A DNA stretch of 64,000 bases from Fimbriosthenelais zetlandica (Eukaryota), in NCBI GenBank assembly GCA_977030845.1, contig OZ365114.1, positions 17,794,001 to 17,858,000 on the forward strand. Direction: 5' to 3'. The notes under the pieces were generated by a model. That model ran no database searches and had not been told where the DNA came from. It saw only the letters and a list, made by a program, of their open reading frames with translations. Shown here piece after piece: positions 1 through 64,000 of the stretch (position 1 is its first letter; the number at the start of each line of letters is the position of its first letter). A program made the position numbers and the translations under genes.

Positions 1-2426
1 ATTTATAAAACATTAGGACATTACCCTGTTAAAAGCAATGCCATAGATTCAGGTAACACTAAGCTATATCTGCTACCATTGATTAGTTCCATGAGGAAAT
101 CAACTTATTTTTTCTGTAAAAAATAGATGGCACCACTTACAGAAAAGTGTTTTATTAAGTCTGCAAGTCTGCTGACAGATTTTATGCAGGCAGGCCATTA
201 TGTGAAAGTATAGACCTACCCATGTATTCGTTTGATATCTGCATCTTATCAATCAGAGCTAAATGCTGGACTCACTATTAGCCAGAACATGCAATGGAGA
301 GCTTTACATTGTAGATTCCATCCGTTTCCCTTCTCCTTCAGAGAAGGCCTCTCGCGCACGCAATTAGGCATTGATCTTTGTATAAACCCCTATCGTTCAC
401 TAATTTGAGGCAACGGAGTAGGTCAAAAGATCAACTTCAATAGTGAGTCTCTAAGTGCTGGTGTGAAAAGGTCGACCAACAGTGCTTCTTTGAGGAACCA
501 CAGACGACCGATGTAGGAGGAGGGGAGCGTCCATCTTGTTTGTTGTCTGGTGTTTTCCCCCACTCCTGGTTTAAATAGAACAGTCAGTGTTTGTTTTTCA
601 TCTGGTGAAAGAAAGCATGGGACTCGGCATGGGATAATACTAATGATGCTCCATGCTCAATTTGACGCATGTATCCATGCTTACTTCTGGTTATTGGAAC
701 AATACAATGAGAAACTCGTATACGTATTTATCTAGAAAGATAATAATCTCGGAGATTTTTAAATAAATTTGAATTGTAGCCGATCCAGGCCCTTTTCGAC
801 GGTTTTGCCAATGTATGTCAATTATAATTACAGAACCTAGTTGTGATTTTACAGAGGACATAGAGAATGACTGTTTTGAAATAGTATTCCAGGTGAAAAA
901 AGCATCCCTGCCCTGTAAATTGGTCTGCGTTGAGACATTAAATTTAAATTGGAGAATAGGTTCTCATGTAGAGTTGTAAAATGTGTTTAGTCAGCAGAAA
1001 TGGGTAGAAGTAGAGCAGCTCTCACGTGCGCGTGTGGGCTCAGGGTGGCCTGCTGCCCCCCTGCTTTTTCTCCGGCTACCAGGATAGACTTCCCCTTCTG
1101 GGGTTGCTGATTGGTTCCGGTCGTGAAGGCTGAGAAGGGCCTGGCTTGGTTCACAATAGGAAGCCACAGCCATTGTCTTCATTGCAATTAATCAAGACTA
1201 GCATCTTAATGAGGCGCTGCATAACATTGAACTTCAATGTCAAATCGAAAAACACTCAGGACTATCATACTAAATCCTCAACCTCTCTCCATTCTCCATG
1301 CCCCTTCAGCTTATATTAATACACGATGAAGCAATATATAGGGTCATTGGTTCTCAATGAAGATTGCTGGACAGTGTCCATTCTGGTCCATGGAAATTGA
1401 GGATATAGCTTAACACACACGTGCAGTCCCTTATTGACCCTGTATTCAAGCCGATTAGCTAAGGTACCTATTATATTGAATCAGGCTTCAGTTGCTCTGT
1501 CTAGTTTAATAGGATTTACGTAGAACTACACCCACTTTTCAGCATATTCCGCGTAATATTCACCTTTGTCATGGCCAATAAATTGTGGAATTGGTGACTA
1601 TTGTCATTATATTTCTGTTCTGTTCATACCATTTCCTCAGTCCTCAGTTCGATATACACGTACACACTGTATATATGTTGACCTTCGGTTTCTGCAGCTT
1701 CATTGTGCACCGACATTTACTACTATTTTTTACAACAAGTTTGCCACTGTAATGAAAATCCTGTTCAAGACTCTTCAGTTGCTGCTGAGAAATATAATAA
1801 ACAATGAAACAATTGCCATGGTATAGTATAATATAGGCAGTTAGAGACTGTTGATAAAATATCTCTCGTTAACAAACTGAGCTAGTGGCAAGCAATTGGA
1901 TATATATGTAGAATGAGAGGATATCTATATGGGGGAGGTTGGGTATATGGCAGACTTCTGGCAGGGGAGCATCATGAGCCTTGTGATGTATCTATCAGCT
2001 CCCTTAGGGGCTTTGGCTTGGGTGTGAATGGTAGGTACTCTGCCCATGGTAATATTGGATCCTAGCCAGAACTTATTTTTCTTCCACTACAGTCAATTGT
2101 GTTCTTTAAGAATGCTGACATTTCTCAAATCCCTAGATCATTGTCTTCTGGTTTAGTGAAAAAATTGAAATTCTATTCCCGAATCAGATATTTATCCTTA
2201 TCATCAAATTTATATTTTCCTATTTGATACAGGGTAGCGTTTGGCATGTTGGAAAAAAACGTAGAGTTGTGAGCCTTGAAAGGATGCCCCCTGTCCGTTT
2301 ATCTGTCTCTGTCCCTTTCTGCCATCACTCCCTCGTCCTGTAGACTCCTGTCCTTTCTCTACCCTTCTCTGTCTTTCTGTCCCTATCTCTCTTTCTCTGT
2401 CAGATGGTGACCAACCAAAGCCCAAG

Positions 2427-2482
2427 CCACCACACCACCATCACTAACCACCACTGCCACCACCACCACCGCCACCACCACC
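2427..2482. repeat. (CAC)n-rich imperfect microsatellite within a purine/pyrimidine-biased low-complexity tract
   Basis: Runs such as caccaccaccgccaccacca are seen directly; they explain the His-, Pro- and Val-rich pseudo-ORFs at 2383-2764. Confidence 0.85.
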
Positions 2483-5400
2483 CAACAGCCTATGTCGCTG
2501 TCACCGCTCATGTCCATTGCCACACCCAGTCCCTCTCCTGTCCCTCCACCACCTTCTCCTCCCCATCTCCCCTTCTCCTCTTCCTCCTCATCCCCTTTCC
2601 CACACATCCACCTCCCCACACCTCAAACTCCTGGCATAAGCCCATATCATTCACCCACAATGTTTAAATGTCTTCTCATATCATCCCAAACATTGTCAGA
2701 TGTTGTATACAAAAAATATCACCCCCGAGCCGGTTCCTTACCCAGCAGGCAGCAGCCATCTTGAATTGATTAGACCGAGTGTATTAATAATATCGGGCCT
2801 CGGTGCTGCCGAGAGAAAGGCTGCCTTCTACCATGGAACAGCGCTCAGCATCTGCTATACTATCCCCTGCAGATGGTCAGAACAGATGCATAGTGGCTAT
2901 ATGACAGTCACAGCCATTAGTATCCATATACTCTCACATTCATTCTATAATCTATCCATCAGTAGTTCTGCTAGCTAACCACCAAACCCCTGATAACATT
3001 TAAGGTTAAATTAAGATTGTATTCCTTTCCTGATAACAGGTTTCTGATGCCCCCTGCACACTGACAGTGAGAAGTTTAGAATAGGTGTCAGTGGCTTGAC
3101 ATGATATTCAGTGTAGTGTGTCACATCACCAGGTTGGCTATACAGTATGCTCTGCAGTATCATTGATGGCAATGGTTGACAGTAGTATATGGAAAGGGCC
3201 CTTAGCTGCAATGAATATAAGGGCCATATTTTGTATACTAGGTCCTGGGAGGTACCAATTTTCTTCAGTAGTATTATACATAAATAAATAGATCTATATG
3301 CATTGGAGCCTCACCTTCGGCATATATATCAGGACCAGTGATAAACAATGTGCTCTGTTGTTTAACATGACTCACTATTCGAGCTTTAAAGAATGAGAAT
3401 CTAAATAATATTGCATAAATATGATCGTAGTTTGTTGACTTGTATTTAAGAAATTTATTCAGGAATAATATATTATGTTCACCCTAGTCCAGTGCAGCGA
3501 CAACACTCTAAGAATGATGGGCCTCAGTCATACCTAGCTTGAAATGTTTGCTTTCACCTTTGGGTAACATTCGAAAAAAGGTGATTCTGCGGCTATTAAA
3601 CATAGAATTAAAATCACAGCAAGAACTGCCTCTAGGCACCTACATTTGATTTAGATGATACAGTTATATCATCACCCTTTTCCAAGTAATGCAAGAATGG
3701 TCTACCTGGCTTATACTAGGTGTGAAGTTCTTATTGCTGTTATTTTTGGACCATTTATTGACTGGTCCTCTGATAAAATCACCACTGGTGTCATTTGTGT
3801 GTTTGCAAGTATAGTCATTGAACATTATTTGTTCGACCACCAAATTTTAACTTCTTGGTTGAGTTTTTTTGCTTTAGTTTTTCACCGGTGTCTCTAAACT
3901 CAACCACAATGTAACTATTCATTGAGATCCTTATCGCTTTCCGCTTACGAAGGGAAGGAGTGGTGTTTCTATTTTTAGACCGGTATTTCACGATTCTCTT
4001 GGTTATTTCCGCCCTGATTCATGCATCAAAGGCTTCCCTGGATATGAGCGATCATTGATAATTAGTCTGTTTATGTCATTGCTTATCGTCCTTTAGACTT
4101 CTATGTTTGTATTCAGGACGATTTCCTGTATCCTCACCATATTTATATAGCATTTTCCTCAGATATATTTGTGTCGCCCTATCTATAGAGATATCTAGGT
4201 TATATCCCATATAATATTAGTCATATGCGTATAAGTTTATTGACATTAATATTAGGTGCTGAGTTATCATGAAACAAGGAAAATTTCCATCGTGAACGGT
4301 TCCGAACGATCAGAAGAACGTTTTCACTCATCGTTTGACCCTTCTGAACTATGGTACATTTCCATTCTCTCGTTTAAATGCTTGCATTTATCTTCCACTC
4401 TAAGTTTGAAACATTAACCAAACGATTTCCTAATCTAACATGACGTGAAAAAACATTATTTGGACATGCAAATGACTTTTCCCCTATTGTAATTATGATG
4501 ATCCTCCACCCCACCAAAGACATAGTTAGAACTGGTAACACGAAAATGGCGAAGTCCAGTATTTTCTCCCTATTATTTACTAAAAGAGGAACACGGAGAC
4601 TATAGTCTCTGCCAGCAGGCTTAAACTCCTATCAGATTTCTTTGCTGGAGGAAATATGCCAGGCTACATGGAGGTGTTATCAAATGCTCGCTTTATTGGC
4701 CTCTGCTCGAGTCTTTGTTTTCATGGACTCTCGTCACTTTTTTGCCCTCAGCCCGGCAAAATAGTACATTCCAGAAGAAAACAACAATCTAGCTGTGCAT
4801 CTTGCTCAGAATGAAGTATTTGCGTTGTAGGAACATGGGTTCTTACTCTCCACTGGAGCTGTCCAAGGTAGGCAAAGAGCAGAGAGAGGAGACGAGATGT
4901 GAAAGCTTGTACTTTATATGATGAAATGTTGCAAATAATTCTGATAAATATTGCCATGTGTACGGAATTGGTTCTAGGGATATTGTGTAAGAATATGGGC
5001 AAGTATAATTGACAGGGGTTGGATAGGTAGATGGACAGGTATTACAATGAGAAAGGTAGGGAAAAAAAGACAGACATACACAAAGTGCGATGTTATGTAC
5101 AGCTAATGGCAATGGTTCTAGTTTTTGAATCAAGGAATCTACGAGATAGAAAGAATCCCAAAAGGCACAAAAACAATAAAAGTTATCCGCATTGTATGCT
5201 AGGTTACTTTGGCTGGGGTATTTACATGGCATGAAGCCCCAGGCCCGGGCTGGGGTGTTGTTAGGGGGAATGGAATTTGTTCTCCAGCCTGGCAGTAGTC
5301 TTTAGTATTTTACCCCAGGAATCGCAGCCTTATATTAATGCAGTGGCAGCCAAGGAAAACAAGGCACGTGTTGGGGAAAAAGGGATGTGGTGGAAGGAGA

Positions 5401-6932
5401 AATGGGGGAGGGAGAGAGACTGAAGGGGTGGAAGGGCGGGATGGAACAGGGTGGGGTAGGCCTAGGCCATAACATGAAACAGTGATGCCAGATATAATAC
5501 AGATTACAGAAAACCTGCTCCCAAAATGCCAGCCCATGCTAACGAAGAGTAACAAGCCTGTCAACCATATAACTTTCCTCCCACAAAATAATTATAAACA
5601 ATTCTGTAATTGCATTAATCATGTGTTATGGGGGTTAATCTTACTTTGTGTACATGTACGGCACACATGTGCCAACCCGTACCTGGGAAGTTTATCCTTG
5701 TAGGTATATATGTCTAAATACCCCAGCAACTAGACTATACTTCTCTTCCCTGGTGATAAGACCCACCCCTGTCTGTCTCTCTCTACATAATCTAGTGACT
5801 CATTCATTTGAAATTCTATCATAAAAACGAGCTATAGAGGTTTTTAGCATAACGACATACTGACACATCTGGATGCCTGATTTTGGTAGCTCATAAGATA
5901 TCTAATTATATGCACATGTGCTGAACAGATTTATATTAGTAATTACTATAGAACTAGAATGGTGATGACTTATTCCTTGTAATTCTTCTGTGGTAAATAC
6001 GGTAGATTGTGCCTGGAATGGACGACCTGGTTTGGTGAATGCTGGCACCATTATATTGTATTGTTCACCTTTGAATGTGGGTGATATATTGGATGATACG
6101 TGAATGATATAGTGGTGGGATGGAGATGATGGGGGTTATAAGGAAGTGAAGGTGAATATATGTGCTATCATTAATCTCTAACATTATCTCTACTCTAAAT
6201 GTAGCAGATCTATGTTACAGATGAACGCTTCACTGACAATGGTTTAATGTTAGATCTGTTTGCCTTTTGTTTGGCAGACAGAAAAACTAGTTCTCTATGA
6301 CCATTAGATGATTCATATCATTGATAGTGATTATTTATTTGTAGAAATAGTACAATTTACTCCGGAAATGTCAATTATAATTATTGACTCACAAATGACC
6401 GAAGATAACATAGTTCGTCTATATATGGTTCGGCTTACTAGTTTTCTGATAGCAAATAAATATTTAAACTTATGTTTATTTATGATTGGACTGAAAGCGA
6501 TACCAATCCTTCCCTAAACAACTATACCACACCTGGATTTTCCCAAGGTCCCGTCCATTCGCCCATAACAATTTAAGCTTCCTTTTTATCAAAATTTTGA
6601 ATCATGATATAGTTTCGGATATGAATGCTAGTCTTCAGACCGCGTCCGATTTTTGTTGCTCATGTAATTATGCATGACAGAGTCGTGACTGGGTGTATTC
6701 CCCCTCCCCTGAACACCAGGTGAATCTCCACTTGTATATGAAGTACTCTCTATTTTTTGGTGGGACCTGGACGTGTTTTGCTTCTATTCCTTTTTACATG
6801 AGGTTGTGTAAAATATTTCCATAAGCTTTGGTAGATATGAAAGGGTATCGGTACCGGTACATGCCTGATATTTTAAGAAGGATAGAATGAGACAGGAAGA
6901 ATTATAGGGAAAGCCTGTACAGCTTAATTATG

Positions 6933-7138
6933 CCTGGAACACACTAATCCGATTCTCCAATCCGTCGCCATCCGAACCCCATTACTAATGGCATCCAATG
7001 ATTGGAATTTTGTCAATGGTTAGCCTTACATAGATGTAAAGATCTGTTCATATTACAAGCATTTGGTGTGAAAAGAAATATAGTTTCGGATAGGTATCGG
7101 ATGGAGCCGGATAGAGAATGGTATTAGTGTGCTCCAGG
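6933..7138. mobile_element. Small MITE-like element with degenerate ~45-bp terminal inverted repeats
   Basis: Left end cctggaacacactaatccgattctccaatccgtcgccatccga aligns with the reverse complement of the right end (cctggagcacactaataccattctctatccggctccatccga). No clear TSD. Confidence 0.5.
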
Positions 7139-8125
7139 TTTTATATTGTTAGTGTAAATACTGTAGATGATAATTCACATGCCCCCATGTTGAGCTATAC
7201 CTGACCTTACATGTTGTGCGGGGATAATTCGCTCCTTTTTACACCTCATTTACCCATGAATCAGTCATGCCAACAACTATTATACACACCACCATATATG
7301 CAGGATGTAATATGAATTTTATACTGCGTGTCATTTCCACCGATTGAAACATGAAACAGTGATAAGTCAATAAATGTCTATTTACTGGGTTATACCCAGA
7401 TGGTTTTATGAAGAATATGTTTGAACAAATCTTCAGTTATGGAAGGAAACCATGGGAGAGCCTAAACAGACGTACCAATGTTGCTGATAACCATAATGAT
7501 CTTCAGTTATTCTGTAGCTGTAGCATTGATTAAATTTCCCTATGCTGTGGCATTCTCCCCCTTTTTTTCTCAGCTTCATTAACAAATATTGGATTCGTCA
7601 GTCGTACTTGACACTGGGTCAAACACGATTGTCTCTCGGTATGTTTAGATACATTACTGTTTTAGCTATAGTGAAGACAATACACATACGGTTTTAGAGA
7701 ACAAGGAAATGAGATGAGGCGACATGGTAATAACATTGAGTCTGTCATGTAAGTGACACGTTGTAGAGAACAAACGTACACGAGTACACTCATGAAAATA
7801 GAAGCAGTACAGGGATAGGAGCAATACTGTATTGTATTATTATTCCGTCTGTATTATCATTGATGAATGCTGCTGCTCCTATACCCACGTTCACACGCCC
7901 AGGTAACGCCCACCACCACTGGAGACATCTGTGGGAAGAATATGGCACTAGTTCTCAGCACATGAGATGTAATGCATCAATGCATTGTAACAACCTATCA
8001 TAGTGTGATCGTGCATATAGCTTTACACTTTTTTCAAAATTGTAATAATTTTGACTCCGACAATAAAATGTGGATATTTTTCATTAATATCTCTTATTTT
8101 ACACGAATTTCTCTTATATTTTCAG

Positions 8126-11100
8126 AACCCAGTTGCCCACTGCTGGTCAGAACCCTGGTTCTTCAAACGTAAATTTTGCAATCTATGTCGTAAACGACTA
8201 GAAGATAGTCAGGCCATAAGGTGTGAAAGTAAGTACTCACTTTTATTATTTCGCTGATGGCACATGCCCTCAACAAAGTTTAATATACATGACGGGTATA
8301 TGTAGTCTCCTATTCTGAAATGTTTTCAAATTTTAAAGGGTGTTCTTTTTTCCCTTTACTTCATTTCCGCCCCCTTCCTCTTCTTTGGCACCCTTTTCTC
8401 TAAGTGCTATCGCCACCCTTATCTTAGACCCTCAGAAGATACACATGTTGCACCCTCGTGTTTAGATATTGTATCACGCTACCAAAATATCAGACGTCTG
8501 CTGCATGATAGCACGACCACATGGAGGGAAGCATGTTGATAAAAGGCAGATCAAGTGTTCCACCCTCAACACCCTATAACAAGGAATAGAGCCCCCAATA
8601 AATGAATAATAAAACTTCCCCCACTATCAGTTTTTTATTGCGGAGATACTTGGAATAAAGTGATTTGGGATAACCCACTTTGGATTTCTTTTCGCCACAG
8701 ATATGATTTGTGGTTTCAGCTCAAATCCATATTCATATATCTCAAGTTTCTTTTAGAGTATTTCAAAGGAATAATGTGTCCTTGATGCAGTTAAATAATC
8801 TGCTTCTATTTGTTTTCTTTCAGTCTGTGAATACTACGCCCATGTTGATTGTCAGGATTTTGTTGTCAGTGATTGTATGGAGTGTGCCACGTATTTACTT
8901 TCAATGGAAAAGGTAAGTTATCAAATTATTTTATTACAGTGAAAATGTATAACCTTTCATATAAGAGAGTGAAATCCATACAGAAAACAAAGAAGGACAA
9001 TGCATGTGAAAATGTCTTGGTAGGCTATTGACTTGATCTGACAAGCAGAACTGTGCCAGCCACCATGTGAGGTGGTACGCAGTATCTTATACTCGATAGC
9101 TAGTAATGTCTATGTTCACTTGTTTCCAGGGGTCTGTATCACAATACCACCATTGGAGGGAAGGCAACTTGCCGGGCAACTCAAAATGTCTCGTCTGCAA
9201 AAAAACCTGCTGGTCTTCAGAGTGTCTTGCTGGGATGAGGTGTGAGTGGTGCGGTGTCACGGTAAGTATTTTTTTTAATGGGCTTCATAAAATTAAATTT
9301 GAGGTCTTAAGCATGGTCTTTAATTATGGTTGCTTCCCTGTATGAAGAACAGTTAAAAGAAAATTTACATTTTTTTCCATCTTTTGTTTCCAGGCACACT
9401 CAACTTGTCACAAACTACTGCCTGCAGAATGCAGCTTCGGTTGTTTAAAGGAAATCATGCTACCTCCATTCTGCCTCACAGTCCCCCGAATAGACGTCCC
9501 CATGGAAATTATCTATGGATTCCCCATGAAGCCAAGTGTCCCTCGTGAGTATCACTAAGATAGATAGACCGAATAGAAAATGTCATTGCTTTGCTAGATA
9601 GACTAAATATCTACTTTAAGCGGAGTTGTAAAGATTGTTTTCACCTTACTCTAAAATGAATTGCTGTTTCCTTTTTAGCACGCACAGAGTCTGAAGAGTT
9701 TTCGTCGAGCGGAGACTCTAAAACAGAAGAGGAGGACAAGAGGTCTCCAAAGGAGAAGGAGGGAAAGAATAAAGAGAAAGATGTAGATGATGCACAGGGT
9801 AAGTCATCTGTAGATTAAGAACCATATTAAATAATATATAATCTGTTTAAATTTGATTCAGCTCTGTTAACAGGTGTGAAGGAAGTTATGTTACTGACTT
9901 GTATGGTACATTTGTATCTTTGTAGAAATTGTACGGATATACGACGGAAATAGTTCTTTAAAGAATCGAATTTATAGGAGTGTAACTGTACCCAAAGGTG
10001 CCCAAACTCAAGTCCTATTGGTAGGTATATGATATGATATATATATTTATTTTATTGATAATCTCTATATAATGTTGCTATAAATATCCACTAACTTTAT
10101 TGTCAGTCATTTATCCCAAATTATTAAATGAAAAATGTATACTGTATAGATTGACATGAGGGTTTTTCTCATTGCAGGAGGCTGCATTGCGCACATTCCA
10201 CATATCTGATGACCCAAATAATTACTATGTAGCAGAAGTAAATGACAAAGGTGTGTATTCCTCAATTTTAATTTCATATTCGCTATGAGTATAAAAGAAA
10301 ATGTACCTTTTATTCAGAAACTCGCTTTTCTTGAAAATAATTCCTATTAGAAGAGAACCAATGCCTAAATGTGCTTTTGCTGTTGAATCATTAATTCTTA
10401 TCTTGTTATATTTAATTTCAGAAGCCGAAATGGACAATTACCAACACAGTAAGTCATGAGCACAAAGTTACAGATTACTTTCGAATTGAAGATTTTAATG
10501 TGTCCACATAACAAAAATCTTCAAATCTTTGGATATATCTTCCTGTTATTTCCCATTGCAACTATCATTCATCCAATAGCATTGTCGTGCCACCCACAAT
10601 GTGAGGTGGCACGCCGGTATATCTTATTCTAGATCTACTCGTTTCTCTGCTCATGTGTTTTCGTCATTTCTTTTCAGTCCATGAGAGAGAACTGGACGCG
10701 ACGCTTCCAGTCCGAGCACAGCTTAGCACACATGACGGCAAGAGGCCGTCAGTCTTTTTACGATATCGTGATAAGGATCCCAGCCGGGGGTTTATACGGG
10801 TTTACCCAGGAAGCCTAAGGTAGGCCTACACCTCAAGCTTCTTATATTAGTTCTATTCCCTGAACATTTTCTTGATAACATTAGATATGATTCAAAAGGA
10901 ATTTTACAATCATTGTATATTTAAACCTACATAATTTGTTACAATTTAAGTACATGTATATGTTCCGTATTGATTAAGTTATAATGGGTTGAGTATAAAC
11001 GTCATTGGACTTGTTCTTTTTCAGAATACATTACAGTAAAGACAAGTACCAGTTCAAACATATTCCTGTAACCACGGACACAACGGCACAGGATATTATC

Positions 11101-14100
11101 GAAAAAGCATTAAAGAAATTTGGTGTAGAAGTAAGTGAACCAGATCAAGTTATTCACATTTAGATAGTTTCTTCAGTAAAAGATGTTGTGAATTCTCTAA
11201 ATTCATTGTCTTTTGACATTGAAGTGTAATATGGCTGGCCTTTGCTTTCAGTGTGAAGATCCTAATAATTTCTCGCTGGTCGAGGTACTTCTCGATAAAG
11301 GGGTCACAGAGAGACTGATGAAACACGACGAGAAACCACTTGATGTAGTTCAACAGAGTCGGCAAGTAAGTACCACCCCAGACATTTATTTGTGAAAAAA
11401 ATGTGTTTGACTTGCCAGTGATAGAATATCCTAGTCCAGATATTCTTTGAGTTTAAATTATCTCCTTTGATAAATGTAAAACAATGATGATCTTCTAAGA
11501 GTTGGTTTCTTGTTTCTCTCTATCAGGACTCATTGCGACAATTGCGCATGACAAGGTTCTACATAAAGCAGAAGGAGGACCCACACGGCCCTCACCTGGC
11601 CATGTACGTGGGCAATCTGCCTACTGGCCTCTCTCAGCGTCAGTATGAGAAAATACTTCTCGATATTATTAGCAAAGGTTGGTTCTATTTCTCCTATATA
11701 TATCATTTTCAGCATCTTAAAAGAAAGGACTATCACAGATATTGATAAGATCACAACTTCCTTTTATCTCAGTAGGGTTTAAAATCACAGTTATAACAAT
11801 CTACTTCTTTGAACTGATGGTAGAAACTCATTGAGCATTTGGTGCAAATCTTTTCAGGATGCCCCCATACACATGAAATTTCGAATAAAAACATTTAAGA
11901 AAGAAATCTGTGATCAGTCCTATGTCAGAAAAGAGTCAGATTTTTCTTTTAGATATTGCTTTCACTCACCAGATCTCTCTTGCCATCCCTAGTTCAATAT
12001 TTAGAAACGGTGTAAAACAGCACATTCACAATGTAATGTAAATCAGTAGCCTTGGGAACAATATAAATTCTTATAGATAACATAGCTTGATATAAATCTG
12101 GCAGGAAAGTAGTATGTATATAAAATAATGAACATAGCATAACATAATTAATATGTATATAAACCCTCTTTCTTCCTTATAACTTAGATGCCGAATATAT
12201 ATGACTAACATGACACATTTGCTTTGAAATGGATATCTTTTGCACTTGCCACTTTAGGGAGAGAACTTACTTGCACATACTTTGTATTCTTCTCTTACAG
12301 AAAATAAATGGACAAAGTTTGATGTGATTTACTATGAGTACGGAGCACTGGTGTTATTGTTCAATAATATAGAAGCTGCAAAAAATGCTTTCAATGTTTT
12401 ACGGGAAGCCGCCTTTGATGACAAAACTTTACTTGTTCTTCTATTACCCAATATTCAGGTGGGTATTGACTATATACACCCTTTATTTCAGATGTTACAT
12501 ATTGTTTCTATCTAGATACTCATTCATATAGTTATTTAGCTGTGCTAACAATGAAATATAATATGGTATGTAGTACTTTCTTCTTGGAGTACACAGTAAT
12601 ATTTAAATATTTCCCAACTTTATTATCATTTCTTTGAGGTGAAATGATACAGATTCATCATTAAACCATTGTCGATCTATGAGGTATGCCTTAGATATCC
12701 CCCTTCTATGTGATGGTCATTTTATAAGATTATTATCTTGGCTATTTTAGCCATATATGATTCCTGACGGCGTAATCCCACTCCTGGTTATGGTGAATGT
12801 GAAGAGCGGAGGACAGCAGGGTATGGAACTCATTCGGGCTTTCCGCAAACTACTCAATCCACACCAAGTGTTTGACCTCATGAACGGTGGACCACTACCA
12901 GGGTAGGTTTTCGAATATTTATGCAACTTTCTTTTTACGATGACTTTCTGTTCCCGGTGACTCAGTGGCATTGTCGATGTGATGTTGCTTAATCTATGTA
13001 CATTGTATGTTTTTTCTCTTACAGGTTATATGTATTCCGTAATATCCCATACTTCAAGATAATGGTTTGTGGTGGCGATGGAACTGTAGGCTGGGCTTTG
13101 TCTTGTTTGGATAACGTTGGACAAGACGCCCAGTGCCAATCTCCTCCCATGGCCATTGTTCCTTTAGGCACAGGTGAGTTTTCTTTCTTCATCTATCTTT
13201 CTTATGCTCTTTTTTCACTCTCTTGTATTCTTGTTATTCCTATCGTCTGTGATATATTTATTTTAATTGTTAACAAATTGTACTTTAGGTAATGACCTAG
13301 CAAGGGTATTGCGATGGGGCCCGGGTTGTACAGGGACTGAAGACCCACTCAACTTATTACGTGATGTCATCGAAGCAGAAGAAATCAAACTAGATAGGTC
13401 TGTATACCTTTCTTTACTTATCAGTAAATTTAAATAGTTTTCAAAAGACGATTGTTTTTTTTATCTATAATCAATGTAATGTTAAAACGATATCTTCAAC
13501 CCATAGGTGGACTGTTATATTTCATCCAAATGAGAAGGAAACCGACGAGACCAAAGTGGCCATCGCCAATGACACCAATGCAGCTAACACGAACGAGGAC
13601 ACCACTTCCATCTTTGTAATGAATAATTACTTTGGAATCGGTATTGATGCCGATCTCTGTCTTGACTTTCACATGGCGCGAGAAGAAAATCCTGATAAAT
13701 TTAATAGTAGGTCAGTATGCCCCACTTTTTCTCAACTCGAGTTCTATCAGTGGTGAATTGTTAGTAGGAATGAGTATGATAGAATTAGATTACAACTGAG
13801 AATGATATCTTGTGATGTTGTGTTTTCAGGCTACGCAATAAGGGGGTTTACTTCAAAATGGGTTTAAGGAAGATGGTTAATCGACGGTCATGCAAGGATC
13901 TACATCGTATGATTAAAGTTGAAGTAGACGGGAAGCTGATAGACCTCCCACCAGTAGAAGGAATAATAATTCTCAATATTCTAAGGTATCCCCTCCTCCT
14001 ATCCTCACTTTTCACTTGTCTATATATCTATAGAAATAACTTTAAAACTAGTAATTCTTCTAAAATAAAAAATTCTAAGACACTGAATTACAAGACGATC

Positions 14101-15032
14101 TAAACTATCACGTATTTAATAATGTGAATTTAATTTTTTTTCTCTAACAGTTGGGGCTCTGGAGCGAACCCATGGGGCCCTGAGAAAGAGGACCAGTTTA
14201 ACAAGCCGACTCACTATGACGGCATGCTTGAGATCGTTGGTGTGACAGGGGTAGTACACATGGGACAGATCCAGAGTGGGCTCCGGTCTGCCATACGCAT
14301 CGCACAGGGTGGACATGTGAGTTAATAAAGAAATCATTTAGTTAATATTAACATCACATTTATATTATGTCATCAAAGTAGAACCCAGAAGAGAAGGAAA
14401 GCTTTTGAGTATAGCTTTCAGGTTCATTGTTGAACTTTTTTTTTCAGAAGCTACAAATTTGTCTAAAGGGTAATTTAACTGTGTTATAATGCGATGATTT
14501 TGTTGTTTCTAGTTGCGGATCCACCTACTAACAGAGTTGCCAGTGCAAGTGGACGGGGAGCCATGGTTACAGCCTGCAGGTCAGGTGGTGGTACTGCGCT
14601 CTGCACTCAAGGTGAGTTCCCACTAACTACTTTATAAACGGAATTTATAATTTATAAACCAATTTTTTTATTTTTCTATAATTACAAAGGAGGCATAACA
14701 TTATAAAAAGGAGTAAAGACAAGCAGGATGGCACCGGGGTGCGGTTTTTTTCTGCCATGCCTAAACTTACATTATCTAATGCCAAAACAACACTGTAGCG
14801 AATTATGCCATATATTGTAACTACAGATATGAAATGAAACTGGCTATAGTTGTTAAATATGTAATATTATGTTTTACTTAAGGTTATTATTTTCTCTTTA
14901 AAGGCAACAATGCTCAAGAAGACCAAAAATAAAATCAAGCGGCGCAACACTGAGCCCAGCATCTACTTTCCAAATGATCCCCAGCTACAGTCCCACTCCC
15001 CGAGTGCAGACGGCGATAGTGGCCCATTATAA
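8126..15032 (+). CDS. DGKQ: Diacylglycerol kinase theta-like, multi-exon, 5'-partial (first C1 domain exon(s) not found in the window)
   Basis: Phase-consistent GT-AG exons: 8126-8228, 8824-8912, 9130-9261, 9394-9544, 9679-9798, 9926-10020, 10178-10250, (10422-10448 optional), 10678-10819, 11025-11130, 11252-11365, 11527-11677, 12301-12458, 12751-12902, 13025-13173, 13289-13397, 13507-13710, 13830-13985, 14151-14316, 14513-14611, 14904-15032 (TAA). Encodes C1 domains (NPVAHCW...FCNLC; HHWREGNLP...KCLVC), RA- and RRM-like middle regions (MYVGNLP), catalytic motifs [16 protein letters not shown] and PLGTGNDL, and accessory motifs MNNYFGIG and [10 protein letters not shown]. Confidence 0.95.
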
Positions 15033-16260
15033 TAACTCGTAGCAGTAAGCATTTGTTTCATAAATCTCAACATTTGTCTTGTAAATCTTCTGATCAACTA
15101 AAGTAACTAAGAACATTTGATTTCCGTCCTGAAATCGTTCAAGTTAGTGGCTTATAATATTATCTCATATGGTTCTGTTTTGAACCTACTATTACTTTTA
15201 GCATTTCCAACTTTTAACTTCTCTTATCAGATGAAATAGGTACTACTTCAATTCATATATTGAGCCAGTGGTACAGCATTAATAGCATTCCCCATATAGA
15301 GGTTGATGTGTTTATTTTTGAACTATTTCAGGTACAGTTGCTGGTTTGCACATTGTATGCTGCCGTTGACATTTGTTTGTCACTTGTAGCGAGGGCTCCG
15401 CCTAATTAAAAAGAGTTGTCACCGTGGATTCCACGACTGACCTCGCAACCAATACTGCAGATAATGACAGTGCCAATCTGGATTGGCTGTCGCCTTGGCA
15501 ACAATAAAATGGTCCTGATGTGGCTTGATTAATATGCAGATTGCACAGCCTCCACCAACCAATGGGAACAAAGAGACAGGTCACGTGATGACTGTTCCGG
15601 GGTTCCCCACCCCCTGTTACAAAGCATGTAGTAGGCATGAGAGTTACTACTATGCTACTGAGTCGTTCCCCACCTCATGCTTATTCTTCAATCCATCCAG
15701 TCCAGTAACCTGTGTCCTGTACTGTACATTGTATATGTGTCCTCCCTCTTCAAAAGAAATAAGAAAAATACTGAGTCAATAATAATTGGAAGAGTTTAGG
15801 TAGGGTCACTCAAATTTTACCAACAATAAATGCCATAATGTCTGATTACTACTAATTATAATAATACTGATTCTATTGACTGTCATTGTACACACACGGC
15901 TGCACAGTTTATTGGCAGCTGCTAAACTGAGGTGTCACTGCTTGTTTGTTATCATGGTTACATTCTGTTGATCATTAAGACAAAAAAAATCAAATTGCGT
16001 TAAAACTGTCCTATTGGTATGGTTACTAAAGGTCTGGCGTTGCGCGAGTACTTCAACAGTACGTGTATGTTAGATACTCAGTCACAGATATGCTGATAAT
16101 GTTGAAAATCTATATTTCCTTGTTATTTATTTTTATCTTCTATCATTATCATCATTACAGATTTCTACCTAAAGCATCAGGTTTAGGTTTGTTATCATTC
16201 TAGTTCATTTCCCCATGGACTTAATCAATTTGGACCGAAGAAAAGGAAAAGCTAAGAGAA

Positions 16261-16325
16261 TATTACTACTATTACTACTACTACTACTATTACTACTACT
16301 ACTACTATTACTACTACTACTACTA
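16261..16325. repeat. (TAC/TAT)n trinucleotide microsatellite
   Basis: tattactactattactactactactactattactact... seen directly. Confidence 0.95.
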
Positions 16326-19300
16326 TGATAAATGCTAGTCATGAAGTGTTGGTTTTTGGCAGATAGTCAAATGCTTATGATATCATCAACTTTTTTATTT
16401 ATTTACATGTATACCAATAGTAGAGATGGCTACTCAAGCTGATAATATAAATGTAGGAAATTAATAATGAACTGCGTATTTAAGGAATCAAATTGGATGT
16501 ATGCGGATTGTACTGTTAAGTTGTGTCTATTTTTGTAGTAGACCTGTTGGGTCAATCATCTGCCCCCACGCCTGCTATATACATATTATATGGACAAGGC
16601 AGTTTCCCGTTGAATAATGCAGATTTTTTTCTTTTCTCCTGGCGTACTCCGTATTCAAGTTTTGTTCATCATTGGCTGACAGTAAGTGCGATATATGTAG
16701 TGACAACGATGTAATTAAGAGCTATGATTATCGGCTATAATGCTCCATTTAGGTCTCAAAACGACCTGCTTGGTTGTTGATTAGTGATCACTTAATTGAT
16801 GAGGTAATATTTGGAGGTCTGAGACCTAGAGCATCACTTGGGGGCACTTCTAGGCTTTGTTCTACTTCTCGTCTTTGCCCGCATCTTGAGTATGTGTAGC
16901 GGGTAACTCGAGAATGAAAGCGCCATCTGTAAGTAGGCGCTGGGAGTGTGATTGTGATGAAGATACAATACAGAGAAGACTTGATATATAAATATATCTA
17001 TATATATATACTTATATATGTATACACATACTGTTCGTGTATCAGTGATGAAGTGCAAAATAATTTGAAAAGGCAGGTGAGTGCTTGTAGATGGAATTGT
17101 AAAGGAAATTTGTGGAGGTACGTGAAGGAAACTTTATTCTTTGTCTGGGACAGCGACAAAAAGTAAAAATGGGTAAACCTGTATAGATAGACTTGTTGCA
17201 GTTTTGACGGAGGGACACTATTTGTTACTGATTTGGGTGGCTTGCGGACAGACCAATTAATTTGGTAGCGGTCATGTATTTAAAGACGAAGATAAAAGAT
17301 GCATGCAAGTAAGAGTTGCACAAACTGAAACCTGCAGATTTTGATACAAGCTTATAGTCGGGGGCCCAGGATGCAGCGAGACTGCAAACAGGAAGTGTGT
17401 GAAAAAAGTAGTTCCAGTTTGACTTGCGGTTTACTCCTCTCACTGCATCCTGTGCCGGAATACATGACTTCTACTTGCACTGTGCCGTGTGTTAGCGAGT
17501 GTCGCACTCTGGTGGTGGCTGTGGACAATTCTAGGTGACTGGTGAAGGGTTTGTATATTGTACCCCCAGCAATTGTAAACAGGATCCAATAGAAAGAATA
17601 TGAAGTGTGCCACGTCTAACAAAATAAACATTATAGATGATCTGCCTTAAGTAACTGAGCCAATGTGGTGGTGCCACTAGGTCAAGGTCATTTAAACCCA
17701 GGTCAAAAAGGTCAATCACTATATAATATTTCTAGTCCTGATGAACTCACTTTGTTATATGAACGTGTTATAAATGTAATTATGATCATGATATTGGTCA
17801 TGAAAATAGGTATGAATACATGGTGATTATTATCGTTAATACTAATCATTCATTCACCAAAAAGGAGCAAATATTTCAGGGTTACCTGAGCCAGATTAAG
17901 TACTGATTAATAACCAGTGTCATCATGAAGTGAGTGTGTGTTGGAGAGACAAGGCCCCCTTTCCTTTTTCAAGGCAGTATTGCAGGCAATGGGGGGAAAA
18001 TGGTCAGGTGCACTTGCGCCATCACAGCTACAGCATTCTTGTCCATTGGATCTTTTAAACAGGGGACCAAGAGGACCCTAATCCCAAGAAGAGATAGAGA
18101 TATACATATATATGTTAGATGTTCATCCTTTTTGCACTGGGTATCAAGTTGTTCCAAGAATATGACCTACAAAAGGGAGCCTAGCACAGTGAGGTGTTCC
18201 ATTCTTATCATGATAATTATTACTCTCTCTCTCCCTCTCTGTATACACTGATACTAAAATATAGGAGGACATAAGAAAATGAAACTTTCAAATTTTAATG
18301 GCTGGGTGCTCGCTGCATGTGTTTTTGAGGAGAAAAGTTATGCCATTGACCGCTGCTTAAGAAATTCTGTGTGTATAAGCCTGTATGTTATTGAGCAAGT
18401 GTACCCGTGGCAAAGTGTGTCTGTGCTCTGTACACAAAATTTACTAGAACTACATTATAGAATTGGAAATAGGATAATGTAAAACAAAACTACGGAATTT
18501 TAGAAGGGAAAATCTGTTCATAATCATTATTGGTCTCTCGCTGTTCAGCTTAGGGGAGGTGGAATCGGCAGTGCAATTTCCTTGGAGGTGTTGGAAAGTT
18601 TTGTACAGGAAACGATGCCTGCAAAGGCACACATAGATACATTACCATTTGTTTAGAAAGAGCTATTTTGACAAGAAAACCCCATGACCCATATCTCAAA
18701 ATCTGTCACTGCAGTTTACAATAGCAAAATCAGAATGTCATAATTTATTTAAAGGCGTATGTTTTGGTAGTCAAGGGTCCTTTTTGCTTAAGAAGAATTA
18801 ACTTGTATCTATTGTATGAATTGAGAGAAGTGACTATGTATTTTCTTCATAAAAAAAGATGTATTGTGATTGCACCCATCTGAACTCTCAAGGTACTTGT
18901 ATGCCACCCTGTTGGGCCGAGAAGAAGCGAACCAAAGTAATGTTCAACTCGCTATGATCATGTTCGTCACATGACCATCATTCCATGACCTTTGCAAGAA
19001 ATTGCAAAAATCACTGTACGCCACATGAGTCAGTTAGCATCATCCGTTTTTCTAATATTTCAAAGTTCTGATCCCTTCCTTCAGAGTAGGAGAGATGGTC
19101 ATTCAAATCAGTATTAAAAAGAAAATGTGGAAAAGGTTCTAAAAAGAATGCTATTGGTTTAAGTAAGGGAAAGTTATTTCATTTCTCCCTAAACAGTCAC
19201 ATCGAATGAAAAAAGAGGTAGTGGAAATTATATGAAAGAAGAAAATTGACTAGTTTTTTCTGTGCCACAAAAGTTTCTTTGACATGGTTGTATTCTAGAC

Positions 19301-21794
19301 CTTCTTAGGAATGGTGGTGCTTTGCAGCCAGTGTTATATAGGCGCCACAGTATTGAAAAGTGGACCCCTCATTTTCATATACTTGAGGGATATGAAAACA
19401 AATGCAGTGTAAGATTTTGGTTCAGTGACTACAGATCAGCATTACTAGCCCAATATTGATTGTAGCAAATGATGCAATCTCTTTGATTTTAAAGGCGCAA
19501 TGTGAGGGGATGGGAACATTACAATAATATTTAAATATTTCCACTCCTGAATAAGACCTATATATCACACTGGCCATTAGCCACATTACCTTGGTGATAT
19601 GGGATATGCAGTTTCATTTTCTTTTTAACAAGGGGTGCTCCTGGTGATGATCCTCCACAACAATAAGTACTGAAACCCAAACTGAATCCAGGCTAGGACG
19701 AAATATAATAGAACTAAGAAACAAAAAGGCTAATCATAAAACTCACATTAATGTTGATAAGATGATACTGATGATGACAAATTCCCCACTTGTTTTTTCC
19801 TATCTTCATCTATATTGGAAGAGGTATATATTATATAATGCTGACAGTATGTATGTTTCTCTTAAAGCTGGTGGGTGACGGTGGTGGTGGGAGGTGGTGG
19901 TGGTAGGTGGGGGCAGCAGTGGTGGCCCAGAATAATAATATGGCCCTCAGTCATGGGAAGTGAAAAGCCCTGCGCACCGATCGACGTGAGTCATGCTGCA
20001 TCAACTCTTGCTACAGTTGGAATTTGTTGTTTCATTCTCGCCGAACCCGCTTGATGCGGGTGGCTTTCCATCATTCCATTCAGTCGAAAGGGGTGCAAGG
20101 CCAGCCAGATACAATAGCCTTTTATTCATATGTAACATATATACTTTTAGTCGTATTAACAATGCATCAAGTACCTAGCCATGGACTGCCAACGAATGAA
20201 TAACGCCTCCCCACTCATCATACATACATGTCTGAAATGCAACAATTTTTCTATAATGTAAATTTAGCTAACCAAAAGGGGGAAAGGATATCTGAAGAGA
20301 TATATTACGATGTCACATTGTGTAAATAATACATTGAAGATACCGGTATTGGAAAAGGAAAATATTATTGGTTCTTATTATGGAAATGTTAAATGATGAT
20401 GCTAATACTGTAATGGCAATTGTTCACAATCTGGCTTTCTCGCTGGTGATTTTATGCTCTCAGTTTCTGATGTGTGCAATCCATAATAACGATATTGATA
20501 ATAATAATAATTAATAATGATAAACTATTGGTCCTCGTTTTCAGGGTGACCAGTTGTTTGGGCTAGCCATGTTTGTTGTTCTATAGTGTTGCTCCTCCTA
20601 GGACTAAGCAATAAGGATTTCTTTGCCTTTCCAACATTTTGGGAGATCTTTGCAGTTGGATACAAACTTTGATCTCTGACTTTCTCCTCTGCCTGGAACT
20701 CATCCAACCCTCATATTCCCCATCCCCTACCCTACTCCTTCCCTCCCACCCTCGTCCCTCACCCACCCTGAGTGGTTGCTCTTCTACAGGGTAAAATCAA
20801 AAACTGAACACACCTGTAGGGCAGAGCCACCTGGCGACAAAAGCTGCAAACACTAAGCACCTAGATAGAGCTAAGTGGAAATGATCTTAGTGAAAAAATA
20901 GAGAATGCCAAATGTGGTGAAAACCATGGAAAATTAGTATATCTACATGCTAAAGATTCAGTAACACGTTGTTTTATAAGAAAAAAAAAGAGTAGTTCAC
21001 TGGAAAACTAACAAGAAAGAATAACATCCATGCTGAGGTAACAGTAATGACATGGTTGATCTTAAAATCTATACAAAAAGTGGAACAACTCTGATGCTTA
21101 ATCATCGCTTCTACCGTTTATAACGTTGCTGCCAACAATTTGTTGGGAAAAAAATGACCTAAAAATCGAAAAAAAGTACCGTACATATTTGTCCTTTCTC
21201 AAGCTGGACACAGATATAATAATCCTTACTTCCGTTTGTCTGATGAATAAAGGACCAATCACAATCGGCCTAGACATTCTGTGCAGTGCATATGTTAACA
21301 AATGTGAAGCGGAAAGTCAGGGGGTCATCTCCGTATTAAGTTTTCCGTTAACATGTAAAATGTGCCCAGGATGAGAAAGGATTTATCGTTGATTGCTGAC
21401 AACCGTGTTGTATACAAAAAGCTAAACCTTGTACCTGTGCATTTTCTCTGAATAGCAAAAGACGTATTCACCTGTATTATATTAAGTAATGTTTTTAAAT
21501 TTAACTTATGTAGTTGAAGGTTCAGATTTCTAAAGATGTTTATTGCATTTACCTATGATGTATGGATATATGTATATGTGAAATAAAATAGATCATGTGG
21601 AAAGTGAAACAAAAGTGTGGTAGTCATTAAAGGCACAAATGGTCAATGAAAAAGCACTTCATTTAATCCATCAAGATCAGGGGTGGAAACTGCGTGTTCA
21701 GAAAACTTTTGTAATGAACTTTCGATGGTGTCACTATAGTGTCACTGCCCCTCTCTTGTATAACAATTTGTTTTACACCTTCTCTATCAAAGCA

Positions 21795-21876
21795 GATTCC
21801 GTGGCCGAGTGGTTAAGGTGTTGGACTCCCATTTAGAGGTTCACGTCAATATGGGTTCGAACCCCACCCAAGTCTA
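21795..21876 (+). pseudogene. Degenerate tRNA-like sequence (Leu/Ser-type long variable arm); pseudo-tRNA or SINE head
   Basis: Pol III A box TGGCCGAGTGG and B box GGTTCGAACCC at tRNA-like spacing. Acceptor stem (GATTCCG/CCAAGTC) and anticodon stem pair poorly. Confidence 0.6.
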
Positions 21877-21892
21877 CATTTTCACAGTTCAG

Positions 21893-22118
21893 GAAATTGT
21901 CTAATGTATGGGAAATAGTGGGTGGACGCACAGAGCTCTAGGGTTAGGGTTAGTCAGGGGGGCTCTGGTGGCAAGTAAGGGAAGTGGAAGCATGCCTATC
22001 GGGGTATCGGAATTGTCTGATGTATGGGAAATAGTGGGGGCCCGCTCAGCTAGGGTTAGGGTTAGTCAGGGGGGCCCTGGTGGCAAGTATGGGAAGTGGA
22101 GGCATGCCTAGCGGGGTA
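21893..22118 (+). repeat. Two-copy ~115-bp tandem duplication containing TAGGGTTAGGGTTAG
   Basis: Both copies read aattgtct(a/g)atgtatgggaaatagtggg...tagggttagggttagtcagggggg...ctggtggcaagta.gggaagtgga.gcatgccta. Confidence 0.9.
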
Positions 22119-22869
22119 ATGATATGTAAGTGAAATGGTAGGAGGATCGAGCAGCGCGGTAGGAGGAGGAGCGGGGAGCGAGCAGCGCGGTAGGAGGACC
22201 AGCGGGTACAGGCCTCATGACATGAATAAAGAACAAGAGATTGAAATATTTGTTTGTTGCATTTTATTTGACATTTTAATAGAGTACAGGAGTAATCTCC
22301 CTTGTGGCGAGCGAGGGTATTACCCTCGCTCAGGGGTAGGGATATTAGGAGGGTAAGGTAGGACGTTCCAGGATCCCAACTATCGCATGGGACATCGAGG
22401 TACTCCGGTTAATGGCCACGGTACCCAAAAGCACAGCTAACCTCCAGGTCGCCCGTGGAGTAAATAATCCAGTTTATAATCCCCTAGTTCTCAGGGGGGA
22501 GGTCAGAGACCCCCAGTGCACAGAGCTGGATAGTGAACTCATACTGCCCTGTCAGGGGCATACGGCAAGAGTCCAAAGGCCGGGTGAGTTTATTAACATC
22601 TGGTCACCATACAGACGCACGAAAAAAAAAGGCTGGGGTATAGGTAGAGGGATAGACTGCCCCTAAGGGCGGAATAAAAAAGTAATCAAAAGTGTAGAAT
22701 ATCTTAAAAAGAGAACTAAAGTCAGAATCAGAAGTGATCTGACGGCTGAGTTTAAGGCCCTCCTCAGCAAGCGGGGCGTGGGAGGGGGAAGAGATGGAGA
22801 TGGGAAATGGGTAAGGTGGGTGGGGGGATGGGGTGCGGGCGGGGTGGGGAGTGGGAGATGCAAAAATGA

Positions 22870-24400
22870 TCAGTAATTACTTTCCATAATACAAGTTTCC
22901 TTGTCTAACTTTAAACAAATTTCATATAAATATTATGAAGTATAATATTATAACCTATGTTAATGATTACTTCACGCTATCTAACTTCAAACTATGAAAT
23001 TCTAATGTAAATAAAGCCCATGCTAAATTCTCTGACATTAACAAATCAATATTCAATTATCAAGTAAATATAACCTATGAAAATAAATCTAAGTAATTAC
23101 TTTGCACATCAAAGTCTCTGCTGTCTAACATTGAATATCAAATAAATATAACATATGATAATAGATCTACTTCTATATAATAATTACTTTAGAAATTTAA
23201 ACTGTCTAAATTTAAACTATGAACTTTAAGTTTTGAAACTATAACTCTCTGATATTAACAGAAGGTAGGTACCGGTAGTGAGAGGGAGATGGAAGGGATA
23301 TGGGAAGGGGAGAGGGAGAGGGTCGGGGGCCACCATTTTTGACATTACAATCAGCAATCTAACATCTAGATAAGTGACATTATTTGATATGTGTATCAAA
23401 CATACTTGAAATAAATAATGTGATCTAATTTTGGTGAAATGAGTCGCATGTCTCACAGGGTCGAAAATGGGCTACCTATAAATTAAATATCCATAAAAAT
23501 TAATGTACAAAATGACATATAACATGTCCTTGTATTCTGCTTCACGGCTTGTGTAAAACTTGATAAATATTAGGTATTTGTAACGTCCCTTATAAAATGA
23601 ATATCTGTGATTTGAAACTCATTTCACCAAAAGAAGTTACCTATATAATGATATATCTAAATTACCTTGCACACAGAAGTTTCCTTTGTCTAACTTTAAA
23701 CAAATCTGAAGTAAGTATGTATAATCTATGATAATTAATTTCGATATATACAAGTTTCTGTCTAACTTTAAACAAACCTCATATTAAAATAATGAAAAAA
23801 ATATAACCGATGTAAATAATTACTTTGTGCTGTCTAACTTTAAACTATGAACTACAAATTTTAAATTAATTACTGCGTACGTCAAAGCTACAACTCTCTG
23901 ACATTAAGTAATTTGATATTAAATAAATATAATCTAAATCTAAAATAATTACTGTGCCTGGCAAAGCTTCACTCAATTACGCAATATTCAATTATCAAGT
24001 AAATATAACCTATAATAATAAACCTAAATAATGACTTTGCACATCAAGGACTCTGCTGTATAACTATGAATATCAAATAAATATAACATTTGATAATAGG
24101 TCTACTTCTAAATCGCATCTCAATCTCATATTAAAATTATGAAGTAAATATAACCTATGTAAATAATTACTTTGCTCTCTCTAGGCTAACTTTGAACTAT
24201 AAACTCCAACTATGAACTTAAATAAACTCTTTGACATTAACCAAATCTGATAATTAATCTAAAATAATAATTACTGTGTATGCCAAAGCTACAAATCTCT
24301 GACATTAACTAATTTGATATTAAATAAATATAATCTAAATCTAAAAAAATTACTGTGTCTTGCAAAGCTTCACTCAACTATAAAAATACTAATACTAAAT
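22870..24400. repeat. AT-rich degenerate tandem/mosaic repeat region
   Basis: Recurrent modules aataattactttg, tgtctaactttaaac, aactctctgacattaa and atataacctatg. Block duplications ~23045-23170 vs ~23983-24110 and ~23870-23985 vs ~24270-24385. Confidence 0.8.
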
Positions 24401-24683
24401 AAATACAGGTCATAAACCGAGTGTGGACTAACTAAACTGACTAAATGCTTGTAACCGTCGTAGACGTTACGTCACTTGGTCGTCTGGTGTTCGGTAGAGA
24501 AGAATGCGCATCCCTTCATGTGGCTGAAAAAAGATTGAAAGTTTGAAAACAAATTGACTTTGATAAAAAACTTGAAAAATGTCAGAAAATGTGTGTATAG
24601 ATATCCATAGTAATATAAGAATAATTTCTTACAAGTTTATTTTGTCAACTCTGGTAGAAAGTTTATTATAAGGAGGCTTACCT

Positions 24684-24703
24684 GGGGGGGGGGGGGGGGG
24701 GGG
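24684..24703 (+). repeat. Poly-G run (20 nt)
   Basis: Seen directly. Confidence 0.95.
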
Positions 24704-26089
24704 CTCGGGGTAGTGGGGCTAGCATCAGTGGGGCTAGTGTTAGTGACGCTATCCGTCCATTTAATCGATGATTAACCCCAAAATGGAAATATTTCTGATT
24801 TATTTTAGTTTAGATAGGGTCTATGGGAAAAGTATACTAAAATATTGCATACAATGAATTAACAAATATAATAGAACTATATAAGAAAAAAATACCCTTC
24901 AAATTCTTTCGCCACAGTGGCGATAGATTGGAATATTGGAATAAGCGCTAGCCCAGGAGTTCCTACATTCGGGCCCATTTTATCGGGTTCATTCAATAAA
25001 CCGTCTACTTTCAATCCTACCAAAAACCCTAGTAGACGTACAAATTAGTAGATATTAGTAGACATACAAATTAGGCCATATCGCACAAAGTTAATTCTGA
25101 TAGTTTTAAGAAGGCTCACCAGGTATGTAGTCTGCCTGGAAGCTGAGACTCCACGAAGTGATTGGCGTCATCTAGATGTGAGTGGACAGTAAACTGTTGG
25201 ACATCGACTTTTCGTTGGACACCAACATTTCAGTCACGGTCTCAGACGCCCAGACCCAGGGCCGTAGGACAAGCCGCAGTCCCCAGGTCCAGGTTTCTGG
25301 CAGGAAGCCAACGAGACACCTGAAAATAGAATGAATAAAAGCTCAATTTTAAATTCATACAATTTATTAGAGTATTTATTTAATATACAAAAATTGAAAG
25401 TTTTAAAAAATCTTAAAAGTCACTGATGAAGAACTTGAAAAATATTGGAAAGTTCGTTTAAGATATCCATGGTAATATTGGTTTATTGCATCAACTATGG
25501 TAGAAAGTTTATTTAATTATAAGGAGGCTTACCTTGGACACAGTGTATGTCAGGAAGCTGTCAAGTCACTCAATGATTGCTCATTGATCCAACTGACGGG
25601 CGTACATAAAGCCTGGAAAGATAAGACAAGAAATACATAATATTTATCATAATTTTTTTTTTTAATCTAAAATAATAATCGCCCACTTCTTCAGAGCTAC
25701 AACTCTCTGATATTAAATCAATCTGATATTAAATAAATATAATATGGCTGAAAAGAACTCAAATAAACTACTGCATCTGATGAGAAATTTAGGGACAAAA
25801 ATACTAATACTAAATAAATACTAATTTCAAGAACCTGTCTTTGACCTGGTCATGAACCGAGTGAGGGCTAACTAAACTGACTAAATGCTCAATTTACTCA
25901 TGAATAAGATACGTCTTTTGAGACTAGTGCCAGTTTGATCATGGATATAAACTTTTACAGACATTGTCATCGATTATTACTGTGTAGACGGACATCATAA
26001 TGTCTTAATGATCACAACCTAACGTCTTATTTCAAATTAATCAATAAATAAATGGATAAAACACAGAAAAGTCAGTCATATACACAGAC

Positions 26090-27320
26090 ATGGAAGACAG
26101 CGGCCGCCATGACAGTTTACATGTGTTATGAATGACAGCCGGGACTTTCCTAGGCTTTAAACAGATAAAAAATCATTTACTTCCACAATTGCACTGCAAA
26201 ACACGAATCATCGAGAATATATCTACACTCTCTTACCTTATGAAGGGCAGACGGTTCAAAACAAAGACGGAAAACGGAGAAAATGGAGAGTTTTCATCCA
26301 TAGAATCGAGCATAAACAGAAGTGTACATGGACCGGAAGTGGCTTGTGCGCAGGCCGAAGGTGGCAAGAATAATTAGTATTCAAAACAAAAATGAATATT
26401 TCTTACAGATCGGTGCCATCAGCCTTGATATAGAGCAGAAAAAATATTTATTTACCAAGATAAAATCACAGAAAGTGTTTCACGGCGTTTTAATAGGCTT
26501 TATATTTGAATTTGGTTGTAAACAAAGGTATTTGCTGTTCCGAGACCTGAATCCCACATCCATCTTAGTTTACCTTTCTGCTACCGAGCGGCGCATCGTA
26601 CGGTTTGTTCCCGCCATTGGCAAACATAAGTATATGACCCAAAAGACCCAATAAAGACACCACTTTCATGATTTATTCCATGCTTTCTGTCATTGATATA
26701 GAAAAACACATATTTATCCCTCATCGCCGTCCTCCATGGTCTGGCCATGATACAGTGCAGCCACCTAGTGTTTATCTTGTGCATCGAGAGTGAACTGAGC
26801 TCCGCCGCGCCTTTACTTCAGTGGTAAACCACCAGGTGGCAGCACTGTTTCTTGTCAACATCATCAGCTGAGCGCCCAAGCCGGTGCCGGTTAATGCCGG
26901 CGTCGCTAGGAATATTCAGACGTCGTTTGTAGATCTAGGAAAGCACCTAAATCAGTCAGAATTGAAATCAGTCGGTAGATTTACATAGAGAATCGATTGC
27001 ATCCCCAAAACAGACCTACGGTGCTTGTAAACCGGTAAAAGACGAGAGAAAATGTTGTGAGCGATAATAGGGATGTTGGCAGATCCCGGCTGGGAACGAG
27101 CATGACCGTCCAGTGGCGCCCTCGCCATCTATACGGCAAACGAAGGAACTAAGATAAGAGAACTTTCTGCCCCATGCGACTACCCCACCACCGGCAAAGT
27201 GGGAACTATAATAATGCTCAATGCTAATTAAGTGAACGCTCCATCCCGTAACAGTACCATGTGACCGCTCTAGACCAATCAGGAGACAGAAGACATAATT
27301 GCCGCGCCAAATACGAGTAG
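26090..27320. promoter_or_regulatory. CpG-enriched, promoter-like region with housekeeping-type motifs
   Basis: YY1-like GCCGCCAT (~26103-26110), ETS CCGGAAGT (26333-26340), CTCF-core CCACCAGGTGGCAGCA (26829-26844), CCAAT (27275-27279), E2F-like CCGCGCCAAA (27302-27311). Short motifs can occur by chance. Confidence 0.4.
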
Positions 27321-27984
27321 CTTGAGCTTGTAAAAAAGTTAGTAGACGACAGTTGTCATTTTTATATGGGATGTGGGATTTTTAGGCCTACTTGGATTCA
27401 GTGCGTTCTCACTGCAGTCATCGGTTAGATTTTGGTTTTAGATCCAGGCCTGTCTCTATATGGGTATGACAATCGCCTAAGCCTAAAATATATTATAGAC
27501 GTATGTATACATGTCCAGGGCGCACCTATGTCAATATTATCCAAAATATTTGGGCCCCTAGGAACCAGTGTTTAGAGTATGGCAAATCTCTTCCCTGTTC
27601 CTACTGATCTTAACTCCGAAAAGATGGAACTTAGAAGATAATTACTAAGCTTACTAAGCTTAAAGACTACATTTCATACGTTATAAATTGGGGTTCTCCA
27701 ATCACCCGCATGGTGGGACATGGTGCATTGATGGGACTTGGTACGCCCTACCCTCATTTCACACTAGATGGCCCACCATTCATCCAAGCGCCATCTTTCT
27801 TTTTATTTGTTGTTAATAAATAAATTACAGAAAAATTATATTGTTTAATTTCTACCGGAATTTTATTAAACTACTGGTAGGTACAGTTTGTTTGAAGGCT
27901 GTAATATAAATACAATAGTTTCAAACACGCAGTGATGATGGTATCACTTGGTACGGTAATCCTTACTTTAGATTGCATCTTTTT

Positions 27985-29866
27985 TCAACTTCTAGTCGTG
28001 TACAAGTCTTTATCCTCTTTTTTAGACTGGCCGTGGTCTTCTTGAGCTTTGGTCGCAGATTTAGAACCTTTTTTCTCCAGTAGTAATTTGACGTCTTTTG
28101 AGTCATCCTTCTTAGGTGTGAACTCGTTCATCTCCACCTTTGAAACGAAATTTTACAATATTAGACACATAATACGTGTAAATTTCAAATGGCAAGGGGA
28201 TCGCTGAAGACACTTAATATGAACTAAAATCACAAAATTTTAATGAACCAAATGTTATGAGGGAGAAGCAATCACCTTTTGTGTTGACTTAGGTTCAGGC
28301 TTTTTCTCAGTTTTCCCAACCACTGCAATGAAGTATAAGCGAATTAGAAGATTGAGGGAAAGAATAATAAATATTTATCAATCTTGAACTGTGTAGTGTT
28401 ACATGTATTTAAATTAATGCCCCAATGCGATACATTTGACATTTTAAGTTCAAATATAAGCCAACTTACCATCTTGGTAGACTTTAGTGGATTCCTCTTT
28501 CACTCGACCCCAGGTAGCATTACTGATGTCTACTGCTTGGTTTGGATAACAAATGGCAGCAGCTGTTGTCATAGCCGCACTAGCGAGGAAGGTCTTACGA
28601 AGTATTCCACCTGTAGTTTAAAAAAGGAATAAACATAAAATGTTAATCATTAGCAGCGAGACCTTAAATCACAATCTAAGTAACCTGAAAAACTTCACAT
28701 GCTGTCTGGTGCATTAGTCAGAACAGTATAAAGGGGACTCCGATGGGAGTCCGGTCCTTCAAGATCCCCATGGTTTCGCTCCACTCCAGAATACGTGCAT
28801 TGATATGGGCAAACTTGTATAATGTAATCACTGGGAGAAGTATCTTTATTTTTTTCGTACTAAAATAATTGTTCGCACCTTTGTACCCAGCGACCACACC
28901 GCCCAGTCCAGCAATAGTGATGATCCCTGCACGCTGTAAGACACCAGTGTCTTCCTGGATCTTTATGCGCATATCTGAAAAAGTGATTCTTTCAAATTAA
29001 TTCCAACAATTTATCAATTTGAGAGCATTAAAACTATTTCCAGGAACACAGATAATATAAGATGTATTCATGGGTGTTAGACAATATTTTCATCACTGAT
29101 GACATCAATCCCCTGCTAGCTATTTAACCCACTTTTATAGCAAATCATTTGCACCAATAAATTCCCAGTTCATAATCCCATCATCCTGTGAATTTACTGT
29201 AGACTTCCAAAATAATTGAGCCTGAGGTATGTAGGTTAATCACTCGAAAGCTCTACATTCTATACTCACCATTAGCGAAGTCTTTAGTGATAGCGATGCC
29301 GGACTTGACATGTTCTATGGATCCCTGCATGCCTTCAGTAGCTGACCATACTGCCTGACGACAGTTAGACACAGCTTCCCTGTACGGTGTGATGGGCTCA
29401 GGTATGTATTCCAACTCTACCGGTAGGGGCTCACCGTAAATAGGCAGCTGTCAAAAACAGTCAAGCAGTGCATCCAATTTCAAACTTTCCAATTTTAGTA
29501 AGGGGAATAGCATTAGCAAATGGTAGGCCTACACTGCAGATAATTACATCTGACTTTCAACATAGTTTCCACCAGGTAGTGTACTATTATTTTTAAATAT
29601 ATTTTTTATACATTTTTTTATATATTTTTTATACATAATCACATGAACTAGTATATTAACTATCCATGTAGGCCTATGTTAGTTAGGTCATATCATCTCA
29701 TTGGCCTCTATATAGTAATATTTACCTCAGAAGGTTTGATTGTCTTTGACTTTGCTGGAGTGACAGGTAGGGCGGACTTCTCGCCCTCCTCAGAAGCATG
29801 GACGGTGAATGCTGCTAGAGGTACACTGGTCAGAATGACACCGGCAGGAAGGACCACTCTCAACAT
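27985..29866 (-). CDS. APOOL: MICOS complex subunit MIC26/MIC27 (apolipoprotein O family), 6 coding exons
   Basis: Minus-strand exons 29866-29726, 29447-29270, 28974-28879, 28610-28470, 28322-28276, 28137-27985, all GT-AG and in phase. Protein has KPSELPIY, a glycine-rich TM segment (AGIITIAGLGGVVAGYKGG), AAICYP and the C-terminus DHGQSKKEDKDLYTTRS typical of MIC27/APOOL. A probable non-coding exon ends near 30150. Cannot separate APOO from APOOL orthology here. Confidence 0.9.
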
Positions 29867-32158
29867 GATGGACTGAAAAATAGATAAATCAAACATGACT
29901 GAAGGGGCCTAATCTGACATCATGGGGGAGAAATTATCATGCAGTCGGTACTCACTACTGGGCGATAATAAGGGTTTTGTCTATACGACCCAGGCCAGGC
30001 CAACTTTAACATAGTATATATCTCCTAAATTACAATTTCTTCACTTCCAAATACCGAGGCCATCAATGCAAATCATAATGAATGAACTTAGGGCCCTCTA
30101 TAACCTTTAAACCGGGAAGAAAACAGTAAAATATTTACATTTTATACTCACCTTCCTCAAGCCTCACTCCAGAGGTGACCCAGCGCCGCTCCTAACCCCT
30201 ATTATCGCCCAGGTAAATAAGGACCAAATTATCTTGATTTTTCCAAAATGACAAGGTTAGATTAGGCATGGATAACCATTTCCTGTGTATTACAAGGTTA
30301 ATCTATAAAACAGCACTGATTTGAGGCAGGAAAACTGTTTCTCGCATTCGTTTATATTCCGTTTCGTTTATAAGCTTTGTGTTCTCTTTTTACCGGATGT
30401 ACATGAAAAGCGGAATCGTTTATGCCATCGATGGAAAGGACCATCGCCAGTTGCCGCGCAGGACATAATCTATGTACGGTACAAAATAATTGATTTATAC
30501 ATAGTTTTCTCGAGTCAGCCGTTGATTATTTTTACCAGATGAGCATTTCAGACATTGAAATATAATTTCAAGACGCGTTGTGGTAATATTTTGTTACATT
30601 ATCATTAGAAAACATAGGCCTAGGCCTAGGTCTAATGTAGGACTGCCATTGAGTTGAAATTCAAATGTGTATGAAAGTTAACACAAAGTTGACCAGTATG
30701 TTTACCAGAAGGTAGGCATACCCGTGGGTTGAAGTGGGTGTTAGGAAGTAGGTACCGGTATAATTAAGATCGCACACGATAGGGTTGCATCATAATTTTA
30801 TGGTTTTATTTGCTGATATCCCATATAAAGTTTGAGCTCTCCCTCGATGCAAATAGCGCAGAAGTTTGAGAATCCACTTCACCATGATATAACTTCCCGT
30901 CCCCTAAGATTATATCAAATAAATATTGACGTGTTTCCAACCATTAAACAGACATTTAATTATGTTCTCCTTTTTACTCTGATCCAAGGAACTGTCTATA
31001 ACTTTGGCACAAGGGACAAAAACAATGGTTCACTGATCCAAAGGGAACATGAATAATTAACTAATATTCAATGTGGGACCTACACATTGGAAGAATGGCG
31101 GAAAAGGTAATTAAAACTTGCATTCTGAAATGGAAATTCTATGCCTGACTCAAAGAACAAACTATGAACACTAAATTAATATGAAATATAGCTCTACAGG
31201 GACACTAAAACACGGGCAATTTTCCAGCGTTTCCTCGACTGTTTACAAGGAAAGAAAACACCGAAAACATCTTTAAGAGAGTGTAGTTCTATTACATTTC
31301 TAAACTTCAAAACTAAAATTATCTAGATATAGTATATGATAAGTATTTGAAGGTTGTAATATCTACATGTATAATTGACATACATTCCTCTGGGTCTAAA
31401 CGCGTGCACTACTGAAATTATCTCAAAACAACCATTGGCGGTTATTTCTCCTCACTATAGTGTATATTTATCCAAGTTATGTATACTGACGCTTTCCAAT
31501 AATTGATGCGCTACACCAAGTATAGAACCACTCTCTCTGACATAGTAATTAGTCATAGAAAGAGATCGATAAGCTCTGAGTTAATGAATGCACGTGGGAA
31601 TTGAATTCAGACTCAAACCACTGCCATGTTTACTTCATTCAATTCATCTCCTTGCCATTCAGTCAATACCGCAACAGATTGCGATCACAACCAGTATATT
31701 ACATTCTATATTCAACGCTCAAACGGCTACAACTTTCTAATGTGAATTGCCTGTTAGGAAAAATTCCTAATGTCTATACCAGGAATGCCCATTCTTTCAA
31801 CCATTTTCAGTGCATGAAGAAAAGACTGATGGAAAAATAAAGGAACACCCCCTGCTTGCCCTTCTGTCCCCTGGGAATTGTCTCCTATTCTGGTTCTCAC
31901 GGGTTAATCAAGTGTGAGCCCCCTGGGAAATAGGTTAATATCGAGCAGAAACAAAGGTGGATGCTCCGAGAGGCAAACGGCAATGCTGAAGAGCAACTCA
32001 CGCTACACAATAGCCTCATTTGCATATGCACGAGCCCACTAAGACAGACGCTGAACGCGTATATATTGTGCTCAGTTGTACTCGGATAATAGCAAGGAGC
32101 CTCAGGAATTATTAGTGGCAGTCATATTGAAGGCTGTGCCAAACTTCTCCCAACGAAA

Positions 32159-33627
32159 ATGCCTACAAAAGTGATAGTCAAGATAAAATATTGGTAAGTA
32201 CATTCCATCCAATTATTTCGACTAGTACTTACTAACTTTGGATTTATTCATAACACGTAGAAAAGTTGAAAACCAGAATTTGATTTACTTTCCTTTAAAA
32301 AGTTGAAGGAGGGGGATTTGATGAAGTTGACCCTGATGAAATTAGTCTTTTTGCTATGCTTTCATATGAAAGTATTATAATTTTATCTGGAAATTTCCTA
32401 AGTTTATCCTAAAGACATTTTCACTGTATTGGGCGGGCAGAGCGCCTATGTCTCAAGAGATACAGAAGGGGAAAGAACATTCGTTAATTAATAATTTACT
32501 CTATCTGACGTCAATGTGTTTACATGAACTGCAGGAATGACTGTCTGATCTGTGCGCAATTAATTCATTTGAAATCATCAACATGACAAAAAATCATGCA
32601 AATTAATTTAACTTTATATTATACATGTATACTTTATAATAAAATGACTGCCGAATCTACTAAGTATAATTCTATCATAAGAGGTTTGTGTTTTGATTAT
32701 TTGAGAACAAACTGCATATTTGAGAAATATCTCTATTTCCATTTCAGCGATGGATGAGCATACCGCATTAAGGTACGTTGTAAACAAAATATATAGTGGC
32801 CATTGTGAATCAACACTCACATAGGCATTCGGATCATTAATGCAAAGCCTAATCAAACAAGTGCTGAATTACATCATTAGTCATACCGTCAAGTGTAATT
32901 CGGACTAATATAAATGATTTTATTCCAGTTCCGCGAGCTTAAAGCGGAGCTTATCGACCTTTTTGGTGAGGAAGTAGAGGTGGTAAGTTAGTTAAAATTA
33001 TAAAATAATTCTAGATATCCGATATTTAATGTGAACCAATGTTTTAACCAGTTAACCTTAATGGCAAGTCTTCAGATGATGCTCTTTACAAAGCAGCTAT
33101 TACGGCTTTATGTATACGCTCAGACGAATTGTAACAGAATTGTAAGTTTAAATATAACAAGAGTTCTTCAGACCAAGCCCGCGTTTGGTGGTCGAGTTTG
33201 AGAAAATGGTTAATTCTGGAATGCAGCCAACACCCTCCAGGTCTGAGAGAGTGCAGCCATTCCCTGATTCACTATTCATGAATTTGTATTTAATTTGTAT
33301 GACTTTACAGATAGGAAAGCGGGCCGAAGAACGCACAGGCGAATTCGAAGTCCTAGTCGACGAAACACTTGTTCATTCCAAACGGGTGAGTACATGTATG
33401 CACGAAAACGACTCACTTTCATTCGTAAATCGCCATTTCAAAATATCTTGACTGCTATTGTCATGCAACATTGACTTTTTATAGTTCAGTGTAGCAGGAT
33501 CTCAATTAACTCATTTTATCTACAAATAAATTTTCTGCAGGGTGGCGATGGATTTGTGGACGCTGTTAAAAAATCTAAGATCAAGAGAGAAATAGAGGAC
33601 ATCATTACTCCGCCGGTGGATTGGTCG
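32159..33627 (+). CDS. SELENOW: Selenoprotein W-like (Rdx family) with in-frame TGA (Sec) in CxxU motif; last exon uncertain
   Basis: Exons 32159-32193, 32748-32772 (25 nt, TGA at 32755-32757), 32929-32982 (54 nt), 33311-33385 (75 nt), 33541-33627 give MPTKVIVKIKYCDGUAYRIKFRELKAELIDLFGEEVEVIGKRAEERTGEFEVLVDETLVHSKRGGDGFVD..., matching the SelW motifs YCxxU, TGxFEV, LxHSK and GDGxVD. Confidence 0.88.
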
Positions 33628-36256
33628 GTAAGTAGCATTCTGTTAGTGAATGGGTTAGAATTGAAAATGAAATTTCACGTCATGCGCGTGTGAACTTAGC
33701 AATCGCATGCTCTTTTACAGGCATTATCCTGCCGGGTTGAAAAATACACACATATAGCTTATAGAAATGAAAGTGTTTGTAATGGATTTTAATGTATAAA
33801 ACTATTGAGAACCTCATCATCAGTCTATAGCACATTCTTCCATGCATTGGGGTGGCACTACTCCCCAAAGATGGGTCATCATTTTCTAAACTTTGTTCTA
33901 AATTCATGCTAAGTGCTGTGAAAAATTGCGTTTATAATAATGGAATAAATTAATGCATATCATCTTTCATTTAAATGAATAAACGATATATATTTCATGG
34001 GGGAAGAATGTGGTATTTAGATGTTGCAGTTAGGTTTGTACATACGTCTATAATTCACCTTTTGATAATGAGACAAACAGAAGTTAGCCAAAATATTTTC
34101 ATCGTTCTTAGCAATCCTCAATATTCAATTGCCTTTCTTTTTTCTGAAAACTCGCATTTCTGAAAGATCGCATTTGAATTTTAGAGCTGATTATCTAATA
34201 ATTATTTTTCATTGTATTCCTTTTGCATTGCTTATCCGTGTTCATTCCCTTGCCGCGTGCTTGCATTCATAATCAGGTCCCTAACGGTTATACGGAAAGC
34301 AGATTCTCCTCGGTAGGTTGCAATGACCCATTGAGTATCAAATTAATATTGGACCAATGAACTGTCGATGAATTAGGCTTCATAAGGTTCTGAATGTAAA
34401 AACTAGTAATACATATTTTCCCCTGGTATATCCAATACTATTAGGGCCTATACAGAGAGGAATTGTATCATATTTTGTAAAATGCACTAAGTTGGAAATT
34501 TTATGAAAGTTAAAAGCCAAGTGATAAAGCCCAAATTTAAAGTATAAAGGAAAACAATCATCGTTTGCAATTTGTAGACTACGTATATTTTACATTCCAA
34601 ATTAGCATCTTCATTTTAGATTTTTATTATTTAAACTTTCTCAAAGATTAATTGATATTTTTCTAATTTAGACATAAGATGAGCTCCGTGTTTTTGATGG
34701 TAAGAAATGTGCAAAGGTGGTGTTTCAAACAGAACATAATATTGTTATTGGTGTTGGAATGTGGATATAGTACATGTTACACCGTTATTAAATGTGGTAG
34801 GACATTATATAATATAGGGTCTGTCCAGAAGTTGTATGTATCATCACATTATGAACGTTACAGTATTGGTATAGTTGTCTCATTATCTTGTATTTTCACA
34901 AACAAAGGTTTCTACACTACTATCTGGTCATCCAAACCAGTAAATTATTCCACTGTCCTTCATGAATGTTGCTAGTCTTTTTATCTCATATCATAGAAAT
35001 CTAAGACAGTAAGTACTTAATTCTGATCTTATATATAAGTTTAATAATTATGCCACTCTGGTGGAAGATCCAATATTTAGTCATGGGTGTTTAGGCACCG
35101 AGGTTGAATTAAGCAATAAATCCAGTCAATATCAAACAATAAAATATAAATCTAAATATGTAGATTTCTCGTATTTCACATTATTCGCATACATGTTATG
35201 ACATTAACATAATAAATATTATTTATATCATATAATGGCCTACAATGACGCCTCAAAAAAGGTTTTCTTTAACATTTCAGTAACAAGCCTTGGAACCTTG
35301 CACCACTGAAGGCCCCGATATGAAGGCATGCTTCAAAATCTGAAAAGCAGATGGGGTGTGCCCGAGCCTCTAATTAGGGTGCGTGTCAGTGGTGATGGGG
35401 GACGACGCACATTACGCCAACTACACGCGTGGCCAGTCAATAATTGGACAGTTCTTCTTACATCACTAGATGTCATCACTACTTTATTTTAATTGTTAAT
35501 TTACTGTACTGAACAAGCTGTTACATTTAGATTATTTTGGCTTCAGTTTCGAAGAGCATAATAATTATAGATAATTTAATGGAAGGGTTGTCCAATTGAC
35601 TACTTGTAAATATCCACAAGAATACATATTATATTAAACAAATTTGAAATTGATTCATGGATGCATGTATGTATACAGGCTCATAGTTAAAGTTAGTCAC
35701 ATTAGGTTATTTAAACTACTCGTTACGACTTAAATCCTTCCTATACAGGATTGATAAGCACATGACTTTCACTGTTGTTTCAATGAATGTGTACACAAAA
35801 TTGGCAATTTTTTAATTAAAGCTAAAATAAAAATAAAAATAAAAACAATAAAATGAAAGAAAATAGAAAAAAAAGCTGCATTAAATCATAATGATTCTGT
35901 CATCAAATTATGAACAAACGCTTAAATAAAGCAAAAAATCCATCTTGTCTCAAGTGTTTTCCTTAGCTAAAACCAGAAGAGTCCACCGTACATGTATTAT
36001 CAGTTTATATGAATAAGTGGTACACCTTTCTTTAATTCATACAGTCAAATATCAGAAAGGACTTTCATACCTTTGGTGCCAGGCATGGAAGTACCCTCGA
36101 AATGGGCGCATGAGAGTGGCAGGTGGAATGGTGCTCTCCAATAGCTATTGCCTAACGATTCTACTATTTTTCTAATCTTTATGCCTTAAGGTGTGATAAC
36201 AGAGTGCCAGGAGTTGTGTTCACACTTATTTCCCACACATTGATTCAGACTTGGGT

Positions 36257-36555
36257 ATGAGGAGAAAGTCGTTGATGTTACTTTTAAAACAAAACCACAA
36301 GCTGGTTGAAGAATCAATTGGATACATTGGAAGAAGGGAGGAAATGACTGCCCATGAAGAGTTGGTACCTATGTCACACCAAATGAAAAAGCCGTTATCT
36401 ATGGGCGAAGAAGAGAAGCAACTTGTATTGTCTAGGGACAAATCAATGTACAAGAACGTCTGTAACTGTGTGTATCCAATACAAAACAAGATTCCAAACC
36501 TCACTCCAACGCGAAGGGAATCAGCCATTTATATTGCAGAAAGATTGGGCAAAGG
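36257..36555 (+). CDS. Exon 1 of a hypothetical low-complexity protein gene (continues at 36815 and 39362-40735)
   Basis: Open frame MRRKSLMLLLKQNHK...AERLGK ending at donor GG|GTAGGT (phase 2). Phase matches acceptor tttgacttgcag|T at 36814. No recognisable family. Confidence 0.45.
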
Positions 36556-36827
36556 GTAGGTTCTTCTATCATTCACCTACATGTACATGTCTATTCATTT
36601 AGAGCATGAGAGGTTCAGAAAAATGACGCCAGGCAGAGACACTGAACTTCTGCACGCTCCCTATATACGTGTGTATTTGTAGCATAGTTTTCATGCTCCT
36701 GGCAAGATAAGATGGATGTTAGTCTTTCGTTAGAGATATCTTCTTGATACCCATAATTATGAGGTTCAGTAAAAGTTAAAAGCATCTGTATCAAAGCATC
36801 ACTTTGACTTGCAGTATCAGTTGCCGG

Positions 36828-39357
36828 TGTAACAGCCCATTTTAACCCCCCTCCCGTTTTATACCCGGGTATACTGTAGCCTAGCCCATTTTATACCCCG
36901 GGGGTTAATTTAGGCTAGCCCAGATTATACTCCGGGGCTATTCCAGCCTAGCCTACAGTATACCCCCCCAGCCCAAAATACACCCCCCTTAAAACAGTGC
37001 CCAAAACAGGGAAAACCAAGGGGTTTGGCTAACACAACCAAGGGGTATAATCTGGCCTAGCCCAGTTCATACCCCTTGAAATATATTATAGCTAACACAA
37101 CCAAGGGGTATAATCTGGACTAGCCCAGTTCATACCCCTACACTTATAGAGCTAACACAACCAAGGGGTATATTCTGGGCTAGCCCAGATTATACCCCTT
37201 GTAATATATAGCTAACACAACCAAGGGGTATAACACAACCAAGGGGTATATTCTGGGCTAGCCCAGATTATACCCCTTGTAATATATAGCTAACACAACC
37301 AAGGGGTATAATCTGGGCTAGCCCAGTTTATACCCCTACACATATATAGCTAACACAACCAAGGGGTATAATCTGGGCTAGCCCAGTTTATACCCCTACA
37401 CATATATAGCTAACACAACCAAGGGGTATAATCTGGGCTAGCCCAGTTTATACCCCTTGTAATATATAGCTAACACAACCAAGGGGTATAATCTGGACTA
37501 GCCCAGTTCATACCCCTACACATATAGAGCTAACACAACCAAGGGGTATATTCTGGGCTAGCCCAGATTATACCCCTTGTAATATATAGCTAACACAACC
37601 AAGGGGTATAATCTGGGCTAGCCCAGTTTATACCCCTTGTAATATATAGCTAACACAACCAAGGGGTATAATCTGGGCTAGCCCAGTTTATACCCAGTTT
37701 ATAAGGGGTATCAACCAAGGGGTATAATCTGGGCTAGCCCAGTTTATACCCCTTGGTTGTGTTTGCTATATATATCAAGGGGTATAAACTGGGCTAGCCC
37801 AGATTATACCCCTTTGATGTGTTAGCTATATATTACAAGGGGTATAATCTGGGCTAGCCCATTTCATACCCAATGACATACATGTATCTAGCTAACAGAA
37901 CCAAGGGGTATAATCTGGGCTAGCCCAGTTTATACCCCTTGTAATATATAGCTAACACAACCAAGGGGTATCATCTGGGCTAGCCCAGTTTATACCCCTA
38001 CACATATAGAGCTAACACAACCAAGGAATATAAGGGGCTAGCCCAGATTATACCCCTTGGTTGTGTCAGCTATATATATTTCAAGGGGTATAAACTGGGC
38101 TAGCCCAGATTATACCCCTTGGTTGTGGTAGCTATATATTACAAGGGGTATAAACTGGGCTAGCCCAGATTATACCCCTTGGTTGTGTTAGCTAGATACA
38201 TGTATGTCATTGGGTATGAAATGGGCTAGCCCAGATTATACTCCTTGGTTGTGTTAGCTCATTATGTGAAGGGGTATAAACTGGGCTAGTCCAGATTATA
38301 CCCCTTGGTTGTGTTAGCTATATATTACAAAAGGTATAAACTGGGCTAGCCCAGATTATACCCCTTGGCTGTGTCAGCTCTATATGTGTAGGGGTATAAA
38401 CTGGGCTAGCCCAGATTATACCCCTTGGTTGTGTTAGCTCTATATGTGTAAGGGTATAAACTGGGCTAGCCCAGATTATACCCCTTGGTTGTGTTAGCTC
38501 TATATATGTAGGGGTATAAACTGGGCTAGCCCAGATTATACCCCTTGGTTGTGTCAGCTATATATATTTCAAGGGGTATAAACTGGGCTAGCCCAGATTA
38601 TACCCCTTGGTTGTGTTAGCTCTATATGTGTAGGGGTATAAACTGGGCTAGCCCAGATTATACCCCTTGGTTGTGTCAGCTATATATTACAAGGGGTACA
38701 AACTGGGCTAGCCCAGATTATACCCCTTGGTTGTGTCAGCTATATATATTTCAAGGGGTATAAACTGGGCTAGCCCAGATTATACCCCTTGGTTGTGTTA
38801 GCTCTATATGTGTAAGGGTATAAACTGGGCTAGCCCAGATTATACCCCTTGGTTGTGTTAGCTATATATTACAAGGGCTATGAACTGGGCTAGCCCAGAT
38901 TATACCCCTTGGTTGTGGTAGCTATATATTTCAAGGGGTATAAACTGGGCTAGCCCAGAATATACTCCTTGGTTGTGTATGTGTGGATGTGTGGATGTGT
39001 GTGCATGGAAGACTAATTACATACAAAATATATACATATAGAGCACAGACTGATTTGGCTTAACACAATCTAGATGATAACGTCTTCAGGAAGCAAGGTA
39101 ATTAACTCAATTTCAAATAAAAACCATGAAAACAAACAAACGTGACACTTTTCCCTGTTTTGGCCACAGTTTTCCCTGTTTTGGGCACTGTTTTAAGGGG
39201 GGTGTATTTTGGGCTGGGGGGGTATACTGTAGGCTAGGCTGGAATAGCCCCGGGGTATAATCTGGGCTAGCCTAAATTAACCCCCGGGGTATAAAATGGG
39301 CTAGGCTACAGTATCCCCGGGTATAAAACGGGAGGGGGGTTAAAATGGGCTGTTACA
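36828..39357. mobile_element. Non-autonomous TIR DNA transposon, Ginger1-like (TGT...ACA ends, CCGG TSD)
   Basis: Near-perfect 189-bp inverted repeats at 36828-37016 and 39169-39357, beginning TGTAACAGCCCATTTTAACC. CCGG directly flanks both ends (36824-36827, 39358-39361). No transposase ORF. Superfamily inferred from remembered Ginger1 hallmarks. Confidence 0.8.
37028..38977. repeat. ~60-bp tandem satellite (about 30 units) built on a 34-bp palindrome, in both orientations
   Basis: Unit gctaacacaaccaa-GGGGTATAATCTGGGCTAGCCCAG(A/T)TTATACCCC-(tacacatata|ttgtaatata)ta. Orientation switches near 37740, 37857 and 38040. Confidence 0.95.
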
Positions 39358-39361
39358 CCGG

Positions 39362-40735
39362 CACATTATCAAGCGACCTGTGAAGTTCTCGTTCTGCCAT
39401 GAGGAACGCAGGGAAAGCCTGGCACGAACTGCTGGCCAGAAACAACGGTTACCCTGCCAAGACATCCACACCGCCACAACAGAAGATGAGTCAGAAAGGC
39501 TTCCAAGGTTCATGACATTATCACCTACACCCCATAGTACTACTGTTGTGAGGGAAAACACCCACATGAAACAGTACGAGATGGAAATGAAGAACAAGGT
39601 GAGATCTAGTAGACCTGTCAGGCCAACACAGTCTGCTCCTGCTCTGGTTGGCCGCACAAGACAACCAAGAAAACCAGACCAAGTTCAACCATCCCAAAAG
39701 CTGCACAACCTGAAGGCAAGGGAGCATAGAAGTGCACCAAAGACGTCATTGGACGCATCCGAGACATCATGTATAGGTAGAAAGTCCTTATATAAACCCA
39801 AATATGAGAATTCAACAAAAATACACCCCTCTGTCAGGTTCAACATTGGCGACTGCGGAGAATGTGAAAAGCTGACCAGATGTGCCTCACCTCGGCAGAA
39901 GGGGGTGTCCTCCAGGGTTCCTTATCCACCTCAACTCCCAGTGGCCAGGTCAACTGATGGTACAGTCAGGCCACTCAAACGTGGATCTTCTAAAAATATC
40001 AACAACGAAGTGGATGTTTTCATACCATCAGCCCAAACCCCTCGGTCCTTGATTCAGTTGGGAAGCCCTAAAGAGATAAGGAAAGGGGGTTGCTTATCGC
40101 TCCAGACTAAAGATATGGAATCAGGGCAGATTAAGCCAATGATCCATCGAAGCTTCGAGGGTGAACAAGTATCAAGTGATCCTAAGGGAAAAACTGGTTG
40201 TATGCCAACAAGGTCTGACAAAGACATACTTAGTAATTTCATTAACCATCCTGTTAGCCTTTCTCTTAACCCAGATTACAAACCATACAAATCTCTGACT
40301 AAAATTGGCATTCTGAAGAAAGAACCTCCTAAAGAGTCAAAACCTTTTAGTGGCAATGACAGATCCTTGATTGTACAAAGCATCACATTAGCACATATTC
40401 CTGACAGGAAGGTCTACCCAGAACCTAAAAGCAGAACACTAGATATTACGATTCCATGCGAGTACATCGACGAAAGAACCCAAGACACAGGTGACCAAAG
40501 TGATGCTGCTTCAGACAAATCTTCCACGGGTCCTGAGAACTTGAGTAACAGATATCTCTATAAAGAAGGTGATGTTGATCTAAACTGTGCATCGAAATCT
40601 GATAATATCCTGCCAGATGAACAGAACAATCAAGATGAGAGGGTCGATATAAGGCTGGACCATAATATACAAAGTGATGGGTACTGTGGCAGCGACTGTC
40701 CATTCAATCATGGCCGGCAGAAGATGAGCATTTAA
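39362..40735 (+). CDS. Large terminal exon of a hypothetical Ser/Pro/Lys-rich, probably disordered protein; 5' end cut off by the transposon
   Basis: About 1.37 kb stop-free frame in AT-rich DNA (track ORF 39380-40735, 451 aa). The frame stays open across the reconstructed empty site back to acceptor 36814. Confidence 0.6.
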   Translation, partial: HIIKRPVKFSFCHEERRESLARTAGQKQRLPCQDIHTATTEDESERLPRFMTLSPTPHSTTVVRENTHMKQYEMEMKNKVRSSRPVRPTQSAPALVGRTRQPRKPDQVQPSQKLHNLKAREHRSAPKTSLDASETSCIGRKSLYKPKYENSTKIHPSVRFNIGDCGECEKLTRCASPRQKGVSSRVPYPPQLPVARSTDGTVRPLKRGSSKNINNEVDVFIPSAQTPRSLIQLGSPKEIRKGGCLSLQTKDMESGQIKPMIHRSFEGEQVSSDPKGKTGCMPTRSDKDILSNFINHPVSLSLNPDYKPYKSLTKIGILKKEPPKESKPFSGNDRSLIVQSITLAHIPDRKVYPEPKSRTLDITIPCEYIDERTQDTGDQSDAASDKSSTGPENLSNRYLYKEGDVDLNCASKSDNILPDEQNNQDERVDIRLDHNIQSDGYCGSDCPFNHGRQKMSI

Positions 40736-43700
40736 AAGTTCAACCTGAATCAGAAGACGAGGATGTCTCACCACAGACACCCAACGGCTACATATCTGGA
40801 GAAATTTTAGTAAAATTTCATTAAACTTAGCCAACACTGCTAAAACTTCTAAGGATATAACTGTTAGAATTGATATAACTATCAGTGTACTTTTCGATAG
40901 TAATAAGACATTAACTATACTATATTTCTTACTATTTCATTTGGAAATAGCCACCAGAGTATGCGTGATATTACAGAATACGAAATACATAACCATAACC
41001 ATGAAACTAGCACATTTTTCAGCCAGGAGCCATAACGATCCCTGGGTTATGAGGCTGCCATATTGACGTTTGTTTGTAAGATCATGGCGTCGGGTGATAA
41101 CCTTTGGTCTCTGAGGGAGTAGCTCGGAAGTAGATAGCTGCTCACCTTCCTGTCCCGCTCAGACCTCTCTCATTCTCGTACCAGATAGTACTCACATGTG
41201 TAGTGATCCTCACCCATAGTGGGCACTCAGGGGCAGAGTGGGTTTGGCTTGCTTGGGTTTTTGACTTATGTCCTGGCATTCTCGTTTGGGGTACTCTCAG
41301 ACACCATATGTGTACATCTCCAAAAATTATCCATTCCAAAGCTGGAAAACACTCCTTGGAAAAGACACAAACTTTGAGAATGTTTTAGGATCTGGAGAAG
41401 GATTTTAAGAGCGGGAGGGCTTTCCGGGAGAAAAAAGTGCAAAAACCCAGGTTGAGATAGAGTGACTGCCTAATCATGCTCTACATGTGCGTCTCACATG
41501 GTAGGCAGTCCACATGGGAAAGGTTTGATCCCATGCCAGGCAATGGTACACAACAGAGGTGTGTCACAGTTTATGTATACATACAGCATTTGTATACAAG
41601 GTCATTCTGATAAACAATAACCTCTTTACCGATGTAAAAGGAATATTGTTTAAAGCCATGAGACGATCGCAGCATGGATGCTTACCGTGGAAATCCTATA
41701 TGTTTATGATCCGGCTTAAATATCATGATATCTTAAAGTCATAAATGGTATACAGATTAAGAAACAAGAATGATCCCCACTAAAACTGTAATGTTTGTCA
41801 TTGGAAAGTGATCATTCCCATGCAGCCATAAATCTATAAATGTGAATTGATGCAATGCGGTATGTCTTTCCAACAACCGAATTACATGTATACTGCAGTA
41901 AATTAACTAATCCCAACTGATGACAAGTTGGTTGTTGGTTCAATTTGATGTTTTCTGGGCCTCAGTATTATTAGGAAACATAACTCACGACTTGTGATCA
42001 CTTCATTCAACCACTGATCATGTATTCAGAGAAACTAGCTCAAACTGTCAAAAAGATGTTACATCGGAAGAGAAATAATTCCACCTCTGTCAAAGAAACG
42101 TCACGCTTCTATGAGTCATAAAAAATGGTTCCAACCAAAGTATACAATCTGGCAATCAGGGGATTTTATATATTTATATCATAGTCATCCCATGGACAAA
42201 TAATGGGCTGTAGGCCTATCCTAGTTTGATAGTAGTCGGTACATCCAATGGTGAAGGATATAAGTTGGGAGGTTAGATAAACCACATTATTTCCTGGTTT
42301 GGCACCCTGTCTCTGACCACTCACACATGAAGCCATGTTTCCTTCCCTGTGAACATGATATATGTATATATTTACGCCTACACAAAGTTTCAGGTTTTGA
42401 AACGAGTATGAAAACGAGTAACGAGTAATACTGATCAACATATAAATTGCTCAATGGGTTTAATTGATGTAATTCCAATTTTAGCTTAAAATTTTGATTT
42501 ACTAACAACAGATCATGTCATAATACTTAAACGCAAAACTTTCATGTAAAATCTGTTACTAAGTATTTTGCCTGGGATTTCTCTGGTTATCATGAAAGCG
42601 CAGGTGAAATATACCCTCCCCCTCCGGGAAGGCTTATGGGAAGAGAAGGTTGGGGTTAAAAGATTGCTGGGAGGAAAAAGTTGGACCCCGACAGGGCACG
42701 CTAAAAACATTCCCAGCGTGAACTAAAGACGGACGCCCATTTTACACCTCGTAATTACAGGGCTAAATGCTTATGAAAGATCAGGTTCTGGGACTATATC
42801 GTATATGGGGACTGAACTGTTTTGGGGGTGCAAAAATATATTTAAAAAACCCTTTTCCATATTAAATATTATAGTAAATATATTAGCGACAAAGTTTGAG
42901 AGCAGAACTTAAACTGTTTGTTTGTTCACAAAATTCGCCAGCAGATTTTGAGACCGATATTGCATGGGTATGGAAAAGGTGAGATTGGAATCCATGTCAG
43001 GCATAATACACACACTGTTCCTAACCACTTGGACTAGCAGAGCAGATAAATTTTATGCAAGGACACTTGACAAAAACTTGGCAACATGGTCCCTCGTCTG
43101 GAATTGCATTTCAAGTTCTCATGTTCTGCCACTCGATTCTGAACAAGATGGTTTTTACAGACCGTAACTTGGTGCCTATTGTCTTTTTCCATGTTCACAC
43201 GACCTCGTTGAGAAAGGGTCTGTTTTAGACTTCAGTCAACTTCGATTCTTAGCTGATAGAGGAGTGTCTTGTCATGGTAAAATATTGAAGCGTGCATTAG
43301 GTGCCTTCATAGGCACTCTTGCGTAATAGATCACTAGCTTACTGGACCTATGTCTTCAATATTTTTATTTTGAGCATGGACGTTAAATTCTAAATTATAA
43401 TTTAAATTCAATGACTTAAAGTAAAATTCTGTGAAGTAAGCCCAGTAACAAGGAAATAAACTTAGCTTTATATACAGTCTGTTGTAGTTGTGTTCAACAA
43501 ATGAAATGCCATGGAATAAGGATGTGGTCGGAGGAGTGCTGATTGGGCAGAAAGTTAAAACTAATGATCAGAGGTAAAAGATTTATCCCCATGGATTCAA
43601 AGAACCGACATTTTAATGCGTCTCAAATAGGGCAAGGGAGGGAAAGGAAAATATCAGAAGTCACAATCCTAAAATTAAACAGGAACGGTTGTAACTAGAC

Positions 43701-46065
43701 CACAACAGCCCACACATTCTTGGGTGTAGGGTTTAAGTCTGCGGTGACTTGAATATCCTCTAGTTGGCTTGCATCACGTCCCATTGAAAAAGGGTGGAGA
43801 AAGTGAAATGGGAGTAAGCGGGAGGGGGTGGGGTGATCATGGGCCGCCCGGCCTTTTCAGGGAGTGCACAAAGAGGTAAAAAGAAACCAAACCATTCATA
43901 CCTGGTTCTAATATTTCCACTCTCTGCCTAGAAATGCCAGGAAATCTTTTTCAAACGCTGGCTTCCATCTCACCCAGCATTTCCTGGAGACTTCTGACCC
44001 CTGATCACCTCTGACCCGGGACATCTGTTTCCCGGTAGGAGGAGTGGGAGAAGTCAGCCGCCCCAAGCCACCCCCGGCGCCAGTCCCTATGAGGGCAATG
44101 GTACATTTGGAAACCATGAAAATGTGTAAAAGATGTACTGCAATGCAATAGGTTCGTGTTTGGATATTAATAGGCCTAACCATTATGAACATATGAAATC
44201 ATTTCTCACTGACAGATCTCAATGATGTGATTTTATTTTTTCAGTCCATGTTATATTCTCTGTGATTTATTCAGCAAGTTGACAGAAATAGATATTTGCC
44301 TCATACTCGGTAAAACAACACAGAAATCTGTACAGGGCTGGGTCCAAAGATGATTGTCTAGTATCAACAAAGTCCTGCTCATGTAAGTGGGATTAGACAT
44401 TCCAGTGAGGATCCAAGCATTCACTGGCGACAGTTTTTCGTACTATATCTTTAAAATCCTGGATTTCAAACAAAAAATCTTCATTTGAATGGTGTTTTTA
44501 AACACTAATGGAAGTTCAGGTGTGCCTTTTAAATATGTGAAAGGAAACTTGTAAAAGGGCATTATTCGCATTGTCAAGCATGACATCCGCGTGGACAAAG
44601 GAGAAAACAGAAATAATGGGTTGGGATGAAATATATGAGGGGACATAAAAATGGCAGCTTGATCGATAAGCTTACTCTACTTAGATCGAGTCAACAGCTT
44701 CAGACTGACCAAGTGAGCTCACTCAAATACTTATCAGAGATTAAGTGTTTCAAGGGAGGCAGTTAGGGTGAGGGTGCTGAAAGCATTAACCCCAGCCCTA
44801 CTCAGGAACACATGATGATATGAGACAATCTTCCCCATTAATCAGCAATCAAGGATCAGATCATTCCTTGCGTGTAATGACCCATAGAAAACCGAGAAAA
44901 TCCATTTCAACTTAACTAATTGATTCAACGATTTCAAAAGTAAATTTTCGGATCTCTGAGCATCGTATTCGACTATAACATTGGAGATTTCATATTAAAT
45001 AGTTGGTGGTATGGGATGGCTCTTCCACATAGGTAGATCCATAAAATAGATATAGGCCTATACATGTGCACAATACTGTACATGTCCAATAAGGCACTTA
45101 GTATAGAAGGGATGAATGTATAGTCAAAATACAGCCAAGGAGAATGTACACAGAGTGGTGGGGAGTCCTCCTCAGATCTCTCTGATTGAGCACTGTGGGA
45201 CGCTAGTCTAACATGAACCGCCTGCCTACCATATACCACTAGTCTCTGGAGGAGGAGATATGGGTGGGAGGGTGTCAGTGAACACTCTCACCCCCTCCCC
45301 TCCCTACCTCTCTCTATCCTCACTCTCTCTCTCAGTCTTGATCACACACGTTTCAATAGAGGAGGTGTGGTTAGAAGGAGGAGTTGGTAGAGGAGGATGT
45401 TGTCACCCCACATCCGACACCACTGGAACTTATCCACGAGAAAGACACACTACCAGAGAGGAGTAAAAGAGTAGTAGTAGAGAGGAGGAGGAGCAAGGCA
45501 GAGGAGAAGCGGCCCAGCTGTTCACGTAGTAGTATACATGGGACTGTAGTAGACCATTCAATCATGCTTTGCTAAAGCATGGAGTACATGTAGATGATAC
45601 TACTCCTGGATATTCATAACATTCATGGTCTGATCAAGGACCAGACGGAATTGATTTCCTTCCATTATCAATATCTGTTGCGGCATGTGTAATGAAAAGG
45701 GAAATTCGAGATAAGAAAGATAATACAGGACTGGAGAGACGAGGGAATTAGTATCTAAGCGTTTCTGTTTAATGAGTGGACGCCCACATATATACTCATT
45801 CCTTATCTGTGAGGTGTAGATCTACTATTCCTGGAATATAATATGGTATAATGGGGCCAGGAGGATAGGCAGGAACTGTGATAAGATATATCTTTCAAAA
45901 AAGGATTTACATTCTAACACAAAGCTCACAAACACTGGAAATCAGATCCTGAAAGTTATACCTCGGGATGGTCCTTGATTTAATGGATGTTATAAACCTT
46001 GGATATATAAGAATTCTACAATTTTCGGGGGAATTTTAGTGAAGAAACTTAACTTTTAGTTCACA

Positions 46066-49000
46066 ATGGCTACAGGCAGAGAATACTGGAGGAATATTGC
46101 ACAGATAAGAGCTGAGGAGACCATAGGCCTGGTGGCTACACGGAGCAAGACAGAAGGTAAGCATCCTTCCCTTAACATGTCAACAAGCAGTAGTATGCTC
46201 TCTCCAGTACAAGTACTCCATGCTCCCTTCTTTCATTTTTCTTTACATTTGCCATGTAGAAGAAAAAGCATCTGAACCTCCTTGGAGCGATTCCCAGTAA
46301 ACACTGAACTCATATTTAAGTGAACGTATCGTGTTCAGTCCTAATTTCACGACATGGAAAACAAACTTGAGTTATGTTTGGGATGTTCTAAATATCTTTT
46401 TCCCAATACCATGGATTTTATGAAAGACCACACCATCAGAGATAATGGCGTAAATATCATAATAGAGATCAGACCATCAGATTACGGCGTACATAATCAT
46501 AATAGAGATTATGACGATATAATTAATGGTAAAGCTTATTACAATTTCATTAATTGCAAAGCTTAAGAAAATTATGTTTTTTAATACCATCAGGCATGGA
46601 TTTTATGACAGACCATCAGAGATTATATTATGGCCTACATATATCAGAATAGAGATTTTATGACAACATATATACCAGAACTGTGCCAGATTTTAAAGAG
46701 AATACAGGTCAGGATATGAGAGAGTGATGCTTTAAGATCTTAACAAGAAAACTCACTCAACCGTATCACTTTGTAATTCGCCAAACTCAATCCAAACATT
46801 GTAAGTATACACAGGGAGCACTTTATGGAAGTGACATGAATGCATGGAATGACCTGGCGGGGGCATGGCACGATCTTTTGATGAAGTTGATATAAAAGAC
46901 GGTCAAAGCTCCTATTGAATGTGTGTTGAGAGGTCTTTAGCCCTTTAAAGCTCTTGTGGTATGCAGTACTTACAAAGTAGCCATTGGTGACTGGAGATGA
47001 AATGTTCTCAACAATAGATCCACCAGAGCAATCATGTCTTCTTTTAGAGAAAAACTCCTGGAAATTCTGAGAAAATAATGGAGTCATCAACTGGTGGAAA
47101 TCTCCGAGTGGATCCTGAGCTTAAAGGGCCATAATACTGATCGATGTTTTAATGTTTTCGAGGATCGATCAGGACCTAGTCAATGCCTATAGTGACTATA
47201 TACCGGACTATAGTACCAAAAATATAGGGAGACATTCAAGAACATTGACCTGTCTGTGATATATACATTGAGTTGAAAGAGTAAGTTGTGGGAGAGTGTG
47301 ATATTGCGTGTCTACTGGACATCAATTAGGGCCAGGCCTCGGGACGTAATATTCAAATATTTCATGCCTTCCTACATGAAAGAATGAGCTGTAATATGAT
47401 AATGCCTTGTCATGGATACTCGGGCGCGAAATCTAGACACATCCCCCACGTTATGGCTGAGAGAGTGGCTGAGGAAAGTCATATAGGAAATCATATATTT
47501 GGAAAATTCTCGGAGAGAATGCATGTCTCCAGTCAACTCTCTTTCAGTACATTTTAAAAAGTTTAAATATCTAATCAGGGATTAAAACTGCTCGAATAAG
47601 GATGATTCAATCTGAATATAAGATTTTATTGAATAAAAGGGGCTATCCAATGTAATAAATCAATACTATCCATTCAATATCTCACCAAACTTATCTGGCT
47701 CTCTCATACCCAGACTAACAATCTGATGTTTCCTCTATATATCAACTTAGCCAAGTGTACCCCATGCAATATAGCACAATTAATACATAACATAGAAGAG
47801 ATCCATTCCATTAATCTAGCTTGGATATTTGCCAGGTCAGTCCATGTAAAAATCTAAATTAACCGAGTAAGTCACATAAACTCTCCGGAATACTCCAGAA
47901 CAATTATCTATCCGTTTTCTTCTTTTTATTAATCTACTTATTTATTGACATACATATATGGGCCTTCTTTAATCATTCCCTTATTTATTTTCTACTGCGC
48001 AAGCCCTCTTACTCATGAATCATTTTGGTGGATTTTTAATTGTTTTTTTTCTTTCGTCTCTTAAGTGAGGCATGTCATACCAGGAGATAGTTATGGAGAG
48101 TGACAAATGTCCGTGGACCTCTCGGAGTATACATGTTGACATAAAGTGGTGACATAGCTTATGATTGTGTCATGCTGTACACCCTGATTGTTTCGCAAAG
48201 TATCTGCTGCCCTGGTCAGAATTAAAGGCTCTTTTCTAAAATGTTCTCTTTAAAATCAGTTTCATGCAGAGCAATATACCAAAAAAATATTAATTTTATT
48301 ATGACACCAAAAGTTTTATCGGCAATGATTTGCCAATTGCAAATTTATTACATGTTAATCAGCACTCTGTAAAAGCTCAGGCACGAAATTAGTAATTTTT
48401 ATTTTACAAACCCTCACAACTTTACAAGTATATATGTATGCATATTGCGAGAGACTATATGAAATGATATACAGTGTCTATATGTTATATATAATGGTTA
48501 TATGAGTCAGAGGTTCACTCACACTTTCACGGTGGCTGGCGACCAATGGTGAGGTATAGCAATGGGAGGGCAATATGTCTGTATGTGGACATGTAAAGCT
48601 GTATGAATGCCAGCTCAGGTATGAGTCAGAGAATGAATGGATGCCCATGTCACTCAGTAAATAATTCATCCTTACATCTCTCTATATCATACATTGCTCC
48701 CCACATGTCTTTGCCAAAACTAATACAGTACAGGGATGGCTTTGATGAGTGCTATCATAATTATCTCAGGACTGAATGCCCTAATGGACAGTCCTCAATT
48801 AGCACCTCCCAGTATCACCTCCAGTGTTAACTATATCAATGAAGGTCATGATTATTTAATGTCATAATTCAGTGAAATTGACTTGTGTTCTTTTCATGTC
48901 CTTGGGATGAAAATATAGGACATGACATCATTGGATGGTTCCTGGTAGAAATTTCGTAAAAATTCAGGGAACAAAAATGTGAATAAATTGTCATGCAGGC

Positions 49001-52000
49001 GCCATTTGTTCTATAATATTGATCAACTGTTCATCAATTTGTTATATTGTACATACGGTGATTGACTTGTTTGCCTGGCGACTGCTAATGGAAAATTAAG
49101 GAAATCCATTAGTCACAAAATGTTGTATTTCCCATCAATATTACTGATGCATTAGCTACACGAATTTCACCTGCTTTAACAACGTTTGTGAATGTTGACA
49201 TGACAAATGGGATCATTCATTAATGGTCAGACACACTAGAGCAATTCTTCTAACATTTGGCAAAGGCTAAATCTGAATAAAGTGTGACTTTCAACTGCTG
49301 AAACTATCCAGGCACCCTATATCATGCAGGGAAATAATTCTGGCCACTGCGTCCATTTTATGTGGTTTTTAAATGACGTCTAATGGTCAATTCGTATAAA
49401 AATTGATTCAGTATGCTTTAGACTTCCACATGGCGTTCACTGGTGTGACAATATTTATGATTGCCCCAGGGAAGCTGAATCACTTTCCAATGTCAATATC
49501 ATCTCAAATGCGAGCCAAAAAAGGCCAAATATTTATGATATTCAGATGGATCGATTCAATGCTTGCTTCAAATTCTCATCTGCTGGCAGATTTACAATAT
49601 TGTTACTATAGGTTAAACTATATGAACTGATCAAGAATAGGCTATATTCATTTCCACTTTCAGATTTAAAAACGCAACTATAATGGTAGTAAAATAAAGG
49701 GTCGTAGCAGTAAAATAATGGGTTGTTTGGTGCACAAACTATCCTGCCCAGCCCCCAACCATTGAGGCATTCTCTCACCCCTGGGTGTCGCATGAATAAT
49801 GGCATCTTCTTTGGACATAAGATTAATGTTAGGTACCGTCATGATGAGACCCACATGGAAGAGTCATCTCTCTCACTAGTGTTTTGTTACACAATACATT
49901 CCTATGTATTGCCACATGTTTTTCTTCCTATTGATGTTATATATTTTTTCCAATGATCCATATCGTGGAAGCTTTGATCCAGCATATCTCCAGGACTAGC
50001 CCATGTATGATTCTCTGTTGTCCTGTCATACTCTTTCAACATAAATCATTTATTTTTTTTGTCTGCTTTGGTTTTTCTTCATCCTCAACATGCCACGTGT
50101 TGGGTGTCATGTCCAAGCCAAACAGGAAACAGATGGCACAAAAAATTGAATATGGAATGGGGAAGGGTTGTCTAGAAAACGTTACAATTCAGGAAAACAA
50201 ATAAATAATATATAACACTTGAAGACGTTGAGGCCTTCAGTAAGCCATGGTCAATGCCAGGATAGCATTGTTCAGCATGTTCAAGTTTGCAGCAAGTTTA
50301 ATACTGTTAGAAACATGATTGAAGAAATCAAATTACATGTGAATGTGTAATAAAAGTAAATACGAGTGAACTAAGAAGGGTGGGCTTGGGAGGAGGTGAA
50401 TTTCCATCCTGTAGAATGGCCTTCATATAGAAGAATTGATCAAAGATTTTCATTTTTTATATTTCAGTTCCGCTCAAATCCGTCACCTGCCATGTGACGA
50501 TCCACGGTTTTATCGCAGACGTTGAGGCTATTCTACATTATGAGGCTGAGTCTCGGGATGACAGTGACACTGTGTTTGTCTTTCCTTTGGAAAATGGAAG
50601 TACGGTCTACAGTTTCACTACCCGAATCAACGACAGACTTCTGGTGGGGGAATGCCAGACAAAATACGCTGTAAGTCTGACCACAAATAATGTAGAAACA
50701 CTAAGATATTTCCCTCAAAATTGCTCCTTCAACGGAAAAGCTTCTCCCTCTACATGCTACAAAATCAGTTGGCATTGTTCTAGTGGTATATATGCCCTTC
50801 ATTGGAAGGCACCCATAGGAACTACATTGCCCAGGGTATGGTAGTTAATGCTCCTGACCCCAGATATTAATGGCAGCATATATGTTCTATATGAAAATGG
50901 CATAAAACAAGGTGATCTGCCCTCCATGAAGTTTGGACCCTCATAACCAAGATGCTGGTAATTCAGGCTTATTTAGGAGGGGGCAAACAAGAGGGCATGG
51001 CACCCCGCATGTTCCCAACTCAACTAATATTTCTCAAATACCCCCATGGAGCAATTAGGGAAAGGCCCCCAAAAAAGTCGGATATTATGGGTCTTTTAAA
51101 CTATATGAAACAGGCATTTAATGGTCAATATGTTACGTATTTCCCACAATAGAACAATATATTTTTTTCATTTTACATGTACAATATGCCTGAGACATGA
51201 AGGTATAAGTGCCCAAAAATCCTAGGTATACATGTAATGATTTGTATACATTATCTGTTATATTTGACGGTAATTTATGGCCGACTCTGACCTCTAAAGG
51301 GAAAATTGCTCCAGATTTTAATTTGGGTGAAAACCTTATGTCATATGTTGGCCTCATAAATCCAATAGTAAGAGTGTTTTTGCCATTGATTATGATTAAA
51401 TGTGCCTTTACCCCATAGGTCAAATGCCTCGTTGAAATGCCTAGTACTGCAATCAAGAAAAACTCTGCGATAAATTGGGGCCTAACTTTTGTATAAAACA
51501 TCCAAGTTGAAAAGTCATGGGAAAGGACAACAAACAGAATGAAATACACAAATTTGTATTTCAGAAACTGCGGGGAAATATATAACAAAATCCTAGCGAA
51601 AAAAGATCCCTCACAATTTCCATTTCGCCCTATATTGAACATACATTTAAGACTGCTCTGGAGCAAAGAACATGACCTCCCTTGATGCTAAGTTTCACCA
51701 TGTATGACTAATTCAAAACTAGCCAATTGTCCTATTCCTGATACCAGTATATATACACGATGCTCTAGGTGAACTACTCTAAAGTCAACATTAATCTGTG
51801 AAGCCTATTGTTGTTAATAATATCCATCATATATTCCCTGACCACCAGGCCTTGAGGCGGTACACAGACACGGTGGAGGAGGGTCACCCAGCGGCCATGT
51901 TGATTTTAGAGGAGACGGAGAATAACAGTACCTTCCGGTGTGGGGTAGGTCCCATCCCACCCCTTACTCCAGTCATCATCAGACTCAATTACGTCCAGGA

Positions 52001-52628
52001 GCTCCTCATTGGGGTGGATAAGGGGGTGCATTTTACCCTCCCATCTCTGATGAATCCAGCCCAAAGGCCAGTCATAGGAGGTGGGTATATTCAGCAGATC
52101 AGAATATGAGATCAAACATTGTTTTTGATGGTAAAAAAACTACTATTCATCTCTTGCATTCTTTCTGATGGTAAAATAAATAAATCTCTTGCAAGAGAAA
52201 AAGTATAACTTTGGTAAATGTTCTGTAACGGATTTGTATATTAGATGGCAGCTATTACCCACATGTCCAACATTTTACCACATGTCCAGATCTATGTTAA
52301 CCTCTGATGAGTAATGCCAACACATTGCACCATTTCTGTCATGAACTAGAGACCCATAAATACACAAATGCCAACGTTTTTGCTCTACTTATGTCATTTC
52401 CATCCAGGTTTTCAAAGGCAATGGTCTCTAATGAGTCAGAGCACCCTGAGTCGGAGCACCCTGAACAGGAGCAGTCTGAGACCAGGATTCCTCGCCACGC
52501 CCCGACACATCCCCTCAGCACTCGACTTCGAGCTAGAGGTCAGAGGTCAATATAAGGTCATGGCCATCAAGACGCCACGTGACCAACTGACAGGGTCTTT
52601 CCTCAACCAGGAGGACACACATGTAAAG
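46066..52628 (+). CDS. VIT-domain protein, VWA5A-like; first four coding exons (gene presumably continues beyond the window)
   Basis: Exons 46066-46156, 50468-50670, 51849-52080, 52408-52628 join in phase: ...IGLVATRSKTEVPLKSVTCHVTIHGFIADVEAILHY...VFVFPLENGSTVYSFTTRINDRLLVGECQ...FRCGVGPIPP...IRLNYVQEL...FTLPSLMNP. This matches the VIT consensus (VPLKS, F.FP, F...VG.L.P, I...Y..EL). Confidence 0.85.
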
Positions 52629-52705
52629 GTAATCATCATGAAGATGGTATTAGCATGCGGGATGTTACGCATATATATAAGCAATGAAATGTGTGATAGG
52701 CCTAC

Positions 52706-53555
52706 TGTAGTGACCCACGGGAAATAAAGACCGACAAATAATTAGTATTCGTACCGGACCTTGACATTTATTAAACCACAGATACTAACAAGACATTTGC
52801 AGGCTGTTTTGGCAGACGCACAAAAGAGAACCAGTGGTAGTCAAGCAACCACACTTCTTACAGAGTCAACGGATGCGGTCGGTTCCAATCCCGTTCCGGG
52901 AACGAGATATGGATCCGGCCGGCATCCGGCAAGCTACTTAAATGGAAGTGATATACTCCATGCCGGTTGAGCCGAAGACCTTGATGTCTTCAGCCCGGCA
53001 AAGGAGTAATCCTGAATCTCTATTAGCTGATTACATCGAAATACCTGAAAGCAACCTCTGGTATAACGTCAATGCAAACATAAGGTTAATGGTTCACTAA
53101 CTCCTAGGAATTCGGAGTTCGGAACCCCTAGAAAAACTACTAGGAACCCTTGGAACCCACAGGCACACTGGGAACCCTTATACAAAGTGACCAAGGTCCT
53201 ACTGAAATGACTATTCCATACAGCATTATGGTGTAGGAATGAAAGTAGTTAAATAAAATAAGTTATTATACATCAAGTTGCATGATTTAGCATAAGTGTA
53301 AATACAAATGTAGACAGCAAGCACACTTCTAGGATTAAGCTATTAACATGAGCATGACATTGTGAAAGTTTATAGCTTAAGAGAGAGTGAAATGTTTATA
53401 ATGAAAATAATAACTACAAAAAAGCATAGCAGCAAAGCGCGCGTACTAGCTGACGGGCAGGTGTTGAACTAAATAAGCACTCAGGTGAGACAAAGATGCT
53501 AGTACTGTAGACTGTCTATAGAGGTAGCAGCGGCAGAGGCACTGAATTCATTACA
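52706..53555 (-). repeat. 3' LTR (850 bp), termini TGTAATGA...TCACTACA
   Basis: TG...CA ends with 7/8 terminal inverted match; directly abuts the polypurine tract; left end identical to 63930-64000. Confidence 0.9.
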
Positions 53556-53567
53556 ATGCCCCCTTCT
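53556..53567 (-). promoter_or_regulatory. Polypurine tract (plus-strand primer) AGAAGGGGGCA
   Basis: Purine run immediately upstream of the 3' LTR TG on the minus strand. Confidence 0.85.
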
Positions 53568-54116
53568 AACTTCGGACGGAGAACACCACGTTCGTAGTCC
53601 CGCTGAAGTGACAAGAGTCTATAGTTCATGGCGAAGCCGCGTTCTGACAGTACAGGAATGAAGTGTCTTTGTTAACAAACGATGCGAGGGCAAGCCCGAG
53701 AACTGGAATACACAATGTTCTTGTAGATGGTGATGGAGGGATCACTGTCTATATGACTAAGGAAATACTACGTGGAAAGTCTGAGTCCGGCGAAATGTTT
53801 ACTAATACTATAAGGTTCTATGATGACTAACACACAGTCCTGAAAAGGACTCCCCTGGGTTTCACAAGGGTACGAATCCTACAAACTCCACACTCGTGCA
53901 CAAAGAGTGCCCGAACCCGGGGTGGAAGACGATCCAACGACGGCCGACGAGCTCCTAGCCAAGCCATGCTCACAGAGAACAACGGTGAACAAGATGGCGG
54001 ATGAAGACGATGAGGAGAGATGGTGGACCAGCCACGCTATCTCAGCTGTCACACATGGCACGGATGAGGTGAAAGAGAAGAGTGCCGGGCCGGCAAGAGG
54101 ATGGAAGGATGCCGGG

Positions 54117-56537
54117 TTAGACGTCGGTCTCACGGCCAGCCGGGTGGTCAGTGCCGGGTGGCGATGACGTGGAGGAGGATCCGGCCCCTGAAGATGGCGA
54201 AGCTTCAGGAGCACCTAACTGAATGTCCGTAGTCATCTGGGCGAGCCGGCTCAGGTCCCCGGGGGTCGCTGAGTCGGACTCGTCCCCACTCTGTAACAGA
54301 GCATCTTCATCAAAGTTCTCATCTCTAAGCGGCATCCCGGCAGTGATTTGTTGGAGCAGGGTGATGCCGGCGTAGGGGTGAGACTCGTCCACTACAACCT
54401 CTTGAGCGGCCGGCAAAAGAGGAGTAGGCTGGATCACCGGAGTCGGATCCGGTAGGATCAGAAAATCCACTGGAGTAGAGTCGACAGGCGCTTTACTGAC
54501 AGTGGCCGCAGGGATAGGCTTCACTCCGGGAGGAAGGGAGCCGGTCGCCTGCTTCTTCATAATTAACTCAGCCGCCCGGCCCATCAGAGGAGTAGGTCGG
54601 GAGGTTACTTCTGCTAACCTGAGCGGAGTGGAAGTGCCGCGAGGCGTTTCTGTCCGGACAGGTGGTCTTGAAGCACCGAGGGTAGCAGCATAGGAAGCCG
54701 CAGGCACCACAGGTACTGGAGGATCGGGAAGAACTACTGCTGCCGGGGCGGGGGCCGGGGCAGCCGCACCCAACAACTCTGGAGAGGTGTCCATGAAGGC
54801 CTGCCACTCCGGAGGAACGTTGATGGCGGAGAGGTTCTTCTCCATCAGTTGTTCCTCTAGTTGCTGGATAGTAGCATCCCTTCGTTTCATGGCGGCTTGC
54901 AAGGACTGGTTTTTGACCTTTTCGCGGGAGAGCTCCACGTGAAGGACAGCGACCTGGGCTTGAAGCTGCATAACCCGTTGCTCCGCGGAGGAGGAGATGG
55001 TCTCTTCCACTCGGCGACGAGTCGTCTTCATGGCCTGCTCGGCTAACGTTTCCATCGAGGTTGCCAGTCGCCTAGCCTCCTCGACGAACCCACCGAGCTG
55101 GACTTGCATGGCCGAGCAGATCCCGTCCACGGCCTGGGCTGCAGAGAGGGTCTGGCTGGGGCCAGCTGCCGGCGTCGCGGAAGGTACCGCGGCCGCCGGG
55201 GCTGATGGCTGCTTTGGCGGTGCCGGGCGGGGCACAGCCTGCCGGGCCGGAGCAGGAGCAGAGGCGGCTGCCGGGGTGGCGAGCTTCTTCTGTTTGCTGG
55301 GGCCTGGTTTCTTCATCTGTGGACGCGTAGTTACCACGGCCATCACTGAGGGTGGGGCCTGGTAAACAGCTTCCAGTGGAGACCTGCGTTTCGGTGCTCC
55401 ACCACCTGGAGACGACACGGGGTCGTAGCCGGCCTTCCTCTTCCGGGGGATGGAGTAGGAGGGTGGAGGGCCAAAGACCTCAGGTGCCATTCCGGCTATC
55501 TTCTTATACTCGGTCAAGCCTAGGGCATTGACCTTAGAAAAGGCCCGGTTCGGCTTCAGCACCGGGTTGGTGTTGTAGTCACGAGCTAGGCTGTCCTTTC
55601 TACTTGACTTGTGGCGGCCTTCCTCACGGAGACGTCCATGACGGCCGAGGTCGACTCGGCGGTCCATCTCCCAGCCACAGTTTTGAAAATAGCAGACATA
55701 GACATCTTGCCCGGGGGCGTGTACTTCGCACAGATGCCTATATAGCCTATCCTCGGTAAAGTAACGCCGCACCTTCCCGTTCGCACTCTGTCCTGGGGAC
55801 CGGCAGATCATGAAGGGGCAGCGGTAGCCGGGACGCCACAGGGTATGCGCCAGCTCCAGCTTTTTCCATACCTGAGGGTTGTACTTGGGCCACCAAGAAA
55901 CTTTCTCCGGTTTGGTCTTAATGTCCAAAAGTTCGGTGAACCGAGCTTTGTAGAGAGAGAGCCGCTGGTCTGGGTACTCACTCTCATCATCACTCTCCTT
56001 CTCCTCATCAAAGCCGGGACGTTCCGTAGGATGGTCCGGATTCATGGGGAGGCAGTCGGTGACATCTTTAGGTGTGTAGAAGCTCATGGGGAGATCTTCG
56101 AACTTCCATACCCGGCGAGGGATGGGTCGCTTATCCTCATGGCACCATCGCGGAGTGTTGACAGTCAACTTCTCCGGATGTTTCTGATTCAGCCGCAGTT
56201 CCTCAGCCGGCGGAGGGAGGTCCTCGCCGGGAGCAGTCACCGGGGCCGTAGAGCTCGGAAGAGGTGAAGAGGGAGCTTTATCCTTAGCCTTCTTCTTCTT
56301 CTTCTTTGCCTTCTTGCGGGTAGAAGCAGTCGCCTGTTCTGCCGCAAGGAATCCTTCGTCCAGTCCAGTAGCCGGGGACGGAGTCTCCTGCTGCTGGGGT
56401 GCTGCCGGGGCAGCTTCTTCATGAGATACAGGATCCGGCTGGGGAGCCGTCTCCTGCATCGATGGAGCGGTAACTTCCATCGCCTCTTCCACAGAAGCGA
56501 CGGGACCGTCCGGCACAGCGAGCTGTGCACTAGCCAT
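54117..56537 (-). CDS. Accessory ORF3 of the retrotransposon: ~806-aa NLS / C2H2-like zinc finger / coiled-coil protein
   Basis: Stop-free 2.4 kb, same strand as gag-pol, between pol and PPT. ATG at 56537 (MASAQL...). Basic patches RKKAKKKKKK and RKRK-x12-PKRR; C-x4-C...L-x2-H-x4-H and C-x4-C-x3-M-x5-L-x2-H motifs (~55611-55820); heptad-like helix (~54840-55090); no signal peptide or TM segment seen. Confidence 0.85.
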   Translation of the reverse strand: MASAQLAVPDGPVASVEEAMEVTAPSMQETAPQPDPVSHEEAAPAAPQQQETPSPATGLDEGFLAAEQATASTRKKAKKKKKKAKDKAPSSPLPSSTAPVTAPGEDLPPPAEELRLNQKHPEKLTVNTPRWCHEDKRPIPRRVWKFEDLPMSFYTPKDVTDCLPMNPDHPTERPGFDEEKESDDESEYPDQRLSLYKARFTELLDIKTKPEKVSWWPKYNPQVWKKLELAHTLWRPGYRCPFMICRSPGQSANGKVRRYFTEDRLYRHLCEVHAPGQDVYVCYFQNCGWEMDRRVDLGRHGRLREEGRHKSSRKDSLARDYNTNPVLKPNRAFSKVNALGLTEYKKIAGMAPEVFGPPPSYSIPRKRKAGYDPVSSPGGGAPKRRSPLEAVYQAPPSVMAVVTTRPQMKKPGPSKQKKLATPAAASAPAPARQAVPRPAPPKQPSAPAAAVPSATPAAGPSQTLSAAQAVDGICSAMQVQLGGFVEEARRLATSMETLAEQAMKTTRRRVEETISSSAEQRVMQLQAQVAVLHVELSREKVKNQSLQAAMKRRDATIQQLEEQLMEKNLSAINVPPEWQAFMDTSPELLGAAAPAPAPAAVVLPDPPVPVVPAASYAATLGASRPPVRTETPRGTSTPLRLAEVTSRPTPLMGRAAELIMKKQATGSLPPGVKPIPAATVSKAPVDSTPVDFLILPDPTPVIQPTPLLPAAQEVVVDESHPYAGITLLQQITAGMPLRDENFDEDALLQSGDESDSATPGDLSRLAQMTTDIQLGAPEASPSSGAGSSSTSSPPGTDHPAGRETDV

Positions 56538-57568
56538 GGGGCTATTCTTCTTAAAACAACACACTGCCGAGATGCCGGGGCTGCCGGGATGCCGGGAATC
56601 AGTCAAGCGTGACGAGTGTAACTTTGCGTAAGGGACCTACAAAAACCAAGAAAAACACCAGAAATTACTAATAATTCGGTTACAATTTTTGGCTCCGTAG
56701 ATGCCTAAGACACTCATACACAGAATGATCACAAAATGTGTTGTTCAACATACAATAATGCGAGTAAAACATGCAGAAATAGAGCGGTAGAAACACAGCG
56801 TGATACTCACAGGTTCAAGTAAAAAGCGGAAGTGACTCTGGGTAGAGGTGCCGGAAAGCGTGAGAGTGTTTGTCGTAAAAACTACCGACCCTCTTACTCG
56901 TCACATCTTTCCCTATGGCCTACAAAAACCTCAATGAGTCTTACTCCCTACGAGAACCTAGTGTCACGTGGCCCCTGTGATCCAGACCTTCTTCGAATGG
57001 ATCCGCCTACTGCATAAATTTTACAACATCCTCCAATGACCTAACCGGGTCACCGTGACCTACTTCCAACCCGCCTCTACCCTCTTTCATGAAACAAGTG
57101 GGCGTGTTATGATCACGGCCGTACCACGGCTTTATTGGTCAAAAGAATCTTCATACCCGTTCATAGGTAGGAATTTAATGTCTTATAAAAGTCAGGAGGG
57201 CTGCCACGAAGGGGCGGCCTCTTCTCATCCTGATTGACAGGACCACATGGATCTGTCACTTCATACTGTTTGGTCCGGCACGTAGGATGCATTCATTATC
57301 GCCCAGCCGAGCAGCCATTCCCTTGAATTTGTCAAAGTCTCGTCCAGCTGACTAGCTGTCACCGGGTTGGATTCGTGCAAACTCATGCCGGGACAGGTAC
57401 TGGGACTGGTTGCCAGTAGGGAATACCTTGCCGGCAGCCCGTCCTCGGAGCCTGACTCGCAAAAAGAGGGTAAGTCAAATTGCAAAATATCTTAGGTTTT
57501 CTTCATGCTTCATAAGTACTTCTCGTTGTGTGATTTTATTCTCTATCTTCGTATAGTGGTAGTAAATA

Positions 57569-60500
57569 CTACCGGACATAGTCGGTATACCTAACTGGGG
57601 CCCTTATCTGTCTTTTACCTGCCGCGCGGGCTACCGGGACTGCCACAGGCTTCAAAGGTGATAAATCATCCTCTGGCCCTGTATCCGGCACTGCCGCGGC
57701 AGGTGTGGCCGGCACTTCGATTGCCGGGCCACCTACCTTCTTCCTTGGCCTCAGTTTCTTCACATAGGTAACCTTTTCTGCCCTTTTTCTACTTAGGTTC
57801 CGTTTAGGCTTAGGAGGATCTGGTATTCTCACCCTCATCGGCTGACCTTTCTTCTTCCGAGGACGTCGCCGGGCCGGAGCCGGGGCAACTATTCCATCGG
57901 GAGCGTCCTTGCCGGGGATCGTGCGGCCGCAAAGGTCCGTGGTTATATATTCCACCCCCTTATCTTGCTGAGCACGATACTCCGGAGCCGTATGTAAGTT
58001 TACCGTTTGTATCGCTCCATCTTTGCCAAAAACGGGCTTCAAGTAATCTACATGCCACCTCAGTTTACTTCCATCGGTGGATTCTAATTCATAGGTAGTT
58101 CCGCCCGTTTGCCGGGTCACCACATAAGGTCCGTCGTACTTGCAACTTATCTTACGGGCGGCCTGGGCCGGCATATACCTATGAACCAGTTGACCTATCT
58201 TGTAGGTCCTTGGCCTGGAACGTGCATCAAAGTGTCGCTTCTGGTGCACGGCCGCTACGCCTAATTGCTCTCTTATAAACTGATGCCCTTTTCTCAATTG
58301 TTCTTTCAGTTGTTGAACAAAGGACACCCGGCAGGGAAAATCTAACGACCCCGGCACTACTCCGTAAAGCAGATCGGGAGGCGTCCATATCTCCGAGCCA
58401 AAGAGGGCACAGTTGGGTGTAACATAGGTACTGGCATGCACCGTCCCACGATAGGCACTGGCAATACACGGTACCAAGAGGTCCCAATTTGTCTCATCGT
58501 AACTGGTAACGCAAGAAAGCTGTTCGGTTAGCACCCTATTGAATCTTTCCACGAGTCCATTACTCGAGGGCCTATAAGGCAGCGTTAACAGTTTTTCCAT
58601 GCCCATTAGTGAACAGAGTTCCTTCAACAACATGGACCGGAATTCCGGCGCACCGTCCGTCTGGAGGGAGACCGGCGGTCCATATCTAAGGATCCACTCA
58701 TTGAATAGAGCGTGGGCGACAGTCTCAGCCTTGTGATCTGGAAGCGGCAAGGCTTCCACCCACTTGGAGAAAAAGTCAGTGATCACTAATACACAGGTGT
58801 TCCCACGAAGTGTCGTTTGGAACGGTCCTATGATATCTAAGGAAATTCGGGAAAACCGGGTTCCGTGGATCTCCTTTTTCAATGGAGTCAGGCCGCGGCC
58901 GGCCCGGCTTTTGCGCATAGCACATGCCGGACATGCTTTGACCCAACGTTCTATGTCCCGCTTCAAGCCGGGCCAATAGAAACGTGTCTTCACACTCCAT
59001 ATCGTCTTAAAGCCTCCATAATGACCACCCATTTTGGTTCCATGAACACTTTGGAAAACTTCTTCACGCATTGCCGGCGGGACTACTATGCGCCATTTGG
59101 CACGGCCCGTAGCTTTGCGTACCCAGCGAAGACGGAGAATCCCATCTTCACCTACTTCTAAATCATCCCAAAGAGCAGCCAGCGTCTGAAATTCCTCCGA
59201 CTCTCCCCGAAGTCGTGTTCGCTCAGGTAATTCAGCGCCCGCTTGCTTCAATTTGACAATTATCTTCACATCCGGATCCTCCTTCTGTGCTTCCAACATG
59301 CCGGAGTCATGCTTAAACACTGATATAGAAGAGATCACCGGTGGATCCACAGCTTGAGCGCACTCACAACTACAACGACCACATTTATCGCGCCTAGGCA
59401 GCCTAGATAGAGCGTCCGCGTTCTGGTGCTTAGCACCCGGACGATGCAATATCTTGCCACTACTGATGCCATATTCTTGGATCGTGGTGAGCCATCGTGC
59501 CAAGATGTTTTCGGGGTCTTTGAAGTTGACTAACCATTTCAATGAAGCATGATCAGTACGAACGACAAAGTCCTCGCAACCCAATAAGAAATGCCGGAAC
59601 TTCTTCAGGAAACGCACTACCGCTAGTAACTCACGCTTCGTGGTGCAATAATTCTGCTGTGCCTTATTCAGAGAATTACTAGCATAGGCAATGACTCGTT
59701 CCTTCCCATCTTGGATCTGTGATAGGACGCCAGAAATACCGAAATTACTAGCATCCGTATCCAAGACATAAGTCCCTTTATCTCTCGGATACCCTAACAC
59801 AGGAGCCTGTATTAGAGCCTTCCTGATGGACTCAAATGCTTTTTCACATCCTATCGTCCAATCAAACCGCTTTGTGTAACTACCACCTAAGCGAGTAGCT
59901 TTAGTGATTACATCCCGCATGGGTTTAGCAAGTTCAGTGAAATTCGGGATAAATTCCCTATAATAGGAACTGAATCCAATGAACTGCCTGAGTTCCTTGG
60001 GAGTCTCCGGCCGGGGCCAGTTCTTCACGGCCCGAACTTTTGCCGGATCGGGTTGAACACCTTTACCCGAAACTATCCTCCCCAAGTACTCTACTTTACG
60101 TCTGAAGAGTTTGCACTTTTTGGGCTTTAACTTAAGTCCATAGTTTTGCAACCGCACAAACACTTCTCTGAGATTAGCTAACATTTCTTCAAACGTTTTG
60201 CCAAAAACAATAATGTCATCGATGTAGACTAAGCATTTCTTCCATCTTAGTCCACTCAACATTGTCTCCATAGCTCTTTCGAACGTTGCCGGGGCATTAC
60301 ACAACCCAAAGGACATGACTTTGAATTGAAATAAGCCGAGGCTTGAGATGAAGGCAGTCTTATCTTTACTGTCTTCATCCATAGCTATCTGCCAATAGCC
60401 GGAGTCCAAATCCAATGAGCAGAACCATTCGTTACCACCCAGAGCATCCAGAGCTTCGTCTATTCGGGGAAGCGGATAGCTATCCGTCCTAGTTGCCTGG

Positions 60501-61936
60501 TTAAGTTTCCGATAGTCTACACAGAAACGCATAGAACCATCCTTCTTCTTGACCATGACAATAGGAGAAGCCCACGAGCTTTCACTCGGTTCGACTACTC
60601 CTTTACTCATCATTCTACGGATCTCTTCCTCGGCTACTTCCCTGCGAGACTTAGGAAGCCGCCTATAAGGCTGCCGGACGGGATGAGGATCCGTAAGTTC
60701 TATACGATGTTTCACCTGGGTAGTCTGGCTAAAGACGTCGCCGGGTAAAGCGAAACACGTGCGGAACTCTTCTAGCAGATCTGTTGCCAGCTGCCGGTGC
60801 CGCGGATTAGTGATATGCGATTCGTCAGTGGCCTTTTTCAAGGGGCACTCTTCACTATCAGGTATCACAAAATCCGGACACATCACTTCATCGTCGGTTA
60901 TCTCTACCGGATGCAAATCACCCAGCGGAGTACCCGCCGTTAACTTCATAGGCACTGGGGTCGGATTGGTAATCGGCACTCTAGTTTCTGAGTCTCGTAC
61001 AACATACGTGTGCAAACTCCCCAGATTATGCTTCGCCAATCCGATCCTGTCGGGTTCAAATAACAATTCACCCATAACCGGCTCCGACACAGTGATACGG
61101 CACAGATGTAACTGGAATGCTTTCAGAGTAATGTCCTCTGAGAGCCGTGCTTTTCCAGCCGTCCGGCGCGCGCGACACATCACATGTGTGGATCCGTTCT
61201 CCAAGGTGAATCGTCCCGACCAGTCCAGGCTACATTGGTAGACATGATAGAAATCTGCCCCAAGCACTCCGTCATCGTCGCCGTCTATGCCGGACACGAT
61301 TAAGCAAGGGATTTCAAACATCCGTCCACCAATGCAAAAGGGAAAAATTCCCACTCCTTCAGTCTGTAATGGATTCCCGTCAGCCACCTTAACCTCGGTA
61401 CGATTTGGAATCAGAGGGGGCGGATCACGCAGCGAATCATAGAACCGCTTGGTTATCAAGGACGTCGTCGCCCCAGTATCCATTAACAGTTCTCCGCACT
61501 GATTGTTCACCATTACAGGAACATACCAACGATCCTTGACCAGAACGCTTTGTCCCGGCAAGGTTAAAGTGTGGCAACTTAAGTCAGCAGGCCTGATCTT
61601 CACTATTTTCATCTGATTGGGATTGCCATTGGTTGGCTTAGCCACAAACAAATGAGAGCGACTCTCTGGGCCGGGTCTACTACAGGCCGTGCCGGGGTCA
61701 TGACGCCCGGCAACAGCTCCCGGCTCAGGATCAGGAACCTGAACGATTTCCTTCTCTACAAGGGAAACTGCTTTTCCCTGCTTCTTATCGTCTTCTGACA
61801 TCGCCAAACTTTGTTTGCTCGATACAGTATTCTGAAGCGACTTCGACTGTTTCAGCTGATCCTTCCTTTGATCAACGTCATCAGCCGGCTTCAGCCCCGT
61901 CAGTGCACTTCTTACTGAGGAGCCGGAGGGTTTTCC
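57569..61936 (-). CDS. pol: Pol polyprotein (aspartic protease, reverse transcriptase, RNase H, DDE integrase), expressed by predicted -1 frameshift
   Basis: LLMDTGA (PR); CVDYRKLN, YPLP, LDLDSGYWQ, YIDDII (RT); LDTDAS...ELLAV...VRTDHASL (RH); H-x6-H...CPAC, LDIIGP, DFFSKW, TDGAPEF, GLVERFN, GPY (IN). The frame is open from 61945, upstream of the track start at 61807. Confidence 0.97.
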   Translation of the reverse strand, partial: GKPSGSSVRSALTGLKPADDVDQRKDQLKQSKSLQNTVSSKQSLAMSEDDKKQGKAVSLVEKEIVQVPDPEPGAVAGRHDPGTACSRPGPESRSHLFVAKPTNGNPNQMKIVKIRPADLSCHTLTLPGQSVLVKDRWYVPVMVNNQCGELLMDTGATTSLITKRFYDSLRDPPPLIPNRTEVKVADGNPLQTEGVGIFPFCIGGRMFEIPCLIVSGIDGDDDGVLGADFYHVYQCSLDWSGRFTLENGSTHVMCRARRTAGKARLSEDITLKAFQLHLCRITVSEPVMGELLFEPDRIGLAKHNLGSLHTYVVRDSETRVPITNPTPVPMKLTAGTPLGDLHPVEITDDEVMCPDFVIPDSEECPLKKATDESHITNPRHRQLATDLLEEFRTCFALPGDVFSQTTQVKHRIELTDPHPVRQPYRRLPKSRREVAEEEIRRMMSKGVVEPSESSWASPIVMVKKKDGSMRFCVDYRKLNQATRTDSYPLPRIDEALDALGGNEWFCSLDLDSGYWQIAMDEDSKDKTAFISSLGLFQFKVMSFGLCNAPATFERAMETMLSGLRWKKCLVYIDDIIVFGKTFEEMLANLREVFVRLQNYGLKLKPKKCKLFRRKVEYLGRIVSGKGVQPDPAKVRAVKNWPRPETPKELRQFIGFSSYYREFIPNFTELAKPMRDVITKATRLGGSYTKRFDWTIGCEKAFESIRKALIQAPVLGYPRDKGTYVLDTDASNFGISGVLSQIQDGKERVIAYASNSLNKAQQNYCTTKRELLAVVRFLKKFRHFLLGCEDFVVRTDHASLKWLVNFKDPENILARWLTTIQEYGISSGKILHRPGAKHQNADALSRLPRRDKCGRCSCECAQAVDPPVISSISVFKHDSGMLEAQKEDPDVKIIVKLKQAGAELPERTRLRGESEEFQTLAALWDDLEVGEDGILRLRWVRKATGRAKWRIVVPPAMREEVFQSVHGTKMGGHYGGFKTIWSVKTRFYWPGLKRDIERWVKACPACAMRKSRAGRGLTPLKKEIHGTRFSRISLDIIGPFQTTLRGNTCVLVITDFFSKWVEALPLPDHKAETVAHALFNEWILRYGPPVSLQTDGAPEFRSMLLKELCSLMGMEKLLTLPYRPSSNGLVERFNRVLTEQLSCVTSYDETNWDLLVPCIASAYRGTVHASTYVTPNCALFGSEIWTPPDLLYGVVPGSLDFPCRVSFVQQLKEQLRKGHQFIREQLGVAAVHQKRHFDARSRPRTYKIGQLVHRYMPAQAARKISCKYDGPYVVTRQTGGTTYELESTDGSKLRWHVDYLKPVFGKDGAIQTVNLHTAPEYRAQQDKGVEYITTDLCGRTIPGKDAPDGIVAPAPARRRPRKKKGQPMRVRIPDPPKPKRNLSRKRAEKVTYVKKLRPRKKVGGPAIEVPATPAAAVPDTGPEDDLSPLKPVAVPVARAAGKRQIRAPVRYTDYVR
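61885..61936 (-). promoter_or_regulatory. Predicted -1 ribosomal frameshift signal (G GAA AAC heptamer plus downstream stem-loop)
   Basis: Heptamer at 61936-61930 in gag frame; hairpin CCGGCT..TCAGT/ACTGA..AGCCGG at 61926-61885. Confidence 0.75.
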
Positions 61937-63795
61937 GGCGCCGGTTCAGCTTTCTCCACTTGACGAGATGCCTCTAATACGCTCAACGCGATCTGACGTA
62001 TAGTTTCGCGTTTAGCCGGGCATACATTAGCATAGTGCTCCAGGGACCCGCATTCATAACAGGCTCCCCGGCGTCTTCTGCCTTCAGTATTGCCCCCTCC
62101 AGACGCGGCCTGCGCGGGCGGGTTCGTTGCCGGGGGCTTTGAGGGCCCGGCATTCTTTTTAGAACCTCCCTGCCGTGCTGGAGTTGCTTCATTATTCGGT
62201 CTCCTACTAGCCTTAAAAGCCATGAATTCCGCCCAAAGCTGTTCATCGGATTCATCTTTAAAGGCCGGCGGGGCCGGCTTCTCTTCATGATCTGGGCCCA
62301 GATGGACGACCTGCATTGCCGCGGCAAGAGGATCCGCAATCACCGACCCGTCAGGCGTATGCATAGACGAGGAGTAATGCAGAGCCATTGCCGCAGCATC
62401 CATCAAATTCCTAGGGCGGAGCAGCCGGAGCCAACTACCAACCCTAGGATCTCTAAGGCCCATCGTGTAGTCATAAATGACTTCTTCATTTTGCGCTTGA
62501 GTCAGGGGAGGAGTGAAAATTTTCGCCGCCCTCCTACCCAATTCAAGAGCATATTGTTTGGCGGTTTGACGGTGTGTCTGCTTACACGCCCGATACTCAA
62601 TCCGCCGCTTCATGGTATCCTTTTCACTGAAAAGATTGCTCAATTCCGTGAGGATATCCTCTACATGAAGGGACTGGTCCACGCAATCTGACACGCTTGC
62701 CACATTCCGTAGGCCGTGGATTAAATGTCCTTTAAATTCTTCATCCGTCAAGCGCGAGGCTCGACGCACATTCCGAACTATCAGCAAATAATCCTCCCAA
62801 GTCTGCTTATTGTTATCCCAAACTGGAAAGCTTTGACTTCTCAACTCCAGCCCTCTTGGTCGCTGCGTCGTACTTCCCTGATCTTGCTCACCAGGAGTAC
62901 TAGCGGCCGGCCTTCGATCGGGATCGTATGCATAAATCCCTGAAATCCAGCTATTTTCCAGTATTCTTCTTGGGGCTTCCGATCGTGACGTATCAACAAC
63001 CGGCTGCCTCTCTTCATTCCCGCCAGTGGCGCCGGAGGCGATCCGTGCCTCGCTACACCGCCAGGCTGGCCTGGGGGCTTCGTGGGGCATAGTTCGCCGG
63101 TACCGAACCTCTGGTGAGGACTCTGCCGGGACTGGATCCAAAGTCTGGAATCTCAAAGTCCGTTGGCGTCCGTCCTGCGTACGGGTTTCTTCTTCATTCT
63201 TACCCGGCGTGCCGGGATTTATAGTCGACGATGGACCAGCCTTATAAACGGCTTCCCTCGGCCCGAGCGGGGCCTGGTCCATCACCGCACTCCAAGATCG
63301 GTGTGCAGCTCCTCCCGACACTGCTGCCGGCTTTGCCGGGCCGCTTAGAGACGCTGGGGGAGGCCCCCGAGCCATCTCATCAGCCGCCGCCTTCATTGCC
63401 GTAGCAGGCCATGCCGGAGGGATGGGTGGAGCGGGATACATCCAGGACGGGCCCGGCACCATCTGGGGATTCAGAAGGTGTGCATTCCCAGTCGTAATCA
63501 TCCGCGACACGATCTGGTCGATCTGCTCAGGGGAGAGCAGATCCCCGCCCGGGGTGCTATGGTGACGAGGAATGGGTGAGGGAGTGTCTTTGCCCTGGCC
63601 GCGTGATCCTTCCACGCGCGGCGTCGCAAAAGACGATCCCGTCACCCCTTCAAAATCTCCGCCTGTCACCTGCGCCCCCGGCGCTTCGTTATTGGGGAGT
63701 GGAATCAGCGGCATCGAGGAGACCGGACTTTCGTCCTCTGCCCCCTGCGGCACCCTGGCCCATCCCAAATTCACCAAGAGATTGGTTTCATCCAT
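61912..63795 (-). CDS. gag: Gag (627 aa) with long Pro-rich N-terminal region, capsid-like middle and one CCHC zinc knuckle
   Basis: CYECGSLEHYANVC (C-x2-C-x4-H-x4-C); retrotransposon-gag-like segment ...CKQTHRQTAKQYALELGRRAAKIF...YTMGLRD; located between PBS and pol. Confidence 0.93.
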   Translation of the reverse strand: MDETNLLVNLGWARVPQGAEDESPVSSMPLIPLPNNEAPGAQVTGGDFEGVTGSSFATPRVEGSRGQGKDTPSPIPRHHSTPGGDLLSPEQIDQIVSRMITTGNAHLLNPQMVPGPSWMYPAPPIPPAWPATAMKAAADEMARGPPPASLSGPAKPAAVSGGAAHRSWSAVMDQAPLGPREAVYKAGPSSTINPGTPGKNEEETRTQDGRQRTLRFQTLDPVPAESSPEVRYRRTMPHEAPRPAWRCSEARIASGATGGNEERQPVVDTSRSEAPRRILENSWISGIYAYDPDRRPAASTPGEQDQGSTTQRPRGLELRSQSFPVWDNNKQTWEDYLLIVRNVRRASRLTDEEFKGHLIHGLRNVASVSDCVDQSLHVEDILTELSNLFSEKDTMKRRIEYRACKQTHRQTAKQYALELGRRAAKIFTPPLTQAQNEEVIYDYTMGLRDPRVGSWLRLLRPRNLMDAAAMALHYSSSMHTPDGSVIADPLAAAMQVVHLGPDHEEKPAPPAFKDESDEQLWAEFMAFKASRRPNNEATPARQGGSKKNAGPSKPPATNPPAQAASGGGNTEGRRRRGACYECGSLEHYANVCPAKRETIRQIALSVLEASRQVEKAEPAPENPPAPQ

Positions 63796-63907
63796 GATAA
63801 CGAAATCACGGAATCCACCTACTCTGGCTACTCTGCATATAGGTTCGCGATTGCAACGCCGCGTTCACCTTAATGGGATCCCTTTTTAGGGGGACCGCTT
63901 TTCCAGT

Positions 63908-63927
63908 GAATCCTGGTCACGGCACCA
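63908..63927 (-). promoter_or_regulatory. Primer binding site complementary to the 3' end of tRNA-His
   Basis: Minus strand TGGTGCCGTGACCAGGATTC, 2 nt after the LTR CA end. Plus strand GAATCCTGGTCACGGCACCA matches the invertebrate tRNA-His(GUG) 3' end plus CCA as I recall it. Confidence 0.85.
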
Positions 63928-63929
63928 AT

Positions 63930-64000
63930 TGTAGTGACCCACGGGAAATAAAGACCGACAAATAATTAGTATTCGTACCGGACCTTGACATTTATTAAAC
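63930..64000 (-). repeat. 5' LTR (3'-terminal 71 bp only; remainder outside the window)
   Basis: Identical to 52706-52776. Confidence 0.95.

Follow-up and report, generated by a model that had tools for sequence, protein, structure and literature searches.

Most copies of the transposon family described here are bounded by mismatched flanks, and it is this flank pattern that is new. The family is represented by one copy in the window (the stretch of 64,000 nucleotides of the Fimbriosthenelais zetlandica genome that was analysed) and is, with high confidence, a young, gene-less foldback derived from Ginger1. Our best explanation as a whole, in which this foldback family carries an overhang out of the donor site that replaces CCGG by CAGG at the target, is one that we hold with about as much belief as doubt.

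The element in the window

The transposon spans positions 36828-39357 (2530 bp) and has TGT...ACA termini (TGTAAC at the start, TGTAA at both ends), with terminal inverted repeats (TIRs) of 189 bp (36828-37016 on the plus strand and 39169-39357 on the minus strand) that differ from each other by 2 mismatches (positions 43 and 104). CCGG lies on either side (36824-36827 and 39358-39361, plus strand) in a palindromic target context, tgCCGGca (inverted extension 6); this is a true 4-bp duplication, which is the minority state across the family. The original prediction had described the termini, the TIRs and the CCGG duplication within a palindrome, and all of these were recovered, as was its derivation of the interior palindrome from the TIR motif: several copies of a 19-bp half-site are found within each TIR, the left one of which also contains two abutting degenerate 34-bp palindromes (36866-36933), and the half-site of the interior palindrome is this same motif. 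The array between the ends (37028-38978, unstranded) holds 32 copies of a CTAG-centred palindrome of 34 bp, in line with the roughly 30 that had been proposed; the tandem unit, however, is not 34 but 60 bp long, that is, the palindrome and a spacer of ~26 bp (period 60, 28.9 copies). The orientation of the spacer switches three times, being forward to ~37750, reverse to ~37870, forward to ~38020 and reverse to 38978, and the inverted arms extend up to 366 nt; the element is thus a foldback. Its two ends differ in subtype: an extra subterminal block of ~190 bp (38979-39168, minus strand) that belongs to the long-end subtype is present at the right end only, making this copy a chimera of two end subtypes and the sole copy seen to join a 189-type end to a long end. 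No coding gene lies within the element.

Judging from the reading frames around it, the window copy is predicted to interrupt a coding exon of a host gene and to truncate that gene. A predicted upstream exon on the plus strand (36200-36555, an open frame followed by a GT donor at 36556-36557) is in phase with a CAG acceptor (AG at 36813-36814) located 13 bp before the element. The predicted last exon would begin at 36815-36827 and continue, on the same strand, at 39362-40735 (457 codons). After in silico removal of the element and one CCGG, the frame is open to 40735, whereas with the element in place it stops at 36843-36845. The predicted gene has no Pfam match and no longer or convincing homologue, the single hit being one weak, unrelated repeat protein. 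Exon-like frames are also found elsewhere in the window, at 13394-13756 and 50440-52727, which we take to resemble a diacylglycerol kinase and a VIT/vWA-type protein.

Copies, ends and arrays of the family

Searches of the element's own genome yielded 85 exact matches to the 16-bp end and 2870 to the array motif, compared to 0 for each of the reversed-pattern controls, so that neither motif can be attributed to chance. Ends were scored by a 23-bp match with at most 3 mismatches, which gave 86 ends (one, L103, which diverges after 16 bp, was lost and two slightly mutated ones were gained). These fall into 38 pairs, with 10 left unpaired. The lengths of paired copies range over 1138-9503 bp, apart from one copy of 19,384 bp that contains a nested Gypsy-type insert, and the 35 copies contained in one stretch hold 13-117 interior units each. 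Both array orientations are present in 24 of these 35 fully contained copies; among the 30 orientation flips, 9 are clean at the palindrome and 21 have an odd spacer. The family comprises several end subtypes, with TIRs of 148 bp or about 390 bp where other ends are combined (as against 189 bp here), and copies with long ends are mirror-symmetric from end to end. Among young copies, the TIRs are 98-100% identical; in older, decayed relatives the subterminal segment is longer. The family would have arisen by mirror duplication of one end of an array-carrying Ginger1 element, and its arrays would grow, flip and swap ends between copies via recombination or template switching at the self-complementary unit. 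Judging from their identity to the TIR motif, the palindromes may be extra transposase-binding sites.

Nearly all matches to the array motif (2855 of the 2870) lie in TIR-anchored loci, and of the remaining 15, 11 are in the intron of a decayed transposase gene described below and in two decayed copies. Because the array is almost confined to elements, there is no free satellite; the family has the long modular inverted tandem-repeat arms, without coding capacity, by which foldbacks are recognized, and lacks the long arrays independent of a mobile element that make a satellite. The original prediction had placed the repeats inside TIR-bounded elements and proposed a search for free arrays lacking TIRs, and the placement holds. 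Its idea of a satellite being born is doubtful, given that the array was already in the intron of the Ginger1 transposase relic and that a sister family has arrays of its own, and the label of a hyper-mobilisable parasite fits poorly with about 45-50 copies, as against 2962 matches for an ordinary short repeat.

Relation to Ginger1

Ginger1 was defined by TGTNR ends, TIRs of 40-270 bp, a CCGG/CCGT target and a Gypsy-like transposase (H2C2, DDE, GPY/F, OTU or Ulp1) (Bao, Kapitonov, Jurka 2010, PMC2836005). The family has the TGTNR termini, a TIR length within that range (about 40-270 bp) and the 4-bp CCGG/CCGT target in common with Ginger1, the last on the evidence of empty sites, which, in the minority of copies whose paralogues extend across the junction, are 4 bp long with the sequence CCGG; related elements of the same genome have an intron-containing transposase with H2C2, DDE and OTU, as Ginger1 does (PMC2836005). 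An exact 4-bp target-site duplication (TSD), likewise a Ginger1 trait, is found in the window copy and in 7 of the 38 paired copies overall, which sets the family apart from plain Ginger1 members; among 112 Hydra elements of Ginger1, the true TSDs were CCGG in 75% and CCGT/ACGG in 24% (PMC2836005). Mismatched flanks, palindrome arrays and foldback derivatives, all of them seen in the family, go unmentioned in the available text of that paper.

The link to Ginger1 rests on a sister family, reached via an OTU search, and on a decayed transposase gene, reached via a DDE-core search with the sister transposase core. The decayed gene (G000:C25 ~22534380-22537960; L210:7379-L211:1460) contains stops and frameshifts, retains Integrase_H2C2 and rve domains and an SH3-like C-terminal match, and has many best homologues with an H2C2+rve+OTU architecture; no reverse transcriptase (RT) was found within about 38 kb around it. 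Its GT-AG intron holds the 60-bp array of the window (53-57 of 60 positions identical in the 5 units compared), broken by an inverted-repeat element of ~690 bp. No TIR remains around this relic, and its array could therefore be the remnant of an old insertion into the intron. The sister family (L170, L244-L282; 44 ends) has degenerate TIRs that are asymmetric, and palindrome arrays of two different kinds. In the copy on C10 (L170, G000:C10:24390907-24398807), which has TGT...ACA termini and CCGG|CCGG flanks, 67- and 69-bp arrays of a homologous CTAG-centred palindrome flank OTU-bearing transposase pieces; a copy on C27 holds H2C2, rve and OTU, and short non-autonomous copies join the 67- and 69-bp arrays directly. 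Since the relic carries it in its intron and the sister family has arrays of its own, the array looks like an inherited part of Ginger1 anatomy that expanded later.

The relic's intronic array, the sister transposase gene and the H2C2+rve+OTU homologues bear out the view that the element is non-autonomous and Ginger1-derived. The autonomous partner proposed along with this view was sought, and a decayed gene with the array and a sister gene with homologous arrays were identified, but an intact transposase gene bounded by the family TIRs was not found by Gypsy-integrase tblastn of the family loci or by searches with the old subterminal segment, OTU and the DDE core (150 of 668 candidates scored). 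A further open frame of 837 aa (L161, G000:C14 ~685500), the ends of which were not found, combines an integrase-like core with OTU and is presumably Ginger2-like.

Empty sites and the target

Empty paralogous sites show a 4-bp target, which rules out a blunt insertion with no duplication, a duplication of 2 bp and a target of 6 bp. Readable empty sites are available for a minority of copies (the flank of L051 is single-copy, and the flank repeats of L096 and L043 do not span the junction). In a tandem tRNA-Pro cluster, one tRNA-Pro gene is interrupted by a copy flanked by CAGG|CCTG (L046:7069-9684), whereas the empty paralogue reads CCGG; the empty paralogues of L055, L037 and the sister-family copy L252 read CCGG as well. 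An abundant short inverted-repeat element (L110-L121 and genome-wide, 2962 arm matches) has a CCGG within its arm and has repeatedly served as a landing site, for 6 of the 38 family copies and several sister copies. Four mismatched copies (L047, L104, L105 and L106) sit in this one repeat arm, which, counted by eye among the 100 matches listed of 2962, has CCGG in 74 cases, CCTG in 3 and CAGG in none. Since CCGG empty sites stand opposite CAGG-flanked copies, at least some CCGG targets were turned to CAGG on insertion.

Mismatched flanks

Flanks are identical in 7 of the 38 pairs (5 CCGG, one of which is the centre of an inverted duplication, 1 CCGT and 1 GAGG); the non-identical pairs comprise 15 CAGG|CCTG, 7 CAGG|CCGG, 5 CCGG|CCTG and 4 odd cases, among them L051 with CAGT|CCGT. 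The original prediction had staked itself on 4-bp CCGG/CCGT duplications in other copies; with duplications in only these 7 pairs it fails to the letter on this point, yet the empty sites show that CCGG is the target. When all 86 ends are read as left flanks, 47 are CAGG, 29 are CCGG and 10 are other, and the form CCTG|TGT occurs at 0 of the 86 family ends and 0 of the 44 sister ends. A circle junction with a one-sided spacer would yield CCTG|TGT ends, and is rejected on this count (0 of 130).

The two ends of a copy change independently (the 15/12/5 distribution fits, p = 0.34), and the frequency of CAGG differs with the neighbouring target base: 19 of 20 ends next to A, 3 of 3 next to T (22 of 23 with A and T pooled), 18 of 32 next to C and 7 of 21 next to G (p = 3 × 10−4). 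In the 12 mixed copies, a neighbouring G is on the unchanged side in a ratio of 7:0 (p = 0.016). Both the CCGG and the CAGG states occur within every common end haplotype of the family, and the change persists in old, decayed relatives. In the sister family, where CAGG is much rarer than in the family of the window element (p = 2 × 10−6), it was observed at 7 of 23 R-type ends but at 0 of 21 L-type ends (all 44 ends, p = 0.011), the L-type tip having its first 8 bases in common with the family of the window element. For 22 of the 23 sister R ends, CAGG was examined by lineage and no clustering was detected (p = 0.95). Strict inheritance of the flanks is ruled out by the presence of both states within haplotypes together with this lack of lineage clustering.

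Origin of the changed flanks

Everything said here about mechanism is deduced from counts over a few dozen copies in a single assembly. That the changed base is a sequencing or assembly error, or an ordinary later mutation at the junction, is very hard to credit. Long palindromes are difficult to sequence, which speaks for an artefact, but the TIRs of young copies are near-identical, the CCGG-TGTAACAG context is unchanged at the sister L ends, the change is a transversion rather than CpG decay, and CAGG is missing from the listed empty repeat arms.

The explanation we favour is a carried overhang similar to that of piggyBac, although our confidence in it falls slightly short of even. Copies would be excised together with a 5' overhang of a few donor bases from the flank and would land at 4-bp CCGG sites, where this overhang would often be sealed into the 4-nt target gap instead of faithful gap fill, placing CAGG for CCGG at about 60% of the ends. 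At each end, donor overhang and target would then pair as a 4-bp heteroduplex, repaired by the host separately from the one at the other end, and the A would have entered the pool from occasional CCTG/CAGG targets. A carried overhang accounts for the asymmetry between ends and between families and for the missing CCTG left flanks, and has a precedent in piggyBac, where a 4-nt donor flap or overhang pairs with a 4-nt target gap (PMC7351741) and asymmetric TSDs have been explained by mismatch repair at each end (PMC8717057). The likeness has limits: piggyBac is another superfamily, its non-canonical event is rare (about 2%) compared to the majority of ends here, and in piggyBac the canonical TTAA overwrites an odd target, whereas here a non-canonical base overwrites the canonical target (PMC7351741, PMC8717057). 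Several of our own tallies also run against it. The effect of the neighbouring base is not predicted by a 4-nt overhang, the CAGG ends do not cluster by lineage and common haplotypes hold both states, changes at both ends require both mismatches to be repaired towards the overhang, and the CAGT|CCGT flanks of L051 require patchy repair.

Some of these same observations suit self-templating, a possible but rather unlikely alternative, in which the first base of the element, in a gap-repair or hairpin intermediate, would template a single A and so perfect the quasi-palindrome at the junction, (T)ACA-GG-TGT(A), the change arising anew with each jump instead of being inherited from the donor. The change is always the same single one, in two families; it is near certain next to A, where it extends the palindrome (19 of 20); CAGT|CCGT in L051 becomes one event on the known second target, CCGT; and the independence of the ends, the lack of clustering by lineage and the persistence in old, decayed relatives all agree with it. 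The sister family, however, does not: none of its 21 L-type ends, with the same first 8 bases, is changed, including 7 with the favourable A, and at the R-type end the favourable A accompanies just 1 of the 7 changed ends. Self-templating thus requires the extra assumption of end-specific processing, and no precedent for it was found in the literature.

A quite improbable third explanation holds that the true targets are CATG, CAGG or CCTG and that only a 2-nt GG overhang, left by end processing of the retroviral type, is captured, for a net insertion of GG-element-CC at the centre of the target. This accounts for ends that read CC outward at nearly all sites; copies in the context TA-CAGG|CCTG-TA would derive from TACATGTA, which outnumbers TACCGGTA by a factor of 5 (254 vs. 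52 in the DNA examined), and the effect of A would be explained as well. L050 and L102 point to an acceptance of CCTG- or GAGG-type targets. However, CATG, CCTG or CAGG empty sites are predicted for L046, L055, L037 and L252, where the paralogues read CCGG, and an obligatory GG is contradicted by CCGT|CCGT, CAGT|CCGT and GAGG|GAGG. Capture of GG may apply to the TA-flanked copies (L054, L060, L096 and L107).

The discussion in the 2010 paper calls the excision mechanism of Ginger1 unknown, including how both strands are freed (PMC2836005). A broader reading, which we offer tentatively and with doubt outweighing belief, is that Ginger1, whose integrase is of the retrovirus type although it is a DNA transposon, cuts the second strand outside the element (or via a hairpin) and rewrites the target at most insertions, so that the flanks would be a genomic record of the excision step that is missing for DNA transposons of the integrase type, and that palindrome arrays would belong to the regular anatomy of Ginger1. 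At most ends one base in a fixed position is changed, and in the sister family this is specific to one end; the pattern narrows down the site of the second-strand cut and the repair of the junction, and offers a simple sequencing readout for an assay. For annotation, the consequence is that methods based on TSDs would miss or mis-bound most such copies. In the open-access literature, searched at the level of titles and abstracts, no report of mismatched Ginger1 flanks or of Ginger1 foldbacks was found, and passages of PMC10045372, PMC4786924 and PMC8460389 contributed nothing further.

Comparison with other foldbacks and local rearrangement

The theme of a satellite derived from a transposon is itself already known, because the foldbacks Tetris (from Drosophila virilis) and Galileo have TIR-derived tandem repeats. 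As in the present family, these elements have a non-autonomous mirror form, tandem repeats of the terminal domain and arrays of variable length, and a link to rearrangements, and extra transposase sites have been proposed for them (PMC4079207). Unlike the family, they are Mutator-like or P-type elements, with TSDs of 8-10 bp in Tetris, and Tetris has seeded long satellite arrays, whereas the arrays of the family stay inside the elements and have a unit that is itself palindromic (PMC4079207).

Positions 54117-63864 of the window are taken up by an LTR retrotransposon of the Gypsy type that has gag-like, pol and a third long ORF; the 19.4-kb family copy, L107, harbours a nested relative (74% in the integrase region). 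Elsewhere (L035/L036/L283, G000:C11 ~49821000-49831900), an inverted duplication of 3468 bp (99.7%) of the adjacent DNA is centred on a family copy and looks like a rearrangement caused by the element; the foldback form appears to drive local rearrangement. The duplicated DNA includes an open frame of 446 aa, and a one-ended family copy abuts the duplication.
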